DNA of 64,000 bases from Candidatus Binatia bacterium. Lineage in GTDB: Bacteria > Desulfobacterota > Binatia > UBA9968 > JAJDTQ01. The stretch lies in NCBI GenBank assembly GCA_022823055.1, contig JAJDXX010000035.1, forward strand, positions 22,054-86,053. The letters are read 5' to 3'. The position numbers were made by a program, and so were the translations under genes. This document shows positions 1-64,000 of this stretch, one piece after another. Within the stretch, counting starts at the first letter, position 1, and each line of letters begins with the position of its first letter. Under the pieces are notes generated by a model, which saw only the letters and a program-made list of their open reading frames with translations, searched no databases and was not told the DNA's origin.

Positions 1-419
1 GCATCTTCACCGAGTTGGCCCGCGTCGTCCGGGAGCACCAGCCCACCCACGTCAGCCTGGAGAAGGTCTTCCTCGCGCGCAACGTCCAGAGCGCGTTGAA
101 GCTCGGCCAGGTGCGCGGCGTGGCGCTGCTGGCCGCCGCGGAAGGCGGCGTGCCGGTGGCCGAGTACAACTCGGTGCAGGTCAAGAAGGCGGTGACGGGC
201 TACGGGCACGCGAGCAAGGCACAGATACAGCAGATGGTCACCGCGCTCCTGGAGCTCTCCGCCGAACCGCAGGAGGACGCCGCCGACGCGCTGGCGGCGG
301 CCATATGCCACGGCCATCTGTGCGCGTTCCGCACCAGTGCGGCCACCACGGGCCGGAGGGGAAGAAGCTCGCGCGGACTGCGGTGGCCGGTCGAGGCCCT
401 GCCCGGCGGCAAGGGGTGA
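1..419 (+). CDS. ruvC: Holliday junction resolvase RuvC, 5'-truncated by window edge
   Basis: C-terminal RuvC signature ...AKAQIQQMV..LLEL...DAADALAAAICH; followed immediately by ruvA and ruvB (conserved ruvCAB order). Confidence 0.8.
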   Translation, partial: IFTELARVVREHQPTHVSLEKVFLARNVQSALKLGQVRGVALLAAAEGGVPVAEYNSVQVKKAVTGYGHASKAQIQQMVTALLELSAEPQEDAADALAAAICHGHLCAFRTSAATTGRRGRSSRGLRWPVEALPGGKG

Positions 420-428
420 GGGTCGGAT

Positions 429-1016
429 GTGATCGCCAAGGTTCGCGGCACACTGGACCACAAGGCGCCGGGCGAGGTCATCGTCGACGTCGGCGGCGTC
501 GGCTATCAACTCTACACGGCGTTGAGCGTGTTCTACCGGCTGCCGGAGGTGGGAGAGCCGGTGAGCCTGCTCGTCTACACCCACGTCCGGGAAGACGCCA
601 TCCAGTTGTTCGGTTTCTTCGATCCGGCGGAGAAGCAGGCGTTCACGCTGCTCACCGGGGTGTCGGGCATCGGCCCGCGGCTGGCGCTCAACATCCTGTC
701 GGGCCTTGCCGCGGGTGAGCTGCTGGCCGCACTGCGGGACGGCGACGTCGCCCGCCTGGTGTCGATCCCCGGGATCGGCAAGCGCATGGCGGATCGCATG
801 ATCGTGGAGCTGCGTGATAAAATAGCGGGGTTGCCGGAAAGCGCTCCGCAGTCGGCGGCGGTGGACCCGGGAGTCCGCGGCGACGCGGTGTCGGCGCTCG
901 TGAACCTGGGTTACCGCCGCGCGGATGCGGACCGGGTGGTGCGGCGGTTGCTGGACCAGGGTACCGCCGATCTGGAGACCGTGCTCAAGGAAGCCCTGCG
1001 CCAGCTTAGCCTCTAG
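429..1016 (+). CDS. ruvA: Holliday junction branch migration protein RuvA
   Basis: GTG start; MIAKVRGTL...GVGYQL...[19 protein letters not shown] typical RuvA N-domain and HhH motifs. Confidence 0.9.
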
Positions 1017-1047
1017 CGTAGCGGCCGGTCGCGCGTCGAACCCGTTC

Positions 1048-2085
1048 ATGGAAAACAGGACCATCTCGCCCACGGGCACGGAAGAGGACGTCGTCTACGA
1101 CTCGAGCCTGCGGCCGCGGCGCTTCAGCGAATACGTCGGTCAGGACAAGGTCAAGGCCAACCTCGCCGTCGCCATCACCGCCGCCAAGCGGCGCGGCGAC
1201 GTCCTCGACCACCTGCTGTTCCACGGCCCTCCCGGGCTCGGCAAGACCTCCCTGGCACACCTCATATCGCACGAGATGGGGGTGGACATCCGCCCCACCT
1301 CGGGTCCCGTGATCGAGCGCCCCGGCGACCTCGCCGCGCTCCTCACCAACCTGGACGCGGGCGACATCCTGTTCATCGACGAGATCCATCGCCTCAACCA
1401 CGTGGTGGAGGAGGTGCTCTACCCGGCCATGGAAGACTTCCAGGTGGACGTGATGATCGGTCAGGGGCCGGGCGCCAAGTCCATCAAGCTCGATCTCAAG
1501 CGCTTCACCCTCGTCGGCGCCACCACCCGTTCCGGCCTCTTGACCCCGGCGTTGCGCAACCGCTTCGGCGCGGTGTTCCGTCTCGACTTCTACGAGCCGG
1601 AGGTGCTGGCCCGGTTGCTCGCCCGCTCGGCGTCGCTGCTGGGCGTGGGCGGCGACGACGCCGGCTTCATGGAGATCGCGCGCCGCTCCCGCGGCACGCC
1701 GCGCATCGCCAACCGGCTGCTGCGCCGGGTGCGGGACTACGCGGAGGTCCACGGCGAGGGCAGGGTCACCCGGCCGGTGGCGTGCCGCGCGCTGGAGATG
1801 CTGGAGGTGGATGAGCAGGGGTGCGACAAGATGGACACGCTGATCCTCACCACCATCATCGACAAGTTCGACGGCGGTCCGGTGGGTCTGGATACCCTCG
1901 CCGCCGCCATCGGCGAGGAGCGCGGCACCGTCGAGGACGCCTACGAGCCCTACCTGATCCAGGCGGGTTTCCTGGAGCGGCGACCGCAGGGCCGGGTGGC
2001 TACGCCGGTGGCCTACCGGCACCTGGGACGGTCGCAGTCGGCATCCCGCGTGGACCGGGAGAAGCGGCAGAAGCGGCTGTTGTAA
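1048..2085 (+). CDS. ruvB: Holliday junction ATP-dependent DNA helicase RuvB
   Basis: [12 protein letters not shown]...[14 protein letters not shown] (Walker A) ...[10 protein letters not shown] (Walker B) ...[16 protein letters not shown]; start chosen at internal ATG 1048 (MENRTISP...) because the upstream ORF extension overlaps ruvA. Confidence 0.9.
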
Positions 2086-2178
2086 GCGCCGTGCGGCACG
2101 CTTGCGCGCACGACTCAACCCTTGCCAGGACCGTCGTTTTCCTTTGTGCTTTGAGGATGGAAGGGTTAGTTTGATGCG

Positions 2179-4455
2179 GTGCATTCGTATTCCGCGTCCG
2201 GGGGAGCCGGTATGGCCGCTCCAATAAGCACAGCCAAGACCGACGAAGAACACGCGCACGCGCTGCAATCCGCGGAACGCAGGCGCCGCCGGCGCGAAGG
2301 GTGGCTGATCCTTATCAGCTCCCTGTTGATCCTCCTGTTCGCGTTCTTCGAGGATATCCTTCCGGACGTTTCCGCGGACTACACCCTCGTCAGCAACATC
2401 GCGTTCTTCCTGCTGGTCAACCTCAACATCATCCTGCTGGCGCTGCTGGTGTTCCTGGTGGTGCGGAATCTCCTGAAGCTGGTGCTGGACAGGCGCCGGC
2501 GCATCCTGGGCTCCCGCCTCCAGGCCCGCCTGGTGTTCGCGTTCATCGGTCTCTCGCTGGTGCCCACCGTGCTGCTGTTCCTGACCGCCGGAAGCCTGGT
2601 GACCCGGTCGGTGGACAAGTGGTTCGATGCCCAGGTGGTCAACGCGCTCAGGGGCTCCCTCGACATCAGCTCCACCTACTACCAGAACTCGGCCGACAAC
2701 GCGCTTTTCTTCGCGCGCCAGCTAAGCCACCGCATCGGCGACGTGAAGCTCTTCGAGTCGAAGAACCTCGACGGTCTGAAGCGCGTGGTGGAGGAGAAGC
2801 AGCGGGAATACAACCTCGGCACGGTGGAGGTCTACAAGCCGGACGGGACGGCCCTGGTGAAGGCGTTCAACGACCAGGTGCCCACCGGAGTGACGGTGCG
2901 GCCACGGGCGGATTTTCTCGACAGCGCGTTGCGCGGCCTCGAGGTGACGCGCAGCGAGGGGCTGGGCGACGGCGACGTGCTGCGCGGCGCGGTGCCGGTC
3001 TACGGCGAGGGACGCCGGATCATCGGCGCGGTGGTGGTGGACTACTTCGTGCCCGCGAGCGTGAGCAAGAAGGCGCAGGCGATCTCGCGGTCGTACGAAG
3101 AGTACAAGCACATGGCCATCCTTAACAAGCCGGTGAAGAACGCGTACATGCTGACGCTGCTGCTTATCACGCTGGTCATGATCTTCGCGGCCTCGTGGTT
3201 CGGCTTTGCGCTGGCCAAGGGGGTCACGGTACCGATCCAGCAGTTGGCCGAGGGTACGCACGAAGTGGCACACGGCAACCTGGACTACCGTATTGAGAGC
3301 GGCGGCGACGACGAGATCGGCACGCTGGTGGCTTCGTTCAATCAGATGACCGAGGACCTCAAGCACAGCCAGTCCGAACTGGAGCAGCGCCGGCAGTACA
3401 TGGAGACGCTGCTCGCCAACATCACCGCCGGTGTGATCTCGGTGGACCGTTCCGGAAAGGTGACCATCGTCAACAAGGCCGCGGAGCTGATGCTGGATAT
3501 CGCGGCCGAGGCCGTGCTCCGCCGGCCTTACGAGGAGGCGCTTCAGGCCCCGAACCTGTGGCCGTTGCTCGACGTCATCCAACAGGTCAAGGGCAGTGCT
3601 GGCGTGGAACGCGACATACGCATCGTGGGCCGCGACGGACCCCTGACTCTCATGACCGTGGCCGCCAGCCTCCGGGATGACGACGGCAACACGCTCGGCA
3701 TCATGGTCTTCATCGAGAACCTCACCGAGATCCAGAGCGTGCAACGGGTGGAGGCGTGGCGCGAGGTGGCGCGCCGCATTGCCCACGAGATCAAGAACCC
3801 GCTGACGCCGATCCAGCTCTCGGCGCAACGCTTGCGCAAGCGCTACGAGAACGTGCTGGACGGTGACGGCGCCGTGCTCGACAAGTGCACGTCCACCATC
3901 ATCCGGCAGGTGGAAGAGCTCAAGACCCTGGTGAACGAGTTCTCGAACTTCGCGCGGCTGCCCACGGCGAAGCTTGCCACCGATGACTTGAACGACGTGG
4001 TGCGGGAAGCGTTGTTCCTTGTCAAGGAAGGTCACCGGGAGGTCGAGTTCGATTTCTCGGAGCAGGATTCCGTTCCGCTGGTGGAGCTGGACCGCGAGCA
4101 GATCAAGCGCGCGTTGTTCAACCTGCTGGACAACGCGGTGGCCTCCCTGAACGGCGGCGGACGTATCGAGATCGCCACGCGCTACGACGAAACCTTCGGC
4201 ATGGTGCGGCTGGAGGTGGCGGACGAGGGCGAGGGCATCGCCCGGGAGGACAGGGGGCGGATCTTCGAGCCGTACTATTCGACCAAGGAGGACGGCACCG
4301 GACTGGGGCTTTCCATCGTCGGCACCATCGTGGCCGACCACCGGGGATATATTCGCGTGCGTCAGAACCAGCCCCGCGGCACGCGCTTCATCATCGAGCT
4401 GCCCGCGGCCGCGCAGGCCGAGCCGCTCGACGTCCGCACGAGCGAGGCGTCCTGA
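2179..4455 (+). CDS. NtrY-like sensor histidine kinase (multi-TM N-terminus, HAMP, PAS, HisKA, HATPase_c)
   Basis: N-terminal hydrophobic helices, a periplasmic segment and a second TM helix; HAMP (VPIQQLAEGTHEVAHGNLDYRIE); PAS (YMETLLANITAGVISVD); H-box AHEIKNPLTPIQLSAQRL; N/G boxes (LLDNAV..., GTGLGLSIV). Architecture matches NtrY. Confidence 0.75.
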   Translation: MHSYSASGGAGMAAPISTAKTDEEHAHALQSAERRRRRREGWLILISSLLILLFAFFEDILPDVSADYTLVSNIAFFLLVNLNIILLALLVFLVVRNLLKLVLDRRRRILGSRLQARLVFAFIGLSLVPTVLLFLTAGSLVTRSVDKWFDAQVVNALRGSLDISSTYYQNSADNALFFARQLSHRIGDVKLFESKNLDGLKRVVEEKQREYNLGTVEVYKPDGTALVKAFNDQVPTGVTVRPRADFLDSALRGLEVTRSEGLGDGDVLRGAVPVYGEGRRIIGAVVVDYFVPASVSKKAQAISRSYEEYKHMAILNKPVKNAYMLTLLLITLVMIFAASWFGFALAKGVTVPIQQLAEGTHEVAHGNLDYRIESGGDDEIGTLVASFNQMTEDLKHSQSELEQRRQYMETLLANITAGVISVDRSGKVTIVNKAAELMLDIAAEAVLRRPYEEALQAPNLWPLLDVIQQVKGSAGVERDIRIVGRDGPLTLMTVAASLRDDDGNTLGIMVFIENLTEIQSVQRVEAWREVARRIAHEIKNPLTPIQLSAQRLRKRYENVLDGDGAVLDKCTSTIIRQVEELKTLVNEFSNFARLPTAKLATDDLNDVVREALFLVKEGHREVEFDFSEQDSVPLVELDREQIKRALFNLLDNAVASLNGGGRIEIATRYDETFGMVRLEVADEGEGIAREDRGRIFEPYYSTKEDGTGLGLSIVGTIVADHRGYIRVRQNQPRGTRFIIELPAAAQAEPLDVRTSEAS

Positions 4456-4496
4456 CGCGGGACCGCGGGAGGCGGGGAAACCGCGCGGCGTTTCAG

Positions 4497-5849
4497 GTGG
4501 AGGATTCAGAGACGATGCAGGCAGCGCAACGAACCGTGCTGGTGGTGGACGACGAGGACGTCATCCGCGATACCGTACGCGAGATCCTCGCCGACGAGGG
4601 GTATCGTGTGATCGCGGCGACCAAGGGGTCCGAGGTTCTGCGGCTTGTGACGCAGGAGGCGCCGGACGTGATCCTGCTGGACATCTGGATGCCCGAGATG
4701 GATGGCATCGTGCTGCTCAAGCAGATCAAGAGTGCGCATCCGGACGCCCGCGTCATCATGATCTCGGGCCACGGGAGCATCCACACGGCGGTCACCGCCA
4801 CCAAGCTGGGCGCGTTCGACTTCATCGAGAAGCCGCTCTCCCTCGACGGGCTGCTGGCGACCATCAAGCGCGCCTGCGGCGACGCGCGGCGCGAGAGTAC
4901 GGCGGCGGAGCAGCAGTTGCGGCTGCATCGGGCGCCGCCGCCGTGGTCCAGCGCCGGCTCCGCGGATGGCGCGGTGCGCCAAAAAACTCTCCGGAAGAGC
5001 GTCGTGGCCAACGGCCTGGGGCTGCATTCGGGGGTCAGCACCGGCGTCATCCTGCACCCGCTGCCGGAGAACAGCGGCATTCACTTCGGCGGCATCTCCG
5101 GCGACGCCACGGTCCCGGCCCATCTGGACTTCGTGCGCTCTACGGATTTCGCCACGTCGTTGCGGCGCGGCGGCGTGGTGGTGGGCACCGTGGAGCACTT
5201 GATGGCGTCTCTGCACGCCTACGGCATCACCAACCTGCTGATCAAGATGTACGGTGAGATTCCCATCATGGACGGCTCCGCCATCGAGTTCTGCCGCCTG
5301 ATCGAGGAGGCTGGGGTGGAAGAGCAGGAGGGGACGTGCCCGGAGATCGTCATCGATCGGACCCTGAGCGTGAGTGGAGACGGGCCGGACGAGATCGTCA
5401 TCGAACCGGCCGATGTCTTCACGGTGCACTACCGCCTGCGCTATCCGAGCCCCGTGGGCAGTCAGGAATACACCTACATCCACGGGGGGGCGGAGTCGTT
5501 TCGGGACGAGATCGCGCCGGCGCGTACCTTTGGCTTCCTGCGTGATTTCGAGAAGCTCGAACGGATGGGCTTGATCAAGGGCGGCCGCCTCGGCAACTGC
5601 ATCCTCATCGACGACGAGCGCGTGATCAACACCTCCCTGCGCTTCGAGGATGAGTTCGCGCGGCACAAGATACTGGACATCGTCGGCGACTTCTCGCTCA
5701 TGGGCCGCCCCATTCGCGGCCGGGTGCGCGCGCAGATGACGGGCCACGCGGACAATATCGCACTCTTGCGGCGCGTCGCGGAGATCTACGGTGTCCCCGG
5801 ACTCGAGACCAGCGCCGACATCCATGCCGCGGCGGAGCCGGCACGCTGA
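4497..5849 (+). CDS. lpxC: Response-regulator receiver domain fused to UDP-3-O-acyl-N-acetylglucosamine deacetylase (REC-LpxC fusion)
   Basis: Residues ~10-125 are a CheY-like receiver (VLVVDDEDVIRD...ILLDIWMPEMDG...IMISGHG...FIEKP). Residues ~165-450 align along their full length to LpxC: TLRKSVVANGLGLHSGV; VEHLMASLHAYGI (E78/H79 equivalents); RTFGFLRDFEKL; RFEDEFARHKILDIVGD (H238/D242/D246 equivalents); GHADN (H265 equivalent). It starts 41 bp after the NtrY-like kinase. Confidence 0.8.
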   Translation: MEDSETMQAAQRTVLVVDDEDVIRDTVREILADEGYRVIAATKGSEVLRLVTQEAPDVILLDIWMPEMDGIVLLKQIKSAHPDARVIMISGHGSIHTAVTATKLGAFDFIEKPLSLDGLLATIKRACGDARRESTAAEQQLRLHRAPPPWSSAGSADGAVRQKTLRKSVVANGLGLHSGVSTGVILHPLPENSGIHFGGISGDATVPAHLDFVRSTDFATSLRRGGVVVGTVEHLMASLHAYGITNLLIKMYGEIPIMDGSAIEFCRLIEEAGVEEQEGTCPEIVIDRTLSVSGDGPDEIVIEPADVFTVHYRLRYPSPVGSQEYTYIHGGAESFRDEIAPARTFGFLRDFEKLERMGLIKGGRLGNCILIDDERVINTSLRFEDEFARHKILDIVGDFSLMGRPIRGRVRAQMTGHADNIALLRRVAEIYGVPGLETSADIHAAAEPAR

Positions 5850-5889
5850 TAGCCGGCACGCTGATTCTTCCCGGAACAATCGGTCACGC

Positions 5890-5911
5890 GGACGGGCACT
5901 AGTGCCCGTCC
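5890..5911. terminator. Perfect 22-bp GC-rich palindrome GGACGGGCACTAGTGCCCGTCC between convergent genes; putative bidirectional terminator hairpin
   Basis: Seen directly; spans the stop codon of the minus-strand thioesterase and lies 41 bp after the REC-LpxC stop. Confidence 0.3.
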
Positions 5912-6303
5912 AGCCCGAGTAGCCGCGCGTAGGCTTCGGGCAGGGGCGTCAGCCTGCGTTCAGGACCGAGGCACGCGTGCTTCGTCCAGCCGGACGCCAG
6001 AGCGGTTCGGTCTCCCTCCAGGCCGATGCGGTAATGGAACCGCACCGCCACGGGGCTGAGAGATTCGAGGGTGGTCTCGATCCAGAGCAGGTTGTCGTAG
6101 CGGGCCGGTTTGCGGTAACGGCACTGCACTTCGGTCACCGGGAAGAAAATTCCCTCCCGTTCCGCCTGGTCGTAGGGAATGCCCGCCTGGCGCATGAACT
6201 CGGTCCTGCCGATCTCGAACCAGCGGAGATAGTTGGCGTAATAGGCGACGCCCATCTGGTCCGTGTCGCCGTAGATGACCCGGTAGGGGGTGATGTTCTT
6301 CAC
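5899..6303 (-). CDS. Acyl-CoA thioesterase, YbgC/4HBT (hotdog) family
   Basis: YRVIYGDTDQMGVAYYANYLRWFEIGRTEFMRQAG matches the YbgC family N-terminus including the catalytic Asp. Confidence 0.7.
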   Translation of the reverse strand: MKNITPYRVIYGDTDQMGVAYYANYLRWFEIGRTEFMRQAGIPYDQAEREGIFFPVTEVQCRYRKPARYDNLLWIETTLESLSPVAVRFHYRIGLEGDRTALASGWTKHACLGPERRLTPLPEAYARLLGLDGH

Positions 6304-6354
6304 GGGGCGCGTCGTCTTGGAAGGACGCCCTGTACGCCCGACGGGAGCCGCCGG

Positions 6355-7278
6355 TCAGGCGCCGGCCTGGCCCTCCGGCGGGTTGTTGCGGTTGCGGTCC
6401 CAGCGATCGATGCTGGGCACCTGAACGTCCATGGCGCCGTCGCCCCGGATCACGCGGAAGGTGATGACGTCGCCGGCCTGCTTCTTCCACACCTCCCGGT
6501 AGAGCTGGGGCCGGGTCTGCACCTCTTGCCGCTCCACGGTGAGGATGATGTCGCCCTGTTTGAGCCCCGCTTTCTCCGCGGGTCCCGACGGGGTCACGCC
6601 CGTGACCAGCACGTGGCCGCCCATGGCCTGTGAGTAGAGGCCCAGCCAGGGGCGCGCGGGGCGGCTCCGCACCCGTCCGAAGTTGCGCAGCTCGTCCGCG
6701 TCCCGGAGGTAGTACTCCACCGGGATGGCCATGGTGAACTTTCCGATATCGTTGAGGTTCAGCGACACGACTCCCAGCAGCCGCCCGCGGGTGTCCGCCA
6801 GGGTGCCGCCGCCGAAGCCCGGATTGAAGGCGCTCACGCGGATAGACTTCTCCAGCATGTACTCCCACTGGCCGTCGTAGCCTTCCAGCGAGGTCACGTT
6901 GCCGTCGCTGACGCGCCGGTTATGCTGTCCGCTGCTGGCGATCATGAAGGCAGGCTGCCCCACGGTCACGGTTTCCGCCGGGCGCAGGAACGGCAGGTCG
7001 TTGGCGTCGATCTTGACCAGGGCGATACCGGAGTCGAAGTCCTGGGCCATGAGCTGTCCGGGGTATTGCTTCTCGTCCGCGAGCGTCACGGTGATGGAGT
7101 CGGCCCCGTTGACGACGTAGTTGACCGTGAGGATGATGCCGGCCGGATCGACGACGGTTCCCGAGCCCATGCGCTCGGTGCCGAGGTTGCGGGCCGATGG
7201 ATGGTGCGCCGGCACCGTGGTGCTGAGGTCCGCCGTGGCCAGCAGGACGGCGTGCACCAGTCCGAGACGGGCGTTCAC
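6355..7278 (-). CDS. HtrA/DegP-like trypsin-fold protein with C-terminal PDZ domain; catalytic His and Ser substituted (predicted inactive pseudo-protease)
   Basis: Aligns to the DegP protease domain: GSGTVVD...TVNYVV (Tyr where DegP has TNNHVV His); DSGIALVKI (Asp retained); NPGFGGGTL (Gly where DegP has GNSGG Ser); PDZ region GVTPSGPAEKAGLKQGDIIL. Confidence 0.7.
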   Translation of the reverse strand: MNARLGLVHAVLLATADLSTTVPAHHPSARNLGTERMGSGTVVDPAGIILTVNYVVNGADSITVTLADEKQYPGQLMAQDFDSGIALVKIDANDLPFLRPAETVTVGQPAFMIASSGQHNRRVSDGNVTSLEGYDGQWEYMLEKSIRVSAFNPGFGGGTLADTRGRLLGVVSLNLNDIGKFTMAIPVEYYLRDADELRNFGRVRSRPARPWLGLYSQAMGGHVLVTGVTPSGPAEKAGLKQGDIILTVERQEVQTRPQLYREVWKKQAGDVITFRVIRGDGAMDVQVPSIDRWDRNRNNPPEGQAGA

Positions 7279-7473
7279 GCGGCGCCTCCGATGGTGTTGC
7301 GCTGGCGGATGCGGCTTCCAGGCCGAGCGTTCCTGGGATACGGGCAGAGTGTCACGGACTCATGCGTTAACAGAAACGATTCACGTACACAAGGCGCGCC
7401 CGTGGGGCGCGGGCTCCGGAGATTGACAGGCTTGACACCCGCCAGCTATGAAGATCGTTTGACTGGAGCGGCC

Positions 7474-7995
7474 TTGAAGATCCCCCTTAGCCGAATCGAT
7501 ACCATACCCAGGGAGACCCGCTTCGCCGAAACCGTCGACATCGTTCGGGAAGAAGCTTCGGTGGCGGTCCGCTTCCCGTCGCCGGTCCAGGTCGACGTCA
7601 CCTATTACAGGTCGGGACGGGAGATATTCTTCCACGGGAGACTCAAGGGGGAGGCGGAAGCCGAGTGCAGCCGCTGCCTGGAAGACTGCGGGTTCGTTGT
7701 CGAAAAATCCTTCGACTTCGTATTGACCCCGGACCCCCTTCCGACTAATAAGAACATGGAGCTTACGGCGGACGAAATGGGCTTGAGCTTCTACACCGGG
7801 GAGGACATCGACCTCTCGCCCTTCGTCCGCGAGCAGACGTTGCTCGCCCTGCCCCTCCGGCCCCTGTGCAGCGAGAATTGCCGCGGCCTTTGCCCCGACT
7901 GCGGCGCCGAGTTGAACCGGACCACGTGTGGGTGCACGTCGCCGGGGGATCCCCGCATGGCCGTTTTCCGCAACCTCCGATTGGACCGGTCCTAG
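7474..7995 (+). CDS. yceD: YceD/DUF177 family protein (large-subunit rRNA maturation-associated)
   Basis: C-terminal Cys cluster CPDCGAELNRTTCGC typical of DUF177; conserved position directly upstream of rpmF-plsX; TTG start assumed at 7474 (long upstream ORF extension is antisense shadow of the HtrA-like gene). Confidence 0.65.
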   Translation: MKIPLSRIDTIPRETRFAETVDIVREEASVAVRFPSPVQVDVTYYRSGREIFFHGRLKGEAEAECSRCLEDCGFVVEKSFDFVLTPDPLPTNKNMELTADEMGLSFYTGEDIDLSPFVREQTLLALPLRPLCSENCRGLCPDCGAELNRTTCGCTSPGDPRMAVFRNLRLDRS

Positions 7996-8036
7996 CGCCG
8001 GCAGGTCGGCAAACACAAACCAGGCAGGATGAAGAG

Positions 8037-8219
8037 ATGCCCGTACCCAAGAGAAGAACCTCCAACAGCAAGCGCAACAAGCGACGCGCTCATGACGCCA
8101 TCGCCGCCCCGCAGTGGATTACGTGCTCGCGTTGCGGCGCGGCGACTCTGAGGCACAGGGTCTGCGCCGCCTGCGGCTACTACAAGGCGCGGCCGGTCAC
8201 GACCGGCGAAGACACCTAG
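8037..8219 (+). CDS. rpmF: 50S ribosomal protein L32
   Basis: MPVPKRRTSNSKRNKRRAHDAIAAP... C-x2-C...C-x2-C; 60 aa. Confidence 0.85.
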   Translation: MPVPKRRTSNSKRNKRRAHDAIAAPQWITCSRCGAATLRHRVCAACGYYKARPVTTGEDT

Positions 8220-8249
8220 CGTGCCCTGGATTGCGCCTGTCCCCGGTGC

Positions 8250-9245
8250 GTGATGCGGCGGATCATCGTTGACGCGATGGGCGGTGACCACGGCCCGGGC
8301 GTCGTCGTGGCCGGAGCTCTGGAGGCCGCGGAGGAGTATGGGGTGGAGGTGACCCTGGTGAGCCAGGGGGACGCCGTGGAGTCCGAGCTGTCGAGCCGCA
8401 AGCACGACCCGTCGGCCGTACGCGTGCTGTCGGCGGCCACCTTCATCGGCATGCACGACTCGCCCAGCCGCGCCCTGAAACAGAAGGACTCCTCCATGAG
8501 GGCCGCCTTCGACCGGCTGAAGGCCGGGGAAGGGGACGCCGTGGTGAGCGCTGGGAACTCCGGGGCCATGTTGGCCATCGGCATGTTCGTGCTGGGGCGG
8601 TTGCCCGGCGTGGACCGGCCGGCGATCCTGGCGGTGAGCCCGTCGCTGTCCGGGGGCACCGTGCTGGTGGACGGGGGCGCCAATACCGACTGCAAGCCCC
8701 GGCAACTCGTGCAGTTCGCGCACATGGGAGCCATTTACGCGGAGAAGATCCTCGGCATCGCCCGCCCGCGGGTCGGTGTCCTGAGCAACGGCGAGGAGGA
8801 AAGCAAGGGCAATGACCTCACGCGCGAGGCGCTTGGCGAGTTGCGGGGTTCGGATTTGAACTTCGTGGGTTACGTAGAGGGCCGGGACATTACCAACGGC
8901 CGGGTGCAGGTGGTGGTCTGCGACGGCTTCACCGGCAACGTCGCGCTGAAGACCATGGAGGGCCTGGGACAGTTCGTTTCCACGGTGCTCAAGGAGGCGT
9001 TCCGCGGCAGCCTCTCGAGCCGGTTGGGTTACCTGTTGAGCCGGGGCGCCATAAGACGCGCCTACGACCGTCTCGATTACGCGCACTACGGCGGCGCGCC
9101 CCTGATCGGCTTGAACGGCATCGCCATCGTCGCGCATGGAGGCTCGTCCGCCAAGGCCATCAAGAACGCCGTGCGGGTCGCGGCCGAGGCCGCCTCGCAG
9201 GACATCAACAACGACATCGTGAGCGCGCTGGGTGGAGAACGGTGA
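8250..9245 (+). CDS. plsX: Phosphate acyltransferase PlsX
   Basis: MMRRIIVDAMGGDHGPGVVV...VDGGANTDCKP...CDGFTGNVALK; follows rpmF. Confidence 0.9.
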   Translation: MMRRIIVDAMGGDHGPGVVVAGALEAAEEYGVEVTLVSQGDAVESELSSRKHDPSAVRVLSAATFIGMHDSPSRALKQKDSSMRAAFDRLKAGEGDAVVSAGNSGAMLAIGMFVLGRLPGVDRPAILAVSPSLSGGTVLVDGGANTDCKPRQLVQFAHMGAIYAEKILGIARPRVGVLSNGEEESKGNDLTREALGELRGSDLNFVGYVEGRDITNGRVQVVVCDGFTGNVALKTMEGLGQFVSTVLKEAFRGSLSSRLGYLLSRGAIRRAYDRLDYAHYGGAPLIGLNGIAIVAHGGSSAKAIKNAVRVAAEAASQDINNDIVSALGGER

Positions 9246-10189
9246 CGGACCGGACACGGACCGCTTTCGTCTTTCCGGGACAGGGCTCCCAGTACGTGGG
9301 GATGGGTCAGTCCTTGTGCGACAAGTTTCCCGAGGCCAGGGCCGTCTTCGAGGAGGCGGAGGATGCCTTGGGTTTCGGGTTGCGGGAGCTCTGCTTTTGC
9401 GGCCCCGAGGCCGACCTCAACCGCACGGAAAACACTCAGCCGGCGATCCTCGCGGTGTCCGTGGCCGCGTTGCGGGCACTGGAGAGCCGGTGCGGCCTCA
9501 AGCCCGCCTGGGTGGCCGGCCACAGCCTCGGCGAGTACAGCGCCCTGGTGTGTACGGGGGCGCTCGGGCTGGCGGACGCGGCGCGGGTGGTGCGGGAGCG
9601 GGGCCGTCTGATGCAGCAGGCCGTGCCCGAGGGCGAGGGCGGCATGGCGGCCATTCTCGGGCTGGAGGCCGCCGCCGTGCACGGGATCTGCGCCGAGGCG
9701 GCGGACGGCGAGGTGGTGGCCCCGGCCAACCTGAACGGCGGCGGACAGGTGGTGGTGTCCGGCGCACGAGCCGCGGTGCGGCGGGCCGCGCAGCTTGCGC
9801 GCGACCGGGGCGCGCGCAAGGTGGTGGAGCTGGCCGTGAGCGCGCCGTTCCACTGCGCGCTGATGAAGCCCGCGGCCGAGGGATTGCGGGAGGTGCTGGA
9901 GGCCGTGGAGGTGCGTCCCTTGTCGGTGGGAGTCGTCACCAACGTCGAGGCGGCGGTGAACGCGGACCCGGCGCGCGTAAAGCCTCTGCTGGTGGAGCAG
10001 GTGATGGCGCCGGTTCGCTGGGACGAGTCGGTGCGCGCGCTGGTGGATCTCGGCTGCGAGCGCGCCGTGGAGCTGGGTCCCGGCAGGGTCCTCTCGGGAC
10101 TCATCCGGCGCATCGACCGGAGCGTGCGCAACCTTCACGTGGAAGCGCCCGAGAACGTGGACAAGCTTCCGACGGAGCTGGGGGCCTGA
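9242..10189 (+). CDS. fabD: Malonyl-CoA:ACP transacylase FabD
   Basis: GTG start overlapping plsX stop (GTGA); AFVFPGQGSQYVGMG...GHSLGEYSALV... Confidence 0.9.
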   Translation: MTDRTRTAFVFPGQGSQYVGMGQSLCDKFPEARAVFEEAEDALGFGLRELCFCGPEADLNRTENTQPAILAVSVAALRALESRCGLKPAWVAGHSLGEYSALVCTGALGLADAARVVRERGRLMQQAVPEGEGGMAAILGLEAAAVHGICAEAADGEVVAPANLNGGGQVVVSGARAAVRRAAQLARDRGARKVVELAVSAPFHCALMKPAAEGLREVLEAVEVRPLSVGVVTNVEAAVNADPARVKPLLVEQVMAPVRWDESVRALVDLGCERAVELGPGRVLSGLIRRIDRSVRNLHVEAPENVDKLPTELGA

Positions 10190-10194
10190 AGCGC

Positions 10195-10947
10195 ATGGCG
10201 GCGGCACCGTTGGCGGACAGAGTGGCACTGGTCACGGGCGGGAGCAGGGGCATCGGACGAGCGGTGGTCCTGTGCCTGGCCGGGCTGGGCGCCCGCGTCA
10301 TCATCAACTACCGGGAAAACCACGCGGCGGCCCGGGAGGTGCTGGAAGAGGTCCTGAGCGGGAACGGCCGCGCCGAGCTGGCGCCCTTCGACGTCGGACG
10401 CGCCGACGAGGTGGAGGCGGCCTTCAAAGGAATCATTGACGGGCATGAAAAACTTGATATTTTAATCAACAATGCGGGCGTGACCGCCGACGGTTTGTTG
10501 CTGCGCCAATCGCCCCCGGACTGGGATCGGATTATCGACGTCAATCTGAGGGGCCTTTTCCTCTGCACCAAGGCGGCCGCGAGGAGGATGATCCGGCAGC
10601 GGTACGGCCGGATCGTGAACCTGACCTCGGTGGCCGGACAAATGGGAAACGTTGGCCAGTCGGTTTACGCCGCTTCCAAAGCGGGCATCGAGGGGTTCAC
10701 CAAGTCCATGGCCCGAGAGCTTGCGCCGCGCGGTGTGACCGTCAACGCGGTGGCGCCGGGCTTCATCGAAACGGAGATGACGGCGGGCCTGAATGAGGAA
10801 ACCCGCGGCCGTTATCTCGAGGCGATTCCCCTGGGGCGGTTCGGCGGCGGCGACGATGTCGCGCGGACCGTGGCTTTTCTGGCGGGGCCGGGCGGCGCGT
10901 ACATCACGGGACAGACCATCGCGGTCAACGGCGGCCTGTATATGTGA
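10195..10947 (+). CDS. fabG: 3-oxoacyl-ACP reductase FabG
   Basis: [13 protein letters not shown]...NNAGV...[20 protein letters not shown] (YxxxK) ...[14 protein letters not shown]; in-frame C-terminal part of a longer artefactual ORF. Confidence 0.9.
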
Positions 10948-11015
10948 CGCCACCACCCGTGGCAGGGCGGGGGCACCCGTCATCACGAGCACGGACACGA
11001 AGAGGAGGGTACAAG

Positions 11016-11252
11016 ATGGCGACAGAGGTCGAGGCGAGGGTCAAGGAGATCATCTGTGAGCAACTGGGGGTGAGCGACGGAGAAGTCAGTCCCGAAGCCT
11101 CGTTCATCGAGGACCTGGGGGCCGACTCCCTGGACATCGTCGAGCTGGTCATGGCGCTGGAGGAAGAGTACGAGATGGAGATCTCGGACGAGGACGCCGA
11201 AAAGATCAAGACCGTGCAAGACGTCATCGACTACATCGAGAGTCACCGGTAG
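11016..11252 (+). CDS. acpP: Acyl carrier protein
   Basis: [19 protein letters not shown]...[20 protein letters not shown] (phosphopantetheine Ser in DSLD). Confidence 0.9.
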
Positions 11253-11344
11253 AGTCCGGAGCGCCCCCGCGCCGCGCGGTCCTGCCCGTCGGGCGGGAAC
11301 GTGCCATGCCCATGAGAGGACATGGGTGACCTCCTGGTCGCGCC

Positions 11345-12640
11345 ATGCCGCTCGACGACGAGGAATTGAGAGTGATTTCAGCCAGCCTGGAGCAAGTCGA
11401 TCCCGAGGTGTTTCAAGCGATCGCCGACGAGAGCGAGCGCCTCGAATCCAACCTGGAGCTGATTGCCTCCGAGAACGTTGTGAGCGAGGCCGTGCTCGAA
11501 GCCCAGGGCTCGCTCATGACCAACAAGTACGCGGAGGGTTATCCCGGCCGGCGCTACTACGGCGGCTGCGAGTACGTCGACGTGGTGGAGCGTCTGGCGG
11601 TGGAGCGGGCCAGGGCGCTGTTCGGAGCGGAGCACGTCAACGTCCAGCCGCACTCGGGTTCCCAGGCCAACATGGCCGTCTACTTCGCGGTGCTGAACCC
11701 CGGCGACACCTACCTCGGCATGAACCTGTCCCACGGCGGACACCTGTCCATGGGGAGTCCCGTGAACTTCTCCGGCCGGCTGTACAACGTGGTGCCCTAC
11801 GGCGTCTCGGAGGACACCGAGACCATCGACTACGACGCGTTGGCCGACTTGGCCCGCGAGCATCGCCCGCGGCTTATCGTGGCGGGGGCGAGCGCTTATC
11901 CGCGCACCATGGATTACCCGAGGTTCCGCGAGATCGCGGACGAGGTGGGAGCGCTGCTGATGGTGGACATGGCGCACATCGCCGGCCTGGTCGCCGCCGG
12001 CTGCCACCCGAGCCCGGTGCCCTACGCGGACTTCGTCACCACCACCACGCACAAGACCCTGCGCGGAGCGCGCGGAGGCATGATCCTGTGCCGCGAGGAG
12101 CACGCCAAGACTCTCAACAGCCGGGTGTTCCCGGGCATGCAGGGAGGCCCTCTCATGCACGTCATCGCGGCCAAGGCCGTGGGCTTGAAGGAAGCCGCGA
12201 CCCCGGAGTTCGCCGACTACCAGCGGCAGATCGTCGCCAACGCCAAGGCCATGGCCGGAGCGTTGATGGAGCGCGGCTTCCGGCTGGTTTCCGGCGGCAC
12301 TGACAACCACCTGATGCTGATGGACCTGCGGGACTCCGAGTTGACGGGGAAACTTGCGCAGGAGACCCTGGAGCAGGCGGGAATCACCGCCAACCGCAAC
12401 ACCGTGCCCTTCGAGACCCGCTCGCCGTTCGTCACCAGCGGGGTCCGTATCGGCACCCCGGCCGTCACCACCCGCGGCATGAAGGAGCCGGAAATGCGGC
12501 TCGTCGCCGAGCTGATCCAGCGCGCTCTTGCCCACGTAGGGGACGACGCGGGCCTCGCGTCCGTCGCCGCCGATGTGCGGGCGCTGTGCGGCCGCTTCCC
12601 CGTGTACCGCGGGAAGGCGCGACAAGACACGGAGAAGTAA
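11345..12640 (+). CDS. glyA: Serine hydroxymethyltransferase
   Basis: [43 protein letters not shown]...[17 protein letters not shown]. Confidence 0.9.
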
Positions 12641-12687
12641 CCGAGGCCCGGTTCCGGGGCCGCCACTGCCGCCCACGCAGGCATCCC

Positions 12688-13260
12688 ATGAAATGCCCCT
12701 TCTGCCGCCAGTCCAATAGCCACGTCATCGACTCCCGGCTCGGGAAGGACGGCGAGATGATCCGGCGGCGGCGGGAGTGCATGGTGTGCTCGCGCCGTTT
12801 CACCACCTACGAGCGCGTGGAAGAGGCCATGCCCATGGTGGTGAAGAAAGACGGACGCCGGGAAGCCTTCGACCGCCTCAAGATCATCAACGGACTCAAG
12901 CGCGCCTGCCAGAAGCGTCCCGTCAGCATGGACGCCATCGAGGCCATGGCCGACCGCATCGAGCGCGGCATCCAGGAACGCGGCGAAAAGGAGGTCCCCG
13001 GCTCCATCATCGGCGAGGCCGCCATGCGCGAGCTGCACGATACCGATGCGGTGGCCTACGTCCGCTTCGCCTCGGTCTACCGTTCCTTCAAGGACCTCAA
13101 CGAGTTCATGGCCGAGTTGGAGGACCTCCTCAACCAGCGGACCAACCGCGCCGCGCCCACGCCGCCCCGCAAGACGGGAGCGCCGCGCAAGGCGCGGCGG
13201 AAGTCCGTCCGCGCGGACAGCCCCGCTACGTCCGATCCCTCTGGGGGCGGATCGGCATGA
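12688..13260 (+). CDS. nrdR: Transcriptional repressor NrdR (with ~40-aa basic Pro/Arg-rich C-terminal tail)
   Basis: [45 protein letters not shown] zinc ribbon + ATP-cone; classic nrdR-ribD adjacency. Confidence 0.85.
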
Positions 13261-13279
13261 GACGTTGTCCGCACAGGAC

Positions 13280-14377
13280 ATGCAGGTTTTCGAGCAGAAC
13301 GATCAGCGTTACATGGGCGCGGCCCTGAGGCTGGCGCGCCGGGCGGCGGGCAGGACCAGTCCGAATCCCATGGTGGGAGCGGTGGTGGTGCGCGGCGGCC
13401 GTGTCGTGGGGCGCGGCTATCACGCCCGCGCCGGCGCGGACCACGCCGAGATAGCCGCCCTCCGCGAGGCCGGGGCGGCGGCGCGCGGCGCCACGCTCTA
13501 CGTCAACCTGGAACCTTGCAGCCACTTCGGACGCACCCCTCCGTGCGCCCGCGCCGTCATCGAGTCGGGTGTCGCGCGGGTGGTGGCGGGAATGATCGAC
13601 CCCAACCCCGCGGTGGCGGGCCGCGGCGTGCAGGCCCTGCGCGACGCCGGCATCCGCGTCGAAGCGCCAGTGCGGGAAGAGGAGTGCCGCCGGCTCAACG
13701 AGGCCTTCGTCAAGCACGTCACCCGCAGGCTGCCCTTTGTCACCCTCAAGCTTGCGGCGTCCCTGGACGGCCGCATCGCCACCGCCACTGGAGACTCCCG
13801 CTGGGTCACCGGGCCGGCCGCGCGCCGCTACGTGCACCGCCTGCGCAACGAGTTGGATGCCGTCATGGTGGGCTCCGGCACCGTGCTCGCCGACGATCCC
13901 CAGCTCACCTGCCGCCTGCCGGGCGGACGCGACCCGTTGCGCGTCGTTCTGGACCGGAGGTTGCGCACACCCCTCACCGCCAAGCTGGTCACCCAGCCGC
14001 ACCCCGAGAGGACCGTGCTGATCACCGCGAACGACGCGCCCGCGGACCGCGGGAAACGCCTGCAAGACCTCGGGGTCCAGGTGTGGCGCTTCCCCGTGAG
14101 CCGCGGCCGCATCTCCTTCCGGCGCGTGCTCCGCAAGCTCGCCCGCGCGGGTGTGCTCAGCGTCCTGCTGGAAGGCGGCGCCGTGACCGCGTCCCGCGCC
14201 ATCTCGGAAAAGGCAGTGGACAAGGTGCTGTGCTTCTACGCCCCTAAATTCATCGGTGCCGAAGGCCTCCCCATGGTCGGCGACCTGGGTATCGAACGCA
14301 TGCGCCAGTGCTCGCAACTGGAAGCTCCGACGGTCCGGCGTGTGGGCGAGGATATCCTGGTTTCCGCGTATCTGTGA
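13280..14377 (+). CDS. ribD: Bifunctional riboflavin biosynthesis protein RibD (deaminase/reductase)
   Basis: PNPMVGAVVV...HAEIAAL...LYVNLEPCSHFGRTPPC (CMP/dCMP deaminase zinc motif); reductase domain LKLAASLDGRIAT...GSGTVLADDPQLTCR. Confidence 0.85.
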   Translation: MQVFEQNDQRYMGAALRLARRAAGRTSPNPMVGAVVVRGGRVVGRGYHARAGADHAEIAALREAGAAARGATLYVNLEPCSHFGRTPPCARAVIESGVARVVAGMIDPNPAVAGRGVQALRDAGIRVEAPVREEECRRLNEAFVKHVTRRLPFVTLKLAASLDGRIATATGDSRWVTGPAARRYVHRLRNELDAVMVGSGTVLADDPQLTCRLPGGRDPLRVVLDRRLRTPLTAKLVTQPHPERTVLITANDAPADRGKRLQDLGVQVWRFPVSRGRISFRRVLRKLARAGVLSVLLEGGAVTASRAISEKAVDKVLCFYAPKFIGAEGLPMVGDLGIERMRQCSQLEAPTVRRVGEDILVSAYL

Positions 14378-14709
14378 GGACGCACGGTTCTACCGCTACC
14401 GTCTGTCCCTGAGCACGGTGTCGGAAATCGAGCCGCCACTGATTCGGATGGGCGTGAATCGATTCCTCTGTTTCGTCCCAGCCGGTCGCATCATCGGGCC
14501 ACCGGGGTGATCCTCTTCCCGTTTGCGAGGGGTTTTCGGAGACCGTGCTGTCTTCGATTCCGAGTGGTGGCGATTGGAGGGCGACATGCCATGGCCTGTC
14601 AACTTGATCATGTGCTTCATATCATCCCGGTCACTCGACCGCGAGTACGGAATCTGGTAAGCGTAGCTGACGCTGGAACGCGGTCTGCTCGCCGCGGGTC
14701 TAATCAACC

Positions 14710-15303
14710 ATGTTTACCGGACTCATCGAGGATGTGGGCCGGGTGCGCCGCTGGCGCGCCGAGCCCGAGGGCGGCGAGCTCACCTTCGAGACGGCGCTGC
14801 CGGGGCGGGAGATCTCGCTGGGCGACAGCATCGCGGTGAACGGCTGCTGCCTGACGGTGGTCAGGAAGACCGGCCGGCGGCTTGCGGTGGACGTTTCTCC
14901 CGAGACGCTGAAGCGCACGAACCTGGCGGATCTGCGCGAGGGCGCCCGCGTCAACCTGGAGCGGCCGCTTCAGCTCAACGACCGGCTCGGCGGACACATG
15001 GTCACCGGCCATGTCGATGCGGTGGGACGGATCACCCGGGTGGAGCCGAGCGGCGACTTCACCTTCTTCCGCTTCCGCGCGCCTGCGGCGGTCGGCCGCC
15101 TGCTGGTGCCCAAGGGTTCCATCGCGGTGGACGGCATCAGCCTGACCGTGAACGAGTGCACGTCGCGCTCCTTTTCGGTGGCGATCATCCCCTTCACGCT
15201 GGCGCACACGAATTTGCAGGACCGGGGTGTTGGTGATAGAGTCAACCTCGAAGCCGACATCATCGGCAAGTACGTCCAGCAGTTCGTGAAGGCCTATTCG
15301 TGA
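14710..15303 (+). CDS. ribE: Riboflavin synthase
   Basis: MFTGLIEDVGRV...LGDSIAVNGCCLTVV (lumazine-binding repeat x2). Confidence 0.85.
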   Translation: MFTGLIEDVGRVRRWRAEPEGGELTFETALPGREISLGDSIAVNGCCLTVVRKTGRRLAVDVSPETLKRTNLADLREGARVNLERPLQLNDRLGGHMVTGHVDAVGRITRVEPSGDFTFFRFRAPAAVGRLLVPKGSIAVDGISLTVNECTSRSFSVAIIPFTLAHTNLQDRGVGDRVNLEADIIGKYVQQFVKAYS

Positions 15304-15367
15304 AGGCTATTCCACTCCGTCGTGCGCGCCGGAGACCCGGTGATGTGAACGGCGGCGTGAAATCTCC

Positions 15368-16582
15368 ATGTCTCTGACTCCCATCGAGAATATCTCGGAA
15401 GAACTCCGTCGGGGTCGCCCGGTTTTGCTCGTCGACGAGCCGAGCGACAACGGCGTGGGCTTCGTGTGCATGCCCGCGGAAAACGTGACGCCGGAGTCGG
15501 TCAACTTCATGCTGGGCCGCGCCCGGGGCGTCCTCTACCTGGCGCTGCACCCGTCGTACATGCTGCGGTTGGGGTTCCGGGCCGAGGAGCCCGCCAACCT
15601 GGTGCCGGGCCATGCACCGGTGGGCGCTCCCGTGGGCGCCAACTCGGCACTGGGTCTGGAGGTGTCCGCCGCCGGGAGGGCCCACACCATCCGTGCGTGC
15701 GTTCGCCCCGACGCCGGGTCTCGTGATTTCGTAATGCCGGGCAACGTGTTGCCCGTGCAAGCCAGCGAAGGGGGCGTGCTGGCCCGGGCGGGCGCCGCCG
15801 AGGCCTCGATGGATCTGGCAACGCTGTGCGGCCTGCAGCCGGCGGCGGCGTTCTGTCAGGTGCTGGGCGAGGACGGTGCCGTCGCTGTCGGGCCGCTGCT
15901 CCGTGAGTTCGCGCGTGCGCATGACCTGCGCATGGTGTCCATCGTGGATCTCATCGCGCATCGCCTGCGCAACGAAGCGACCATACGCAAGGTATGGGAA
16001 GAAGACTTCCCAAGCATCCACGGCAGGTCCTTCAAGGCGATTCTCTACCGCACGAACCTCGATCCGTTCGAGCACATGGCCCTGGTCAAGGGCGACGTGA
16101 GCGGGCGCGACAACGTCCTTGTCCGGGTGCATTCCGAGTGCCTGACCGGCGACGTGTTCTCGTCGGAGCGGTGCGACTGCGGCGACCAGTTGCGGGCGGC
16201 CCTCCGCCTCATCGACCAGGAGGAGTGCGGCGCCATCGTGTACATGCACCAGGAGGGGCGTGGCATCGGCCTGACCAACAAGATCAAGGCGTACGCGCTG
16301 CAGGACCAGGGACGCGACACCGCCGAGGCCAACCTGGAGCTGGGCTTCGACGTGGACCTGCGGGACTACGGCGTAGCGGCGGAGATCCTGCGGAATCTCG
16401 GTATCCAGCGCCTGCGCCTGTTGACCAACAACCCGCGCAAGATCGTCAGCCTGGAGGGCTACGGTTTATCGGTGAGCCAACGCGTACCGCTGGAAATACA
16501 GGCCAACGACGGCAACGCACGCTATCTGCAGACCAAGCGCGACAAGCTCGGACACCTCCTCACCCACCTCGATGGGAAATGA
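15368..16582 (+). CDS. ribA: RibBA-type protein: degenerate DHBP-synthase-like N-domain fused to GTP cyclohydrolase II
   Basis: C-domain has the GTP cyclohydrolase II zinc motif CLTGDVFSSERCDCGDQL and EGRGIGL. The N-domain aligns to RibB but the E. coli RibB catalytic positions are replaced: DEPSDNGVGFV for DDEDRENEGDM; GVLYLAL for GIVCLC; PGNV for PGHV; GAAEAS for GGHTEAT. Confidence 0.8.
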   Translation: MSLTPIENISEELRRGRPVLLVDEPSDNGVGFVCMPAENVTPESVNFMLGRARGVLYLALHPSYMLRLGFRAEEPANLVPGHAPVGAPVGANSALGLEVSAAGRAHTIRACVRPDAGSRDFVMPGNVLPVQASEGGVLARAGAAEASMDLATLCGLQPAAAFCQVLGEDGAVAVGPLLREFARAHDLRMVSIVDLIAHRLRNEATIRKVWEEDFPSIHGRSFKAILYRTNLDPFEHMALVKGDVSGRDNVLVRVHSECLTGDVFSSERCDCGDQLRAALRLIDQEECGAIVYMHQEGRGIGLTNKIKAYALQDQGRDTAEANLELGFDVDLRDYGVAAEILRNLGIQRLRLLTNNPRKIVSLEGYGLSVSQRVPLEIQANDGNARYLQTKRDKLGHLLTHLDGK

Positions 16583-16607
16583 ACACGGTGTCCCGAGGGG
16601 GCCGGCC

Positions 16608-17075
16608 ATGCGAGTGATCGAAGGGAAACTGGACGCTACGGGGATGCGCTTCGGCATCATTGCCAGCCGCTTCAACAACTTCATTACCGAGCGCCTTGTC
16701 CAAGGCGCCGTGGACGGCCTGCGGCGGCACGGCGCCGACGTGGACGAGAACGTCGACGTCGCGTGGGTCCCGGGCGCCTTCGAGATCTCCTTTTGCGCCC
16801 ACAAGATGGCTGCCAGCGGCCGGTACGACGCGCTGATCTGCGTCGGGGCGGTCATTCGCGGCGACACGCCCCACTTCGACTACATCTGCGCGGAAGCCTC
16901 CCGGGGAGCGGGCAACGCCATGAACCAGCACGGCGTCCCCGTCGCCTTCGGGCTTCTCACCACCAATACGGTGGAGCAGGCGGTGGACCGCGCCGGAGCG
17001 AAGATGGGCAACAAGGGGTTCGAGGCCGCGGTGACGGCCATCGAGATGGCGAGCCTGGGCAAGCAGCTCGCCTGA
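16608..17075 (+). CDS. ribH: 6,7-dimethyl-8-ribityllumazine synthase
   Basis: GMRFGIIASRFNNFITERLVQGAVD...WVPGAFEI...GAVIRGDTPHFDYI. Confidence 0.85.
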   Translation: MRVIEGKLDATGMRFGIIASRFNNFITERLVQGAVDGLRRHGADVDENVDVAWVPGAFEISFCAHKMAASGRYDALICVGAVIRGDTPHFDYICAEASRGAGNAMNQHGVPVAFGLLTTNTVEQAVDRAGAKMGNKGFEAAVTAIEMASLGKQLA

Positions 17076-17091
17076 CTTCGCACACCAGTAG

Positions 17092-17544
17092 ATGGCAGGC
17101 ATTCGCCGCAAGGCCAGGGAGCTGGCATTGCAGGTGCTCTACCAGATGGAGATCACCTGCGAACCGGCTCCCAGCGGTCCGGAAAGCTTCTGGGGGCACT
17201 TCCCGTCGCGCCCCGCGGCGCGGGATTTCGCCCAGCGCATGATCGCCGGCGTCACCGCGCACCGTGACGAGATCGACGGGCTCATCGAGAACGCCGTCGC
17301 GCACTGGAAGCTTGAGCGCATGTCGAAGGTGGACCTGATCATCCTGCGGCTCGCCAGCTACGAGCTGCTCTTCTGTCCGGACATCCCGCTGAACGTCAGC
17401 ATCGACGAAGCCATCGAGATCGGCAACCGCTACGGGTCGGACGACTCCCCCGCCTTCATCAACGGAGTGCTTGACCAGGTAGCCCATGCCAACGGGCTCA
17501 AGGAGACCGAGAGGACCAAGGAGAGCGAGCGGCCGGAACCATGA
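17092..17544 (+). CDS. nusB: Transcription antitermination factor NusB
   Basis: [17 protein letters not shown]...[12 protein letters not shown]...[25 protein letters not shown]. Confidence 0.85.
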
Positions 17545-20030
17545 TCGAGAAGTACGAGTTCTGGAAGATCGAAGAGAAGTGGCAGAGCGAGTGGGAGCGC
17601 GAGGAGAGCTTCGTGGTGGGCGAGGACTCGCCCCGCCCCAAGTACTACCTGCTGGAGATGTTCCCCTACCCGTCGGGGCGCATCCACATGGGGCACGTGC
17701 GCAACTACTCCATCGGCGACGTCATCGCGCGCTACAAGCGCATGCGCGGCTTCAACGTCCTTCATCCCATGGGCTGGGACGCCTTCGGCCTGCCCGCCGA
17801 GAACGCGGCCATCGCCAACAAGGTGCATCCGGCGCGCTGGACCGTGGAGAACATCGACTACATGCGCTCCCAGCTCAAGAAGATGGGCTTCAGCTACGAC
17901 TGGTGCCGGGAACTGGCCACGTGCGACGCCGACTACTACCGCTGGGAACAGTTGTTCTTCCTGGAGATGCTCAAGCGCGGACTCGCCTACAAGCGCAGCT
18001 CGGCGGTCAACTGGTGCACCGGGTGCGAGACCGTCCTGGCCAACGAGCAGGTAGTGGACGGCGTCTGCTGGCGCTGCGAGCAGGACGTGGTCATGCGCGA
18101 GCTGCCGCAGTGGTTCTTCCGCATCACGGACTACGCCGACGAGCTGCTGGCGGCGTGCGACGATCTCGCGGGCGGGTGGCCCGACAAGGTGCTCACCATG
18201 CAGCGCAATTGGATCGGCAAGTCCATCGGCGCCGAGATCCGCTTTCCGCTGGTGGACCGGGAGGGCGACCTGACGGTCTTCACCACCCGCCAGGACACGA
18301 TCTACGGCGCGACCTTCGTCTCGCTTGCGGCGGAGCATCCGCTGGCCCTGGAGCTCGCGCAGGGCACGCCGCAGCAACAGGCGGTCCGGGAGTTCGCCGG
18401 ACATGTGAAGCGCATGAGTCATTCACGGCGCGACGACGCGGACATGGAGAAGGAGGGCATCTTCACCGGGTCGTACTGCGTCAACCCGTTCACCGAGGAA
18501 AAGGTTCCCATCTACGTGGCCAACTTCGTGCTGATGGAGTACGGCACCGGAGCGGTCATGGCGGTCCCGGCCCACGACCGGCGGGACTTCGAGTTTGCCC
18601 GGAAATACGATCTCCCGGTGCGCCCGGTCATCCATCCGGCCGGCGTCACCCTGGCGGCCGAGGACATGACCGAGGCCTTCGTCGCCGACGGGGTGATGGC
18701 CGACAGCGGCCCCTTCAGCGGGCTGGGCAGCGCCGAGGGCCGCGCGCGCATCGCCGCCTACCTGGAGGAGAGGGGGTGGGGCAAGGGCACCGTGCGCTAC
18801 CGGCTGCGGGACTGGGGCATCTCGCGCCAGCGCTACTGGGGCGCGCCCATCCCCGTGGTGTATTGTGAGGCCTGCGGCATGGTGCCGGTGCCGGAGGACG
18901 AGTTGCCGGTGCGGCTCCCCACCAACGTGGAGTTCACCGGCGCCGGCGGCTCGCCGCTGGCCAACCTCCCGGAGTTCCACGAGACCGCCTGCCCCACGTG
19001 CAAGAGGATGGCCCGCCGCGAGACCGATACCATGGACACGTTCGTGGAGTCTTCATGGTACTTCGCGCGCTACGCCTGCCCCGACGAAGACCGGCAGCCG
19101 CTGGACCGGGAGCGGGCCAACTACTGGATGGCCGTGGACCAGTACGTGGGCGGCGTCGAGCACGCGGTGCTGCATCTGCTCTACGCGCGCTTCTTCACCC
19201 GCGTCCTGCGGGACATGGGCTGGCTTGCCGTGGACGAGCCCTTCAGCAACCTGCTGACCCAGGGCATGGTCATCAAGGACGGCGCCAAGATGTCCAAGTC
19301 CAAGAACAACGTGGTGGACCCGGATCAGTTGATCCAGCGCTACGGCGCGGACACCGCGCGCCTGTTCACGCTGTTCGCGGCCCCGCCCGAAAAGGATCTG
19401 GACTGGAGCGACCAAGGCGTCGAGGGCGCGCACCGCTTCCTCAACCGGGTATGGCGCTTCGCCATGCGCCACGGCGAGCGGCTCGCGGGCGTCGCGGCCG
19501 ATGCCGGCGCCGAGCCCGCGTCCGACGGTCTCAAGGAGCTGCGCCGGCGCGTCCACTGGACCATCAAGAAGGTCACCGACGACGTGGAGCGCTTCCACTT
19601 CAACACCGCCATCGCCGCCGTCATGGAGCTTCACAACGCCGTGAACGCGTTGAGCGCCGAGGAGCTCGAACAGGACGGCAACGCGGCGCTGGTGAAGGCG
19701 GTGCTGGAGACCGAGGTGGTGCTCCTGGCGCCGTTTGTGCCGCACGTGGCGAGCGAGCTGTGGCAGCGCCTGGGACACGTTGAATCCCTGGCGGACGTGG
19801 CCTGGCCCGAGCACTCCGAGGACGCTCTCGTGCAAGAGACCCGGCTCATCGTCGTCCAGGTGAACGGCAAGCTGCGCGGCAAGATCTCGGTGCCGGCCGA
19901 CGCCGCCAGGGAGGATGTCGAGTCGGCCGCGCTGGCGGACCCCAAGGTGGCGGGTTTCCTGGACGGCCGCCCCGTCAAGCGGGTCATCCAGGTGTCCGGA
20001 CGCCTGGTCAATATCGTGATCGGGGGTTGA
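17541..20030 (+). CDS. leuS: Leucyl-tRNA synthetase
   Basis: [22 protein letters not shown] (HIGH) ... KMSKSKNN (KMSKS); 829 aa; ATGA overlap with nusB stop. Confidence 0.95.
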
Positions 20031-20034
20031 GAGC

Positions 20035-20634
20035 TTGCACGGCCGGCGCGCCTTGCGGTTGGCGTTCGCGCTGGCGGCGGCGCTCCTGGCGGGCGCCTGC
20101 GGCTACCGGTTCGTGGGTCCCGGTGCGGGATTGCCGGACGATGTCCGAACCGTCTACCTCGAGCGTTTCCTCAATCAGACCCGCGTCACCGGCCTGGAAC
20201 ACGGGGTGGGGCTGGCGTTGCGACGGGAACTCGCCGGCGCGGAGCGGCCGCGGGTGGTGGACCGGTTCGAGGACGCGGACGCGGTCCTTTCGGGAGTGAT
20301 TCGCCACTATGGCAGCCGAAACCTGTCGGTGGACAGAGCGGACCGGGTGCTGCAGTCGGAAGCCCGGCTCGACGCGGAGGTCACGCTGCGGCGGCGGTCG
20401 TCGCGGGAAGTCTTGTGGCCGCGGCAGGTGGTGCGGTTGCGGGAAGTTTACGAGGGCGCCCGCGGGGCCGTGGTCCCCGGTTCCGGCGAATTTCTGCGCG
20501 ACGCCATCGATACCGGCGACGTCGGCCGTCTGAGCGACGCCGCGATTGCGGAGAGTTCTCGAATGGCCGCGAGGGAACGGTTGCTGCTGCGGCTGGCTCG
20601 TGTCATCCGGCAGCGGATGGCGGAGGGGTTCTGA
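20035..20634 (+). CDS. lptE: LPS-assembly lipoprotein LptE
   Basis: TTG start 5 nt after leuS stop; lipobox LLAGAC followed by GYRF (compare E. coli ITAGCGWHLR); conserved leuS-lptE synteny. Confidence 0.6.
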   Translation: MHGRRALRLAFALAAALLAGACGYRFVGPGAGLPDDVRTVYLERFLNQTRVTGLEHGVGLALRRELAGAERPRVVDRFEDADAVLSGVIRHYGSRNLSVDRADRVLQSEARLDAEVTLRRRSSREVLWPRQVVRLREVYEGARGAVVPGSGEFLRDAIDTGDVGRLSDAAIAESSRMAARERLLLRLARVIRQRMAEGF

Positions 20635-20654
20635 GGGGCGCCCTGGGCGGCCGT

Positions 20655-20924
20655 CTACGAGGAAGCGGCCTGATGCGCCGCCCGCGCCAACCGCGCCATC
20701 TTGCGCGAGGCCGTGTTGCGCTTGAGCACGCCCTTGAGTACGGCCTTGTCGAGCAGCCCGTTCACTTCCTTGATCTTCTCCGCGATGGCATCGCGGTCCT
20801 TGCTCTCGATCGCCACCCGGGTCTTCTTGACCAGGGTCCTGACCCGGGAGCGGAACGCCTGGTTGCGCAGTTGGCGTTGCACGCTTTGCTTGTGCCGTTT
20901 GATGGCCGACTTGTGGTTCGCCAA
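20655..20924 (-). CDS. rpsT: 30S ribosomal protein S20
   Basis: LANHKSAIKRHKQSVQR...; TTG start preceded by AGGAGG; longer upstream ORF extension rejected. Confidence 0.8.
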   Translation of the reverse strand: MANHKSAIKRHKQSVQRQLRNQAFRSRVRTLVKKTRVAIESKDRDAIAEKIKEVNGLLDKAVLKGVLKRNTASRKMARLARAAHQAASS

Positions 20925-20959
20925 GATGTACCTCCTAGAGGCTGTTTCTGTAGCACCGC

Positions 20960-22639
20960 ATGAGTGAAGAGTCAACGGCGAGGGAGCTTGGCCGGGTCGC
21001 GAAGGCCACGGGTATCGTGGGCTCCATGACCCTGTTGAGCCGCTTCACGGGCCTTGCCAGGGATGTCGTCATCGGGTACCTGCTCGGGGCGCGGAGTGCC
21101 GCCGACGCGTTTTTCGTTGCTTTCCGGATCCCCAACCTGTTGCGGCGCTTGACCGCCGAGGGCGCCCTGTCCGCCGGCTTCGTGCCGGTCCTGTCCCAGG
21201 TCCTCGCCACCCGGGGGCGCCGGGAAGCGATCGAGGCGAGCCGCGTGATCATGACCTTCGCGGTGCTTTTCCTCCTGGTGGTGACCGCCGCCGGCGTGCT
21301 CTTCCCGGCACCGTTGACCTGGCTGTTCGCGCCGGGTTTCTCCGCCGCGCCCGAGAAGTTCTCCCTCACGGTCCGGCTGGTCCGCATCATGTTCCCCAGC
21401 ATCTTCTTCATGAGTCTCGTGGCGCTGTGCATGGGGTACCTGAACACGTTCCGCCACTTCATGGCGCCGTCGCTGGCGCCGGTGTTGCAGAACCTGTCCA
21501 TCATCGCGGCGGCCTTTCTGCTGATCCCGCTGCTGTCACAACCGGTCATGAGCCTGGCCTACGGCGTCCTGCTGGGCGGCGCCGCGCAGCTCGCACTGCA
21601 GCTCCCCTTCCTGCGGCGGCACGGCTTCTCCTGGCTCCCCAACCCGAACTTCCGCAGCCCCGCGCTCTACAGGTTTCTGCGGCTCATGGGTCCGGCGGTC
21701 ATCGGCGCCGCCGTCTACCAGTTGAACGTGCTGGTGAGCACCATCCTGGCCTCGTTGCTGGAGCCTGGAAGCGTCTCCTACCTCTACTATGCCGACCGTC
21801 TGTTGCAGTTCCCCTTGGGGGTGTTCGCCGTGGCCCTGGGCACGGCCGCGCTGCCGAGCTTCTCCTCGCTGGCCGCGCGTCAGGACATCGACGGATTGCG
21901 GACGACACTCGGCTACTCGCTACGGATGGTGAACTTCATCTCGTTGCCGTCCGCCCTGGGGCTGATGGTCGTCGCCGTGCCGGCGTTCTCACTGCTGTTC
22001 CAACGGGGTGCGTTCGACGCGGCCGACGTCGCCGCCTGCGCTCATGCGTTGGTCTTCCTGGCCCTGGGCTTGTGGGGCGTCTCCGCCGCGCGCGTCCTCG
22101 TTCCCGTGTTCCACGCCATGCAGGACACGAGAACGCCGATGCGGGTGGCGTTCCTGACCTTCGTGTTGAACTTCCTTCTGAGCCTGGCGCTGATGGGACC
22201 GGTCGGAACGGCGGGGGCGGGCAACGCTTTCGTCACGGTGGTGGCGGCCCTCGGCGGGGGCATCGGGCTGCTGAGCCTCTCTTACGCCGGGCTCGCGTTG
22301 GCCAACTCGCTGTCGGCGACCTTCCAGTTCGCGGCGCTCTTGTGGCTGATGACGCGACGGCTCGGAGGATTCGCCTGGAGTGACTACGGGTCGTCGCTTT
22401 GGCGCAATCTCGCCGCCGCCGCCGTCATGGCCGGTCCGCTGGCTCTGGTGGCGGCACGTGTGCAGTGGGGATCCGCGACGCTGTTCGCGCAGGTTCCGAT
22501 TTTCGGCGCTCTGCTTGCGGGCGGAGTCGTGCTGTACGCTACGGCCGCGAAGCTTTTGCGCAGTCCGGACTGGCCGCTCGCCCGGAAGATGGGAATCTCT
22601 CTGATCGAGAGACTCCCCATCTTCCACGAGAAGAAGTGA
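20960..22639 (+). CDS. murJ: Lipid II flippase MurJ (MviN)
   Basis: TLLSRFTGLARDVVIGYLLGARSAADAFFVAFRIPNLLRRLTAEGALSAGFVPVL; ~14 TM helices; divergent from rpsT as in many bacteria. Confidence 0.85.
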   Translation: MSEESTARELGRVAKATGIVGSMTLLSRFTGLARDVVIGYLLGARSAADAFFVAFRIPNLLRRLTAEGALSAGFVPVLSQVLATRGRREAIEASRVIMTFAVLFLLVVTAAGVLFPAPLTWLFAPGFSAAPEKFSLTVRLVRIMFPSIFFMSLVALCMGYLNTFRHFMAPSLAPVLQNLSIIAAAFLLIPLLSQPVMSLAYGVLLGGAAQLALQLPFLRRHGFSWLPNPNFRSPALYRFLRLMGPAVIGAAVYQLNVLVSTILASLLEPGSVSYLYYADRLLQFPLGVFAVALGTAALPSFSSLAARQDIDGLRTTLGYSLRMVNFISLPSALGLMVVAVPAFSLLFQRGAFDAADVAACAHALVFLALGLWGVSAARVLVPVFHAMQDTRTPMRVAFLTFVLNFLLSLALMGPVGTAGAGNAFVTVVAALGGGIGLLSLSYAGLALANSLSATFQFAALLWLMTRRLGGFAWSDYGSSLWRNLAAAAVMAGPLALVAARVQWGSATLFAQVPIFGALLAGGVVLYATAAKLLRSPDWPLARKMGISLIERLPIFHEKK

Positions 22640-22667
22640 GGTGAGGTGGGGTTGTAAGCGTGTCCGC

Positions 22668-23024
22668 TTACTTCTTCATGGACTTTTCGAACGCGGCCTC
22701 CGCCTTCGCGGCAGCGCGCTCGGCGCGTTCCGCCGCGGCTTCGGCGCGAGCGGCGGCCTCGCCGGCCTTTGCGGCGGCGGCTTCAGCCTGCTTGGCAGCG
22801 GCCGAGGCCTTGTCGGCGGCAGCATTCGCGCCCGAGCCCGCGGCTTCCGCCTTCTTGGTCGCGTTCTCCACCGCCTGGACGTTCACCTTGTAGTCCGGAT
22901 GCTCGTGCTCGGGAATACAGCCGGTGCCGAGCAGCGCCACGGCAGCCAATGCGATGGCGGACCTTCCGGCCAAACTGGCGAATTTCGTTGAAAGCTTCAC
23001 AGGTGCCTCCTTCTGGGACGTCAT
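22668..23024 (-). CDS. Ala-rich coiled-coil lipoprotein (Lpp-like, low complexity)
   Basis: Signal peptide + lipobox LLGTGC, then an (A/E/K)-rich predicted helix; on the opposite strand the GC-rich repeats also read as poly-Ala (overlapping ORF artefacts). Confidence 0.5.
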   Translation of the reverse strand: MTSQKEAPVKLSTKFASLAGRSAIALAAVALLGTGCIPEHEHPDYKVNVQAVENATKKAEAAGSGANAAADKASAAAKQAEAAAAKAGEAAARAEAAAERAERAAAKAEAAFEKSMKK

Positions 23025-23235
23025 GTTTTTGACATCACGTTAAGAGTGACGTGGATTGCGCGGCATCTTAGCTTGAATCTTAAGAAAACTCAACAGTTTG
23101 TTCTCAATTCCGGCCGTCTAAAGCCGGGTGGGGGCAAATAACGCCGCTTTCGTCGCGTGCTGTCCGATGATCTGATACACACAGGTAGACCCGGGTCCGC
23201 AGCCCGCGGGCGAAGGATACCCGGCGCGCCGGCCG

Positions 23236-23982
23236 TTGGAACGCCCGTATATGACCGACGATCCGATCCTGCCCAAGTTCGTCCACCAGATGGAGCGGAT
23301 ACGCTCGTGCCTGGCATGGTCGCTGGCCGCGGTGTTCGTTCCGTTCGTCCTGGGCTTTCTGCTGGCGCCGCAACTCTTCGAAGTCCTGGTAGAGCCCCTC
23401 AAGAGCCGGCTTGAACCCGGGCAGAGCCTCATCGGCACGGGCGTGGCGGAGGTCTTCTTCGTCGAGATCAAGGTGGCGTTTCTCGCCGGAGTGCTCGCCG
23501 GGAGCCCGGTCATCTTCCTCCAGTCGTGGCGCATGGTGGCGCCGGCGTTTGGCGCCGAGGGAAAGACCCGATACATGGTGGGTTTCGTCAGCGCCACCAC
23601 CATGTTCTTCCTTTCCGGCGCGCTTTTCTGCTACCGGACCGTCCTGCCGGTGGCGTTTCTGTATTTCCTGGACCAGTACGGGTCCCTGCAGGTCGAACCG
23701 GAGATCCGCGTCTCCGAGTATTTCTCGTTCTTCTTCCGCATCGTCGTCGCCTTCGGCGTGACCTTCCAACTGCCGGTGTTCTCGTTCTTCCTGGCGCGTG
23801 CGGGCATCTGGGACCACCGCTTCCTGTGGCACCATTTCCGCTACGCCGTTCTGGTGATGTTCGTGCTCGCGGCGGTGCTGACCCCCCCGGACGTGGTCTC
23901 TCAGGTGCTCCTGGCGGGCCCCCTCATCGGCCTCTATCTCGCGAGCATCGGCGTGGCGTATCTCTTCGGGCGCAAGCCGTAA
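23236..23982 (+). CDS. tatC: Sec-independent protein translocase TatC
   Basis: LGFLLAPQLFEVLVEPL...; six predicted TM helices; family-typical length. Confidence 0.85.
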   Translation: MERPYMTDDPILPKFVHQMERIRSCLAWSLAAVFVPFVLGFLLAPQLFEVLVEPLKSRLEPGQSLIGTGVAEVFFVEIKVAFLAGVLAGSPVIFLQSWRMVAPAFGAEGKTRYMVGFVSATTMFFLSGALFCYRTVLPVAFLYFLDQYGSLQVEPEIRVSEYFSFFFRIVVAFGVTFQLPVFSFFLARAGIWDHRFLWHHFRYAVLVMFVLAAVLTPPDVVSQVLLAGPLIGLYLASIGVAYLFGRKP

Positions 23983-24002
23983 CGGCCCGCGCCGGGACCG
24001 CG

Positions 24003-24767
24003 TCAGTCGGCGTAATCGGGCTCTTCCCGGTCGAGAATGCGTTTGAGGGCGGCGAAGTGCAGTTCGGCGGCCGGGTTCTCGCCTTCACCCCGTTGGCGCC
24101 GCAACAGTTCGGCGGTCTCGTGCGTGATGCGCTGGAGCGGGTGTCCACCCATCTCCGCCAGCACCTGCACCTTGCAGGCGCGTTCCAGGAAATAGAGCCG
24201 GTCGAAGGCTTCCGCGACGGTTCTGCCGGCGGTGATGACGCCGTGATTGGCCATGAAGAGCACGTTCTTGTCGCCCATCACCCGCGCGATGCGGTTCCCT
24301 TCCGTGCGGTCGAGGACGAGTCCGTTGTAATCTTCGAGGTAGGCGACGTCGCCGTCGAACCGGCTGCTCACCTGATGCACCATCTCCAGGCGTCCGCCCT
24401 GCCGGCAGGCGATGGCGCTGGCGTAGGGCATGTGGGTGTGCAGCACGCAGCGGAACCCGCGCGGGTTGGCCTCGTGCAGCGGCGCGTGGATGTGCAGCGC
24501 GGTGGGCTCCACCTCGTGCTCGCCTTCCAGGCGGTTCCCCTCGAAATCCGCCAGCAGGAGGTTCCCGGCCGTCACTTCCGTCCAGTGCAGCGGATAGGGG
24601 TTCAACAGCATCAGCTCGTCCTGGCCGGGCAGGAGCAGGCTGAAGTGGTTGTCGATGGCCTCGTGAAAGCCGAACCGCACCGCGAGCCGGTAGGCGGCGG
24701 CGAGATCCACCCGCGCCTGCCGCGCCGCCTCCCGGTCGTACAACCGTGTTTCTTCAGGCTTCGCCAC
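24003..24767 (-). CDS. Class II aldolase/adducin family protein
   Basis: LHTHMPYASAIA...HGVITAGRTVAEAFDRLYFLERACKVQ; GTG start at 24767 preceded by AAGGAGG. Confidence 0.7.
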   Translation of the reverse strand: MAKPEETRLYDREAARQARVDLAAAYRLAVRFGFHEAIDNHFSLLLPGQDELMLLNPYPLHWTEVTAGNLLLADFEGNRLEGEHEVEPTALHIHAPLHEANPRGFRCVLHTHMPYASAIACRQGGRLEMVHQVSSRFDGDVAYLEDYNGLVLDRTEGNRIARVMGDKNVLFMANHGVITAGRTVAEAFDRLYFLERACKVQVLAEMGGHPLQRITHETAELLRRQRGEGENPAAELHFAALKRILDREEPDYAD

Positions 24768-24871
24768 TTTTGCCTCCTTGCAACCGTCCCTTGACCCATG
24801 TGTTGACGCAGGGCCGTGGAGGTGATTTGTAACAAATCGGCCGCACGGCGCAAATGCCCCGGGGTTCATTC

Positions 24872-26362
24872 ATGCACACGCTCGAACAGCTCTACACCAA
24901 TTCGCTCGCGCTTCTCACGGACCTCTACCAACTCACCATGGCGTACGCCTACTGGAAGTCCGGGACCGACACGAAGGAAGCCGTGTTCCATCTTTCGTTC
25001 CGCGAGAACCCCTACCAAGGAGGCTTTGCCGTGGGTTGCGGCCTTGGGCACGTGGTGGGGGTGCTCACCCGGTTCGGGTTCGACGCCAGCGACCTCGAAT
25101 ATCTGTCGGGGCTGCGCGGCAACGACGGCGAGCGGATGTTCGAGGACGCCTTCCTGGACTATCTGCGGGAGGCCCGCTTCGCCTGCGACGTGGACGCGGT
25201 GCCGGAGGGAACGGTGGTGTTTCCTCACGAGCCCCTGGTGCGGGTGCGCGGCCCCATCCTGCAATGCCAGATCCTGGAGACGGTGCTGCTCAACATCCTC
25301 TGCTTCCAGACTCTCATTGCCACCAAGGCGGCGCGGGTGTGCCAGTCGGCACGCGGGGAGGCCGTGCTGGAGTTCGGGCTCAGGCGCGCCCAAGGGTTCG
25401 ACGGCGCCCTGGCGGCGAGCCGTGCGGCCTACGTGGGCGGGTGCGCGGGAACCTCCAACGCCCTGGCCGGCAAGCTCTTCGACATTCCGGTCAAGGGCAC
25501 CCACGCGCACAGTTGGGTGCTGTCCTTCAACGACGAGATGGAAGCCTTCGACACGTATGCCGACGCCATGCCCAACAACTGCCTGCTGCTGGTGGACACG
25601 TTCGACAGTCTGAACGGGGTGCGCAAGGCGGTGGAGGTGGGGCGCAAGCTGCGGGAGCGCGGCCACGAGATGGTGGGCATCCGCCTGGACTCGGGCGATC
25701 TGGCGTTTCTGAGCATCGAGGCGCGCCGCATACTGGACGAAGCTGGCTTCTCCGATGCGGTGATCGTCGGCAGCAACGACCTGGACGAGCACCTGATCGC
25801 GTCCCTCAAGGAGGAGGGCGCACGCATCAACGTCTGGGGCGTCGGCACACGGCTCGCCACCGCCTTTGACCAGCCTGCTCTCGGCGGCGTCTACAAGCTG
25901 TCTTGCGTCCGTTCCGTGGACAACGGCAACGAGTGGATCAACAAGGTGAAGCTCTCGGAACAGGCCGTCAAGGTGTCGACGCCCGGCATCCTCCAGACGC
26001 GGCGTTTTCGCCAGGGCGACCGGTACGTGGCAGACGCCATCTACGACGAGAACCTGAGTATCGCCGACGGCTGCACCATCGTCGACCCCATGAACATGAC
26101 CCGCAGGAAGCACATCGCCGCCGGCACCGAGTGCCAGGACCTGCTGGTGCCGGTGTTCCGCGGCGGCGAGCTGGTGTACGACGTACCCTCGGTGCACGCG
26201 GCCAAGGAGAAGACCCAGGCCGAGCTGTCGTGTTTCCACAACAGCATCAAGCGCCGGGTCAACCCGCACGAATATCCTGTCGGACTGGAGGCGCGCCTCC
26301 ACGAGATGAAGACCAGGCTGGTGCTCCAGGCCCGCGGCGACAACGGAGTGGCGGGCCGGTGA
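24872..26362 (+). CDS. pncB: Nicotinate phosphoribosyltransferase
   Basis: LLTDLYQLTMAYAYWKSG...LEFGLRRAQG...VKGTHAHSWV...GIRLDSGDL. Confidence 0.8.
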   Translation: MHTLEQLYTNSLALLTDLYQLTMAYAYWKSGTDTKEAVFHLSFRENPYQGGFAVGCGLGHVVGVLTRFGFDASDLEYLSGLRGNDGERMFEDAFLDYLREARFACDVDAVPEGTVVFPHEPLVRVRGPILQCQILETVLLNILCFQTLIATKAARVCQSARGEAVLEFGLRRAQGFDGALAASRAAYVGGCAGTSNALAGKLFDIPVKGTHAHSWVLSFNDEMEAFDTYADAMPNNCLLLVDTFDSLNGVRKAVEVGRKLRERGHEMVGIRLDSGDLAFLSIEARRILDEAGFSDAVIVGSNDLDEHLIASLKEEGARINVWGVGTRLATAFDQPALGGVYKLSCVRSVDNGNEWINKVKLSEQAVKVSTPGILQTRRFRQGDRYVADAIYDENLSIADGCTIVDPMNMTRRKHIAAGTECQDLLVPVFRGGELVYDVPSVHAAKEKTQAELSCFHNSIKRRVNPHEYPVGLEARLHEMKTRLVLQARGDNGVAGR

Positions 26363-26393
26363 CGGCGGGCGGCACGCTGCTCCAAGGACCCTC

Positions 26394-27605
26394 ATGAAGG
26401 CGCTTGAACAGATTCGCGGCCTGGCCGCGCAAGTGGGCCGGGAACGCCTCCGCTTCCTTGGTTTCATCACCCTGGCGCACCTCGCCATCCACTGGTTCAT
26501 GCAGCTTATCACCATGCTCCTTCCCACCCTCAAGGCCGGCATGGGGCTCAACGACGTTCAGGTGGGTGGCCTGTCCTCCATGCGCATGTTCGGCCAGGCC
26601 GCCCAGGACGTTCCGTCCGGCATCATTGCCGACACCTGGGTGCGCCTGCGCGGGCTCATCGTGACCGCCTCGCTGGTGTGCATGGGACTCTGCTACTGGG
26701 TGCTGGGGGCGTTGCCCGGGTATGGCTGGGCGCTGTTCGCCGTGGCGCTCCTGGCCACCGGGACCACCCTGTTCCATCCCGCGTCGGTGGCCTCGCTGTC
26801 GAACCGGTTCCCGGAGAGCCGGGGCACGGCCGTGGCGCTCTACGGCATGGGCGCCACCCTGGGCAACACCGTCACCTACGTGACAGTCGGCTTCCTGCTG
26901 GCCAGCTTCTCGTGGCAGGCCCTGGCGGAGAGCCAGCTCCTGGTGGCGCTGGCGTGCGCCGGCCTCGTGTGGCTGTACGGCGCGCGCATGTTCGAGGGCG
27001 ACGAGGTTCCGACGAAGAAACCCAGGCCGTTCCAGGAGCTCAAGGTGCTGGCGCGGAACCCGGCGATCGTGGTGGTGACGCTGGTGCGAAGCTTCAACCA
27101 GATCGCGCGGCAGGTGGCGATTACCTTCCTGCCCATCTACATCGTCGAGCACCTGGGCCTGTCCAACCCCGAGATGGGAATTTATCTGACGCCGATGGCG
27201 GTGTCGGGCCTGATCGCCCAGCCCATAATGGGAGTGCTGTCGGACCGGCTGGGCCGCAAGGTGGTTCTGGCGCCTTCGCTGGTGGCCCTTGGGCTCACCT
27301 ATTTCCTGCTGCGATGGGCGCCCCCGGGCCTGGCGCTGGGGGCCGTCGTCTTCGCCATGGGGTTTCTCTTCTACACGGTGGCCAACGTGACCACGACGGT
27401 TGCGCTCGACGTGGCGGACAAGGAGAGTCAGGCATCCTCCTTCGGACTGGTGTCCCTGGGCACACACATTCTGGTGGTTCCGGCGCCCACGCTGGCGGGA
27501 TATCTCAGCGAGCGTTTCGGCATCATGGCCGCCTTCTTCTTCCCCGGCGTCTGCCTGCTCGTGGGGGCGTGCATGGTCATTCCTCTGCGGCTTCGCAGGG
27601 ATTGA
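26394..27605 (+). CDS. MFS transporter
   Basis: 12 predicted TM helices; MFS-type loop motifs (GVLSDRLGRK). Confidence 0.7.
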   Translation: MKALEQIRGLAAQVGRERLRFLGFITLAHLAIHWFMQLITMLLPTLKAGMGLNDVQVGGLSSMRMFGQAAQDVPSGIIADTWVRLRGLIVTASLVCMGLCYWVLGALPGYGWALFAVALLATGTTLFHPASVASLSNRFPESRGTAVALYGMGATLGNTVTYVTVGFLLASFSWQALAESQLLVALACAGLVWLYGARMFEGDEVPTKKPRPFQELKVLARNPAIVVVTLVRSFNQIARQVAITFLPIYIVEHLGLSNPEMGIYLTPMAVSGLIAQPIMGVLSDRLGRKVVLAPSLVALGLTYFLLRWAPPGLALGAVVFAMGFLFYTVANVTTTVALDVADKESQASSFGLVSLGTHILVVPAPTLAGYLSERFGIMAAFFFPGVCLLVGACMVIPLRLRRD

Positions 27606-27622
27606 AACGACAGTTCTCTCGC

Positions 27623-27792
27623 GACTTCATTCCCGGTCCCCCGGTCCGTCATTCCCGCGCAAGCGGGAATCCATGGGTGGGGGTGTGGCGGCACCATTGC
27701 CCCGGCCTCTCCCCGCCTGGATTCCCGCCCCCGATCGGGGTCGAGGGCAAGCTTGCGCGGGAATAACGGACCGGGGGACCGGGAATGAAGTC
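27623..27792. repeat. MITE-like palindromic intergenic repeat, copy 1 (core ATTCCC-N8-GGGAAT; 37-bp near-perfect terminal inverted repeats)
   Basis: GACTTCATTCCCGGTCCCCCGGTCCGTCATTCCCGCGCAAGCGGGAATCC...GGATTCCCGC...CGCGGGAATAACGGACCGGGGGACCGGGAATGAAGTC; related copies at 30750-30850 and 43160-43298. Confidence 0.85.
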
Positions 27793-27901
27793 ACAGGCGG
27801 GAACCACGTCGCACGTGACACGGGACTTGTAACCTGCTGGTTCATGTGACTAAGTTTCTCACGTCAGTGACGGGGTAACCCTAAGCCCACGGAGGTTTGC
27901 C

Positions 27902-28966
27902 ATGAGCGAGATTTCCGTTGTCGATGCCGACGGCCACCTGATCGAGTCCATACCCGAGATGGCCGAGTACATGGTGGCGGATGCCAAGGAGTACGCGCTG
28001 CATCCGCCGCGCAACCGCGCGGGAGTGTTCCCGTCCATCGACGGGATGCACTACCCCGAGACCGAGGAGATGACCGCGGAGAGCCGCGTCCATCCGGTGC
28101 GGGCCAGCGACGAGCGCGCGGGCTCGGGCGAGGACATCTTCGAGTTCGTCAAGAAGGCGGAGATCACCGACTCGGTCCTCTACGCCACCGAGGGGCTGTC
28201 CCTGGGCTTCATCCAGCAGCCGAGCTACGCGGTCAAGGTGTGCCGCGCCTACAACGACTACGTGATGGAGCGCTACCGCGGCATCAGCAAGCGGCTCCAT
28301 CCCATTGCATTGCTGCCCATGCAGGATCCCAAGGCCGCGGCCGCGGAGCTGCGCCGGTGCGTGAAGGAGCTGGGACTGCTGGGCGGCATGCTCCCGTCCA
28401 CCGGCCTGGGGCTGCATCTCGGCCACGAGTTCTACGCGCCCGTTTACGAAGAGGCGGCGGAGCTGGGCTGCGTGCTGGGCATCCACGGCGGCTCCAACCG
28501 CGGCGTGGGCCTGGACTCGTTCAGCAGCCGGCTGGGCTCCCGGCTGTTGCATCACCCGGTGCCGCTGATGATCGCGCTGGTGTCGTTCATCTACCATGGC
28601 TGGTTCGACCGCTACCCGACCCTCAAGGTGGCGTTCCTGGAGGGCGGGTGCGCCTGGCTCACCTGCATCGCCGACCGCATGGAGCGGGACGCGGAGCTGG
28701 AAGGGCTGTCGTGCAAGCCGCTGCCCGAGTACATCGCCAGCGGTCAGATCCTCATCGGCTGCGAGGGCAACGACGCGAGCCTGCCGTACCTGGCCCGGCG
28801 CGTGGGCATCGAGCCCTTCGCGTACTCCTCGGACTATCCCCACGAGGTGGACCTGCCCGCGGCGCGGAAGATGATCGAGGAGACGCGCGACCACGCGGAG
28901 CTGTCGGAAGGGGACAAGGTCGCCGTCCTTGGGGACAACGCGCGCCGCTTCTACGGCCTCCACTGA
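27902..28966 (+). CDS. Amidohydrolase_2 (PF04909; ACMSD/LigW-like metal-dependent hydrolase/decarboxylase) family protein
   Basis: VVDADGHLIES... N-terminus and ...SSDYPHEVD C-terminal metal-ligand motif typical of the amidohydrolase-2 TIM-barrel family. Confidence 0.75.
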   Translation: MSEISVVDADGHLIESIPEMAEYMVADAKEYALHPPRNRAGVFPSIDGMHYPETEEMTAESRVHPVRASDERAGSGEDIFEFVKKAEITDSVLYATEGLSLGFIQQPSYAVKVCRAYNDYVMERYRGISKRLHPIALLPMQDPKAAAAELRRCVKELGLLGGMLPSTGLGLHLGHEFYAPVYEEAAELGCVLGIHGGSNRGVGLDSFSSRLGSRLLHHPVPLMIALVSFIYHGWFDRYPTLKVAFLEGGCAWLTCIADRMERDAELEGLSCKPLPEYIASGQILIGCEGNDASLPYLARRVGIEPFAYSSDYPHEVDLPAARKMIEETRDHAELSEGDKVAVLGDNARRFYGLH

Positions 28967-28994
28967 GGCTCCGCCCTTCGGCCGCGGCCGGGGC

Positions 28995-29914
<920 letters not shown>

Positions 29915-29918
<4 letters not shown>

Positions 29919-30682
29919 ACCTCTCCTGGCGGCACGCCCTGTCGGTGTGGCGGCGCAACGCCACGATGTACCGCCGGACCTGGAGATGGAACATCCTGCC
30001 CAACTTCTTCGAGCCGGTGCTCTACCTCGTCTCCCTGGGCGTGGGCCTCGGCGCTTACATCACCACCATGGGCGGCACCTCCTACATCGAGTTCCTCGCT
30101 CCGGGGCTCGTGTGCGTGGCCGCCATGAACGGCGCGAGCTTCGAGGTGACCTACAACGTCTACGTGCGCATGAACATCGAGAAGGCCTACGACGCCATGC
30201 TCACCACCCCGATCCAGCCCGTGGACGTGGTGGCGGGCGAGTTGCTGTGGGCCATGACCCGGTCGTGCATGTACGGACTGTGCTTCGCCCTCGTGGTGGC
30301 CGCGGCCGGACTTGCGCCGCTGCCCCAGGCCCTGTGGGTGCTGGCGGTGATACCGCTCACGGGCCTGCTCTTCTCCGCCATCGGGCTGGCCTTCACCCTG
30401 CGCATCGGCACCATGGAACTCTACAGCTTCTACTTCACCCTGTTCCTGACGCCGCTGTTCCTCTTCTCGTCGGTCTTCTTCCCCCTGGAAGAACGCCTGT
30501 CCGCGTCCTGGCTCTGGGTCGCCGAGTGCCTGCCGCTGCTCCATCCCGTGCGTCTGGCGCGCGCCGCGTTCTCCGGCCAGCCGTCAACCACGCTAGTCTG
30601 GGACGTGGCCTACATCCTCGGCCTCTCCGGCGCGCTGGTGGCCTACGCCACCCGCCTGATGCAGCGCAAGCTGACGCAGTGA
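29915..30682 (+). CDS. ABC-2 family transporter permease
   Basis: GTG start overlapping ATPase stop (GTGA); 6 TM helices; ABC-2 N-terminus WRRNATMYRRTWRWNILPNFFEPVLYL. Confidence 0.7.
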
Positions 30683-30749
30683 CCCTCCTGAACCCCCGCT
30701 CTTCAGGCTGTGTCAAACCCCACTGAACAGGAAAGGGCACGCCCCCCGG

Positions 30750-30850
30750 AATCGTCATTCCCGCGGAAGCGGGAATCCAGGGGTGGTGGCGTGGCGGCTC
30801 CATTGTCCCGGCCCCACCCCGCCTGGATTCCCGCCTCCGCGGGAATGACA
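30750..30850. repeat. MITE-like palindromic repeat, copy 2 (shorter)
   Basis: GTCATTCCCGCGGAAGCGGGAATCCAGGGGTGG...CCACCCCGCCTGGATTCCCGCCTCCGCGGGAATGAC. Confidence 0.85.
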
Positions 30851-30888
30851 TATTCGTAACGACGGATGTTGTCGGCGGCGCCACCGAC

Positions 30889-31956
30889 TCATGCGCCGCC
30901 GGCGCCTCGATACAGCGAGGATTCCTTGTAGCGTCCGATGAAGAAGCGGGCGAGGACGCCGACGGCGGCGGTGGCAGGCACCGACAGCAGCATGCCGACG
31001 AAGCCGAAGAGGGCGCCGCCGGCGAGGAGGCCGAAGATCAGCCACAGGGGATGCACGGAGATGCGGCTGCCCATGACCCGCGGGGTCAGCACGTAGTCGG
31101 CCAGGAGCTGACCCGCGAGAAAGATCCCCAGGACCACGGCGATGCGGGTCCATTCCGGCCAGAACTGGAGGAAGGCGACTCCCACCGACGAAATCAGCCC
31201 GAAGAGAGTTCCCACGTAGGGGATGAACGACAGGGCGCCGGTGGCCAGTCCGATGGTGAGTCCGTAGTCGAGGCCCGCGAGCGAAAGCGCGATGCCGTAG
31301 AAGGCGGCCAGCGCGGCGCAGATGATGACGGAGCCATGGAGGAAACCCTTGAGCACCACGTCGATGTCGCGCATTATGCCGCGCACCGCGTCGGCATGAT
31401 CCCGGGGCAGCCAGTCGTCCACGGTTTGGACGATGTCGGGCCACTGCCGCAGCACGTAGAACGTGGTGAGGGGAGTGATGGTCAGGAGGGTGGCGACGTT
31501 GACGACCGCGGCGCCGCCCCCAAGAACGCCCTTGAGCAGCGCAAGCCCCAAAGCGGCCATGCGCTGGAGGTTCCCGGCCATGGTCTGGTGCAGGCCCTCG
31601 GGCTGGTCCGCGCCGATGGCGTTGAGCGCCCGGGAGAGGAGAGGGCCGACGGCCTCGATGAGGCGTGCGACGAGGCCGGGAAGCCGTTGAAGCAGGTCCG
31701 CGGCCTGCCCCGCCACCGGCGGGGTCAGCAGCAACAACAGCACCATGCCGCAGCCGAAGAAGCCGGCGCCGATGAGCACCGTGGCCGCGGTGCGGGAGCA
31801 TCCCCGTCGCTCCAGCGCGGTGGCGGCCGGGTCCAGGGCGTAGGCGAGGGCGATGCCCAACACGAAGGGGAACAGGATGGCGCTCAGGAGCCAGACCAGC
31901 AGCAGCGTCGCCGCCAGCACCAGCAGCCAGAACAGGGCTTGTGAGCGAGGGTTCAT
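30889..31956 (-). CDS. AI-2E family transporter (PerM/YhhT-like, PF01594)
   Basis: 8 TM helices; ...FIPYVGTLFGLISSVGVAFLQF... motif characteristic of AI-2E/UPF0118. Confidence 0.75.
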   Translation of the reverse strand: MNPRSQALFWLLVLAATLLLVWLLSAILFPFVLGIALAYALDPAATALERRGCSRTAATVLIGAGFFGCGMVLLLLLTPPVAGQAADLLQRLPGLVARLIEAVGPLLSRALNAIGADQPEGLHQTMAGNLQRMAALGLALLKGVLGGGAAVVNVATLLTITPLTTFYVLRQWPDIVQTVDDWLPRDHADAVRGIMRDIDVVLKGFLHGSVIICAALAAFYGIALSLAGLDYGLTIGLATGALSFIPYVGTLFGLISSVGVAFLQFWPEWTRIAVVLGIFLAGQLLADYVLTPRVMGSRISVHPLWLIFGLLAGGALFGFVGMLLSVPATAAVGVLARFFIGRYKESSLYRGAGGA

Positions 31957-32064
31957 GGACTAACGCGGCGTCCGGTACGTTCCAGCCGCCGTTTGCGGGT
32001 ACTCATGGCCTTGCCCCGCGCTGCCCTGCCGGCGGCGACGGGGGTCTCCAACCGCTCGTGACGG

Positions 32065-32640
32065 TCACTTCGCGTCCGGATCCCGAAGGCTCAGTCCCTT
32101 CGCGGCGCAAAAACGCGTCACTTCGCGTTCCAGCGTCTCGATGCTGTCGCAGGGAACGATCACCGAGGACGCGCGGTGGTCCAGCGCGCCACCGGCAAGG
32201 CGGTCGGACCACCCGCCCGATCCCCCCAGGACGTAGATGGGCCGGGCGTGAATCCAGCCGAAGCACAACTCGGAAAGGGTGCCGGCGCCGCCGCCCACGG
32301 CCACGATGAAGTCGCCGGCCAGCGCGGTCAGCACGTTGCGCGCATGGCCTAAGCCGGTGGGGATGACGACATCGCACCACGGGTTGGCAGAGCGCGCGTC
32401 CGTGCCCGGCATGATCCCCACGGTGAGGCCGCCGGCGCCGGCGGCGCCGCGCGAGGCCGCTTCCATGACGCCGCCACGGCCGCCGGTGACCAGGGTGATG
32501 CCGCGACGGGCCAGCATGTCGCCGGCCTGCTCGGCCAGCGCCAGATTGTCGTAGGATGCGTCCGAGTCCCCTACCAGCGCGGCTTGGGCGAAGCGTGCGG
32601 CATCGGGCGTCACGAATCCTCCCCGACGGCCTGTACGCAC
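32065..32640 (-). CDS. LOG/TIGR00725 family Rossmann-fold protein
   Basis: LVTGGRGGVMEAASRGA...GIMPG...VAVGGGAGTLSE motifs of the LOG (lysine-decarboxylase-like misnomer) family. Confidence 0.6.
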   Translation of the reverse strand: MRTGRRGGFVTPDAARFAQAALVGDSDASYDNLALAEQAGDMLARRGITLVTGGRGGVMEAASRGAAGAGGLTVGIMPGTDARSANPWCDVVIPTGLGHARNVLTALAGDFIVAVGGGAGTLSELCFGWIHARPIYVLGGSGGWSDRLAGGALDHRASSVIVPCDSIETLEREVTRFCAAKGLSLRDPDAK

Positions 32641-32702
32641 AAGGGCTCAGCAATCCGCCGGTGCATTTTGCCGTGCCTCCGCGGGATACAGACCGTCAGC
32701 TC

Positions 32703-34169
32703 TCAGTCCAGCAGGTAGCCGAACTTCTCATGAGCCTTGCGCACCACGTCCGGACCGGGCGCGTTCACCTTGGGGTACTTGTCGAACCACTCGTAGGGAC
32801 GGCAGGCGTCCACCACTACGCGGGAGTTGGTGAGGTCCTGGACCTTGCGCTGGTCCGGCGTCACCCGCGGGTCGGCGGGGGAGGTGCGCATCTTGCGCAG
32901 GATCTCGATGGAGGTCTCGGGGTCGGTGCGCGTGAGCATGGCCCAGATCAACTCGTCCAGGTTGGACACGTCCACGTCGTCGTCCACCACGATGACGAAC
33001 TTGCAGCCGTACACCACCGAGCCGCAGGACGACGCGAGCACCCCCGCCTGCTTGGCGTGGCCGGGGTAGCGCTGCTTGATGCCGATGCCGTGCAGCAGGC
33101 GCGAGGCGCCGACCTCGTGGCACCATACCTGGGTGACGTCGGGCACGCCGGCGTTGGCCAGTTCGTGCTTGAGCATGGCCGAGCGCATGATGGCGCGGTA
33201 GCGGGCCATCTCGTCGGAACCCGCGCCCAGCGGCGGCACGCCCAGGATGATGGGATCGTTTCGGTGGTAGATGGCGCGGATGTCCAGGGTGGGCTGAGCG
33301 CTGGCGCCGCCGGCATAGTAACCGGTCCATTCCCCGAACGGCCCCTCCACCGCGCGCTCGTCCTGGGTCAGGAACCCTTCCAGCACGATCTCCGCGTTGG
33401 CCGGGATGGGCAGTCCCGTCACCTTGCCGCGCACCACCTCCACGGGGGTGCCGCGCAGCCCGCCCACCACGTCGAACTCGCACACGCCGTAGGGGAACTC
33501 CGTGCCCCCCACGAAGAACGACATGGGGTCGCTGCCCACCACCAGCGCCACGGGCATGGGCTGTCCCTTGTCGAAGTACTTCTTGCGGTGCATGTAGGCG
33601 TGCTTGCCCGGCACGAACAGCAGGCTCACCGACTTCGGGCTCTGCACCATGGCGCGGTACGTGCCGACGTTGATCCAGCGCTCGTCCGGGTCGATGGTGA
33701 CACAGAAGCAGCCCGTGCCGATGTAGCGGCCGCCGTCGTCCCGGTGCCACTTGGGGGTGGGGAACTTCATGACGTCGACGTCGTCGCCGGTGAGGATGTT
33801 CTCGAACACCGGCCCGTCGTCCACCACCACGTGGGGCAGGCGCCGCTGCACCTTGATGTAGTGGTCGAAGAAAGCCTGGCTCAACTCCTGCTTGGTGAGG
33901 TGGTCGGGAAACCCCAGCGTCATGTTCCGGCGCTTGCCGGCGAAGGCGTTGATCAGGACGCGGAACCCCTTGGGGCAGCCGGGGACCTCGTCGAACAGCA
34001 CCGCCGGCCCGTCGTCCACGCGGATCACCGCGTCGGCGGCCAAGCCGATGTCCTCTTCCCAGCTCGCGCCGGTGACGGTGCGCAACTCGCCCAGGGCGTC
34101 GGCCCGGGCCATCCATTCGCGGAGGTCGTGGTAGGGGAGTCTGGCTTCCATGGTTTCGGTGGTGGACAT
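32703..34169 (-). CDS. UbiD-family (prFMN-dependent) decarboxylase/carboxylase
   Basis: 488 aa; full-length UbiD family similarity (...GPFGEWTGYYAG..., ...VIVVDDDVDVSNLDELIWAMLTR...). Confidence 0.85.
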   Translation of the reverse strand: MSTTETMEARLPYHDLREWMARADALGELRTVTGASWEEDIGLAADAVIRVDDGPAVLFDEVPGCPKGFRVLINAFAGKRRNMTLGFPDHLTKQELSQAFFDHYIKVQRRLPHVVVDDGPVFENILTGDDVDVMKFPTPKWHRDDGGRYIGTGCFCVTIDPDERWINVGTYRAMVQSPKSVSLLFVPGKHAYMHRKKYFDKGQPMPVALVVGSDPMSFFVGGTEFPYGVCEFDVVGGLRGTPVEVVRGKVTGLPIPANAEIVLEGFLTQDERAVEGPFGEWTGYYAGGASAQPTLDIRAIYHRNDPIILGVPPLGAGSDEMARYRAIMRSAMLKHELANAGVPDVTQVWCHEVGASRLLHGIGIKQRYPGHAKQAGVLASSCGSVVYGCKFVIVVDDDVDVSNLDELIWAMLTRTDPETSIEILRKMRTSPADPRVTPDQRKVQDLTNSRVVVDACRPYEWFDKYPKVNAPGPDVVRKAHEKFGYLLD

Positions 34170-34198
34170 GCAGTTCGTTCCTCTCGGATGGTTTCCTC

Positions 34199-35083
34199 TC
34201 AGGCGGCCATGGACTTGATGCGTTCCACGGCTTCGTTCACCAAATCGTCGGTGGTCTCGTTGGCGCCGACGATGCCGACCCGGGACATGCCGGTGAACCA
34301 GGAGCGTTCCAGGTCGTCGACCTTCTCGATGCGGTGGACGTTGTCGTTGAACGCCCGCGCCACCTCCTCCATGCGGTTGGTCATGCCCTCGGTCCAGCCG
34401 AAGATGACCACCGCCTCCACGTCGCGCGCCAGTTCCTCCACCTTGGGCAACCGTTGCAGCGAGTCAATGCACGCGGTGTTGCGGATGCGCACGTTGGCGA
34501 AGCGTTCTAGGATCCGGCTCATGATCCCGGTATAGCTCTCCATCCAGAAGGTTGTCTGGACGATGACGCCCACGGGCTCGAAGCGGGTCAGGCGGATGTC
34601 GGCCACGTCTTCTTCCTTCTCGACGATGAACACCTCCCGTTCCTTCTCCTTGGCGATGCCCATGAGGCGCGGGATGCCGTGGTGCGTGCGGCTGCTCAGG
34701 ATCACCAGGTGGCAGCCCTGGTCCAGCAGCTCCAGCTCCGCCTCCTCCTGCTGAATCACGAACGGGCAGGTGGCGTCGGCCAGAAGCTCCAGGCCCTGCT
34801 CTTTCGCCTGCCTGCGGATCTCCGGCGGCGCGCCGCGCACGCCGTAGATGAGCTTCTCGTCCTTAATGGAGTCCATGTCGTTGGTGGAGCGGATGCCTTC
34901 CTCGTCCTCCAGCGACTTGAAGGCGATGAAGTCGTTCTCGGGCCTCAAGGACCACACGGCGATGCCGTTGCCGTATTTCTCCACCATCTTCTGGTGCATG
35001 GCGCCGGCGCGGTGCACGCCCACGCACAGACCCGACGGCGGAATCCCCTTGGTACCCTTGAAGTCGACCTTGACCACTTCCAT
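34199..35083 (-). CDS. IspH/LytB-like [4Fe-4S] protein (divergent paralog of HMBPP reductase)
   Basis: Aligns with IspH: GLCVGVHRA (E. coli GFCAGVDRA), DATCPFV (DATCPLV), VQTT (TQTT), NTACIDS (ICYATT), so all three cluster Cys are kept. The IspH H41/H74/E126/S225-S226/S269 equivalents are substituted. ATG at 35083 has a strong GAGGAGG RBS. Confidence 0.7.
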   Translation of the reverse strand: MEVVKVDFKGTKGIPPSGLCVGVHRAGAMHQKMVEKYGNGIAVWSLRPENDFIAFKSLEDEEGIRSTNDMDSIKDEKLIYGVRGAPPEIRRQAKEQGLELLADATCPFVIQQEEAELELLDQGCHLVILSSRTHHGIPRLMGIAKEKEREVFIVEKEEDVADIRLTRFEPVGVIVQTTFWMESYTGIMSRILERFANVRIRNTACIDSLQRLPKVEELARDVEAVVIFGWTEGMTNRMEEVARAFNDNVHRIEKVDDLERSWFTGMSRVGIVGANETTDDLVNEAVERIKSMAA

Positions 35084-35234
35084 GAGAGCCTCCTCGCTGT
35101 TACGTGCCCGTCGCGGAATGGTTGCAAATCGGGGAGGGTTTTTCAACGGCTCACGCGGTTGCCTCGCCTATCCAGATTTCGCTTGATTTCTGGAATGAAG
35201 TGGACAAGGTCCTTAGGATGAAAGGGTCGATTCC

Positions 35235-35615
35235 ATGAAGACATTGAAGATCGGCATCGCCGGCTATGACCGGATGAAGGCGCGCACCATGGCGATTGCC
35301 CGCGGCGAGTACAAGCCCGCGAAGGGTGAGCCGAAGGTCTGGTTCACATCGGTAGAGAGTTTCGCGAAGGTGCTCTCGCAGCGCAATCGAGAACTCTTGA
35401 CGCTGATCGCACGGGAACAGCCGGGCTCGCTCACGGAACTGGCGGAGCTGTCCGGGAGACACAAGTCGAATCTGTCGCGCACCCTCAAGACGATATCGCG
35501 GTATGGCTTGGTGGAATTGAAGGAAGGGCGACGGGGCGCGTTGATCCCGCGTGTGCCATACGACCGTGTGAGCCTCGACGTCCTGTTGACCGCCACCCCG
35601 CGGCAGGTCGCGTAG
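35235..35615 (+). CDS. Small predicted winged-helix transcriptional regulator
   Basis: 126 aa; putative HTH SLTELAELSGRHKSNLSRTLKTISRYGLVE; lies in a lower-GC patch. Confidence 0.45.
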   Translation: MKTLKIGIAGYDRMKARTMAIARGEYKPAKGEPKVWFTSVESFAKVLSQRNRELLTLIAREQPGSLTELAELSGRHKSNLSRTLKTISRYGLVELKEGRRGALIPRVPYDRVSLDVLLTATPRQVA

Positions 35616-35709
35616 GCTGGCGAGAAGGCAATCGACAATAATGGATGTCGCAGACAGCGACGGACTCGAGGCTTGGCTCGAAGGCAAGCCGCTGTACGCC
35701 CATTTTGGA

Positions 35710-35747
35710 CCCTGGTCAAAATCAGCCACGGCCAATTTTGACCAGGG
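35710..35747. terminator. Perfect 13-bp inverted repeat CCCTGGTCAAAAT-N12-ATTTTGACCAGGG between convergent genes (hairpin terminator or operator)
   Basis: Seen directly; lies between the stop of the small regulator (35615) and the stop of the VOC-family gene (35761). Confidence 0.4.
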
Positions 35748-35760
35748 GTGAAAACAGCCG

Positions 35761-36801
35761 TCAGCCTTGCGCGGCGTGGGCCTTCTCGGCCTCGACGGCG
35801 ACGTCGGTGAGGTACTCTTCCTGCTCCACGATGGTGTAGAAGGCGAGCGAGCCGTCGTCCTTCACGGGCCGGCCGCCGAAGAAGTGGAAGGCGTGGCCGT
35901 CCCAGTCGTAGAACTCGTCGCCCCGCTCGAACATGGCCTTCCAGCGGTAGCCCACCGGACTGCGGTGCAGGCCGGTGCGCGCCGGCAGCGCGTCCTCCTG
36001 CTCCAGCGTGAGGGTGTCGTCCTCCTTGGCCATGGCTTCCTCGGGCAGGGTCTCCCACATGCGCCGGTAGTTGGGCATGAACTCCTCGGCCCGCACGGTC
36101 AGCGCCGTATGCATGTCCCACCACGGTCCGTGCCCGGCCACGCGCTCGTCCACCTGGTCCGTGAGCTTGTAGATGAGCCGGCCGCCGGCTTGCAGCCGCA
36201 GCACCAGGTTGCCCTCGGCCACGTTGGGGTTCACTTCCGGTTCCAGGGCGCAGTACTTGCCGAAGAAGTCGGCGGTGCGGCTCAGGTCCCGGGAGCCGTA
36301 CACGGCGTGGCTGATGCGCCCGACGCCCTCGGTGGTGCAGATCTCCATGGCGCCCTCGGGCATGTGCTCCGGCGCCCAGAACTCGAACTGGTTGCCGTCG
36401 GGGTCGGCGAAGTAGATCACCGTGCCCTCGTCGCCGCCGTCCGCCGTGCGCACCGGGTCGGTGTGGGGGATGTCGTGGCGGTCGAGCCGCTTGAGGTGCC
36501 GGTCCACGTCCTCGGGGCGGATGTAGAAGCCGCATCGCGGCAACTCGTCGCCCAAGGGCTTGGCGGTCGGGTAGACCTCGGGCTGGAGGAACGCGCCGAT
36601 GCGGCACGACTCGCCGTCCCACCACAGGAAGCACATGATCGGGACCTCCTTCTTGCGCCCCGTGGTGGTGATGCCGCGGATCGGCCGCCGGGTGATGCCG
36701 GTGGCGTTCACCGCCCAGTCGACCCACTCGACCATGTCGTTGGTGCCCACGATGAAGTGATCGATCCAATGCACGACGCCGCGCGGTTCATGTCTTGTCA
36801 T
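35761..36801 (-). CDS. VOC (glyoxalase/bleomycin-resistance/dioxygenase) family two-domain protein
   Basis: VHWIDHFIVGTNDMVEWVDW... and repeated beta-alpha-beta-beta-beta-like segments; family call tentative. Confidence 0.5.
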   Translation of the reverse strand: MTRHEPRGVVHWIDHFIVGTNDMVEWVDWAVNATGITRRPIRGITTTGRKKEVPIMCFLWWDGESCRIGAFLQPEVYPTAKPLGDELPRCGFYIRPEDVDRHLKRLDRHDIPHTDPVRTADGGDEGTVIYFADPDGNQFEFWAPEHMPEGAMEICTTEGVGRISHAVYGSRDLSRTADFFGKYCALEPEVNPNVAEGNLVLRLQAGGRLIYKLTDQVDERVAGHGPWWDMHTALTVRAEEFMPNYRRMWETLPEEAMAKEDDTLTLEQEDALPARTGLHRSPVGYRWKAMFERGDEFYDWDGHAFHFFGGRPVKDDGSLAFYTIVEQEEYLTDVAVEAEKAHAAQG

Positions 36802-36919
36802 TGCTTGCCTCCCTTCGGCTGGCAGGCCGGGTATTCCTCGGCAACCGACCCTTGCGGATCATGAGACGCCGATACCAAACCGGGTTTCCAGTGTCAACGA
36901 CGCACGGGCCTCGTCACGT

Positions 36920-37330
36920 TCATTCGTCGAGGGACTTCATGTACTCGATGACGTTGCGCCGGTCCTTTTCCCTGAAGTATTTCATCGTCATGCGCGACTT
37001 GACCTTGGGGTCCTTGAGAAAGCCACGGAGAAATTTCTTGGGGTTTCTGAGGTATTGAAACAGGGTCTCGTCGCTCCAGACCAAGCCCTCCTTGCCCGCG
37101 CGCACGTAGGCCGGCGAGTATCGGAACCCTTCGGCCTGTCCCGCGGGGCGGCCCAGGACCTTGTGGAGGGTGGGTCCAGTCTTGTGCTTGCCCTCCACGT
37201 CGGTATGGCACACAAGACAACGTTTGAAGACCTTCTTGCCGGCTGCCAGGTCATTCTCGGCGAAGGCCGCGTTGGCACCCAAAGCCGCCCATGCCATGAG
37301 CGCCGACAACAGGAGAATGCCTGGTGCCAT
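36920..37330 (-). CDS. Class I cytochrome c (mono-haem, c2/c550-like) with signal peptide
   Basis: CLVCH haem-binding motif ~25 aa after the signal peptide; Met ligand region ...SRMTMKY; gene sits in a ~55% GC stretch. Confidence 0.75.
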   Translation of the reverse strand: MAPGILLLSALMAWAALGANAAFAENDLAAGKKVFKRCLVCHTDVEGKHKTGPTLHKVLGRPAGQAEGFRYSPAYVRAGKEGLVWSDETLFQYLRNPKKFLRGFLKDPKVKSRMTMKYFREKDRRNVIEYMKSLDE

Positions 37331-37592
37331 CGTAAAACCTCCCGTGCTCACCGTGGATGGGTTACGGGCCACGAGTCCGTGTGAGCCTCTCTACAATTTA
37401 GGTACTGTTGGCGGGAATTGAAAGAGAAACGGAAGACCCACGGAATTGGCTTCTCGTTGTTTCGGTGCCGGTACCGGTGGTATATTGGGGTCACCTGTCC
37501 TGGGATGGATTCGAGGCGGCTGGCAGAGTTGACTCGAGTCGGTCGTAGAAGGTCTCATGCAAGAGGAGGCTTGGCAGGTGGTGCTTACGAGA

Positions 37593-38660
37593 ATGACCTT
37601 CGGGTTGGTCCTGGTGGCCTTGCTGTGGCTGGCTGCCCCGGCGGCGAGCGCGGGCGCCGAGGGAGGAAAGGACGTCGCGGCGGTCCGGGCCGAGTTGGGC
37701 AAGCGGCTGTTCTACGACGAGCGGCTTTCAGGCGACGTCAACTTCGCCTGTGCGACCTGCCACCAACCGGACAAGGCGTTCAGCGACGGCAAGGCTCTGT
37801 CCGCCGCCTACACCGGCGCCGCCCACTTCCGCAACACCCCCACCCTCGCCAATGTCGGCCGCCGCGCCGCGTGGATGCACGACGGCCGCCTGGGCACGAA
37901 CCTCAACGACGTCACCCGCGAGATGATCACCGAGACCTACCTCATGAACATGGACATGAGGCTCATGCAGGAACGTCTCAAGCAGGATCCGGTCTACGTC
38001 GAGATGTTCAGCGCCGCCGGGCTGGGGGAGCCGTCCAACGGCGGCGCCCGCGGGGCCCTGGCCGTATTCCTGGGCACCATCGTCTCGCGCGGCGCGCCCG
38101 TCGATACGGGGGAACTGTCCGCGGCCGCCCGGCGGGGACAGACGCTGTTCCAGGGCCGGGCGGGCTGCGCTTCATGCCACTCGGGGGCGCGATACACCGA
38201 CGACAAGCCGCACAACACCGGCGTCCCGGACAATCCGGAGATCTGGGCCGATCCGCGACGACACTCGGCCTTCGTGACCTACGCCAAGTTCATGGGCATC
38301 GAGAACTACATGGCCCTGCGCGAGGATCCCGGCGCCTACGTGCGCACCCACCGGCCGGAGACCCGCCGCAGCTTCCTCACCCCGACGCTGCGGGAGCTCA
38401 AGTGGACGGCGCCCTACATGCACAACGGCGTGCTCGGTTCGCTGGGGGAGGTCGTGGATTTCTATGACGCCGGCGGCGGGGACGATCCGTTGAAGGACCC
38501 ACGACTCAAGCCGCTCGGATTGACGCCCGGAGAGAAGGCCGATCTCGTGGCTTTTCTAGAGGCGCTGAGCGGCGAGACGTTCGATACCGACGAATTCGTC
38601 TGGCGCGCGGACGACTACGACTACAAGCCGGTCCGGAACTGGCGCAAGGCACCGAACTGA
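37593..38660 (+). CDS. Di-haem cytochrome c peroxidase family protein 1 (CCP/MauG family)
   Basis: Signal peptide; two CxxCH motifs (CATCH, CASCH); PTLRELKWTAPYMHNGVLGSLGEVV matches the CCP-family TPSLRNV..TAPYFHNG block. Confidence 0.8.
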   Translation: MTFGLVLVALLWLAAPAASAGAEGGKDVAAVRAELGKRLFYDERLSGDVNFACATCHQPDKAFSDGKALSAAYTGAAHFRNTPTLANVGRRAAWMHDGRLGTNLNDVTREMITETYLMNMDMRLMQERLKQDPVYVEMFSAAGLGEPSNGGARGALAVFLGTIVSRGAPVDTGELSAAARRGQTLFQGRAGCASCHSGARYTDDKPHNTGVPDNPEIWADPRRHSAFVTYAKFMGIENYMALREDPGAYVRTHRPETRRSFLTPTLRELKWTAPYMHNGVLGSLGEVVDFYDAGGGDDPLKDPRLKPLGLTPGEKADLVAFLEALSGETFDTDEFVWRADDYDYKPVRNWRKAPN

Positions 38661-38671
38661 GGGAGAGCACG

Positions 38672-39811
38672 GTGAACGGCGTCCGAACGATTCTCGTTGT
38701 CCTGACGGTCGCAGTGCTGGTGGCGGCCGCGGCGCCGGCGAACGCCGTGCGGCCGCCTGAGCTGGCGCCTCTGGGTCCGCCTCCCGTTCCGGCGGACAAC
38801 CCGATGTCGGCGGAGAAGGTCGAGCTCGGCAAGCTGCTGTTCTTCGATCCCATCCTCTCGGGCAACTACGCCATGCCGTGTGCCGTGTGCCACTTTCCCG
38901 AGGCGGGCTGGTCGGTGCCGGAGCCCGTCAGCACGGGCTACCCCGGCACCATCCACTGGCGCAACAGCCAGACCATCATCAACGCCGCCTACTACGGCAA
39001 GCTCTTCTGGGCCGGTTCCTCCAAGTCGCTGGAGTCCCAGGCGCGCTCCGCCGCCCGGGGCGCGGTGGCGGGCAACGGCGAGGACGACATGATGGAAGCG
39101 CGGCTCGCCTTCGTGCCCGAGTACCGGCGGCGGTTCAAGGAGGTCTTCGGCGACGACTGGCCCAACATCCGCCACGCCTACATGGCCATCGCCGCGTTCC
39201 AGCGCACCCTGGTCCAGACCGACACGCCCTTCGACCGCTACATGCGCGGCGACGACAATGCGCTGAACGCCTCGCAGAAGCGGGGCCTCGAGCTGTTCGC
39301 CGGCAAGGCCAACTGCATCGCCTGTCACAACGGGCCGCTCCTGACGGACGAGAAGTACCACAACGTGGGCGTGCCCCCCTACACGGGCTGGGAAGACGAC
39401 GCGGTGGCGCAGATCACCTTCCGCTTCGAGCTTTACGCCAAGGGCGTCACCGAGGCCATGTACCGCAAGACCAAGGACGACCCCGGGCTTTATTTCCGGG
39501 CCAAGGAAAAGAAGCACTTGGGCAAGTTCCGTACCCCGAGCCTCCGCTACACCAGGTACACGTCCCCCTACATGCACAACGGCATGCTGGCGACCCTGCC
39601 CGACGTGGTGGAATTCTACAACCGCGGCGGCGGCAAGAACGAGTTCGCCGCCACCAAGAGCCCGTTGATCCGGCCCTTGGGCCTCAGCGATGCCGAGATG
39701 GACGACCTGGTGGCGTTCCTGGAGGGCCTTTCGGGCAAGGAGATCCTGATGGAGACGCCGGATCTCCCGGTGATGGAGCCGTTGCCGCCTCCGGGCGGGA
39801 AGGGGAAGTAG
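38672..39811 (+). CDS. Di-haem cytochrome c peroxidase family protein 2 (paralog)
   Basis: Signal peptide; CAVCH and CIACH; TPSLRYTRYTSPYMHNGMLATLPDVV. Confidence 0.8.
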   Translation: MNGVRTILVVLTVAVLVAAAAPANAVRPPELAPLGPPPVPADNPMSAEKVELGKLLFFDPILSGNYAMPCAVCHFPEAGWSVPEPVSTGYPGTIHWRNSQTIINAAYYGKLFWAGSSKSLESQARSAARGAVAGNGEDDMMEARLAFVPEYRRRFKEVFGDDWPNIRHAYMAIAAFQRTLVQTDTPFDRYMRGDDNALNASQKRGLELFAGKANCIACHNGPLLTDEKYHNVGVPPYTGWEDDAVAQITFRFELYAKGVTEAMYRKTKDDPGLYFRAKEKKHLGKFRTPSLRYTRYTSPYMHNGMLATLPDVVEFYNRGGGKNEFAATKSPLIRPLGLSDAEMDDLVAFLEGLSGKEILMETPDLPVMEPLPPPGGKGK

Positions 39812-39838
39812 CGTCCGCGGACGCCGGAGGACAGTGCC

Positions 39839-40417
39839 ATGACGATATCCTGCGGAAACCTCCCTCGGCAGCCCGCGGGCGACGGGGCAAACGACGGCTC
39901 GACACCCTGCCTGGTGAGCCGGCGCAGCTTCCTCCTGTGGAGCGGCATCACCACCGCGGTGATCATGGTCGGCATCCCCGGGCGTCCCGGGGCGCAGACG
40001 CCGGCGGTGGTGTCCACCTACCCGCGCAAACTCATCGGCAAGCTGTCCTCGCTGGAGCTGAATGAGCCCGTCGACTTCGAATATCCTGACGAGGGAGACT
40101 ACGCGGAGTCGATCCTGGTGAAGCTCGGCACCCCCGCGGGCGGCGGCATCGGCCCCGGCCGCGACGTGGTGGCGTTCAACTACACGTGCACGCACCAGGG
40201 CGGCCCGCTCCAGGGCACCTACCGGCCCGAGGACAAGGCGCTGGGTCCGTGCCCGCTGCACCTGACCACCTTCGACCTCACGCGCCACGGCATCTTCATC
40301 TCGGGGCAGGCCTACCAGTCGCTGCCCCAGGTGCTGCTGGAGCTCGACGGCGACGACATCTACGCCGTCGGCATGTTCGGCCTGATCTACGGCCGGTTCG
40401 ACAATCTCCAGTCCTGA
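39839..40417 (+). CDS. Rieske [2Fe-2S] small subunit of an arsenite-oxidase-family (AioB/IdrB-like) molybdoenzyme, Tat signal
   Basis: Twin-arginine motif SRRSFLLW; Rieske boxes CTHQGG ... CPLHLT; positioned immediately upstream of the Mo large subunit as in aioBA. Confidence 0.75.
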   Translation: MTISCGNLPRQPAGDGANDGSTPCLVSRRSFLLWSGITTAVIMVGIPGRPGAQTPAVVSTYPRKLIGKLSSLELNEPVDFEYPDEGDYAESILVKLGTPAGGGIGPGRDVVAFNYTCTHQGGPLQGTYRPEDKALGPCPLHLTTFDLTRHGIFISGQAYQSLPQVLLELDGDDIYAVGMFGLIYGRFDNLQS

Positions 40418-40429
40418 GGATCCGTTGAC

Positions 40430-43111
40430 ATGGCTACTCCGTATCACGTCCCCGAACAGAGCGTTCCGCTGCCGCCTCCGGACGCGGAGGTCATCTCCAC
40501 GGCGTGCGACTACTGCGTGGTGGCCTGCGGCTACAAGGTGTACCGCTGGCCCGTGCGGCGGGGGAAGGACGGCGGTCCGGCCGCCGCCGAGAACGCCCTC
40601 GGCGCGGACTTCCCCGTGGAGCCCCTGGGTTCCTGGGTCAGCGGCGACCAGCACAACATCGTGATGCACGAGGGCCGGCCGCACCACGTGGTCATCCTCC
40701 CGGACAAGGACACCGACTTCGTCAACCACACCGGCAACTCCTCGGTCCGCGGCGGCCTGATCGCGCAGAAGGTCTACAATCCCGACAAGCCCACCCGCGA
40801 CCGGCTCCGGTCGCCGCTGGTGCGGATCTTCGGGGTGCTGATGCCGGTGACCTGGGACTTCGCCTTCGACGTCGCCGCCGAGGTGGGCAACTACGTCCTG
40901 GCGAAGCACGGCACCAACGCCTACGCCGTGAAGACCTTCTCCTACGGCTATCTCGAGAACACCTACGCCATCACCAAGTACGCCCTGCGGAACGTGCGGA
41001 CGGCGAACTTCACGTTCCACGACACGCCGTCCGACGTCACCTCCACGCCCGGTTTCCGCGACGCGGGGTTCGACAACTTCGGGCCGTCCTACGAGGACTG
41101 GCGCGACGCCGAAGTGCTGTTGATCTGCGGCACCGACCCCTACGAGACCAAGACCATCCTGTTCACCGACTGGGTCATGCCCGGGATCCAGAACGGGCAG
41201 AGGACGATCTTCATGCTGCCGCGCCGCACCGCCGGCGTCGCCTACGCGGAAAGCCAGGGCGGCCTGTACATCGACATCCAGCCGGGCACCGACCTGCCGG
41301 TGCTGATGGCCATCGCCCGGGTGATCGTCGAGAACGGCTGGGAGGACGGGGAGTGGATCCGCAAGTGGGTCAACTCCAAGTGGGAAAGCTCGTCCGGGTT
41401 CGGACAGGGGACGCGCAATACGCCGTGGCAGTGGCGTACCACCTGGGGGATGTTCCAGACCGACGGGTTCGAGGACTGGAAGAGGTGGCTGCTGGCCCAA
41501 GACTACACGGTGCCGGAGAAGGCCGCCGCCATCGCCGGAATCGACGTCAAGAAGATCCATACGGCCGCCGAGTGGATGGCGAAGCCGCGCGAGGACGGCT
41601 CCCGGCCCAAGACCTCCATCATGATCGAGAAGGGCTGTTACTGGTCCAACAACACCGGCAACACCAACGCCATCGCCTCCCTGGGCATCGTCTGCGGCGC
41701 CGGCGGACGGCCCGGCCAGGTGGTGGGGCGGGCCGGCGGACACCAGCGCGGCGGCCTGCGGGGCGGCAGCTACCCGCGCAACAAGAGCCCGGAGAAGCTG
41801 CCGGGCCGGCGCCGGCGGGCGCTGGATACCGACCGCTACCTGATGGCCGGCCATACCCGCCTGGCCCACGTCATCGGCAACACCTGGGTGCAGGGCATGT
41901 GCGGCACCCAGTCCCTGCAGGAGAAGTTCGACGAGCTGACGACGCGCAACCCGCACCAAGTACGGAGCTTCGACCGCAAGGACGTCGTAGAGACGCTGAA
42001 GCGGCGGACGGACTCGGGCGGCATGGTGGTGTGGCACCAGGACATCTACCTGGTGGACCCCATCGGCGCGCGCTACGCGGACATCGTGTTCCCGGCCGCC
42101 GGATGGGGCGAGGAGACCTTCACCCGGGCCAACGGCGAGCGGCGCATCCGCCTCTACCCCAAGTTCTACGACGCGCCCGGCGCGGCCCGGCCGGACTGGT
42201 GGATCATCGCGCAACTGGCGCGGAAGATGGGCTTCGAGGGCTTCGACTGGCAGGACTCCAACCAGGTGCTGGAGGAGGGCGCTCGCTTCTCCCGGGGCTC
42301 CCGCAAGGACTTCTTCGCGGTCAAGGTGGCCGCCCGGCGCGAGGGCAAGACCCTTCACGACAAGCTCCGGGAGTTCGGCACCAACGGCATCCAGGGCCCG
42401 GTGCTCATGCGCGCCGACGGCACCCTGGAGGAGACCAAGCGCCTCCACGACGTGAACCGGGTGCTGCCGGACGACGGCCCGGCAGGCGCCACGGTCTTCA
42501 ACAAGAAGCTGACGCACTTCAACACCCAGACCGGGAAACTGAACCTCCAGAAGGCGCCGTGGGAGCTCTTCTCCAGCTACTGGGAGTGGATGAAACCGCG
42601 GGAAGGGGAGATCTGGGTCACGTCCGGGCGCATCAACGAGCGCTGGCAGTCGGGCTACGACGACCGCCGGCGCCCCTACATCGAGCAGCGCTGGCCCGAG
42701 AACTGGATCGAGCTGCACCCCGACGACGCCCGCGCCCGCGGGTTGGAGTCGGGCGACTACGCGATGGTCTACTCCGACCGCATCCCGGTGCAGAAGGAAA
42801 CGATCCTCGGCGTCGAGCCCGACGACTTCGACTTCGCCGCGCTCCTCCGCAACGGCTACATCGAGCTGACCCGCGGCGCCATCACCGCGGTGGTGATCGT
42901 GACGCCGGCCATCAAGAAGGGCGTCGGCTTCATGGACTTCCTGCAGACCAGCCAGCCGGCCAATGCCCTCTCGGGCCGGGTGGTGGACTGGATCAGCGGC
43001 AACTACAACTACAAGATGGGCGTGGGACGGCTGAGGCGCATGGGTGAGAGCCCCTATAAGCGCCAGTTCCGCAGCATGTCGTTCGGCCGCCGCGACATCG
43101 CCATGGAATAG
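40430..43111 (+). CDS. Molybdopterin (bis-PGD) oxidoreductase large subunit, arsenite-oxidase family (AioA/IdrA-like)
   Basis: 893 aa; N-terminal [3Fe-4S]-type motif CDYCVVACGYKVYRWP (C-x2-C-x3-C, as in AioA CHFCIVGCGYHVYKWP) rather than the 4-Cys ArrA/ArxA type; no signal peptide (Tat hitch-hiker); extended similarity ENALG.DF...VVILPDKD...GNSSVRGG. Confidence 0.85.
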   Translation: MATPYHVPEQSVPLPPPDAEVISTACDYCVVACGYKVYRWPVRRGKDGGPAAAENALGADFPVEPLGSWVSGDQHNIVMHEGRPHHVVILPDKDTDFVNHTGNSSVRGGLIAQKVYNPDKPTRDRLRSPLVRIFGVLMPVTWDFAFDVAAEVGNYVLAKHGTNAYAVKTFSYGYLENTYAITKYALRNVRTANFTFHDTPSDVTSTPGFRDAGFDNFGPSYEDWRDAEVLLICGTDPYETKTILFTDWVMPGIQNGQRTIFMLPRRTAGVAYAESQGGLYIDIQPGTDLPVLMAIARVIVENGWEDGEWIRKWVNSKWESSSGFGQGTRNTPWQWRTTWGMFQTDGFEDWKRWLLAQDYTVPEKAAAIAGIDVKKIHTAAEWMAKPREDGSRPKTSIMIEKGCYWSNNTGNTNAIASLGIVCGAGGRPGQVVGRAGGHQRGGLRGGSYPRNKSPEKLPGRRRRALDTDRYLMAGHTRLAHVIGNTWVQGMCGTQSLQEKFDELTTRNPHQVRSFDRKDVVETLKRRTDSGGMVVWHQDIYLVDPIGARYADIVFPAAGWGEETFTRANGERRIRLYPKFYDAPGAARPDWWIIAQLARKMGFEGFDWQDSNQVLEEGARFSRGSRKDFFAVKVAARREGKTLHDKLREFGTNGIQGPVLMRADGTLEETKRLHDVNRVLPDDGPAGATVFNKKLTHFNTQTGKLNLQKAPWELFSSYWEWMKPREGEIWVTSGRINERWQSGYDDRRRPYIEQRWPENWIELHPDDARARGLESGDYAMVYSDRIPVQKETILGVEPDDFDFAALLRNGYIELTRGAITAVVIVTPAIKKGVGFMDFLQTSQPANALSGRVVDWISGNYNYKMGVGRLRRMGESPYKRQFRSMSFGRRDIAME

Positions 43112-43159
43112 CGCCGGCCAGCCACCCCCGATTCAAGCCCGACCCTCGTGGCTCCCGCC

Positions 43160-43298
43160 CGTCGTCATTCCCGGCCCCCCATACGTCATTCCCGCGAAAG
43201 CGGGAATCCAGGCGGGGTGGGGCCTGGGGCAATGGGCCGCCACACCACCACCTCTGGATTCCCGCTTTCGCGGGAATGACGTATGGGGGGCCGAAGTC
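43160..43298. repeat. MITE-like palindromic repeat, copy 3
   Basis: TCATTCCCGGCCCCCCATACGTCATTCCCGCGAAAGCGGGAATCCAGG...CTGGATTCCCGCTTTCGCGGGAATGACGTATGGGGGGCCGAAGTC; lies directly after the Mo-enzyme large subunit. Confidence 0.85.
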
Positions 43299-43312
43299 TT
43301 CATCGTCGAAGG

Positions 43313-45457
43313 ACCATGACCGATCCCGTTAGTTTGATCTCCCCGTATCTTCGGGCCCCGGAGGAACCGATCCGTTGCGCCGCCGCCCGCGCTCTCGGCG
43401 TGCTGGGCGACGAGGACGCGGCACCGGCTCTGGTGGACGCGTTGCTGGACCCGGACCCGGACGTGCGCGCCGATGCCATGGCGGCGCTGGTGCGTTGCGC
43501 CCGGCCGCAGGACGCGCCGGCGATCCGGCGCTCGTTGCAGGGCGATCCGGCGGGCGACGTCAAGACCGCGGCCGTGCGGGTCCTGGGCCGGCTCAAGGAC
43601 ACGGCGTCCACGGAGTTGCTGCGGGCGCTGGCGCAGGACCGATGCGAGCCGGAGGTGGCGTGGGAAGAGGGTTCGTGGGACGACTGGCTCGACGTGCAGG
43701 TGGCCGCCATCGCCGCCCTGGGGGACATGGGCGCCGAGTCCGCGGTGGACGACCTGGTCCGGGTACGGGCCGACGAGGATGGACAGGAGCTCGATCACGT
43801 GGTCTTCGCCGCCTTGGCGAAGATGCCCGGACGCGGAGTCGCGGCCCTCCTCGATTTCCTGAGGGACGGCGACGCGCGGGTCCGGCAGCGTGCTCTGACG
43901 GCGTTGTCGGGTGTCGGCGGAAGCGGGTTGACGCCGTTGCGCGACCGTCTCATCGGCGACCGGAGCGCGGGGGTTCGCCGGATCGCGGTGGATTGCCTGG
44001 ACGCGGACGACCCGGTACTGTCCGCCCTCGCCCTGAAGGACCCTGACCCCGCGGTCCGTGCCGCCGCGCTGACGCGAGTCGCGCCGGTCCGGGAGGATAT
44101 CGTCCGGTCGGCTCTGGGCGATCCCGAACCGGGAGTACGCGCCGCGGCCGTCGAGGCGCTTGCCGCGCACGTGTCCCCGGGTGACCGGCCCGCGCTCGCC
44201 GCGAAGCTGGAAGCCTGGCTTCGGGACGGGAACGCCCGCCTGGCGGCGGCGTGTGCGGAGGCCCTGCCCAAGGTATCGGGTAGGGCCGCACTGGGTCCGC
44301 TGCGGCGGATGGCGGCGGCCACGGAAGCGCTTGTCGAGGTGCGTATCGCCGCGCTCAAGGGCCTGGGAGAGGTCGGCACGCCGGAGGCCGTGGACGTGTT
44401 GCGTGCTGCAGCGGTGGATTCCGTCCGCCAAGTGCGTCTGGCGGCGTTGGCGGCCGCGGCCGCGTTGATCCGCACCGGGCTTGAGGCCGGGGCGCGGAAC
44501 CTGTTGATCGGCGCCATGTGCGGCGATCTTCGAACCGAGGCCTTCGGTGGGGAAACGGCTACGGAGGAACCTGTTTCCGGTGCGGCAGTTCCCGGGCCCG
44601 GTGAAAGGGGACGCATCGCCATTGCGCCCGAGGGCGACATAGTCCCCGCGAAGGAGACGCCAGAGGTTTCCGGTTCGTCCGACTCCGGCACGGGCGCCGA
44701 AGCACCGCCGTACCCGCGCTCCACTCTCGAAGCGATTCAGGCGACGGGGTTCGGGGCACCCGGGCGGTCCCCGCGTCCGCCGGCGTCACCGGCGACCGCC
44801 GGGCGAGTCCGGTCCCGCCGCGTGCCCGTGGGGGGCGCGGACGACGTCGACGCCGATATTCGGCTGACGGCGGTCCGGCTTGCCGCGGACTGCGGCGCCA
44901 ACGGCATGGACGAGGTGCTGGCGGAAACCGCCCTGTCGACGGAATCCGACCTGCGGGCGGCCGTCTTCGAGGCCATAGCCCAGCGCGCGGCGGCCATGCC
45001 GTTGGCGCCCGTCCTGCGGGCTGTCCTGGCGCGGTCACTGGGCTCCGACGATGCGCGCGTGCGTTGCGCCGCCGTCCGCGGCCTGACCGCGGCGGGTCTC
45101 GACCACGCGCGACAACTCATCCCGCTGCTGGACGACCCCGACCCCTCGGTCCGGGCGGCGGCGGTGACGGCGGTTGCCGCCGTCCATCCGGAGAGAGCCG
45201 CGGCGGGTTTTCACGACTCCTCGCCCCTGGTCCGCCGAGCCGCTGTGGACGCCGTCATCGCGGCAGGCGAGGATCGTTTGCTCGACGACGGCCTGCGGGT
45301 GCTGGTGGACGGCAGCCATGCCGACAGCCTCATGGATGCATGTGCGCGTCACATTGAGGTGACTCGGAAGTTGATCGGGATGCTCAGCGATCCCCAGGTC
45401 TCGAAGCCGAGGCTTCGGACGATGCTGGAAGCCTTGGGCGGTGCCGGGGGCGAATGA
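43313..45457 (+). CDS. HEAT-repeat (PBS-lyase-type) protein
   Basis: More than 10 tandem HEAT-like units (D/EP..VRA.AA.AL...); GC3 pattern supports plus frame over the overlapping 432-aa minus ORF. Confidence 0.6.
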   Translation, partial: TMTDPVSLISPYLRAPEEPIRCAAARALGVLGDEDAAPALVDALLDPDPDVRADAMAALVRCARPQDAPAIRRSLQGDPAGDVKTAAVRVLGRLKDTASTELLRALAQDRCEPEVAWEEGSWDDWLDVQVAAIAALGDMGAESAVDDLVRVRADEDGQELDHVVFAALAKMPGRGVAALLDFLRDGDARVRQRALTALSGVGGSGLTPLRDRLIGDRSAGVRRIAVDCLDADDPVLSALALKDPDPAVRAAALTRVAPVREDIVRSALGDPEPGVRAAAVEALAAHVSPGDRPALAAKLEAWLRDGNARLAAACAEALPKVSGRAALGPLRRMAAATEALVEVRIAALKGLGEVGTPEAVDVLRAAAVDSVRQVRLAALAAAAALIRTGLEAGARNLLIGAMCGDLRTEAFGGETATEEPVSGAAVPGPGERGRIAIAPEGDIVPAKETPEVSGSSDSGTGAEAPPYPRSTLEAIQATGFGAPGRSPRPPASPATAGRVRSRRVPVGGADDVDADIRLTAVRLAADCGANGMDEVLAETALSTESDLRAAVFEAIAQRAAAMPLAPVLRAVLARSLGSDDARVRCAAVRGLTAAGLDHARQLIPLLDDPDPSVRAAAVTAVAAVHPERAAAGFHDSSPLVRRAAVDAVIAAGEDRLLDDGLRVLVDGSHADSLMDACARHIEVTRKLIGMLSDPQVSKPRLRTMLEALGGAGGE

Positions 45458-45505
45458 ACCGGAAGCGACACCAGTCGAACCGTGAAGCGGCGGCGCGGGG
45501 CAGGC

Positions 45506-47104
45506 CTATTTCTCTTCAAACGCGATCCGGCCGCCCGTCATGGTGAGGACGGGCCGGATGGCCGCGATTTCGTCCGGCGGGACCGTCAAGTAGTCACGGT
45601 CGAGCACGACCAGGTCAGCCAGCTTCCCGGTCTCCAGTGACCCGAGACTGTTCTCCTTGAACAGCAATTTCGCGTTGTTGATCGTATGGGCGATGAGGGC
45701 GGCCTTGCGGGAGACGCGTTGATCTTCGCTCCAGGCCTTCTGTCCCGCGATATTACGGCCCGTCACGGCCCAGCCGAGGGTCAGGAACGGATTGATCGGC
45801 GCGACGATGGCGCCGTCCGAGCCCAGCCCCCATAGCACTCCGGAACGCTCGATGCTGCCGAGAGGCGGACGGTTGCGTGACCGCGAGTTCATCATCGCCT
45901 GGGAGTGCACGGCAACGGCCACCCCCAGCTCACGGGCCCGATTCAGGTCCGGTTCGGTGATGCCCAACGAATGCGCCAGCGTCCAGCGCAGCTCCTTGAC
46001 CTCCGGGGTGTCGAACGCGATCTCTTCGACCAGGTCGATGAACTGGGAAATGGTAGGCCCGCTCATGGTGTGTTCGTGGATCGGCCAACCATGCCTGGCG
46101 GCGGCGCGCGAAATGGTGCGTACGGGACCCCAGACGGAGTCTTCCCAGCGTTCCCGGCGGTTGGCCCGGTCGTGCATCGGCCCGTATATGTGTTCGCCCA
46201 GTCCGATCACGCCGAATTGATCCGTCGTGCTGAACGGCTTCGCGGCGCCACCCGTTATGAGTTTCAGGGCATCGTCCGTGCTTTGGGGATCGGTGGCGCG
46301 GTAGCGCAGCGTGTGGAAGACCCGCAGCGGCATCGGCCCGGCGGCGGCCAGGCTTGCAACCGGCGCCAGTTTGCCCTCGCTCGGCCGTCCGATATCGTAG
46401 ACCGTCGTCAGGCCCACCCGGTTCAGCGCGGCCATGTAGGCGAGTATCGCTTTCTTGCTGGAGCTCTTGTTGCGCCAGCCTATGAAGCGCCCGAAGGGCC
46501 GGAAGCTTTGCCGCCCGCGCATCCGGGCGCCTTCGGCGGGGTCCCGGCCCACCGCCTTCAGGGCCACGCTGTTGGCGTAAGCCGTGCGGTAGCTTTGCTG
46601 AATATAGACAGGATTGTCGGGCGCCGCCGCATCCAGCTCGGCGAGAGTGAAGCCGCCCGGCTCGTCCCGGAACTGGCCCGGCGACCAGCCGCCGACTACG
46701 GTAATCCACTGACCCTTTGGCGCCGAGGCCGTTTTCGCCGCAATCATCGCCAAGGCCTTGGACCGGCTCATGACGCCATCGAGGCGAACCTCGCGCTGAT
46801 AGTTCCAGACGCTGCGGATGAAGTGAAAGTGATTGTCGATCAAGCCGGGGATCACCGTCTTGCCCCCCAGCTCGATGATCCGGGTATTCGGACCCTTGTG
46901 GCGGGCCACCGTCCCAGCGGAACCGACCGCGACAATCCGGCCGTCATCGATGGCCAGACTGTGGGCGATGGAGAATTCCGGGTCCACCGTCAATATTCTT
47001 CCGTTGGAGACGATGATGTCCGCCGGTTGCGCCGCGGCTTCGGGCACCGGAACAAGCGCCCACGTGAGAACCGCCAACGCGGTGAGAAAATGCCGTAGCG
47101 ACAT
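45506..47104 (-). CDS. Amidohydrolase_3 (YtcJ-like metal-dependent hydrolase) with signal peptide
   Basis: PGLIDNHFHF metal-binding start, ...GSDGAIVAPINPF..., C-terminal LADLVVLDRD; ATG at 47104 with GGGAGG RBS and signal peptide MSLRHFLTALAVLTWALVPVPEAAAQ. Confidence 0.75.
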   Translation of the reverse strand: MSLRHFLTALAVLTWALVPVPEAAAQPADIIVSNGRILTVDPEFSIAHSLAIDDGRIVAVGSAGTVARHKGPNTRIIELGGKTVIPGLIDNHFHFIRSVWNYQREVRLDGVMSRSKALAMIAAKTASAPKGQWITVVGGWSPGQFRDEPGGFTLAELDAAAPDNPVYIQQSYRTAYANSVALKAVGRDPAEGARMRGRQSFRPFGRFIGWRNKSSSKKAILAYMAALNRVGLTTVYDIGRPSEGKLAPVASLAAAGPMPLRVFHTLRYRATDPQSTDDALKLITGGAAKPFSTTDQFGVIGLGEHIYGPMHDRANRRERWEDSVWGPVRTISRAAARHGWPIHEHTMSGPTISQFIDLVEEIAFDTPEVKELRWTLAHSLGITEPDLNRARELGVAVAVHSQAMMNSRSRNRPPLGSIERSGVLWGLGSDGAIVAPINPFLTLGWAVTGRNIAGQKAWSEDQRVSRKAALIAHTINNAKLLFKENSLGSLETGKLADLVVLDRDYLTVPPDEIAAIRPVLTMTGGRIAFEEK

Positions 47105-47271
47105 GGTCGTATCCTCCCGGTTGTCCTGGCAAGCATCGCCGGAACCGTACTCTCTGCCCCGGTTCCCTGGCACGAAAGCACCACTTCGTTCAGTTAGACG
47201 GTAGCGAGTTCCCGGCGGTGGAGTCAGACTTCCCTGTTCCCGCCAGATCCGGTATTCTCTCGGACGCTGAA

Positions 47272-48186
47272 ATGCGCATTGTGATCCACGGACAGCAGGG
47301 GTTCGGCAAGGGCGTGTTGGAACGGCTGGTGGCGGGTCCCGATGAGGTGATCGGGGTCTTCTGTCCGCCGGACCAGCAGGGCCGGCCCGTGGACCCGCTC
47401 AAGGAAGCAGCGCTGGAGCGCGGGTTGCCGGTGCACCAGCCCGCGACCTGGAAGACGGACGAGGCGCTGGAGCTCATGGAGTCCTGCCAAGCCGACCTGT
47501 GCGTCATGGCCTACGTGACCATGCTGGTGCCGCAACCGGTTCTCGACGCGCCCGGACTGGGCACCATCCAGTACCACCCTTCGCTGCTGCCGTTGCATCG
47601 CGGGCCCAGCTCCATCAACTGGGCGCGAATACAGGGAGACCGCAAGACGGGCCTAACCGTTTTCTGGCCGGATGACGGCCTGGACGAGGGTCCGATCCTG
47701 CTGCAGAAGGAGGTGGAGATTGCCGAGGACGACACCGTCGGCAGCCTCTACTTCGGCAAACTGTTTCCCATGGGCGTCGACGCCCTCGCCGAGGCGGTGG
47801 ACCTCGTGCGCGCCGGCAAGGCGCCGCGCATCGAGCAGGACCACAGCCGCGCCACCTATGAAGGCTGGTGCGGGGAGGACGACGCCGCCGTCGACTGGTC
47901 CACACCCGCGGAAGAGGTACACCGGCTCATCTGCGGCACCGACCCCCAGCCCGGCGCCTGGACCACCGTGGACGGCAACCGCCTCAAGCTGTTCGGCAGC
48001 CGTCTGGGTGCCGCCTCGGGCTCGCCCGGCGAGGTTCTGGACTTGTCCGATGCCGGAATGACGGTGGCGGCGGGTGAGGGTAGCGTCGTGGTGCAACGGG
48101 TGAGGGCCCACGACTCCCGGGCCAAGGTCGCCGCCGCCGAATACGCCGGCGGGGCCGGGATCCGTCCCGGCGGGCGTCTGGGCTGA
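47272..48186 (+). CDS. Formyltransferase (Fmt-like) family protein
   Basis: MRIVIHGQQGFG...HPSLLPLHRGPSSINWARIQGD (formyl_trans_N SLLP..RG motif) plus C-terminal Fmt-C-like domain. Confidence 0.7.
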   Translation: MRIVIHGQQGFGKGVLERLVAGPDEVIGVFCPPDQQGRPVDPLKEAALERGLPVHQPATWKTDEALELMESCQADLCVMAYVTMLVPQPVLDAPGLGTIQYHPSLLPLHRGPSSINWARIQGDRKTGLTVFWPDDGLDEGPILLQKEVEIAEDDTVGSLYFGKLFPMGVDALAEAVDLVRAGKAPRIEQDHSRATYEGWCGEDDAAVDWSTPAEEVHRLICGTDPQPGAWTTVDGNRLKLFGSRLGAASGSPGEVLDLSDAGMTVAAGEGSVVVQRVRAHDSRAKVAAAEYAGGAGIRPGGRLG

Positions 48187-48276
48187 CCGCCTCCGCCCGG
48201 CCTGCCGCCCCATTGGTTCGACGCCCCTGAAAGCTTGAGCCGCGTCAGCCTTCCGTGTCAAAGTTGACGGGAGACC

Positions 48277-49521
48277 ATGGAACGCGCCCGGCTGGACAGG
48301 CTCAACGACATGCTCGGCGAGGTGCTCCGGACCAACGAGTTCTATCGCCGCAAGCTCGAAGGCCGCTTCGCGCTGCCGCTGGCGGGGCCGGAGCCGTTGT
48401 CCGGGCTGCCCTTTACCACCAAGCAGGAACTGGTGGACGACCAGCTCCGGCATCCGCCGTTCGGCAGCGACCTGACCTATCCGGTGGAGCGCTACGTGCG
48501 CGTGCACCAGACCTCGGGCACCACCGGCCGGCCCATGTACTGGCTGGATACCGAGGCGTCGTGGGACTGGTGGGGCGAGTGCTGGAAGACGGTGCTGGAG
48601 GCGACCGGAGTGGGGTCCGAGGACCGGATCTTCTTCCCGTTCTCGTTCGGACCGTTCATAGGGTTCTGGAGCGGCTGGGAAGGCGCCCGCAAGGTGGGTG
48701 CGCTGGCCGTCTCCGGCGGCGGACAGTCCACGCAGCAGCGGCTCAAGAGCCTCCTTGACTACGGCGCCACCGTGCTGGTGTGCACCCCCACGTATGCGCT
48801 GCACATGGCGGCGGAGGCGCGCCGGTCGGGGATGAACCTTGCGCGCGACTCCGCGGTCCGGGTCACGGTGCACGCGGGCGAGCCCGGCGCGAGCATCGCG
48901 TCCACCAGGCAGCGCATCGAGGAGGCGTGGGGCGCCCGCTGCTTCGACCACACCGGCGCCACCGAGGTGGGCGCCTTCGGTTTCGCGTGCGAGGCCCCGG
49001 CGGAGGAGGTGCACGTCAACGAGGACGAGTTCATCGCCGAGGTGGTGGACCCGGAGAGCGGCGCGTCGCTGCCGGACGGCGCCCGGGGCGAACTGGTGCT
49101 GACCAACCTGGGCCGGGTGGGAAGCCCGGCCATCCGCTACCGCACCGGCGATCTGGTGGAGCCTCGGCGCGGCACCTGCGCGTGCGGGCGCGACTCGCTG
49201 GTGTTGCGGGGGGGTGTTCTCGGGCGTGTGGATGATATGGTGGTGGTGCGGGGAGTGAACGTGTTCCCCAGCGCGGTGGAGGGCATCGTTCGGCGGTTCC
49301 CCGAGGTGGAGGAGTTCCGCGTGGACGTGGTGCAGAGCGACGGAATGGCCGAGTTGAAGATCACGGTGGAGCCGGGTGCGGCGGGAGCGCCGGCCGGGCT
49401 TGCGGAAGGCGTGGTCGAGTCCGTCCGGGACAACCTGCACATCCGCCCGGTGGTGGAGGTTGTGGCGCCGGGGACTTTGCCCCGTTTCGAGTTGAAGGCT
49501 CGGCGGTTCTTTCGAGGTTGA
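48277..49521 (+). CDS. Phenylacetate-CoA ligase-like (PaaK/F390 synthetase family) aryl-acid-CoA ligase
   Basis: AMP-binding core HQTSGTTGRPMYW; PaaK-type length (414 aa) and C-terminal RYRTGD...VVVRGVNVFPSAVEGIV block. Confidence 0.8.
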   Translation: MERARLDRLNDMLGEVLRTNEFYRRKLEGRFALPLAGPEPLSGLPFTTKQELVDDQLRHPPFGSDLTYPVERYVRVHQTSGTTGRPMYWLDTEASWDWWGECWKTVLEATGVGSEDRIFFPFSFGPFIGFWSGWEGARKVGALAVSGGGQSTQQRLKSLLDYGATVLVCTPTYALHMAAEARRSGMNLARDSAVRVTVHAGEPGASIASTRQRIEEAWGARCFDHTGATEVGAFGFACEAPAEEVHVNEDEFIAEVVDPESGASLPDGARGELVLTNLGRVGSPAIRYRTGDLVEPRRGTCACGRDSLVLRGGVLGRVDDMVVVRGVNVFPSAVEGIVRRFPEVEEFRVDVVQSDGMAELKITVEPGAAGAPAGLAEGVVESVRDNLHIRPVVEVVAPGTLPRFELKARRFFRG

Positions 49522-49529
49522 GCAACGCG

Positions 49530-50038
<509 letters not shown>

Positions 50039-50042
<4 letters not shown>

Positions 50043-52408
50043 AGAAGAACGGGTTCTCCGTCATCGGCAAGCCGCTGCCGCGCATCGACGGTCCGGCCAA
50101 GTGCGCGGGCGACACGCGTTACGCCGACGACATGGTGCTGCCGCGCATGCTGTTCTCCCGGCTGCTGCGGAGCCCGCACCCCCACGCCTTGGTGCACGGC
50201 GTCTCGGCGAAACGCGCGTTGGAGCTGCCGGGCGTCCACGCGGTCATCACCGGCGCGGACGTGCCCACCAAGTTCGGCATCATGCCTTCCACCCAGGACG
50301 AGGAGGCACTGGCGGTGGACAAGGTGCGCTACGTCGGCGACCCGGTGGCGGCGGTGGCGGCGGTGAGTGAGGACGCGGCCGAGGAGGCGCTCGGCCTCAT
50401 CGAGGTGGACTACCAGGTGCTCGACCCCATCCTGTCCATCGAGGGCGCGCTGGCGGCCGAGGACCACCGCATCCACACCTGGAACCGGCACGCCAATATC
50501 CAGAAGGCGGTGTCCTTCGAGTTCGGCGACGTGGACGCCGGCTTTGCGGAGGCGGACGAGGTGTTCGAGGGCACCTACTTCTTCCAGGGCAACACCCACT
50601 TGCCCATGGAGCAGTACTGCGCGCTGGCCAGCTACACTCCCGACGGCAAGCTGACGCTGTGGTCCTCCACCCAGACCCCGCACTACGTGCACCGCGCCCT
50701 GTCCCGGGTCCTGGGCCTGCCCATGGGGCACATCCGGGTCGTCGCCACGCCGGTGGGCGGCGGTTTCGGCGGCAAGAGCGACCCGTTCTCCCACGAGATC
50801 GCGGTGGCCAAGCTGGCCATGATCACGGGGCGGCCGGTGAAGATCACCCTCAACCGGGAAGAGTCGTTCTATGTGCACCGGGGGCGCCATCCCGTGAAGA
50901 TGTGGATGCGCACGGGGGTCAAGCGGGACGGCACGCTCACGGGCATGTGGTTCCGCTCGTTCCTGGACGGCGGCGGCTACAGCAGCTACGGCCTGGCCAC
51001 GGTCTACTACACGGGTGCGCTGCAGACGGTGACCTACGAGTTGCCGGCCTACAAGTTCGAGGGCGTGCGCGTGTTCACCAACAAGCCGCCGTGCGGTCCC
51101 AAGCGCGGCCACGGCACCCCCCAGCCGCGTTTCGCCATGGAGGTGCAGCTCGACGAGATCGCGGAAAAGCTCGGGCTGGACCCGGTGGAAATGCGCCTCA
51201 AGCAGGTGGTGGCGCCCGACAGCGTCACGGTGAACGGACTGCGGGTGTCGACCATCGGCCTGCGGGAATGCATCGAGAAGGTGGCCGAGCGCTCGGGCTG
51301 GAAGGACAAGCACCGCGCGCTACCCGACGGCCACGGCATCGGCTTCGCCGCCAGCTCCTACATCAGCGGCGCGGGTTTGCCCATCTACTGGAACGACATG
51401 CCCCACTCGGGGGTGCAGCTCCGCGCCGACCGGGGCGGCGGCGTCACGGTCTTCTGCGGCTCCACGGACATCGGCCAGGGTTCGGACTCGATCCTCGCCT
51501 TCGCCGTGGCCGAGGAGCTGGGGCTTCAGCCGGAGGACGTGCGGGTGGTGACCGCGGATACCGACCTTACGCCCGTGGACCTGGGCAGCTACTCCAGCCG
51601 GGTCACGGTGATGACCGGCAACGCCGCCATCCAGGCCTGCGGCAACCTCAAGGAGCGCCTGTTCGAGGTGGCCTCGGAGGTGCTGGAGGTGCCCGCCGAC
51701 GACCTTGAGATGGAGGAAGGGCATGTGCGCAGCCGCAGCCTGCCGGACCTGGGCCTGGCCTTCGCCGAGTGCGTCGAGCGCGCCGAGACCCGCTTCGGCA
51801 CCCTGGGCGCCACCGGCAGCTACCGGCCGCCGCGCCATCCGGGCGACTATAAGGGCGCCGGCGTCGGCCCCACGCCGTCGTACAGCTACTCCGCCGCGGT
51901 GGTGGAGCTCCACTGCGACGCCGACACCGGCGAGATCCGCATCGACAAGGTATGGATCGCCCACGACTGCGGCCGTGCCTTCAATCCCTTGTGGGTGGAG
52001 GGGCAGGTGGAGGGCAGCGTCTACATGGCCCTGGGCGAGGTGCTGATGGAAGAGCAGATCTTCCGCAAGTCGGGTGTGCACAAGATCCCTTCCATCCTCG
52101 AGTACAAGAGCCCCACCACGCTGGAGACGCCGCCCATCGAGACCATCCTGGTGGAGACCGACGACCCCGAGGGTCCCTTCGGCGCCAAGGAAGCGGGCCA
52201 GGGGCCGCTGCTGCCGGTGATCCCGGCGGTGTCCAACGCCGTGTACGACGCGGTGGGGGTGCGCATTCACGAGATCCCCATCACCCCGGACAAGATCCTG
52301 CGGGCGCTGGACCAGCGCCTCAAGGACCCCACGGTGCCGGACTTCGCGTTTCCCGCGCCCATCCGTTGGGCGCCGGGGCAGGGGGTCGAAGTGCCCCAGA
52401 AGAGCTGA
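50039..52408 (+). CDS. Molybdopterin-binding large subunit, xanthine-dehydrogenase family (CoxL/HcrA-like)
   Basis: 789 aa; ATGA overlap with small subunit; Ald_Xan_dh_C and C2 blocks (…GGGFGGK…, …GEP/AGQG…). Confidence 0.85.
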
Positions 52409-52427
52409 GAGAGTTGAGACCGGGCTG

Positions 52428-53453
52428 ATGCTGCGACTTCCCGATTTCACCTACATCCGGCCCCGCACCCTGGCGGAAGCGGCCGGCGTGCTCCAGGAGC
52501 TGGGGGCGGAAGCCATGGCCGTGGCCGGCGGCACCGACGTCTACCCCAAGATGAAGCGCGGTCAGTTCACCCCGCGCTACTTGGTGTCGCTGAGCCGTGT
52601 CGAAGAGCACCGGGGCATCCGCCGGGAGGAGGCGCGCGGGCTGTGGATCGGCGCGGGCGAGACCTTGACCGCGGTCGCCGGACACGCCACGGTGCGCCGG
52701 GAGTTTCCCGCGCTCGCCGCCGCGGCCGGCCTGGTGTCGACCCTGCAGCTCCGCAACGCCGGCACCATCGGCGGCAACCTGTTCGTGGACACCCGCTGCA
52801 ACTACTACGACCAGTCGTTCTTCTGGCGCCAGGCCGTGGGCTTCTGCCTCAAGAAGGACGGCGACATCTGCCTAGTGGCGCCCAAGAGTCGCGTCTGCCT
52901 CGCCATCTGTTCTTCGGACACCGCGCCGGTGCTCAGCAGCCTGGGCGCCGAGGCGGTTCTGGTGAGCGCCCGGGGCAACCGGCGGGTGCCGCTGGAAACC
53001 CTGTACCGCGACGACGGCATCGACTACCTTGCCAAGCGGCCCGACGAGCTGCTGCAGGGGGTTTGGATCCCGGAGTCGTCGTTCGGCTGGCGCAACGTCT
53101 ACCTCAAGCTGCGCCGCAGGGGCTCCTTCGACTTCCCCGTGCTGGGGGTGGCCGCGGCGCTGCGGTTGGGAGCGGCGGGAGCCTGTGAGGCGGTCCGCAT
53201 CGTCCTGACCGCGGTGGCGTCGGCGCCGAAGGTGGTGGAGGATGCGCCCCGGGTGCTGTGCGGCAAGCCCGTGGACGCCGCCGCCATCGAGGAAGCGGCG
53301 GAACTGGCCATGCGTGTGTCCCATCCGCTGGACAACGCGGACATGGATTACTGGTATCGCAAGCGCATGACACGGGTGTACGTGACGCGCGCGCTGCGGC
53401 AACTCGCGGAGGTCGGCGCCACAACCGCCGGCCCGGATGCGGCCCCCGTTTGA
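52428..53453 (+). CDS. FAD-binding subunit (CoxM/HcrB-like) carrying a Cys-rich insertion predicted to bind an extra [4Fe-4S] cluster
   Basis: FAD-binding PCMH domain (AVAGGTDVYPKMK). An inserted loop CNYYDQSFFWRQAVGFCLKKDGDICLVAPKSRVC gives C-x15-C-x7-C-x8-C, the spacing I recall for the extra cluster of 4-hydroxybenzoyl-CoA reductase beta subunits. Confidence 0.8.
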   Translation: MLRLPDFTYIRPRTLAEAAGVLQELGAEAMAVAGGTDVYPKMKRGQFTPRYLVSLSRVEEHRGIRREEARGLWIGAGETLTAVAGHATVRREFPALAAAAGLVSTLQLRNAGTIGGNLFVDTRCNYYDQSFFWRQAVGFCLKKDGDICLVAPKSRVCLAICSSDTAPVLSSLGAEAVLVSARGNRRVPLETLYRDDGIDYLAKRPDELLQGVWIPESSFGWRNVYLKLRRRGSFDFPVLGVAAALRLGAAGACEAVRIVLTAVASAPKVVEDAPRVLCGKPVDAAAIEEAAELAMRVSHPLDNADMDYWYRKRMTRVYVTRALRQLAEVGATTAGPDAAPV

Positions 53454-53473
53454 CCGGGCCGGAAAGGGAAGCC

Positions 53474-54946
53474 ATGGCGGTACCCGCTGAACTGGAAGCA
53501 CGGTTGCGAAGCCTGGAGGATCACCTGCGCGCGGAGAACCCCGTCTTGCTGGGCGCGGTGCAGAGCTTTCGCAGGCTCGACGGCATCGCCCGCGGGCTGG
53601 GGTTGCTGGGCGAGGAGGAGTCCTACGCCACGCGCATCCCCTGGTGGCCGCTGGTCGCGGTGCTGGGGACCTATTCGTCCGGGAAGTCCACGTTCATCAA
53701 CGATTTCCTCGGCCGACGGGTGCAGGACACGGGCAATCAGGCGGTGGACGATCGTTTCTCGGTGCTGTGCTTCGGCACGGAACCGGACGTACGGGTGCTG
53801 CCCGGAGTGGCGCTGGACGCCGACCCGCGCTTCCCGTTCTACAAGATGAGCCGGGCCATCGAGGAGATCAGCCCGGGGGAGGGAAGCCGCATCGACGCCT
53901 ACCTCCAGCTCAAGACCTGTCCCGGCGAGGTGCTGCGCGGCAGGATCCTCATCGATTCGCCGGGCTTCGACGCGGATCAGCAGCGCACCGCCACCCTGAG
54001 GATCACGGACCGCATCATCGATCTGGCGGATCTGGTGCTGGTGTTCTTCGACGCCCGCCATCCCGAGCCCGGCGCCATGCAGGACACCTTGCAGCACCTG
54101 GTGGCGGAGACCATTCACCGGACGGATTCGAGCAAGTTCCTGTACATCCTGAACCAGATGGATCACACGGCGCGCGAGAACAATCCGGAGGACATCGTCG
54201 GGTCCTGGCAGCGTGCGCTGGCGCAGAAGGGGCTCACCGCGGGGCGTTTCTACTGCATCTACAGCCCCAACGCCGCCGTCGTCATCGAGGACGACGGCCT
54301 GCGGGGGAGTTTCGAGCAGAAGCGGGACGAGGATCTTTCGGAGATCCATGGGCGCGTCCGGCAGGTGGGAGTAGATCGCTGCTATCGTATCATGGGCGTT
54401 CTGGAGCACACCGCGCGCGACATCGAATTGCGCCTGGTGCCGCGGCTCCGGGAGATGATCACCGACTGGCGCCGCCAGGTGCGGCGGCTGGACGGCGCCG
54501 TCTTCGCCGTGCTGCTGGCCGCGGCGCTGGGGTGGGCGGTCTGGAAGGGTGCATGGAGTGATTACTGGGCGGTGCTTTCAGGGGCGTCGGCGTGGACCTA
54601 CGGCGTGCTGGCGGTCGCGGCCCTGGTGGCCGGCTATGTCCACCACACCGTCCGGCGATTGGCCGCCGGGCGGGTCCTGCGAACTCTCCGGCGCTCGCTG
54701 GGAGCCGAGCGCGACACCGAGGTGCTCGACGCCCTGACCGCGGCATTCCGCAAGAACACGAGCCTCTGGCGCAACGTGTTCTCGGCGCGTCCGGCCGGCT
54801 GGAACCCCGCCACCCGGCAGCAACTCTCCGAGGTGATCACCGAGGCCAACGGCTACGTGCAGACCCTCAACGACCAGTTCACCAACCCCGGCGGCCGGAC
54901 GGACGCGGCGCCCCCGGCGGATCCGCCCGCCGAGGCGTCCGGGTAG
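53474..54946 (+). CDS. Dynamin-family GTPase with C-terminal membrane hairpin (bacterial dynamin-like protein)
   Basis: P-loop GTYSSGKST, DSPG switch II, NQMD (G4); two predicted C-terminal TM helices. Confidence 0.7.
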   Translation: MAVPAELEARLRSLEDHLRAENPVLLGAVQSFRRLDGIARGLGLLGEEESYATRIPWWPLVAVLGTYSSGKSTFINDFLGRRVQDTGNQAVDDRFSVLCFGTEPDVRVLPGVALDADPRFPFYKMSRAIEEISPGEGSRIDAYLQLKTCPGEVLRGRILIDSPGFDADQQRTATLRITDRIIDLADLVLVFFDARHPEPGAMQDTLQHLVAETIHRTDSSKFLYILNQMDHTARENNPEDIVGSWQRALAQKGLTAGRFYCIYSPNAAVVIEDDGLRGSFEQKRDEDLSEIHGRVRQVGVDRCYRIMGVLEHTARDIELRLVPRLREMITDWRRQVRRLDGAVFAVLLAAALGWAVWKGAWSDYWAVLSGASAWTYGVLAVAALVAGYVHHTVRRLAAGRVLRTLRRSLGAERDTEVLDALTAAFRKNTSLWRNVFSARPAGWNPATRQQLSEVITEANGYVQTLNDQFTNPGGRTDAAPPADPPAEASG

Positions 54947-54955
54947 CCGACGACA

Positions 54956-55648
54956 CTACGACTTGTCCGGGGCGGCTGCCAGAGGAACCTTCCCGGGCAG
55001 GCCGGCGTGTTCCGGCGGGGAGAATTCGCGGCCGACGATGCCCGAGGAGACGATGAACTTGAATGCCTCCTCGATGTTGTAGTCGGTGTCGATGACTTCG
55101 TTCTCGGGCACCAGCACCAGGAAGCCGGACGTCGGGTTCGGGGTGGTGGGGATGAAGACCGACAGCATCGTGTCGGCGGAGGAGAGGTTGAACGTGTCGG
55201 GCCGGGGCGTGGCCACCAGCCCCATCATCCAGGCCCCCTTTCTGGGATACTCGAGCAGCACCACCCGTTGGAAGCTCCGGCGCGGGCCGTGGAGCGTCTC
55301 CACCAACTGTTTGACGGCACCATAGATGGTGCTGACCAGCGGCAGGCGCATGACCATTCGGTTGACCGCGGCCAGGACGCGGCGACCGACGATGTTGGTG
55401 CCGAACACTCCGACGAGGAAGATCAGCGACAGGACGATGAGCAGGTTGATGAACGGGACCAGCGGCGTCAGCCAGTAAAGCCCATCCAGGTTGAACACCG
55501 ACAGGACCCACCTCAGCACAGGCGTGCCCGAGTTGCTCAGCAGATTGAACAGGAACGCGATCAGCAGGTACGTCACGAAAAGGGGGATCAGGATCAGCAC
55601 CCCCGTGATCATCGCGTTTCGCAGGAAATGAGGTTTTCTCGCTTGCAT
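54956..55648 (-). CDS. DUF502 family membrane protein
   Basis: Two N-terminal TM helices and a conserved C-terminal soluble domain typical of DUF502; start taken at MQARKPHF. Confidence 0.6.
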   Translation of the reverse strand: MQARKPHFLRNAMITGVLILIPLFVTYLLIAFLFNLLSNSGTPVLRWVLSVFNLDGLYWLTPLVPFINLLIVLSLIFLVGVFGTNIVGRRVLAAVNRMVMRLPLVSTIYGAVKQLVETLHGPRRSFQRVVLLEYPRKGAWMMGLVATPRPDTFNLSSADTMLSVFIPTTPNPTSGFLVLVPENEVIDTDYNIEEAFKFIVSSGIVGREFSPPEHAGLPGKVPLAAAPDKS

Positions 55649-55809
55649 GAATACTCGTTCGGCGCGTGTGATGGCGCAAAGGATACGTGAACCCCACCAC
55701 CGTGGCAAGAGTCCCCGGAAAGTCCTCGACGCGGTATTGACAATTTTGTCTAAGTCGTTATACAGTCGGCAAAATCCCTGCCCGTTTTCGCAGCACAGGA
55801 GAACAGAAC

Positions 55810-57231
55810 TTGACCTTTCTCAACGACACCACCGATGCGTTGGAGCATTCTCCGTCCGGACCCCTCGGCGGAAATGGGCGCGACGACATTCTCGCGGGGC
55901 TTGAAGAACAGCGGCCGGAAGGCTCCTTCGACCTGTCCGATTACGTGGCGGTCATCGGCGGGGAGCGCATGGACGAGATCAAGCGGCTGGCGGAGCCGTT
56001 GACGGGACGCACGTGGGTCAACGTCAACTCCACCTCCGTGGGCGGGGGCGTCGCCGAGATGCTGCGCAGCGCGGTTCCCTTCGCGCAGGCGCTGGGGCTG
56101 ACCGCCCGCTGGTGCACCATCCGCGGCAACGACGCGTTCTTCCAGGTCACCAAGAAGTTCCACAACCTGCTGCAGGGCGCGGACGGGCCGATTACCCTGG
56201 ACGAAATATTCGGCGCCTACCTCGACACCATCGAGGAGAACGCCCGCGAGGCATTCATCGCCGCGGACCTCACCGTCCTGCACGACCCGCAGCCCGCGGC
56301 CATGATCATGAACGCGCCGATTCTGGGCAAGACGCTCTGGCGCTGCCACATCGATACCTCGATACCCAACAAGGCCGTATGGCGCTTTCTCCTGCCGTAC
56401 ATCAACCAATATGACGGTGCCATTTTCACCACGCGCGAGTTCGTGGGGCCGGGGCTCAAGGTCCCCGTGTACGAGATCATGCCGTGCATCGACCCACTGG
56501 CGCCGAAGAACCGGCAGTATACCCGGGCCGAGGCGCTGGACATCCTCCTGCCGCTGTTCACGGCCGACAGCGTGGACCCCGAAAGGCCCATCTTCGCGGC
56601 TATTTCCCGCTACGACCGTCACAAGAACCAAGGGACCATCCTCAAGGCGTTTTCGCGGCTGGTCGAGGAACGGCCGCGGGGCCCGAGGCCCTACCTGCTC
56701 TTCATCGGCAACACCGCCACCGACGACCCGGAAGGAGACGCGGTGCTGAACGAGTTGCGGCAGCAGGCCGGTGACCGCGCGGACGTCCGGTTCTGGGTCA
56801 ACGTGGAGGACAACGACCGGGTGGTGGGGGCGCTGATGAGCATCGCACGGGGCTTCGTACACGTTTCGACCCGCGAGGGCTTCGGGCTGGTGGTGGCGGA
56901 GGCCCTGTGGCAGGGGGCGCCGGTCATCGGCTCCCGCGTGGGCGGCATCAGGCGCCAGATCATCGACGGAGTCACGGGCCATCTCGTGGAGCCCGGCGAT
57001 GTCGACGCCATCGCCGGGCGCATGGCGGCGGTGCTGGACGACGCGGACGCCGCGGCGGCCCTGGGGCGCCGAGGGCGGGAGCACGTGCACGAGAACTTTC
57101 TGCTTCCGGAGTTGGTGAAGCGTTACCTGATCCTTATGAGACACTATTCGGGCATCATGGCGGATCTTCCGCCGTTTACGTATCGCGAAATTAGCAACGG
57201 TGCAGTCGCTCGTGAGTATCCGTCGGCGTAA
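55810..57231 (+). CDS. Glycosyltransferase family 4, TreT-like (trehalose glycosyltransferring synthase-like)
   Basis: VNVNSTSVGGGVAEMLRSAVPF (compare TreT HVNSTSFGGGVAEIL), SRYDRHKNQ, C-terminal GT-B domain EGFGLVVAEALWQGAPVIGS; TTG start. Confidence 0.7.
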   Translation: MTFLNDTTDALEHSPSGPLGGNGRDDILAGLEEQRPEGSFDLSDYVAVIGGERMDEIKRLAEPLTGRTWVNVNSTSVGGGVAEMLRSAVPFAQALGLTARWCTIRGNDAFFQVTKKFHNLLQGADGPITLDEIFGAYLDTIEENAREAFIAADLTVLHDPQPAAMIMNAPILGKTLWRCHIDTSIPNKAVWRFLLPYINQYDGAIFTTREFVGPGLKVPVYEIMPCIDPLAPKNRQYTRAEALDILLPLFTADSVDPERPIFAAISRYDRHKNQGTILKAFSRLVEERPRGPRPYLLFIGNTATDDPEGDAVLNELRQQAGDRADVRFWVNVEDNDRVVGALMSIARGFVHVSTREGFGLVVAEALWQGAPVIGSRVGGIRRQIIDGVTGHLVEPGDVDAIAGRMAAVLDDADAAAALGRRGREHVHENFLLPELVKRYLILMRHYSGIMADLPPFTYREISNGAVAREYPSA

Positions 57232-57257
57232 CATGACCGCGCATGCTCAACTTTTTC

Positions 57258-57286
57258 TTTACAACTTCGTTAAAGCGGCATACTAT
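57258..57286 (+). promoter_or_regulatory. Putative sigma70-type promoter TTTACA-N17-TACTAT upstream of the HU gene
   Basis: AT-rich intergenic region; hexamers with 17-nt spacing ~60 bp upstream of the HU start; RBS GGGAGGG before the ATG. Confidence 0.35.
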
Positions 57287-57346
57287 TAGTCTTACCGGTT
57301 AAAATTGGAATGACATCCCGGCCACCGGGGTGAGGAAGGGAGGGTT

Positions 57347-57703
57347 ATGGCAGCGACAAAGACACCGGCGAAGGCCGCCCGGACGACGGCGGCCAAGACA
57401 GCGACGAGAATGACCCAGGCACAGATCGTGTCCGATCTGGCGGCCAAGTGCGATCTCAGCAAGACGGTGGCCAAGGATTTCCTGGACAATCTGTCGGCGT
57501 TGGCGGTCAAGGAGGTCAAGAAAAACGGCGTCTTCATCGTTCCGGGCATCGGCCGCCTCGTGAAGGACAGCCGCAAGGCCCGCTTGGGACGCAATCCCGC
57601 CACCGGCGAGACGATCAAGATTCCCGCCAAGAGGGTGGTCAAGTTTCGTGTAGCCAAGGCTTGCAAGGACGCCATCGTACCGCCGAGAAAACCGCGGAGC
57701 TGA
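57347..57703 (+). CDS. HU-family DNA-binding protein with Ala/Lys-rich N-terminal extension
   Basis: TQAQIVSDLAAKCDLSKTVAKDFLD...GRLVKDSRKARLGRNPATGETIKIPAKRVVKFRVAKACKDAI aligns to the HU/IHF fold (RNPxTG arm). Confidence 0.85.
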   Translation: MAATKTPAKAARTTAAKTATRMTQAQIVSDLAAKCDLSKTVAKDFLDNLSALAVKEVKKNGVFIVPGIGRLVKDSRKARLGRNPATGETIKIPAKRVVKFRVAKACKDAIVPPRKPRS

Positions 57704-57781
57704 TCCGCCCCAGGCCGGAGGTCATGGGAGGATGGCCTCCACACGGCGCGGTGTCCTGATGGACTCGGTGGAAGTTGAACC

Positions 57782-58606
57782 ATGGCGGGGGAGTCCAGAC
57801 GGGGCAGGGTTCTGGCCCTCTACCATTTGAAGGGCGGGGTCGGCAAGACTACCGCCGCGGTCAATCTTGCGTATCTGAGTGCTGCTTCGGGTCTCAAGAC
57901 GCTGATCTGCGATCTCGACCCGCAAAGCTCGACGACCTATTTCTTCCGCGTCAAGCCGGCTCTCAAACACGCCCGGAGGGTACTCCTCAAGGGCGGCGCG
58001 AGCGTCGCGGACAACATCAAGGGAACCGACTACGAAGGTCTGGATCTCTTGCCGGCGGATTGGTCTCTTCGGCATCTGCCGTCCCTGCTAGGTCGCGTCA
58101 AGCGATCCAAGAGGCGGCTGAGGGAGATTCTCGATCCGTTCCGCGGTGAGTACGACCTAATCGTTCTGGACAGCCCGGCCACCGCCACTCTGCTGGCGGA
58201 GTGCATATTCGTGGCCGCCGACATGCTGCTGGTTCCGGTGGTCCCGTCTACCCTCGCGGCCCGCGCCTACGCGAACCTGCGCCTTTTCCTGAGGCGCAAG
58301 GGATACGATGAAGCAAAGGTGTGGGGTTTCTTTTCCATGGTGGAAGCCCGCAAGAAGATGCACCAGGCCACGATGCAGGCCATGCGGGAACAGTTCCCGC
58401 AATGGTTGCCGGCGACGATCCCCTACACCGTGGACGTCGAGAGCATGGGCCTCGCCCGGGCACCGCTTCCGGTCCGTTCCCCGAGAGCCGTCGCGACCCG
58501 GCGTTTCCGGGAGTTGTGGGAACAGGTCGCGGGACGCATGGATGGCCGCGACCCGGAAACGGACCCTTGGGTGCGGTCGTTTCCGGTACGCGAAGTTCTG
58601 GAATGA
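57782..58606 (+). CDS. ParA/MinD-family P-loop ATPase
   Basis: Deviant Walker A KGGVGKTT; ...DLDPQSS...; ...ILDSPAT... Confidence 0.85.
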   Translation: MAGESRRGRVLALYHLKGGVGKTTAAVNLAYLSAASGLKTLICDLDPQSSTTYFFRVKPALKHARRVLLKGGASVADNIKGTDYEGLDLLPADWSLRHLPSLLGRVKRSKRRLREILDPFRGEYDLIVLDSPATATLLAECIFVAADMLLVPVVPSTLAARAYANLRLFLRRKGYDEAKVWGFFSMVEARKKMHQATMQAMREQFPQWLPATIPYTVDVESMGLARAPLPVRSPRAVATRRFRELWEQVAGRMDGRDPETDPWVRSFPVREVLE

Positions 58607-60162
58607 AGTCGCCGGCCGCCTCCCCACTCGTCGAACAGTCTTTCCTCGTCCCGTCCGGCGAGGCGGGCCGGGGCGTGTTGTGCGACTTGCGCCGGACCTT
58701 TGCCTTGAGCGAGGACGGCCGCTCCAGGGTGGAAACGCTGTACCACGACACGTTCGACGGGCGCCTCTTTGCCCGCTCCCGCGCGCTGCGCCTCGCCCAG
58801 GGGGAGTTGACGCTCGAATGTCTCGACTCGCCCCACGAAGTGGCTTGCGTAGCCTTCGATGGCTCGCCTGAATTCGCCGACGGGCTTCCTCCGGGTGCGC
58901 TGCGGGAAGCGTTGCGCCCGCTCACCGGGAATCGCGCGTTGCTGCCGCTATTCTCGATCCGCTCCGACGTTCGTGCCTGGTGTCTGACGAATCGCGAACA
59001 GAAGACAGTGCTGCGCTTGGCGCTCCTTGACGAAGAGGCGGCGTCCGGCGGGCGCTCCGAGCGGCTGGATCACCGTGTGGTGGTCCGTCAGGTACGCGGT
59101 TACAAGAAGGCCTTTCGCGAGGTATGCGAATGGTTGGCGCGGCAGGGCGTCGAGCCCGAGGCTAATTCCCGCTTCGGTGAGGGACTCAAGGCGCTGGACC
59201 TGGACCCAGTGCGCATGACGACCCTGCCCCGGACCCCGCTCTCCGCCTCCATGTCCGCGGCCGACGCGGTCCGGGCGGTGCTGCACGCCCAATATCGGGT
59301 GGCTCGCGCCAACGAGGAGGGCATCCGCAACGACACGGACGCCGAGTTCCTGCATGACTTCCGTGTGGCCGTCCGGCGTGCGCGCTCTTTCCTGGGACAA
59401 CTCCGCGACGTCTTCGAGCCCGCTCCCGCGGCCGAGCTGAGGAAAAGCCTGTCACGGCTGGGTCGATCCACCAATGCCCTGCGCGATCTGGATGTGTACC
59501 TGGAACACCGGAAGGAATACCAGGCCCTGCTCAGCGATCCCTTGGCGGGCGATCTCACGCCGCTGTTCGATCATGGCGCGCGGGCGCGGGCCGCGGTCCA
59601 GCGGGAAGTCACGGCCGTGATGCGCTCGGCCGCTTATGGGGATGCGCTGGAGCGCTGGCGGACGTGTGTCGAGGAGGAGGCAGGACTTCCCCCGGGCCGG
59701 TACGGCTCGGAGCCCCTCGCGGAGGTGGTGGGCGCGCGTGTGGCGAGGAAGTGCCGCACCGTCCTGGAGCAGGGCTACGCCATCCCCGAAAACGCCGATC
59801 CGGACGCGCTGCATTCCCTGCGCATCGAGTGCAAGCAGCTCCGCTACCTCACCGAGATCCTCGCGGAACTGTCGCCGGAGGTCCGGGGCGTGGTGTCACG
59901 CCTCAAGAAGCTTCAGGACGCGCTCGGAAGGATACAGGACCTGACCGTTCACGAAGCCCGGACAGGGGAGTTTGCCCGCGCCCTGTCCGAGGGGGGAGGC
60001 GGCGCGGCTCTACCGGCGGCGGAGGTGCTGGTGTCGCGCATGCGCGCGGAAAGGGACCGGGAGTGCGCCAAGGTGCGCGGGCTGTTCGTCAAGTTCAGCC
60101 GCAGCCTGCGCGAAACCGAGCCGCCGTACTCCTTGCTGCTGCCCTGGCTGCTGCCGTTGTAG
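58603..60162 (+). CDS. CHAD-domain protein (with N-terminal CYTH-like region)
   Basis: CHAD His-rich helices FLHDFRVAVRRARSFL ... ALHSLRIECKQLRYLTEIL; ATGA overlap with parA stop; upstream part of the long ORF rejected. Confidence 0.7.
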   Translation: MKSPAASPLVEQSFLVPSGEAGRGVLCDLRRTFALSEDGRSRVETLYHDTFDGRLFARSRALRLAQGELTLECLDSPHEVACVAFDGSPEFADGLPPGALREALRPLTGNRALLPLFSIRSDVRAWCLTNREQKTVLRLALLDEEAASGGRSERLDHRVVVRQVRGYKKAFREVCEWLARQGVEPEANSRFGEGLKALDLDPVRMTTLPRTPLSASMSAADAVRAVLHAQYRVARANEEGIRNDTDAEFLHDFRVAVRRARSFLGQLRDVFEPAPAAELRKSLSRLGRSTNALRDLDVYLEHRKEYQALLSDPLAGDLTPLFDHGARARAAVQREVTAVMRSAAYGDALERWRTCVEEEAGLPPGRYGSEPLAEVVGARVARKCRTVLEQGYAIPENADPDALHSLRIECKQLRYLTEILAELSPEVRGVVSRLKKLQDALGRIQDLTVHEARTGEFARALSEGGGGAALPAAEVLVSRMRAERDRECAKVRGLFVKFSRSLRETEPPYSLLLPWLLPL

Positions 60163-60219
60163 GCGTCCTTTCGGATCACGGTGCGCGGGCCGAGGGCGGC
60201 CGCCGCTCGACCCCGCGGC

Positions 60220-60984
60220 CTATGGCCGCGTTGAGCGGCGCGAAGGGAACATCGCCGCACCGATGATGCCGGCCCCGTTGCCGAGGCGGGCGGCCTCCAC
60301 CCGGCAGCCCACGTCTTTGAGGTGAGGGAAGAACCGTTCGGGCCGCTTGCTGACCCCTCCACCCAGGATGAACAGATCGACTCCCAGCAGGTACTCGACG
60401 TGGACCAGGTAGTCGTTGAGCCGCTTGCCCCATTTCTTCCAGCTCAGGCGTTTGCTCGTGCGGATGCTCGCCGCCGCTCTCTTCTCCGCGGCCTTGCCGC
60501 GCATCTCGAGGTGGCCTAGTTCGGTGTCGGGCAGCAGGACGCCGTCGCGGAAGACGGCTGATCCAATGCCGGTCCCCAGGGTGACCACCAGCACGGTGCC
60601 GGCCACGCCCTTGCCCGCGCCGAACTCGAACTCTGCCAGCCCGGCGGCGTCGGCGTCGTTGCCGATGGCCACGCTCGGGGCGTTCAGCTCGGTCTCGAGC
60701 CGGCCGGCCAGGTCATAGCCGATCCATGAGGGATCGAGGTTGGGCGCGCGCTGGACCCGGCCGCTCTTGACCAGACCGGGGAAGCCGCAGCCCACGGCGC
60801 CGCGCCATTGCAGTTGCCGCCGCAACTCCTTGATGGTTTCCATGACCGCCGCCGGCGTCGCCGGCTGCGGCGTGGGCTGGCGCACGCGTTCCGTCGCCAG
60901 CTCTCCGCTCGCGGTATCCACCAGCGCCGCCTTGACCCCGGTGCCGCCGATGTCGATGCCCATGACTCTGTCTGCTTCGCTCAT
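60220..60984 (-). CDS. Polyphosphate glucokinase / ROK-family sugar kinase
   Basis: VMGIDIGGTGVKAALVD (N-terminal ATPase motif), ...VVTLGTGIGSAV..., PpgK-like length (~255 aa); start among ATG 60984 / GTG 61005 uncertain. Confidence 0.75.
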   Translation of the reverse strand: MSEADRVMGIDIGGTGVKAALVDTASGELATERVRQPTPQPATPAAVMETIKELRRQLQWRGAVGCGFPGLVKSGRVQRAPNLDPSWIGYDLAGRLETELNAPSVAIGNDADAAGLAEFEFGAGKGVAGTVLVVTLGTGIGSAVFRDGVLLPDTELGHLEMRGKAAEKRAAASIRTSKRLSWKKWGKRLNDYLVHVEYLLGVDLFILGGGVSKRPERFFPHLKDVGCRVEAARLGNGAGIIGAAMFPSRRSTRP

Positions 60985-61125
60985 CGTCTCCTCGTTGCCG
61001 CGCACGTGAAGTCTGCCGCTTCATCATCATGGAACCCCCGCCACAATTCAACACCCGGCAACAAGCTCACCTTGCCGGAGACGGGAAATCCTGCGCATAT
61101 TGGTCAACGGACTTCGTGACGCAAC

Positions 61126-63102
61126 ATGCTCCACGTTCTCACCAGCCTGGTGGCCGTTTTGGCCGTTACGGTGGCCACGGTCTCCGTGTTCCACAAGCTG
61201 AGGCTCCCCGCCGTCATCGGCTATCTCGCGGTGGGCGTGGTCATGGGTCCCCACGGCTTGAGCGTCATCGGGCACGGGGAGGAGCTCGAGCTCCTGGCCG
61301 AGATCGGCATCGTGCTGCTGCTGTTCTCCATCGGTCTGGAGTTTTCCTTCGAGCGCTTTCTCGCCGTCAAGGGGCCGATCATCACCGGCGGTCTGCTGCA
61401 GGTGGCCCTCACTGCCCTGGCCGTGACCGCGGTAGGCGTCCACCTGGGCTATCCCGTGCGCATCAGCTTCTTCTTCGGCATGTTGGCGTCCCTCAGCAGC
61501 ACCGCCATCGTGCTCAAGATCCTGAGCGACCGCGACGAGTTGTCGGCCCTCCACGGCCGGCTCGCCATCGGTACCCTCCTGCTTCAGGACATCATTGCCG
61601 TCCCCATGATGCTGTCGGTGCCGGTGCTGGGGGAGACCGACTCGTTGTCCTTCCAGGTGGTGGCCCTCACGCTGGGGAAGGCGATTCTGGCCGTTTTCCT
61701 GATCTTCACGGCGTCGCGCTTCGTGGTGCCGTGGTTCCTGCACCAGGTGGCGCGCTTGCGGAGCCAGGAGGTCTTCGTTCTGTTCGTGCTGCTCATCTGT
61801 CTCGGCACCGCGTGGGCGGCGTTTCAGACCGGGATCTCCCTGGCCCTCGGGGCGTTCATCGCCGGTCTGTTGATCTCCGACTCGGAATACAGCCACCAGG
61901 TGATCGCCGACATCCACCCGCTGCGCGACACTTTCGCCGGCATTTTCTTCATCTCCATCGGCATGCAGGTGGATTTCCACTTCGTCGGCGACAAGCTCGG
62001 GCTGACCATCGGCGCCTTGCTCTTGGTGATGCTCATCAAGGGCGGCCTCATCACCGCCATCTTCGCGGTCCTGCAGCGCTCGTTCCGTCTCGGCCTGCTT
62101 CTGGGACTGGCGCTCGCCCAAGTGGGCGAGTTCTCGCTCATCCTGGCGCGCATGGGCGGCGCTTTCGAGCTTCTCTCTCCGAGCCAGGAGCAGATGTTCC
62201 TTGCCGTCGCGATCCTCAGCATGCTCGCGACCCCGCTGCTGATCCTCGCCGGCAGCCGCTTGGGGATGGCGCTGCACGGCGGCGCCGGGGCGCGCGCGGA
62301 GCCGCCGGAAGACGCCGTGGCCGGGCACGTCCTCATCGTAGGCTACGGACTCAACGGCCGGAACCTGGCGCGGGTCTTGCGCGAGGTGGACATCCCCCAC
62401 AGAATACTGGACCTTAACCCCCAGGCGTCGCGAACGGCGCGTGCCGAGGGCGAAAGCATCGACTTCGGCGACGCCACGCGTCCGGCGGTGCTGAGCGGAA
62501 TGGGAGTGGAACGGGCGCGCGTCCTGGTGGTGGCCATCAGCGACCCCTCGGCGACGTCGCGCGTGGTCGCGAACGCGCGGCGGTTGAACCCCGACCTCTA
62601 CATCATCGTACGGACGCGCTACGTGGCGGAGATTCCGCGCCTCACGCGGTTGGGCGCCAACGAGGTCATCCCGGAGGAGTTCGAGACCTCGGTGGAGATC
62701 TTCGCCCGGGTCCTCCAGGAGTACCATGTGCCGCGCAATGTCATCACCTTGCAGGTGGAGATGGTGCGCCGGGAGGGTTATGGCATGTTGCGCGGACTGC
62801 GCTTGGAGGGCAAGGGCCTGGACCGGTTCAGCCGGTTCCTCACCGGTGCCACCGCGGACACGTTCCTGGTGCAGGAGGAGGCGCCGGGCGCGTCCATGAC
62901 CATCGGGGAGTTGAAGCAGCACTTCCAGGGGCGCACCAGCGTCCTGGCGCTGGTGCGGGAGGGCGTCTCGGTGGAGAGCCCTCCCATGGACTACCGGCTG
63001 CGCCCCGGCGACATCCTGGTGCTGCTCGGCAGCCACGCGGACCTCGACCACGCCGTGCAACTGTTGACCGCGCCGCGGGAAGACGGGGCGCCGGAACCCT
63101 GA
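61126..63102 (+). CDS. CPA2-family K+/H+ antiporter with TrkA-N and TrkA-C (RCK) domains (KefB/KefC-like)
   Basis: 12-13 TM Na_H exchanger domain, Rossmann HVLIVGYGLNGRNLARVL, C-terminal TrkA-C. Confidence 0.85.
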   Translation: MLHVLTSLVAVLAVTVATVSVFHKLRLPAVIGYLAVGVVMGPHGLSVIGHGEELELLAEIGIVLLLFSIGLEFSFERFLAVKGPIITGGLLQVALTALAVTAVGVHLGYPVRISFFFGMLASLSSTAIVLKILSDRDELSALHGRLAIGTLLLQDIIAVPMMLSVPVLGETDSLSFQVVALTLGKAILAVFLIFTASRFVVPWFLHQVARLRSQEVFVLFVLLICLGTAWAAFQTGISLALGAFIAGLLISDSEYSHQVIADIHPLRDTFAGIFFISIGMQVDFHFVGDKLGLTIGALLLVMLIKGGLITAIFAVLQRSFRLGLLLGLALAQVGEFSLILARMGGAFELLSPSQEQMFLAVAILSMLATPLLILAGSRLGMALHGGAGARAEPPEDAVAGHVLIVGYGLNGRNLARVLREVDIPHRILDLNPQASRTARAEGESIDFGDATRPAVLSGMGVERARVLVVAISDPSATSRVVANARRLNPDLYIIVRTRYVAEIPRLTRLGANEVIPEEFETSVEIFARVLQEYHVPRNVITLQVEMVRREGYGMLRGLRLEGKGLDRFSRFLTGATADTFLVQEEAPGASMTIGELKQHFQGRTSVLALVREGVSVESPPMDYRLRPGDILVLLGSHADLDHAVQLLTAPREDGAPEP

Positions 63103-63250
63103 CCGCTGCGCGCGCCCGGAGCTACCACGCACGAAGGGCGAGGACCCCATGGCCCTCGCCCCCCTTGACCGACCGGACCGAGGATGGTTGGGGCGACCCT
63201 TCGGCCGCCCCAACCCGGGTTCGTCCGTCTACATTCGGCGGTGCGGTTTC

Positions 63251-64000
63251 CTAGATGTCGTAGTACAGGGCGAACTCGTAGGGATGCGGACGCAGCCTCA
63301 TGGGGTCGACCTCATTGGTGCGCTTGTAGTCGATCCACGTCTCGACCACGTCCTTGGTGAAGACATCGCCCTTCAGCAGGAAGGTATGGTCCTCCTCCAG
63401 GGCGTCGAGCGACTCGTCGAGGCTGCCGGGCAGGGATTCGACCTTGGCGGCCTCCTCCGGTGCCAGGTCGTACAGGTTCTTGTCCAGCGGCTTGGGCGGC
63501 TCGATCTTGTTGGCCACGCCGTCGAGCCCGGCCATCAACATGGCCGGGAAGGCGTAGTAGGGGTTGCAGCTCGGGTCCGGGCTGCGGAACTCCAGGCGCC
63601 GGGCCTTCTCGCTGGTGGAGTAGGTCGGGATGCGCACGGCCGCGCTGCGGTTGCGCTGCGAGTACATGAGGTTGATGGGCGCCTCGTAGCCCGGCACCAG
63701 CCGCCGGTAGGAGTTGGTGGTGGGGGCGATGAACGCGCACAGGGCGGCGGCGTGCTTCAGCAGCCCGCCGATGTAGTAGCGCGCGGTGTCGCTCAGCAGC
63801 GCGTAGTTCTTGGCGTCGTAGAACACGTTCTTCTTGTTCTTCCACAGGCTCTGGTGGGTATGCATGCCCGAGCCGTTGTCCTGAAAGATCGGCTTCGGCA
63901 TCATGGTCACGGTCTTGCCGTTGCGCAGGCCGACGTTCTTGACGATGTACTTGTACTTCAGCACCTGGTCGGCCATGGCCGTCAGCGTGCCGAAGCGCAT
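63251..64000 (-). CDS. glnA: Glutamine synthetase type I, 3' portion (N-terminus beyond window end)
   Basis: ...[18 protein letters not shown]...[30 protein letters not shown]... (GS catalytic domain incl. adenylylation-region NLYDLAPEE). Confidence 0.9.

Follow-up and report, generated by a model that had tools for sequence, protein, structure and literature searches.

LpxC is the enzyme that commits cells to lipid A synthesis, and a phospho-switchable LpxC would be a direct signal input to outer-membrane biogenesis. In Desulfovibrio, lpxC is the only known (mapped) target of the response regulator DVU2934/Dde_3003; the gene has a sigma-54 promoter, and the kinase of the pair is DVU2931/Dde_3000 (PMC3333781, PMC4045070). 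In Syntrophobacter fumaroxidans lpxC adjoins the orthologous operon, and orthologues are listed in Geobacter and Acidobacterium (PMC3333781, PMC4045070). In Rhodobacter and Caulobacter, lpxC mRNA and LPS respond to NtrYX (PMC7240162, PMC12444477), and deletion of ntrYX in R. sphaeroides raises lpxC mRNA 8.8-fold and increases LPS (PMC7240162). DUF4390/PlrP is a known third component of NtrYX systems and the upstream partner in the beta/gamma-proteobacterial subtype, and beta-proteobacterial NtrX, too, has lost its AAA+ domain (PMC13001219).

Here we analyzed a 64-kb stretch of DNA from a Candidatus Binatia bacterium (the window), for which an earlier note had proposed an NtrY-type kinase followed by a fusion of a receiver to LpxC. 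This architecture held up in domain searches, in residue alignment and in fold prediction; an independent assembly and its recurrence over a wide phylogenetic range also bear it out. The kinase gene (2179..4455, + strand; 758 aa) starts 93 nt after the end of ruvB and was assigned as an NtrY-type sensor histidine kinase by Pfam, hydropathy and motif positions. Pfam found all five domains of the NtrY layout, as the earlier note implied: NtrY_N, HAMP (residues 345-395), PAS (407-513), HisKA (527-594) and HATPase_c (638-744), with the NtrY_N match being partial (profile positions 30-157 of 291; 28.2 bits versus a cutoff of 23.2). The protein is also 42% identical over 713 aa (E=1e-178) to the kinase of locus L083, which has a strong NtrY_N match and lies in a DUF4390-ntrY operon. 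Hydrophobic segments were located at about 39-143 and the last transmembrane segment at 318-352 (hydropathy); matches of the periplasmic region (about 144-317) to Cache/PDC-like domains were weak. The phospho-acceptor is His536 (3784..3786), within the H-box AHEIKNPLTPIQLSAQRLRK. DUF4390 was found in 28 related loci, and tblastn (E<=1) found no match to it in the window. The window does encode the LPS-assembly lipoprotein LptE in its conserved leuS-lptE position (20035..20634, +; Pfam LptE, 40.2 bits versus a cutoff of 23), which is context evidence that the organism builds an LPS outer membrane. The neighbourhood also holds a convergent HtrA-like periplasmic-type protease.

The fusion gene appears in the open reading frame list as 4497..5849, which from GTG 4497 encodes 450 aa. 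It probably starts at ATG 4515, which has the Shine-Dalgarno sequence GGAGGA (4499..4504) ahead of it and gives a REC-LpxC response regulator gene at 4515..5849 (+) with a product of 444 aa; database gene calls likewise give 444 aa, and an identical database protein exists (P0001). Residue numbers below follow the 450-aa numbering (GTG 4497) unless stated otherwise. With this start, the short gap after the kinase stop codon that had been described as 41 bp becomes a spacer of 59 nt (4456..4514, +). A scan of 1900..6400 found no promoter or terminator sites, and at the locus no sigma-54-like promoter was found (best, 5-6 of 11 positions). Since the spacer contains no terminator-like or promoter-like site, the kinase and fusion genes are probably co-transcribed.

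Could the fusion be an artefact? In this 67% G+C DNA none of the three frames is interrupted in the linker region, so the continuity of the reading frame is by itself weak evidence. The independent Logan assembly of run SRR16351697 (L089) is 100% identical over window positions 3795..7062. Both domains were present in 120/120 best homologues (61-100% identity), and among the best 150 representatives at 50% identity at least 64 were fused, with linkers whose length varied in frame. A frameshift or sequencing error joining two genes, which the earlier note had named as fatal to its claim, and likewise an assembly error, is ruled out, as far as sequence data go, by the identical assembly and the fused homologues, with practically no probability left to it.

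The receiver spans residues 14-123 (4536..4865, +; Pfam Response_reg, 111.5 bits) and is complete, as had been claimed. Alignment with CheY placed the acid pocket at D18/D19 (4548..4553, +), the phospho-acceptor at D62 in LLDIWMP (4680..4682, +), and the remaining signature residues at S90 in MISGHG (4764..4766, +) and K112 in EKP (4830..4832, +). These match CheY D12/D13/D57/T87/K109, and the aromatic switch residue is F109; all six residues were conserved in 119/119 close homologues. Among divergent representatives the acceptor Asp was retained in 51/54, being replaced in P0140 (N), P0146 (S) and P0195 (E). The AF2 model has five alternating strand-helix units over residues 7-120 (pLDDT about 90), which is the (beta-alpha)5 fold. 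NtrX was the best match of the receiver in both NCBIfam and the PDB. The NtrX equivalog NF051870 is a REC-AAA+-HTH_8 family without GAFTGA, and the protein falls outside it, matching through the receiver only (127.8 bits versus a cutoff of 600). Pfam found no AAA+ or HTH domain in the protein; without an AAA+ domain it is not a sigma-54 enhancer-binding protein. On the basis of conserved kinase adjacency in >60 fused and unfused loci, the receiver is presumably phosphorylated by its cognate kinase.

A Pro/Ala/Ser-rich linker (residues 124-161; 4866..4979, +) joins the two domains. It is predicted to be disordered (AF2 pLDDT 22-43), and its length, put at about 40 aa in the earlier note, is closer to 35-38 aa. 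Across the family linkers range from 21 to 64 aa without sequence conservation, and in 35 homologues (62-93% identity) none of the columns between R119 and Q156 is invariant.

The LpxC domain (residues 162-428; 4980..5780, +) matched PF03331 over profile positions 1-267 of 268 (274.7 bits) and scored 243.8 against the cutoff of 187.25 for the NCBIfam lpxC equivalog TIGR00325. The residues E233/H234 (5193..5198), T344/F345 (5526..5531), H390/K391/D394/D398 (5664..5690) and H417 (5745..5747), all on the + strand, correspond to E. coli E78/H79, T191/F192, H238/K239/D242/D246 and H265; the assignment was cross-checked by HMMER alignment to P. aeruginosa LpxC. The domain also carries H177. A full-length LpxC with intact catalytic residues was thus borne out, with one correction: HAYG, previously read as a zinc-ligand motif, contains H240, whose E. 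coli counterpart in the alignment is A85; the true Glu/His pair sits in TVEHLMASL. Foldseek comparison of the AF2 model with solved LpxC chains recovered the two-lobed LpxC fold (E about 1e-25; TM 0.73-0.84, target-normalized). The model, which has low confidence at residues 338-376 (444-aa numbering), was used for the fold within domains and for disorder. Judged from its residues, the LpxC half is predicted to be catalytically competent.

We then consider the relatives. The search for the same architecture returned hundreds of protein clusters from Binatia, "Deltaproteobacteria", Nitrospinota, Tectomicrobia and Thermodesulfobacteriota, so that its taxonomic spread covers several uncultured phyla. 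By Pfam, the relatives form a domain series of REC-AAA+-HTH-LpxC, REC-AAA+-LpxC, REC-HTH-LpxC and REC-LpxC; many long forms are named 'NtrX' in IMG, and P0123 has the full REC, AAA+ and HTH set plus LpxC. Where AAA+ is retained, GAFTGA was present in 0/21 and the Walker B DE in 0/20 fused relatives. In the 35 homologues, 44 columns of the receiver and 102 of LpxC were invariant compared with 0 in the linker, and the two halves co-diverge (Mantel r=0.79, reached by 0/2000 permutations). As read from such alignments, the receiver and LpxC halves are under equal purifying selection. The LpxC domains of all fused forms make up one clade, apart from all stand-alone LpxCs. The orthologous kinase lies directly upstream in 11 short-form loci (L001-L008, L013, L016, L081) and in 3/7 sampled long-form loci, where DUF4390 precedes the kinase in 2 of those 3; some other fused genes are orphans without an adjacent kinase (L011, L015, L082, L084, L085, L087). 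The receiver-LpxC fusion is genuine, and it is both old and widespread, occurring across several uncultured phyla.

Unfused loci carry a stand-alone lpxC with, directly after it, the orthologous kinase and a sigma-54 activator. The gene order lpxC, (DUF4390), kinase, REC-AAA+-HTH was found in 23 such loci, 15 of which have a sigma-54 promoter upstream of lpxC, compared with 1.4% of control windows. Unfused orthologous regulators carry the Walker B DE in 53/59 cases, and most have a GAFTGA-type loop. The earlier note had called NtrX a sigma-54 activator; this description fits the unfused orthologues, which are genuine GAFTGA activators, but does not fit alphaproteobacterial NtrX, which lacks GAFTGA. 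The gene orders differ, with lpxC upstream of the kinase in unfused loci and LpxC at the C terminus of the regulator in fused ones. In the NJ tree, the kinase-linked stand-alone LpxCs do not come out as the sister group of the fused LpxC clade. Because of both observations, the origin of the fusion must have needed a rearrangement and is old.

Our main reading, to which we give a probability of roughly 0.6, is that the kinase and REC-LpxC would form a two-component system with an enzyme output, derived from a transcriptional circuit dedicated to lpxC. The orphan fused genes, the few representatives with a substituted acceptor Asp, and the differing gene orders and tree position speak against it. 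What follows on phosphotransfer, on how LpxC is affected and on the sequence of evolutionary steps is inferred. The membrane kinase, with its periplasmic sensor domain and cytoplasmic PAS domain, would autophosphorylate at His536 and hand its phosphoryl group on to Asp62 in the receiver, which is tethered to LpxC by the flexible linker of about 35 residues. LpxC works as a monomer and its linker to the receiver is disordered, which makes a CheB-like mode the likeliest: the receiver would dock on the LpxC catalytic domain or let go of it; phosphorylation may activate or inhibit LpxC. The ancestor would have been a dedicated circuit of an NtrY-type kinase, a sigma-54 enhancer-binding regulator and the lpxC promoter. 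LpxC would then have been joined to the C terminus of the regulator, after which the AAA+ module would have been stripped of the loop that contacts sigma-54 and of its ATPase glutamate; several lineages, including that of the window, would have deleted the AAA+ and HTH modules. On the best reading, a two-component system dedicated to transcribing lpxC came to control the LpxC enzyme directly by phosphorylation. The genomic link of the kinase/regulator pair to a stand-alone, sigma-54-driven lpxC, together with the experiments in Desulfovibrio and alphaproteobacteria, strengthens the idea of a phospho-switchable LpxC.

Alternatively, the receiver may set the amount of LpxC and not its catalysis, with phosphorylation exposing or hiding a degron or shifting membrane localization, which would make it a built-in functional analogue of FtsH/LapB control (or of alphaproteobacterial Lon control). 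Receiver domains can act as proteolysis adaptors, as in RssB, which was also among the NCBIfam matches. The disordered linker and the short tail after the LpxC domain (about 20 aa, unconserved and disordered) could be protease entry sites. In studied organisms LpxC is regulated mainly through proteolysis, in a lineage-dependent mode; FtsH/LapB, which the earlier note had taken as the normal control, holds for enterobacteria but is not universal (PMC12444477). However, linker and tail have no conserved degron motif, and the neighbourhood has no dedicated protease partner except the HtrA-like protease; we consider control of amount unlikely.

More doubtful still is that the fused protein is an accessory paralogue, a conditional second deacetylase or one acting on another acyl-sugar substrate, beside a canonical stand-alone housekeeping lpxC. 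The separate clade of the fused LpxC domains, with its five specific substitutions (G183, Y242, K250, C266, L370), would be consistent with this. Against it, the score exceeds the lpxC equivalog cutoff, the catalytic and substrate-contact residues checked are all invariant, and LpxC is normally single-copy, with no second lpxC found within the 64-kb window. Moreover, where unfused lineages have lpxC next to the kinase, fused ones have an empty slot: no stand-alone lpxC was found there in the fused loci examined. Finally, it is very improbable that LpxC serves as an input that binds a lipid A precursor or product and reports pathway status to the regulator or kinase (short REC-LpxC then being a phosphate sink or kinase modulator): enzymes have been recruited as sensor domains in other regulators, and the long forms P0123, P0307 and P0385, which retain an HTH_8 DNA-binding domain, could still control transcription, but a DNA-binding or any other output domain is missing from the window protein and from most short forms, and the zinc ligands His79/His238/Asp242, general base Glu78, His265/Asp246 pair and Phe192/Lys239 (E. 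coli numbering) are kept in 45/45 fused representatives (T191 in 44/45), which argues for catalysis and not mere binding.

Under the preferred reading of direct phospho-control, the fusion suggests an undescribed phosphorylation control of outer-membrane synthesis, as far as can be read from sequence; we found no published description. More tentatively, and somewhat short of probable, LPS homeostasis may be kept here by a protease-independent mode not known before and, by extension, LpxC control may be an ancestral core function of the NtrYX-like family. If true, this would give a core role to a family whose physiology has long been obscure.

How does the locus compare with known systems? Like the Desulfovibrio circuit, the unfused lpxC-(DUF4390)-kinase-regulator loci of similar lineages tie a two-component system to a sigma-54-driven lpxC. 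The Desulfovibrio circuit, however, is transcriptional, with an intact AAA+/GAFTGA activator and a separate lpxC gene, whereas the window system has its receiver covalently attached to the enzyme, and fused forms have either degenerate activator modules or none; the likeness to DVU2934 is by description, not by sequence. With NtrY/NtrX (PlrS/PlrR) the system shares the NtrY_N-HAMP-PAS-HisKA-HATPase layout, the AHEIKNPLTPI H-box, an NtrX-like receiver and, in relatives, DUF4390/PlrP before the kinase. NtrX differs in being DNA-binding, with a broad regulon and an indirect effect on lpxC, whereas the window protein has neither AAA+ nor HTH and the window has no DUF4390.

CheB and other receiver-enzyme regulators (PleD/WspR GGDEF, RpfG HD-GYP and PP2C types) have the same order of N-terminal receiver, flexible linker and C-terminal catalytic domain, and the receiver of CheB, when unphosphorylated, blocks the active site. 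Their catalytic domains have no sequence relationship to LpxC, and their outputs are signalling or adaptation enzymes, whereas that of REC-LpxC is the committed-step biosynthetic enzyme of an essential envelope pathway. The only other LpxC fusion known to us is the bifunctional LpxC-FabZ (NCBIfam PRK13188), with examples among the stand-alone clade matches (P0227, P0231, P0247, P0258); there, FabZ is C-terminal and metabolic, not regulatory, and the LpxC domains fall outside the fused-receiver clade. Like REC-LpxC as we read it, FtsH/LapB (YciM) of enterobacteria controls LpxC post-translationally, to keep LPS and phospholipid synthesis in balance (PMC12444477). There, control works through a C-terminal degron together with a separate protease and adaptor, whereas REC-LpxC, without a conserved tail, carries its phospho-receiver in the same polypeptide.

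The ORF listing places the kinase and fusion genes on the same strand, with ruvB on one side and a thioesterase gene, convergent with them, on the other. The first (2179..4455, + strand) encodes an NtrY-type kinase of 758 aa with Pfam NtrY_N, HAMP, PAS, HisKA, and HATPase_c domains. Its NtrY_N match is partial in coverage (28.2 bits versus a cutoff of 23.2), a periplasmic stretch of ∼175 residues is bounded by hydrophobic regions (about 39-143 on one side, 318-352 on the other), and its H-box, AHEIKNPLTPIQLSAQRLRK, contains His536. The second (4497..5849, + strand), listed as 450 aa from a GTG start, encodes the REC-LpxC fusion, in which Pfam detected Response_reg (residues 14-123, 111.5 bits) and LpxC (residues 162-428, 274.7 bits, with essentially the entire profile matched). 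The protein scored above the cutoff of the NCBIfam lpxC equivalog model (243.8 versus 187.25), and the top NCBIfam match for its receiver was NtrX. On the basis of a Shine-Dalgarno sequence, GGAGGA, at 4499..4504 (10 nt 5' of ATG 4515) and of database gene calls of 444 aa for this protein, the start is most likely ATG 4515; the gap from the kinase stop is then 59 nt, not the 41 bp given in the earlier note. A scan of 1900..6400 for sigma-70 promoters and terminators returned none, leaving the spacer between the two genes with neither a terminator-like nor a promoter-like site. We found no sigma-54-like promoter for the window operon, no DUF4390 gene in the window, and, by tblastn, no second lpxC or other receiver in its 64 kb.

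Alignment of the receiver with CheY revealed D18/D19 of the acid pocket, the acceptor D62, S90, F109, and K112. Alignment with E. coli LpxC, cross-checked by HMMER against the PDB entry for P. aeruginosa LpxC, paired fusion residues E233/H234 with E78/H79, T344/F345 with T191/F192, H390/K391/D394/D398 with H238/K239/D242/D246, and H417 with H265. The earlier note had described an NtrY-type kinase next to a REC-LpxC fusion with an intact acid pocket, acceptor Asp, S/T, and Lys, and with the LpxC catalytic residues kept; the domain searches and alignments agree on each of these points. Its choice of HAYG as a catalytic motif did not hold, as its His (H240) falls opposite A85 of E. coli; the actual Glu/His pair is found in TVEHLMASL. 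With such small corrections, the original observation is borne out and its interpretation supported. An AlphaFold2 model based on 35 homologues predicted a confident (beta-alpha)5 receiver and a C-terminal LpxC domain (TM 0.73-0.84 to solved LpxC structures, normalised to the target), with a linker predicted to be disordered (residues 124-150 in 444-aa numbering, pLDDT 22-43).

Could a frameshift or an assembly error have joined two genes? An independent Logan assembly of run SRR16351697 was 100% identical over window positions 3795..7062, and both Pfam domains were present in 120/120 best homologues (61-100% identity), and we therefore rejected an artefact. In an exhaustive HMMER search over 1.84 billion cluster representatives, the best 150 matches included 47 representatives with REC-LpxC (about half of them fragments), 15 with REC-AAA+(-HTH)-LpxC, 2 with REC-HTH-LpxC, and several N-terminally truncated versions. 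By Pfam, the representative P0123 carries REC, Sigma54_activat, AAA_lid_14, HTH_8, and LpxC; P0129 and the locus L015 have the same architecture without the HTH; and P0133 and P0137 consist of REC, HTH_8, and LpxC. In a second search, with the long form as query, at least 115 of the top 120 clusters had that form. Named sources of the long form were Tectomicrobia/Entotheonellaceae, Nitrospinae, Thermodesulfobacteriota, and Desulfobacterota MAGs, and MAG labels for the short form were Binatia, Deltaproteobacteria, Syntrophobacterales, Acidiferrales, Thermodesulfobacteriota, and Syntrophorhabdus. IMG labels many long forms "response regulator NtrX" and others just "LpxC"; because the proteins are named for only one of their parts, current annotation hides the architecture.

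Across 35 homologues (62-93% identity), 44 columns of the receiver and 102 of LpxC were invariant, compared to none of the linker, which varies in length from 21 to 64 residues across the family and is unconserved in sequence. The acceptor Asp was retained in 119/119 close and 51/54 distant relatives, and the LpxC catalytic set was retained in 45/45 fused representatives. Pairwise identities of the receiver and LpxC were strongly correlated (Mantel r=0.79, a value reached in 0/2000 permutations). These sequence comparisons indicate that the two halves are selected as one unit. The acceptor Asp is replaced by N in P0140, S in P0146, and E in P0195. P0146, in which the acid pocket and Lys are gone as well, may therefore be a phosphorylation-independent pseudo-receiver; the Glu of P0195 could be a phosphomimic.

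The orthologous kinase lies directly 5' of the short fusion in L001-L008, L013, L016, and L081, usually in a ruvC-ruvA-ruvB-kinase-fusion block. An NtrY_N-type kinase is directly upstream of the long form in 3/7 sampled loci, in two of which (L083 and L086) the kinase is preceded by DUF4390, a PlrP-type gene found with NtrYX-family kinases. The window and L083 kinases are 42% identical over 713 residues. Fused genes were orphans in L011, L015, L082, L084, L085, and L087, and a stand-alone lpxC upstream of the kinase was found in none of the fused loci examined. The orphan REC-LpxC gene of L011 (in the region 4316..8223), which has no adjacent kinase, is on a low-G+C "Deltaproteobacteria bin116" chromosome, flanked by a sigma-70-family gene and hsp20 on one side and murI on the other. 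PlrP, a DUF4390 protein, is a periplasmic third component of NtrYX-family systems that acts on the periplasmic domain of the kinase (PMC13001219, 2026).

The loci matching the receiver alone or LpxC alone in the genome scan (L017-L080) represent this system without the fusion. In 23 loci, lpxC is followed on the same strand by, usually, DUF4390 (159 and 124 bits by Pfam in the two genes tested), then the orthologous NtrY-type kinase, and then a REC-AAA+-HTH_8 regulator, as in L018 (5989..10610), L033, and L049. Their sources are Acidobacteriota, Desulfobacterales, Geobacteraceae, Desulfuromonas, Syntrophales, Smithellaceae, Desulfosarcinaceae, and others. In 15/23 loci, the 200 nt 5' of lpxC contain a sigma-54 promoter (a match to TGGCAC-N5-TTGCT at 9 or more of the 11 positions), in most cases 49-64 nt from the start codon; the rate in control windows was 1.4%. 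The GAFTGA-type loop, through which AAA+ activators contact sigma-54, was present in 43/59 aligned unfused regulators (about 47/62 by motif search) versus 0/21 fused ones, and the Walker B Asp-Glu, scored column-wise on the alignment, in 53/59 versus 0/20. Sigma54_activat scores were 237 bits for the unfused L018 regulator and 31-141 bits for fused proteins. The unfused clusters also place DUF4390/PlrP-type partners outside the proteobacteria surveyed previously (PMC13001219).

In neighbor-joining trees, the LpxC domains of every fused architecture formed one clade, apart from stand-alone LpxCs, including that of E. coli. Recent capture of a neighboring gene, with fused LpxC as the sister of kinase-linked stand-alone LpxCs, was unsupported (39% versus 40% mean identity). 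Within the clade, REC-LpxC proteins nested beside AAA+/HTH-bearing forms several times (P0140 with P0123, P0137 with P0141, P0133 with P0126, and the window protein and P0121 beside P0128/P0149), which implies that the middle modules were lost more than once. The deepest branches are also REC-LpxC, so the polarity of domain loss needs a better tree. Three LpxC-only proteins of ∼285 aa nested within the clade (P0194, P0221, and P0166) have a Met right at the LpxC domain and reflect either secondary receiver loss or mis-called starts on short contigs.

The simplest account is a history in four steps. In the first, a circuit dedicated to lpxC transcription would have formed from an NtrY-type kinase and an enhancer-binding regulator of the sigma-54 class. 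LpxC would then have been fused onto the C terminus of the regulator in one old lineage; as unfused loci have lpxC 5' of the kinase, this step required a rearrangement. Once the receiver carried the enzyme, activation through sigma-54 may have become dispensable, and the AAA+ domain would have lost GAFTGA and the Walker B glutamate. Finally, repeated deletion of the AAA+ and HTH modules would have produced the REC-linker-LpxC of the window. The AAA+ domain has also been lost from beta-proteobacterial NtrX proteins (PMC13001219).

How might the receiver act on the enzyme? Phosphorylation of D62 by the adjacent kinase would be expected to modulate LpxC. LpxC works as a monomer. Because of this and of the flexible tether, the most likely mode would be one like that of CheB, with the receiver docking onto the catalytic domain and coming off it; the main alternative is that the receiver governs LpxC stability. 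Five fusion residues (G183, Y242, K250, C266, and L370) are conserved to 85% or more within the fused clade and shared with stand-alone LpxCs to at most 25%; K250 is a charge reversal, as Glu/Asp is usual there. For docking of the receiver, these residues are candidate contact points.

The window encodes the LPS-assembly lipoprotein LptE (20035..20634, + strand), so the organism makes LPS. The block at 17541..22639 (leuS, lptE, rpsT on the minus strand, and murJ) confirms a diderm LPS-type envelope, and TatC is encoded at 23236..23982. Directly downstream of the fusion are the convergent 4HBT thioesterase gene (5899..6303, − strand) and a trypsin-PDZ HtrA-like protease gene (6355..7278, − strand), beyond which lie yceD, rpmF, plsX, fabD, fabG, and acpP; the whole region runs over 5899..9245 and beyond. 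The position of this fatty-acid/phospholipid cluster is kept in L002-L004, L016, and L081 (11375..16936 in L081). LpxC and FabZ compete for a common acyl-ACP pool, and this neighborhood may thus be functionally meaningful. The long-form neighborhood is envelope-themed in L082, L083, L084, and L086, where lolA, for the carrier of outer-membrane lipoproteins, and rseP, for the envelope-stress site-2 protease, lie downstream of the REC-AAA+-LpxC gene; L083 also has a LapA-domain gene ∼6 kb upstream. In L085, from a Thermodesulfobacteriota assembly, the REC-AAA+-LpxC gene is directly followed by one (6750..9692) for a 980-aa PDZ-GAF-Sigma54_activat-HTH_8 protein; to our knowledge, it is unusual for sigma-54 activators to carry a PDZ domain.

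LpxC guards the entry to lipid A synthesis and is a major target for antibiotics. REC-LpxC belongs with the receiver-enzyme response regulators, its output enzyme is unusually important, and its evolutionary origin is well supported. As a "Rosetta stone," the fusion joins LpxC physically to the pathway of a sensor kinase, and together with the sigma-54/lpxC operons it indicates an LpxC-dedicated two-component system widespread over several phyla. In the simplest account, control of LpxC shifted, on one or more occasions, from the level of transcription to that of the protein, a natural example of a transcription factor becoming an enzyme switch via stepwise domain decay. One kinase and one fused enzyme also offer a simple in vitro system for how envelope signals set LPS flux.

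In the literature searched, where subscription journals were poorly covered and absence is not proof, we came across no account of LpxC fused to a receiver or to NtrX. A 2025 review of lipid A regulation, in which the words "receiver," "fusion," and "fused" are absent, places NtrYX among the non-specific influences on lpxC transcription and mentions no receiver-domain or fusion LpxC; what is known of LpxC control comes mostly from enterobacteria, where it works by FtsH/LapB proteolysis, and control in other bacteria is acknowledged to be different or unknown (PMC12444477). In Desulfovibrio vulgaris, the sigma-54 regulator DVU2934 has a single binding site, upstream of lpxC; its orthologues were noted in Geobacter and Acidobacterium, and lpxC adjoins the orthologous operon in Syntrophobacter fumaroxidans (PMC3333781). 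In D. alaskensis G20, lpxC is transcribed from a sigma-54 promoter and is the one gene whose level rises when the kinase Dde_3000 is disrupted (PMC4045070). The conserved cluster of sigma-54 promoter, lpxC, DUF4390, kinase, and GAFTGA regulator in Acidobacteriota and many Desulfobacterota extends this Desulfovibrio circuit. In Rhodobacter sphaeroides, deletion of ntrYX increased lpxC mRNA 8.8-fold and increased LPS, with no NtrX site at lpxC (PMC7240162). Our results suggest a concrete hypothesis for the LPS and envelope defects of alphaproteobacterial NtrYX mutants.

Follow-up and report, generated by a model that had tools for sequence, protein, structure and literature searches.

To our knowledge, IspH, the housekeeping HMBPP reductase of isoprenoid metabolism, has been treated as a one-reaction family. 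It depends on ferredoxin or flavodoxin, residue E126 is essential in the E. coli enzyme, and the protein is a target of antibiotics and antimalarials. Among the UbiD-family enzymes, PhdA works with the UbiX-type protein PhdB, and ubiX is commonly unlinked to ubiD. Moco carrier proteins (MCPs) bind a phosphate-bearing cofactor, and the same source cautions that distant homologues in bacteria are not necessarily MCPs (PMC7470044). Here we describe a locus in a sponge-associated member of the Binatia where relatives of IspH, PhdA and the MCPs are encoded side by side.

In the window (the whole 64-kb stretch of DNA analysed in this study), the three genes reported by the original prediction are indeed present, consecutive and all on the reverse strand. 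The first of them (34199-35083; Pfam LYTB 143 bits, E=1.4e-41) encodes an IspH-like (LytB-family) [4Fe-4S] protein of 294 aa. A Shine-Dalgarno-like GAGGAGG, read directly from the sequence at 35089-35095 of the same strand, lies 5 nt 5' of the ATG at 35083 and thus favours this start over that of a 315-aa TTG ORF; homologues of the protein are likewise 294-297 aa long. The stop codon is separated by 29 nt from the start of the gene for a UbiD-family (prFMN-type) decarboxylase of 488 aa (32703-34169), which is followed by the gene for a TIGR00725/SLOG-cluster-4 protein (32065-32613), whose ORF spans 32065-32640 and whose likely start, as called in locus L056, is GTG 32613, giving 182 aa. An AI-2E-family transporter gene (30889-31956, reverse strand; Pfam AI-2E_transport 185 bits), located 108 nt after the SLOG gene and syntenic in most sponge-Binatia loci, is the probable last gene of the transcription unit. 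Upstream of the block, a gene on the reverse strand (35761-36801) encodes a VOC/glyoxalase-like protein of 346 aa with a weak Pfam Glyoxalase match (24.8 bits). Between the latter and the IspH-like gene, a divergent gene on the forward strand (35235-35615) encodes a small winged-helix HTH protein of the HVO_A0114 family (Pfam 77 bits), a strain-specific protein and possible local regulator; it was found also in L057, and had no tblastn match at E<=1e-10 among 54 genome loci. No Rfam match to a riboswitch or other RNA element was found in the 64-kb window, and promoter and terminator scans returned nothing exceeding the shuffled expectation. A defence system was considered and rejected: no PADLOC model was satisfied, the IspH-like protein and UbiD had no PADLOC matches, and the SLOG protein had only a partial 32-bit match to PsyrA.

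An AF2 model of the IspH-like protein (pLDDT 87.9) superimposes on E. coli IspH (3SZU, 3KE8) with TM scores of 0.80-0.84. Its scores against the NCBIfam IspH models are nevertheless all under cut-off (seven of seven; for example, 119.5 vs 187.85 for TIGR00216 and 131.9 vs 276 for NF002187). Residues were compared with those of E. coli and Aquifex IspH in a HMMER alignment, and again in two MAFFT alignments. In all of them the cluster cysteines C12, C96 and C197 of E. coli correspond to C20, C106 and C205 (GLCVG, DATCP and NTAC), and the Q166-T167-T168 loop and H124 (E. coli numbering) are retained, including T167 and H124 as the contacts of the substrate hydroxyl in IspH. The original prediction had noted the three cysteines and a TQTT-like loop, and had listed H41, H74, E126, S225/S226 and S269 as replaced; both observations hold. 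In E. coli numbering, the substitutions are H74 to R, S225 to E, S226 to G, N227 to M and S269 to E. H41 is matched by E, D or F in the different alignments, and by His in none of them; E126 corresponds to G136 in the ungapped HMMER alignment and to R in one MAFFT alignment, and to Glu in none. The resulting signature in the protein's own numbering is R83, H134-H135-G136, Q176-T177-T178, D207, E232-G233-M234 and E276. Thus the diphosphate pocket has been exchanged for an invariant set of R, E-G-M, E and D, with the gain of two Glu and the loss of the Ser, Asn and His phosphate ligands.

The same signature (R74, E225-G-M, E269 and D199 in E. coli numbering) is invariant in 55/55 relatives, down to 52% identity, whereas aligned canonical IspH representatives keep E126, S225, N227 and S269 in 35/35 cases and H74 in 34/35. 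The family forms its own clade, separate from canonical IspH, and the proteins linked to UbiD fall within it; in the wider non-canonical clade R74 is common to the members and E126 is absent. Identity across the Binatia is 66-99%. The family is rare, being represented by only a handful of full-length sequences at 50% identity, and patchy, being shared between the Binatia and the Alphaproteobacteria inside catabolic clusters. At E<=1e-10, 543 clusters of 90% identity match the L052 protein, a number in which some canonical IspH are possibly included. Metagenome scans for more distant relatives (P0211, P0215) yielded one 2.5-kb contig with uninformative neighbours. In the literature, we found nothing on IspH paralogues associated with UbiD, nor any biochemistry for a member of the IspH-like subfamily.

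The sequence comparison thus points to an uncharacterised enzyme subfamily. In agreement with the original prediction, a housekeeping role in HMBPP reduction is very unlikely, since the diphosphate pocket and E126 are lost and the scores fall below all equivalog cut-offs.

The link between the IspH-like gene and UbiD is conserved and not accidental. The order IspH-like, UbiD, SLOG is found in 28/28 sponge-Binatia loci, with an IspH-like/UbiD gap of 15-48 nt in 25 of the 28 and an intervening stretch of 1.3-1.5 kb in L002 and L005; this order has persisted among sponge-Binatia genomes whose IspH-like proteins have diverged by up to 14%. The VOC-like gene, a conserved neighbour in the sponge clade, precedes the IspH-like gene in 14 of the fetched loci (84-95% identity), ending 29-215 nt before it in eight of them (L002, L004, L009, L013, L015, L019, L021 and L050). 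The SLOG gene is limited to the sponge clade. Two further arrangements occur in Alphaproteobacteria, so that UbiD genes are tied to the IspH-like gene in three different ways in two phyla. In alphaproteobacterial clade A, the order is IspH-like-Fer2-MarR-UbiD-GST wherever the contig is long enough (L059-L063, L065, L066); L059, L060 and L065 also have a Pyr_redox_2/Reductase_C ferredoxin-reductase-type gene on the other strand. Clade B has ECH-UbiD(511 aa)-IspH-like-Fer2 beside genes for Rieske dioxygenase, ALDH and VOC proteins. The partner UbiDs fall into two subfamilies with just 30% identity, against a single, invariant IspH-like pocket.

At the same time, the link is optional for both partners. 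In about 30 relatives from soil and groundwater whose active-site signature is identical, no UbiD gene adjoins the IspH-like gene; they have a dedicated Fer2 ferredoxin of the 2Fe-2S type instead, along with genes of the OCD family and for Fe-S, CMD, GST and binding proteins. Conversely, four UbiDs sharing 66-78% identity with the UbiD of clade A are encoded without an IspH-like gene in the 7 kb upstream or the ~2-7 kb downstream, thus the IspH-like protein is not required by this type of UbiD. Orthologues of Fer2 (47-63% identity between clades) follow the IspH-like gene by 6-24 nt in most of 36 loci; in the sponge clade, a dedicated ferredoxin gene is absent from the fetched DNA. The neighbours in other clades (VOC, cupin, GST, OCD, CMD, nitroreductase, NMT1 binding proteins, TauE) are catabolic or related to thiol redox.

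The UbiD of the window matches UbiD_N, UbiD and UbiD_C of Pfam (33.5, 212.9 and 96.1 bits) and exceeds the cut-off of TIGR00148 (271.4 vs 244.85). Its motifs NVGTYR (167-172), GKH (188-190), CEFD (230-233) and EGPFGE (275-280) are intact and contain the metal and prFMN ligands and the catalytic Glu-Arg-Glu set (N167, R172, H190, E231, E275, E280), which we take to be equivalent to N168, R173, H191, E233, E277 and E282 of A. niger Fdc1. The identities of phenylphosphate carboxylase beta, VdcC and UbiD proper were rejected, the scores being below the curated cut-offs (TIGR02724 286.5 vs 468.95, NF041204 272 vs 650, NF008175 156.7 vs 788). The best solved match is PhdA (7PDA; 370 bits over residues 14-470, 41% identity). 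The protein belongs to a separate large subfamily with members 54-58% identical, among which no characterised one was found. The similar divergence between the Binatia and clade A of UbiD (54%) and of the IspH-like protein (52-54%) could be taken for co-inheritance of the pair, but it was not accepted as proof, since UbiDs without the link reach the same or a higher similarity (54-58%). A shared VOC partner was rejected as well: the 346-aa VOC-like protein of the window shows no detectable relationship to the 347-aa VOC protein or the 345-aa protein found beside unlinked UbiDs.

The third gene had been described as LOG/TIGR00725. The TIGR00725 assignment stands (123.6 vs a cut-off of 106.9), together with LDcluster4 (PF18306; 134 vs 26.3 bits). 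In contrast, the protein is under the LOG cut-offs (48.9 vs 96.35 for TIGR00730, 35.6 vs 300 for NF058542) and LOG structures in PDB match it at only 23-38 bits, so that it is only distantly LOG-like. Its best PDB matches are the Rippkaea MCP 6Y01 (81.7 bits), 1RCU (78.5 bits) and the Chlamydomonas MCP 2IZ5 (77 bits), and the motifs GGxGGVME and GGGxGTxxE are present. An AioA-like molybdoenzyme is encoded ~8 kb away, and the SLOG gene could serve that enzyme instead. Nothing was found in the literature on TIGR00725.

The original prediction saw no UbiX in the block, and a wider search agrees. A tblastn search with an E. coli UbiX sequence, validated as a query, found no homologue in the 64-kb window, nor in the 75 related loci (987 kb in total); a weak match in L039 proved to be a glycosyltransferase. 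When E. coli and Aquifex IspH were used as queries, the IspH-like gene was the sole match in the window and the related loci. Neither ispH nor ubiX is mentioned in the Binatota paper or its supplements.

The reading that we prefer, and to which we give about an even chance, is that the conserved sponge-Binatia operon (VOC-like)-IspH-like-UbiD-SLOG-(AI-2E transporter) is a small-molecule conversion module and not part of isoprenoid housekeeping, with a ferredoxin-type reductase acting on a new, non-diphosphate substrate alongside a decarboxylase in small-molecule catabolism. The IspH-like enzyme would retain IspH-type chemistry, in which two electrons delivered by a ferredoxin drive the reductive loss of a hydroxyl or a comparable leaving group beside a C=C bond or a ring; a carboxylic acid of zwitterionic, N-heterocyclic or aromatic nature is the probable substrate. 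With E126 lost, proton delivery of the IspH type would need another residue, for which H135 is a candidate. Since the fetched DNA of the sponge clade lacks a dedicated ferredoxin, electrons would have to come from a general ferredoxin or flavodoxin. UbiD may then decarboxylate (or carboxylate) this compound or a neighbouring intermediate, the AI-2E transporter may move the substrate or product, and the MCP-like SLOG protein may bind a phosphate-bearing cofactor or a nucleotide-like ligand. Three classes of substrate suggested by the neighbours were considered and are not claimed: 4-hydroxy-pyrroline-2-carboxylate derived from hydroxyproline and leading to an OCD-family reductase, organosulfonates (TauE, NMT1) and glutathione conjugates (GST) each fit the neighbours of some clade, but such neighbours are missing from the window. 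Several observations count against the conversion module: the UbiD link is facultative, soil Binatia-type relatives having no adjacent UbiD and four close relatives of the clade-A UbiD having no IspH-like gene in the flanks covered; the UbiD of the window is no closer to linked (54%) than to unlinked UbiDs (54-58%); and the loss of E126, the lack of a dedicated ferredoxin in the fetched DNA and the possible service of SLOG to the AioA-like molybdoenzyme weigh on the same side. Moreover, given two UbiD subfamilies and one invariant pocket, a generic helper role is no worse an explanation than a shared substrate.

The IspH-like protein and UbiD might instead function in unrelated processes and have been joined by rearrangement in one clade, with IspH-like/Fer2 as a mobile two-gene cassette. 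The optional nature of the link on both sides agrees with this, as does the resemblance of clade A to a TauE-MarR-UbiD arrangement (as in L072) with IspH-like-Fer2 inserted, and the junctions are insertion-prone (the additional 1.3-1.5 kb in L002 and L005, the variable spacing of the VOC-like gene). However, we regard this as unlikely in view of three tight UbiD arrangements in two phyla, with gaps of 15-48 nt (25/28 loci) and 86-90 nt; a rough estimate, assuming a few UbiD genes per ~4000 genes, puts chance adjacency at ~0.3% per independent event, and in the sponge Binatia the order has outlasted the divergence of the IspH-like protein. A merely very divergent housekeeping HMBPP reductase is barely credible. 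Membership in the LytB family, the cluster cysteines and the strong conservation across the Binatia would suit such an enzyme, but every diphosphate ligand is replaced along with E126, all seven NCBIfam scores fail, the family is rare and patchy within catabolic clusters, and one MAG has the gene in triplicate, on separate contigs (L026, L038, L053).

Another alternative, close to the dedicated prenyl-donor supply or prFMN maturation suggested by the original prediction, is a cofactor-support module, where the IspH-like protein makes the prenyl donor of prFMN (e.g. dimethylallyl monophosphate, DMAP, from hydroxymethylbutenyl monophosphate) or aids prFMN formation or maturation, and SLOG carries a phosphate-bearing cofactor to UbiD. 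It would account for one invariant pocket being linked to two UbiD subfamilies, for the extra UbiD paralogues close by in L059 and L012, for cofactor carriers being the nearest characterised relatives of SLOG, and for the absence of UbiX from the window and the related loci; judging from the alignment, R47, R83, H134 and H135 might together bind a single phosphate, with E232, M234 and E276 filling the former beta-phosphate site. Yet we consider it quite improbable: the ~30 relatives with the identical pocket lie in catabolic or thiol-redox clusters and adjoin no UbiD, the four close UbiD relatives have no IspH-like gene in the flanks covered, SLOG is restricted to the sponge clade, and the phosphate ligands have given way to two Glu. 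The common separation of ubiX from ubiD also weighs against it, as does the fact that DMAPP or prenol can give rise to DMAP with no enzyme of this kind. Decidedly improbable is the specific form in which the IspH-like protein and SLOG constitute an accessory route to the UbiD cofactor, the reductase making a C5 prenyl donor or acting on the prenylated flavin and the carrier handing the cofactor over; if true, it would be a component of prFMN biosynthesis beyond UbiX.

In the conversion-module reading, knowledge of the substrate would carry IspH-type reductive dehydroxylation into non-isoprenoid chemistry, and UbiD-linked routes for aromatic or heterocyclic acids, including those of sponge symbionts, could gain a reductive step. 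The name under which the IspH-like proteins are annotated is probably incorrect, and metabolic reconstructions relying on it could show MEP pathways as complete when they are not.

Overall, each protein of the block resembles a known system and departs from it. PhdA, the phenazine-1-carboxylic acid decarboxylase of Mycobacterium fortuitum and thus a heteroaromatic-acid decarboxylase, is the nearest characterised relative of the window UbiD and has the same prFMN/metal and Glu-Arg-Glu motifs, although at only 41% identity; it is paired with PhdB, whereas the UbiD described here has no UbiX nearby. The SLOG protein has its closest solved relatives in the MCPs, a Rossmann-like LOG-type fold family, but it is encoded in a UbiD operon and not with Moco genes, and it resembles RoMCP and CrMCP at the sequence level. 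It shares a superfamily with the LOG cytokinin riboside 5'-monophosphate phosphoribohydrolases (TIGR00730), whose PGGxGTxxE motif has a counterpart in its GGGAGTLSE. Finally, the IspH-like protein has the three-domain fold, the cluster cysteines, H124 and the Q166-T167-T168 loop in common with canonical IspH, from which it differs by an identity of only 24-27%, by scores under the equivalog cut-offs, by the replacement of H41, H74, S225, S226, N227, S269 and E126 throughout the subfamily, and by a catabolic instead of an isoprenoid genomic context. The dedicated ferredoxin partner of its relatives parallels the ferredoxin/flavodoxin dependence of IspH. What emerges is a rare, tightly conserved sister group of IspH that has kept the organometallic [4Fe-4S] machinery and has a rebuilt pocket, a ferredoxin of its own and recurrent UbiD partners.

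The gene positions and strong domain matches in the window confirm the original prediction of a same-strand block of an IspH-like protein, a UbiD-family enzyme and a TIGR00725-family protein. The window has a G+C content of about 67% and chromosomal housekeeping gene content. On its minus strand, the 294-aa IspH/LytB-family protein is encoded at 34199-35083 (ATG at 35083, GAGGAGG 5' of the start; LYTB, E=1.4e-41), the 488-aa UbiD-family protein at 32703-34169 (UbiD domain, E=3.5e-63), and the 182-aa TIGR00725/SLOG-cluster-4 protein (SLOG protein) at 32065-32613 (LDcluster4, E=4.2e-39), from a GTG start with GGAGG upstream, also used in the gene call of an identical contig. The gaps are 29 nt between the IspH-like and UbiD genes and 62-89 nt between the UbiD and SLOG genes; an AI-2E-family transporter gene (30889-31956, minus strand) is next downstream. 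A 346-aa VOC-like gene lies upstream on the minus strand, and between it and the IspH-like gene is a small divergent gene of the HVO_A0114 winged-helix HTH family (35235-35615, plus strand), which was also seen in the related locus L057 and had no match in 54 genome loci. The VOC-like/IspH-like junction seems insertion-prone, its spacing across genome loci ranging from 29 nt to 6.5 kb. Three long ORFs antisense to real genes, at 32556-34535 (plus, 659 aa), 27881-28963 (minus, 360 aa) and 38621-42718 (minus, 1365 aa), were rejected as genes and read as high-G+C artefacts.

The IspH-like protein falls under all seven cut-offs of the NCBIfam IspH models (TIGR00216, 119.5 versus 187.85) and is only 24-27% identical to E. 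coli and Aquifex IspH. Residues (E. coli numbering) were assigned from an HMMER alignment to solved IspH structures and two MAFFT alignments, which bear out the earlier claim that the three [4Fe-4S] cysteines are kept and the diphosphate-holding residues replaced. H124 and the Q166-T167-T168 loop are retained along with the cysteines, while H74 is replaced by Arg, S225-S226-N227 by Glu-Gly-Met, S269 by Glu and A199 by Asp. The E126 position holds Gly, or Arg in one gapped alignment, and never Glu; the H41 position is occupied by E, D or F according to the alignment used, and never by His. An overlay of the AlphaFold model (pLDDT 87.9) on E. coli IspH structures with bound substrate gives TM 0.80-0.84. 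Thus the fold and cluster site are IspH-like and the diphosphate pocket is rebuilt.

These proteins are a rare, coherent subfamily, with a pocket signature invariant in all 55 collected relatives, down to 52% identity. Searched exhaustively, 1.84 billion cluster representatives gave 24 matches at E<=1e-30, only six of them full-length (P0209, P0211, P0215, P0227, P0229 and P0230), and P0230 already carries the canonical IspH signature; canonical IspH came next, at about 90-125 bits. Whether UbiD-linked IspH homologs form a clade, a question raised by the original prediction, was addressed by neighbour-joining: the subfamily and P0211, P0215, P0227, P0229 and P0260 group apart from 35 canonical representatives. 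The latter keep E126, S225, N227 and S269 in all 35 cases and H74 in 34. The five named proteins (32-43% identity) have Arg74 in common, lack Glu126 and differ in other pocket residues, and there may be more than one neofunctionalised IspH lineage. Many subfamily members are annotated as HMBPP reductase by JGI, an annotation that is probably wrong and that the present description would correct. Three contigs of a single MAG labelled Candidatus Udaeobacter (SMAG_U10962; L026, L038 and L053) each bear an IspH-like gene 72-74% identical to that of the window; these could be genome paralogues, a strain mixture or mis-binned Binatia contigs.

The closest relatives are metagenome-assembled genomes named Candidatus Binatia, with older labels Deltaproteobacteria and Syntrophobacterales, several of them closed chromosomes (3.6-5.7 Mb), with OY762897.2, OZ241976.1 and OY761465.1 among the closed ones that have the operon. 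A host is not stated directly in any record, and we infer a sponge origin from record and isolate names and from papers on sponge-associated Binatota. Neighbourhood conservation, left to be checked by the original prediction, is complete in this clade: every one of the 28 loci with an IspH-like protein of >=86% identity has the order IspH-like, UbiD, SLOG. The gap between the first two genes is 15-48 nt in 25 of the 28 and 148 nt in L021; an insert of 1.3-1.5 kb separates them in L002 (8883-10417) and L005 (8883-10159). The AI-2E transporter usually follows, and a VOC-like gene was found upstream in 14 loci; in eight of these, 29-215 nt lie between its end and the IspH-like gene. In L012 the transporter is replaced after SLOG by a second, opposite-strand UbiD-family gene (11137-12429, minus strand), which is divergent (29-35% identity to other UbiDs). 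The most conserved neighbour in the clade (92-98% identity) is an Amidohydro_2-family protein at 27902-28966 (plus strand) of the window. This family takes in ACMSD- and LigW-type metal-dependent decarboxylases; other Amidohydro_2 genes, unrelated to that of the window, occur near the cluster of alphaproteobacterial clade A (L059:13572-14465) and, in L074, close to an unlinked UbiD.

Outside the sponge clade, the recurrent partner is a 2Fe-2S-type ferredoxin (Fer2) family gene. Among 30 loci, comprising L070 and soil and groundwater Binatia-type relatives (the latter at 66-77% identity), a 93-aa Fer2 gene directly follows the IspH-like gene in 27, mostly starting 6-24 nt downstream; no adjacent UbiD or SLOG gene was found in any of the 30, and L039 has a UbiD 6 kb upstream. 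Neighbours in the soil-type loci include OCD/mu-crystallin, a 4Fe-4S dicluster protein, CMD-family fragments, luciferase-like monooxygenase, an NMT1-type binding protein, VOC, cupin and GST; nitroreductase, OsmC and DinB genes are further neighbours in L070. In alphaproteobacterial clade A, whose IspH-like proteins are 51-54% identical to that of the window, the genes run TauE, a 170-aa protein, IspH-like, Fer2, MarR, UbiD (488-489 aa) and GST, in that order. Clade B has enoyl-CoA hydratase, UbiD (511 aa), IspH-like and Fer2 genes in succession, and Rieske dioxygenase subunits, an aldehyde dehydrogenase and a two-domain VOC protein are encoded alongside. Between the soil and alphaproteobacterial clades the Fer2 partners are orthologous (47-63% identity); the window and all sponge-clade loci lack them. 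Neither Fer2 nor UbiD was found nearby in an Acidobacteria contig or at the locus of a 370-aa variant, P0085. This variant lies in a mobile-element-rich region of L055 (737-7658 and 20474-21113), amid IS66, IS1595, a group-II-intron-type reverse transcriptase and a DruA-domain gene. Fer2 partners of 93-96 aa (L029:3454-3735, L052:8888-9172, L059:8890-9180) share the motif H-D/E-C-x4-C-G-T-D, with one or two further cysteines near residue 78. The usual Fer2 ligand pattern is C-x4-C-x2-C; its third cysteine appears to be replaced by Asp, and the ligand set, if a cluster is bound at all, would be unusual for a 2Fe-2S ferredoxin.

A non-functional adjacency of the IspH-like and UbiD genes is in our view unlikely. 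Three distinct, closely spaced gene arrangements show the linkage, and the UbiDs involved fall into two subfamilies only 30% identical, so chance adjacency is unlikely; at the same time, the link is optional on both sides. The clade-A UbiD subfamily is large (more than 120 clusters at >=66% identity). Four of its members, 66-78% identical to the clade-A UbiDs, sit on contigs of 29-250 kb and have neither an IspH-like nor a Fer2 gene within 7 kb upstream or about 2-7 kb downstream. One of these loci, L072, retains the clade-A order TauE-MarR-UbiD minus the IspH-like/Fer2 pair. We had also considered a co-inherited pair, a reading withdrawn because the window UbiD is no closer to the linked clade-A UbiD (54%) than to the unlinked ones (54-58%).

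The dedicated supply of a prenyl donor, or a maturation route, for the prFMN of UbiD, as originally proposed, would fit the linkage to two UbiD subfamilies, the cofactor-carrier-like SLOG neighbour and a UbiX search of some 1 Mb of related DNA that found none. However, many relatives lack UbiD, UbiDs exist without the IspH-like gene, and the phosphate ligands are lost from the pocket, which makes this route improbable. That the protein is the housekeeping IspH is hardly credible on indirect evidence, in line with the original prediction: its active site is broken, the equivalog cut-offs are missed, and the family is rare, patchily distributed across phyla and present in three copies in one MAG. 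It is established that the protein has an IspH fold, with its cluster ligands and hydroxyl-contacting residues kept and the diphosphate pocket lost, that the UbiD is intact and the neighbours are of catabolic type, that most relatives have a dedicated ferredoxin, and that three clade-A loci (L059, L060 and L065) have a ferredoxin-reductase-type gene on the other strand. With moderate confidence we propose that, as in IspH, the unique cluster iron would support a two-electron reductive elimination driven by ferredoxin, on a non-diphosphate substrate, with UbiD acting in the same pathway. The invariant new Arg, Glu and Asp suggest a zwitterionic or N-heterocyclic/aromatic acid as the substrate. 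A generic helper function would likewise be compatible with one invariant pocket alongside differing UbiDs.

The third protein was originally described as a LOG/TIGR00725 protein; its assignment to TIGR00725 and SLOG cluster 4 holds, whereas it is not a typical LOG protein (TIGR00730, 48.9 against 96.35). Among solved structures it scores best (77-82 bits) against the Moco carriers of Rippkaea and Chlamydomonas and against TM1055 of Thermotoga, and Moco binding has been demonstrated for the Rippkaea carrier (6Y01; PMC7470044). Some 8 kb away is the gene for an arsenite-oxidase-like (AioA-like) molybdoenzyme, so the role of SLOG may be Moco-related and separate from UbiD. This gene (40430-43111; 893 aa, Rieske_3 and molybdopterin domains) belongs to a respiratory-looking cluster at 36920-43111, upstream of the operon, that also includes cytochrome c (36920-37372, minus strand), a tandem pair of di-haem CCP/MauG-type peroxidase paralogues (37557-38660 and 38672-39811) and a 192-aa protein without a Pfam match (39839-40417).

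In a full-text literature search on IspH paralogues and homologues, UbiD with LytB, and TIGR00725, no such module was found described. Judged from sequence, it would represent an IspH subfamily that has taken on a new function, has a ferredoxin of its own and is repeatedly paired with UbiD enzymes, its molecular substrate predicted only by class, and it gives Fe-S enzymology and work on UbiD pathways a specific lead that can be tested. The window UbiD scores above the TIGR00148 subfamily cut-off and under every specific equivalog cut-off. Its motif residues N167/R172, H190, E231 and E275/E280 correspond to those that bind metal and prFMN or make up the Glu-Arg-Glu catalytic set in A. niger Fdc1. 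Its best solved relative is the phenazine-1-carboxylate decarboxylase PhdA (PDB 7PDA; 41% identity). Given this and the catalytic motifs, it seems to be an active (hetero)aromatic-acid-type decarboxylase.

Follow-up and report, generated by a model that had tools for sequence, protein, structure and literature searches.

A probable alpha-type iodate reductase (idr) island with a linked HEAT-repeat gene in a Binatia-like genome

The reduction of iodate to iodide shapes the speciation of iodine in the sea, and iodide affects the deposition of ozone at the sea surface. To our knowledge, iodate reduction has no genetically defined marker other than the idr island. The prototype IdrABP1P2 systems are those of Pseudomonas sp. 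SCT, Azoarcus sp. DN11 and Denitromonas sp. IR-12 (Yamazaki, 2020; PMC8692401; PMC10149662). Kine et al. (2024; PMC11445184) described alphaproteobacterial idr clusters in Roseovarius azorensis, Aliiroseovarius sediminilitoris and Notoacmeibacter marinus, and Table S3 of Reyes-Umana et al. (2021; PMC8692401) adds further species, among them Thalassovita taeanensis, Oricola cellulosilytica, Pelagimonas varians and Labrenzia alba. Cells of R. azorensis convert 2 mM iodate stoichiometrically to iodide, their four idr genes are induced 59–102-fold by iodate in static growth and respond to 0.1 µM iodate, and the activity-stained band contains IdrA, which dominates it (PMC11445184). The tested strains of this alpha type are aerobes without anaerobic growth on iodate and gave methyl-viologen activities of <0.1 U/mg in crude extract (PMC11445184).

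The locus described here lies within a 64 kb stretch of DNA (the window) from a Binatia-like host. Its five core genes, for a cytochrome c, two di-haem proteins of the cytochrome c peroxidase (CCP)/MauG family, a Rieske protein and a large molybdoenzyme subunit, were all found as intact ORFs (5/5) where the first-pass annotation had placed them. It is considered likely, with a probability of about 0.8, that the locus is an intact idr island of the alpha type, with the order idrP2-idrP1-idrB-idrA followed by a family-specific gene for a HEAT-repeat protein. The idr family is already known, and its alpha type is common in marine Alphaproteobacteria; the locus is a further member of it and not a new kind of system, and it adds no new enzyme class. 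The four genes of the plus-strand run are separated by gaps of only 11, 27 and 12 nt, with no terminator-like sites found between them. The order ccp-ccp-B-A is kept in approximately 80 loci and was also seen in a Vibrio locus (L081) and on the SCT-type Azonexus plasmid.

The catalytic subunit, encoded by idrA (40430..43111, plus strand; 893 aa), would bind a bis-MGD molybdenum cofactor and a [3Fe-4S] cluster. It gave Pfam matches to Rieske_3, Molybdopterin and Molydop_binding and has no signal peptide. The AioA-type C-x2-C-x3-C motif noticed earlier was present as C26, C29 and C33, which together with S104 complete the C-x2-C-x3-C-x70-S ligand set published for DN11 IdrA. Identity to the "Iodate reductase subunit IdrA" of Pseudomonas sp. 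SCT (P0392, UniProt A0A391NTR7) was 50% over 893/892 aa, and identity to IdrA from approximately 78 mostly alphaproteobacterial genomes was 74–87%, with 78–83% for the homologues of Thalassovita (Litorimicrobium) taeanensis, O. cellulosilytica, P. varians and L. alba. By comparison, AioA of NT-26, Thermus and Burkholderia reached 27–32%, and AioA chains in the PDB scored approximately 276 bits.

Distance-based neighbour-joining trees placed the protein within an alpha-type Idr clade with 100% bootstrap support, next to an SCT-type clade (100%), the union of the two being supported at 83–84%. The AioA clade, comprising NT-26, Thermus, Burkholderia and four representatives, fell separately from it with 100% support. 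The earlier suggestion of an idrABP1P2-type island rather than a classic arsenite oxidase locus is therefore borne out by identity and phylogeny alike, while the option of an "uncharacterised member" of the Aio/Idr clade falls away, the protein belonging to the published alphaproteobacterial IdrA group. It should be noted that the link from alpha-type IdrA to activity runs through congeneric and co-listed species. The NCBIfam models TIGR02693 (423.8 bits against a cutoff of 359.05) and TIGR02694 (118.3 bits against 95.65) were passed by the large and small subunit, respectively. These models evidently capture Idr too, because PGAP gives the SCT IdrA the same name, and passing them therefore does not tell Aio from Idr. 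All homologues are named arsenite oxidase or arsenate reductase (azurin) in the databases.

The substrate pocket was compared with that of AioA, for which residues H195, E203, R419 and H423 (Alcaligenes faecalis numbering) form the substrate site (PMC3758308). H195, R419 and H423 are retained in the window protein, E203 is replaced by Ser205, and the entire NRPAYNSE motif is substituted, FHDTPSDVTS and GGHQRGG standing where AioA has IHNRPAYNSE and GGHQEGY. The change from HQE to HQR is shared with SCT IdrA, and the HQRGG is followed by an insertion (GGSYPRNK) relative to AioA. Within the Idr family the pocket segment differs as well, being HDTPSDVTST in the alpha type and HDKCSATNDA in the genetically proven SCT/IR-12 type, so that the assignment of iodate as the substrate of the alpha type draws on the R. 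azorensis work alone.

Upstream of idrA lies idrB (39839..40417, plus strand), which encodes a Rieske [2Fe-2S] small subunit predicted to be exported by the Tat system. In line with the Tat-signal Rieske subunit reported from the first reading, it carries a Tat motif (SRRSFL, at residue 27) and a Rieske motif (C-x-H-x18-C-x2-H, here CTH-x18-CPLH), and both are published motifs of DN11 IdrB (PMC10149662). Its identity was 54% to Azonexus IdrB and 42% to NT-26 AioB. On the minus strand, the longest ORF of a class I cytochrome c gene (36920..37372) was found, with a Pfam Cytochrom_C match, a single CLVCH motif and a Sec signal. The probable start is an ATG at 37330 with GGAGG upstream, giving a protein of 136 aa, the length also called for the homologue in L087. 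It shares 34.5% identity with the cytochrome c encoded after NT-26 aioA, its divergent arrangement is shared only by the Binatia-like relatives L001, L002, L087, L088 and L089, and it may supply IdrAB with electrons in the periplasm.

The two di-haem genes (37557..38660, 367 aa, and 38672..39811, 379 aa; both plus strand) are paralogues, as previously described, both matching PF03150 with 36% identity to each other. Each protein has two CXXCH motifs (CATCH and CASCH in the first, CAVCH and CIACH in the second) and a hydrophobic N-terminal Sec signal; the probable start of the first is at 37593. They are fixed parts of the cluster and not housekeeping neighbours, the first heading approximately 70 syntenic loci and the second being syntenic in approximately 75. 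Since the accession order in DN11 is A, B, P1, P2 (PMC10149662), the first gene is presumed to be idrP2 and the second idrP1. The best NCBIfam matches of both were the MbnH and MauG models, with scores below the cutoffs (194–202 against 444 for TIGR03791 and 162–226 against 363 for TIGR04039), and no mau (mauA/B) or mbn (mbnP) partner substrate genes were found nearby in the window. The top PDB match of both was 6e1c, annotated "Di-heme enzyme", which we take to be BthA.

Both di-haem proteins have a tyrosine where Tyr294 of MauG aligns, namely Tyr303 within VVDFY in the first and Tyr316 within VVEFY in the second, and this tyrosine was universal among the Idr-linked paralogues. In canonical bacterial CCPs the high-potential haem is presumably His/Met-ligated, through Met275 in the Pseudomonas aeruginosa enzyme. 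Neither paralogue appears to have this feature, both carrying Tyr. By coordinates, the tyrosine site would correspond to residue 275 of 1eb7 if the stretch is ungapped, which would map Met to Tyr. No mention of a MauG-type tyrosine in both IdrP proteins was found in the open-access literature searched.

Downstream of idrA, a gene for a HEAT-repeat protein was found (43316..45457, plus strand; 713 aa; longest ORF from 43283) with seven HEAT_2 stretches and no signal peptide, the product being probably cytoplasmic. It had been read at first as a sign of horizontal acquisition, a reading that does not hold: the alpha-type island has it as a fifth, conserved gene, which lies directly 3' of idrA in 74 of the 75 loci with enough downstream sequence. 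In a reverse check, four of four distant HEAT homologues (34–62% identity) were located 3' of ccp-ccp-B-A, three of them directly adjoining idrA and the fourth, in L088, separated from it by an inserted ankyrin-repeat gene. The family is small (184 proteins at E ≤ 1e-10) and has a conserved N-terminal motif, VAWE..WDDWLD.Q. The gene was missing from the SCT-type loci examined, and no mention of its linkage to the alpha-type island was found in the open-access literature searched.

The cytochrome c and first CCP genes diverge from a region (37373..37556, between their longest ORFs) that presumably holds the promoters for both, in which no match to a sigma-70 consensus was detected. An FNR-type box (TTGA-N6-TCAA), present in 23 of 63 other loci scanned, was absent upstream of the window cluster, and no regulator gene adjoins it. 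The absence of aioXSR was confirmed to the extent that no AioX homologue occurs in the 64 kb window and its only two-component matches are generic and 33 kb from the cluster. A lower-GC patch of about 55% had been noted here; it is real for the interval between the probable starts (37331–37592, 55.7% GC) and slightly overstated as regards the cytochrome c gene, which has 59.4%. The idr genes have 67–68% GC against 67.1% for the window, and both GC and GC3 of the cluster equal the host average. Instead of the aioXSR, ars or phosphonate-type genes typical of aio loci, the flanks hold genes for UbiD-like, IspH-like, glyoxalase-fold and amidohydrolase proteins.

Downstream of idrA, ahead of the HEAT gene, lies a MITE/REP-like palindromic repeat (43172..43293) with 49-nt inverted arms that are 94% complementary (RNA hairpin of -131.8 kcal/mol, z = -10), and two further copies occur in the window at approximately 27.6 kb and 30.7 kb. 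The element reported earlier is thus real. It is silent on how the island arrived, because the sister genomes L001 and L002 lack it at this position, and it represents a later, host-specific insertion outside the ancestral island. The nearest syntenic genomes carry the labels Binatia or Thermodesulfobacteriota. The IdrA sequences of the Binatia-like genomes were nested among proteobacterial ones (100% bootstrap with L003 and L080), which implies inter-phylum transfer at some point. The chromosomal neighbourhood of the cluster is shared with L001, L002 and L087, and the idr DNA (91% identity) is no less conserved than its flanks (81–91%). Many related MAG chromosomes carry HEAT homologues of 58–78% identity, and both of those inspected (L088 and L089) have the same cytochrome c/idr arrangement. 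Synteny, conservation and the MAG homologues point to long vertical retention under selection.

A mechanism can be proposed for the locus. IdrB, with its Tat signal and Rieske [2Fe-2S] cluster, would escort the signal-less IdrA ([3Fe-4S] and Mo-bisMGD) to the periplasm. The respiratory chain would supply electrons that pass through a soluble c-type cytochrome, for which the divergently encoded class I cytochrome c is a candidate, to the Rieske cluster and on through the [3Fe-4S] cluster to the molybdenum centre, where iodate would be reduced. The product is HIO in published models, from which iodide would then be formed. The two Sec-exported di-haem proteins may work on a reactive by-product, H2O2 in those models, and their MauG/BthA-like His/Tyr haem suggests that the pair could hold high-valent states, while the cytoplasmic HEAT-repeat protein probably aids maturation or assembly. 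A bolder version is put forward only tentatively, and we rather doubt that it holds in full: that the alpha-type system is a five-gene one in which the HEAT protein serves as a dedicated maturation or assembly factor for IdrAB, that IdrP1 and IdrP2 are no ordinary peroxidases and instead are MauG/BthA-like His/Tyr di-haem enzymes acting in high-valent states on an iodine/oxygen intermediate or on the enzyme, and that the system is stably inherited in the Binatia-like lineage.

Other explanations of the locus were weighed. That it encodes an arsenite oxidase AioBA with two unrelated peroxidase genes nearby is very improbable. The passing of both arsenite oxidase models, the automatic naming of the whole family as "arsenate reductase (azurin) large subunit" and the retention of H195, R419 and H423 from the AioA substrate site speak for it; against it, the large subunit has low identity to AioA proteins defined by structure or genetics, the PDB chains score approximately 276 bits, AioA forms its own clade, the otherwise invariant IHNRPAYNSE (including E203) and HQEG are substituted, as the proposed inspection of the pocket brought out, and the cluster has no aioX, aioS/aioR or ars genes beside it. 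The CCP genes are moreover syntenic throughout the approximately 80 loci, and the same family provides the iodate reductase of SCT and R. azorensis. Clade placement, pocket substitutions and neighbourhood thus largely refute an AioBA identity. Hardly credible at all is a recently acquired, possibly decaying passenger cluster without function in its host. The nesting of IdrA among proteobacterial sequences and the MITE-like element inside the cluster would fit such an origin, yet every gene has its full length and the cofactor motifs are intact, the composition of the genes is that of the host, and chromosomal position, conservation relative to the flanks and the layout in related MAGs all argue for an established locus.

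The possibility that deserves more attention, although it too is unlikely, is a true Idr-family enzyme with a role other than respiratory iodate reduction, either on another oxyanion or oxidant or in micro-oxic scavenging of iodate without energy conservation, with MauG-like di-haem proteins that are not removers of peroxide. It would be consistent with the differing pocket residues of the alpha and SCT types, the aerobic habit, lack of anaerobic growth on iodate and very low extract activity of the tested carriers, the tyrosine in place of the canonical Met ligand in both IdrP paralogues, the extra HEAT gene of the alpha type, and the description of IdrP function as one that "remains unclear" (PMC10149662). 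The stoichiometric conversion of iodate by R. azorensis cells, the idr response to submicromolar iodate and the dominance of IdrA in the activity band stand against it, and alternative substrates are without any support. An iodate reductase island of the alpha type thus remains the preferred reading.

On that reading, Binatia-like genes annotated automatically as "arsenate reductase (azurin)" are idr genes, which matters when arsenic and iodine cycling are to be told apart in metagenomes, and a non-proteobacterial lineage has retained the island together with its own cytochrome c partner. Stable inheritance in this lineage, if true, would add that phylum to the iodate reducers. The HEAT linkage and the MauG-type tyrosine both bear on the question of the role of IdrP1 and IdrP2.

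Compared with known systems, the locus is closest to the alphaproteobacterial idr clusters, with which it has in common the gene set and the order ccp-ccp-Rieske-Mo subunit-HEAT, an IdrA of matching length (~891 aa) and pocket motifs, and Tat/Sec targeting. It differs in its host, which is Binatia-like and not a proteobacterium, in its lineage-only divergent cytochrome c, in the palindrome between idrA and the HEAT gene, and in having no FNR-type boxes. With the SCT, DN11 and IR-12 prototypes it shares the four-gene architecture, the presumed transcription order P2-P1-B-A, the CX2CX3CX70S, SRRSFL, CXHX18CX2H and HQR motifs, and the FY(N/D)xGG tyrosine of both di-haem partners. SCT-type IdrA falls in a separate sub-clade with its own pocket segment, and in the SCT-type loci a sensor kinase and a sigma-54 regulator are encoded upstream and a cytochrome c gene and moaA follow downstream, none of which the window has, whereas the HEAT gene is confined to the window side of this comparison. 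AioBA (A. faecalis, 1G8K; Rhizobium/Pseudorhizobium NT-26, 4AAY) has the same architecture of a Tat-exported Rieske small subunit and a likewise signal-less [3Fe-4S]/Mo-bisMGD large subunit, encoded in the order small then large, and a soluble cytochrome c as redox partner, the NT-26 aio-linked one resembling that of the window. It is set apart by the pocket changes (E203 to Ser, HQEG to HQRG and the GGSYPRNK insertion), by aioXSR, by the two di-haem proteins and the HEAT protein of the window, and by the direction of catalysis, which is proposed to be reductive here. Finally, with the MauG/BthA/MbnH branch the window pair has in common its best PDB and NCBIfam matches and the tyrosine aligned with MauG Tyr294; it scores far below the equivalog cutoffs, is encoded with a molybdoenzyme and has a predicted function only.

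An ORF listing of the window showed a tight array of six genes, namely a c-type cytochrome on the reverse strand (36920–37372, probable start 37330) followed on the forward strand by two di-haem CCP_MauG genes (37557–38660, 367 aa, and 38672–39811, 379 aa), a Rieske protein (39839–40417, 192 aa), a molybdopterin oxidoreductase with an N-terminal "Rieske 3Fe-4S" domain (40430–43111, 893 aa) and a HEAT-repeat protein (43283 or 43316–45457, 713–724 aa). Domain assignments were confirmed using Pfam and NCBIfam. As read from the sequence, the large subunit carries the motif C26-x2-C29-x3-C33-x70-S104, the Rieske subunit a Tat motif (SRRSFL) and C-T-H-x18-C-P-L-H, each CCP two CXXCH motifs with a hydrophobic signal peptide, and the cytochrome one CLVCH motif with a signal peptide. 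The genes, domains and motifs claimed for 36920–43111 in the first-pass annotation were thus all found. The four genes from the first CCP to the large subunit are spaced by 11, 27 and 12 nt, and a scan of the cluster detected no terminator-like sites between its genes. A sigma-70 promoter scan of the cluster gave no match, such a scan being uninformative for this organism, and no Rfam match was obtained across the whole window. The reported low-GC patch (~55%) holds for the divergent intergenic region (55.7%) and was slightly overstated for the cytochrome gene itself (59.4%), the values for the idr genes and the window being 67–68% and 67.1%. The island is flanked by ordinary metabolic genes. 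A small winged-helix (HVO_A0114/MarR-like) regulator gene nearby (35235–35615) is probably unrelated to idr, as it has no homolog in any fetched locus and this stretch is occupied by other DNA in the sister genome L002. Approximately 5 kb downstream, a xanthine-dehydrogenase/CO-dehydrogenase family set (MoCoBD large and FAD-binding subunits, 49688–54946) represents a second molybdoenzyme locus, unrelated to idr.

With 423.8 bits, the large subunit was only just above the cutoff (359) of the NCBIfam arsenite-oxidase equivalog, and crystallised AioA chains matched the subunit with only ~276 bits. A database search returned more than 120 full-length proteins of ~891 aa with 73–97% identity to it, those with names belonging mostly to Roseobacter-group bacteria, Roseibium, Pseudovibrio and other marine Alphaproteobacteria. 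In GTDB species representatives, relatives of the large subunit were detected in at least 591 loci, of which the best 80 were fetched. Four of the species fetched, Thalassovita (Litorimicrobium) taeanensis, Oricola cellulosilytica, Pelagimonas varians and Labrenzia alba, are named as carriers of the idr island by Reyes-Umana et al. (2021; PMC8692401, Table S3), and their IdrA proteins show 78–83% identity to the window protein. In reference sequences obtained by tblastn against plasmids, the homolog of a Vibrio megaplasmid was 63% and that of an Azonexus plasmid 50% identical to it. The Azonexus-type clade (cluster P0273) also holds the prototype "Iodate reductase subunit IdrA" of Pseudomonas sp. 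SCT (P0392, UniProt A0A391NTR7), with 50% identity to the window protein across 893/892 residues, whereas the bona fide aio loci of NT-26, Thermus HB8 and Burkholderia gave 27–30%. Neighbour-joining trees (809–821 trimmed columns, 300 bootstraps, support as explicit bipartition counts) were constructed from a set that included representatives of 50%-identity clusters obtained by exhaustive HMMER searching. The window protein was placed in an alphaproteobacterial, alpha-type IdrA clade (100% bootstrap), with the SCT-type clade, comprising the Pseudomonas sp. SCT/Azonexus group, also at 100% and the alpha, SCT and Vibrio types united at 83–84%. AioA formed a separate clade (100%) with all Idr types, including the large subunit, outside it. 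These positions and identities bear out the preference for idr over aio expressed in the first-pass annotation.

The substrate pocket was also compared with that of AioA. In the enzyme of A. faecalis, three waters marking the substrate site are bound by H195, E203, R419 and H423 (PMC3758308). Every AioA aligned contains IHNRPAYNSE and R-x-GGHQEGY, whereas FHDTPSDVTS and RAGGHQRGG are found in the window protein and in every alpha-type sequence aligned; H195, R419 and H423 are retained, with Ser in place of E203 and Arg in place of the Glu that follows HQ. The AioA arsenite-site signature is thus not conserved, and the window enzyme is predicted to lack an AioA-type pocket. SCT IdrA shares HQRGG with the alpha type but has WHDKCSATNDA as its first segment. 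The predicted pocket of the window sub-type therefore has the HQR change found across Idr, yet it differs from the pocket of the enzyme whose role is genetically proven. The NT-26 aio locus carries aioX, a sensor kinase and aioR; no AioX homolog was found in a search of the window, in agreement with the original claim. On the combined grounds of the separate AioA clade, the pocket and the lack of AioX in the window, identification as an arsenite oxidase was rejected.

When the window proteins were searched against the 80 loci by tblastn, the order ccp-ccp-small-large was found at practically all loci of sufficient sequence length. This conserved order indicates that the CCPs are integral to the cluster, a partner pair of the AioBA-like enzyme as had been claimed, and not housekeeping neighbours. 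In Azoarcus DN11, IdrA, IdrB, IdrP1 and IdrP2 have consecutive accessions, with regulators "upstream" (PMC10149662), which implies a transcription order of P2-P1-B-A. By analogy, the first CCP of the window would be the counterpart of IdrP2 and the second that of IdrP1. It should also be noted that a gammaproteobacterial MAG (L080, 6461–12664) has idrB-idrA-HEAT without upstream ccp genes, dnaG and rpoD being there instead. Its pocket motif is altered (YHDAPAAVSAT), its IdrA clusters with those of the Binatia-like trio (99% bootstrap), and the locus may be a natural ccp-less variant.

The best solved-structure match of both CCP paralogs, ahead of canonical His/Met peroxidases, was 6e1c ("Di-heme enzyme"), which is presumably the MauG-like enzyme BthA, and their top NCBIfam matches were MbnH and MauG, each below cutoff. 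In a C-terminal alignment, Tyr316 of the second CCP (VVEFY) aligns on MauG Tyr294, the axial ligand of the six-coordinate haem of MauG, and Tyr303 of the first CCP lies at the same position. This position is taken to be residue 275 of P. aeruginosa CCP, presumably its Met ligand, matched by coordinates only. The tyrosine occurs as FY(N/D)xGG in both paralogs at every locus examined, including Vibrio and Azonexus (alpha, Vibrio and SCT types). This MauG-type feature tempers a reading of the pair as simple peroxide detoxification without refuting it; no mention of IdrP1 together with MauG was found in the literature searched.

In the first-pass annotation, the HEAT-repeat gene and a MITE copy near 43160–43298 were taken as signs of horizontal acquisition. 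However, among 75 loci whose sequence reaches far enough, 74 have a HEAT homolog that shares the strand of idrA and begins no more than 1.5 kb downstream of it. The sole exception is an alphaproteobacterial MAG (L063, 10001–19539), where the idrA match covers residues 1–796 only and the HEAT gene lies ~4.6 kb further on, suggesting an insertion that disrupts idrA. In a reverse check, four HEAT homologs (34–62% identity, L088–L091) were selected from database matches, and all four were located downstream of a ccp-ccp-Rieske-Mo cluster, directly behind it in three loci and separated from it by an inserted ankyrin-repeat gene in L088. The HEAT gene is therefore a conserved part of the alpha-type island and not incidental to it. 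Its family is small (184 proteins at E ≤ 1e-10, all ~700–800 aa), without a signal peptide and with a conserved N-terminal signature, VAWE..WDDWLD.Q. It was absent from the SCT-type loci examined, and no mention of its linkage to Idr was found in the idr literature searched. A Vibrio-type locus (L081, 2028–4061, reverse strand) contains an ORF of 677 aa, oriented divergently to the ccp genes, with weak HEAT-like similarity and a segment, YWDGEWNDGDD, aligning with WE..WDDWLD. Its matches to the HEAT family were weak (BLASTP not significant, Pfam score below cutoff, hhalign probability 19%), and it may be a distant relative.

The MITE-like element itself is real, being a palindrome (43172–43293) with 49-nt arms between idrA and the HEAT gene, whose RNA hairpin has a predicted energy of −131.8 kcal/mol (z = −10). 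This MITE/REP-like repeat has three copies in the window (27623–27792, 30744–30853 and 43172–43293) with the core GTCATTCCCGCGnAAGCGGGAATCCAG. As it is missing from the idrA/HEAT site in the sister genomes L001 and L002, the copy is a later, host-specific insertion and so provides no evidence on the arrival of the island.

The two closest loci, L001 and L002, encode IdrA proteins with 96% identity to that of the window, and their synteny with the window continues well past the island at 81–91% nucleotide identity; each is a complete chromosome from a MAG, one labelled "Thermodesulfobacteriota bacterium" and the other "Candidatus Binatia bacterium". Binatia-like IdrA nests within proteobacterial sequences, grouping with one alpha- and one gammaproteobacterial MAG (100% bootstrap), and from this placement an inter-phylum transfer of idr appears likely. 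The transfer is not recent, since the idr genes match the host average in GC and GC3, the island occupies the same chromosomal site in several relatives, and in many related MAGs the linked HEAT gene has diverged to 58–78% identity, with the cytochrome c/idr arrangement kept in both of those inspected (L088 and L089). With composition and synteny against it, the view of the island as a recent passenger was rejected. No paper linking Binatia with iodate reduction was found in the literature searched.

The divergent cytochrome c shows 34.5% identity to the cytochrome whose gene follows aioA in NT-26, and its position is kept in all Binatia-like relatives examined (L001, L002, L087, L088 and L089), which would make it the natural candidate electron donor. 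Cupredoxin (Copper-bind) genes adjoin the alpha-type idr clusters of L090 (10133–10627) and L091 (845–1357), and may be alternative donors replacing it. On the published Idr models and the AioBA architecture, IdrAB would be co-exported by Tat, electrons would pass from a soluble cytochrome c through the Rieske and [3Fe-4S] clusters to Mo-bisMGD, iodate would be reduced at the molybdenum centre, and the reactive by-product would be handled by the di-haem proteins.

FNR/CRP-type boxes (TTGA-N6-TCAA), often two, were present in the 400 nt preceding the first ccp gene in 23 of 63 other loci scanned (positives among L004–L070, e.g. L004, L006, L007, L009, L010 and L012); the window, L001 and L002 had none there. 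In addition, L091 contains a divergently oriented regulator gene of the CRP family (1437–2144). Boxes and regulator are consistent with the reported low-oxygen induction.

Published evidence for the Idr family includes an idrA knockout in Denitromonas IR-12 and activity bands with induction in SCT and DN11. In the alpha-type carrier R. azorensis, IdrA was the top protein of the activity-stained band and all four idr genes were induced 59–102-fold by iodate in static growth; the alpha-type carriers tested were aerobes with low extract activity and no anaerobic growth on iodate (PMC11445184). The system is an already published and well-populated one, the alpha-type idr island, and the interpretation preferred at first reading is right. 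Its remaining interest lies in its Binatia-like host, the universal linkage of the HEAT gene and the MauG-type character of IdrP1/IdrP2. The SCT-type Azonexus plasmid, which reads sensor kinase, sigma-54 regulator, ccp, ccp, small subunit, large subunit, cytochrome c and moaA, has the same ccp-ccp-small-large order as the window.
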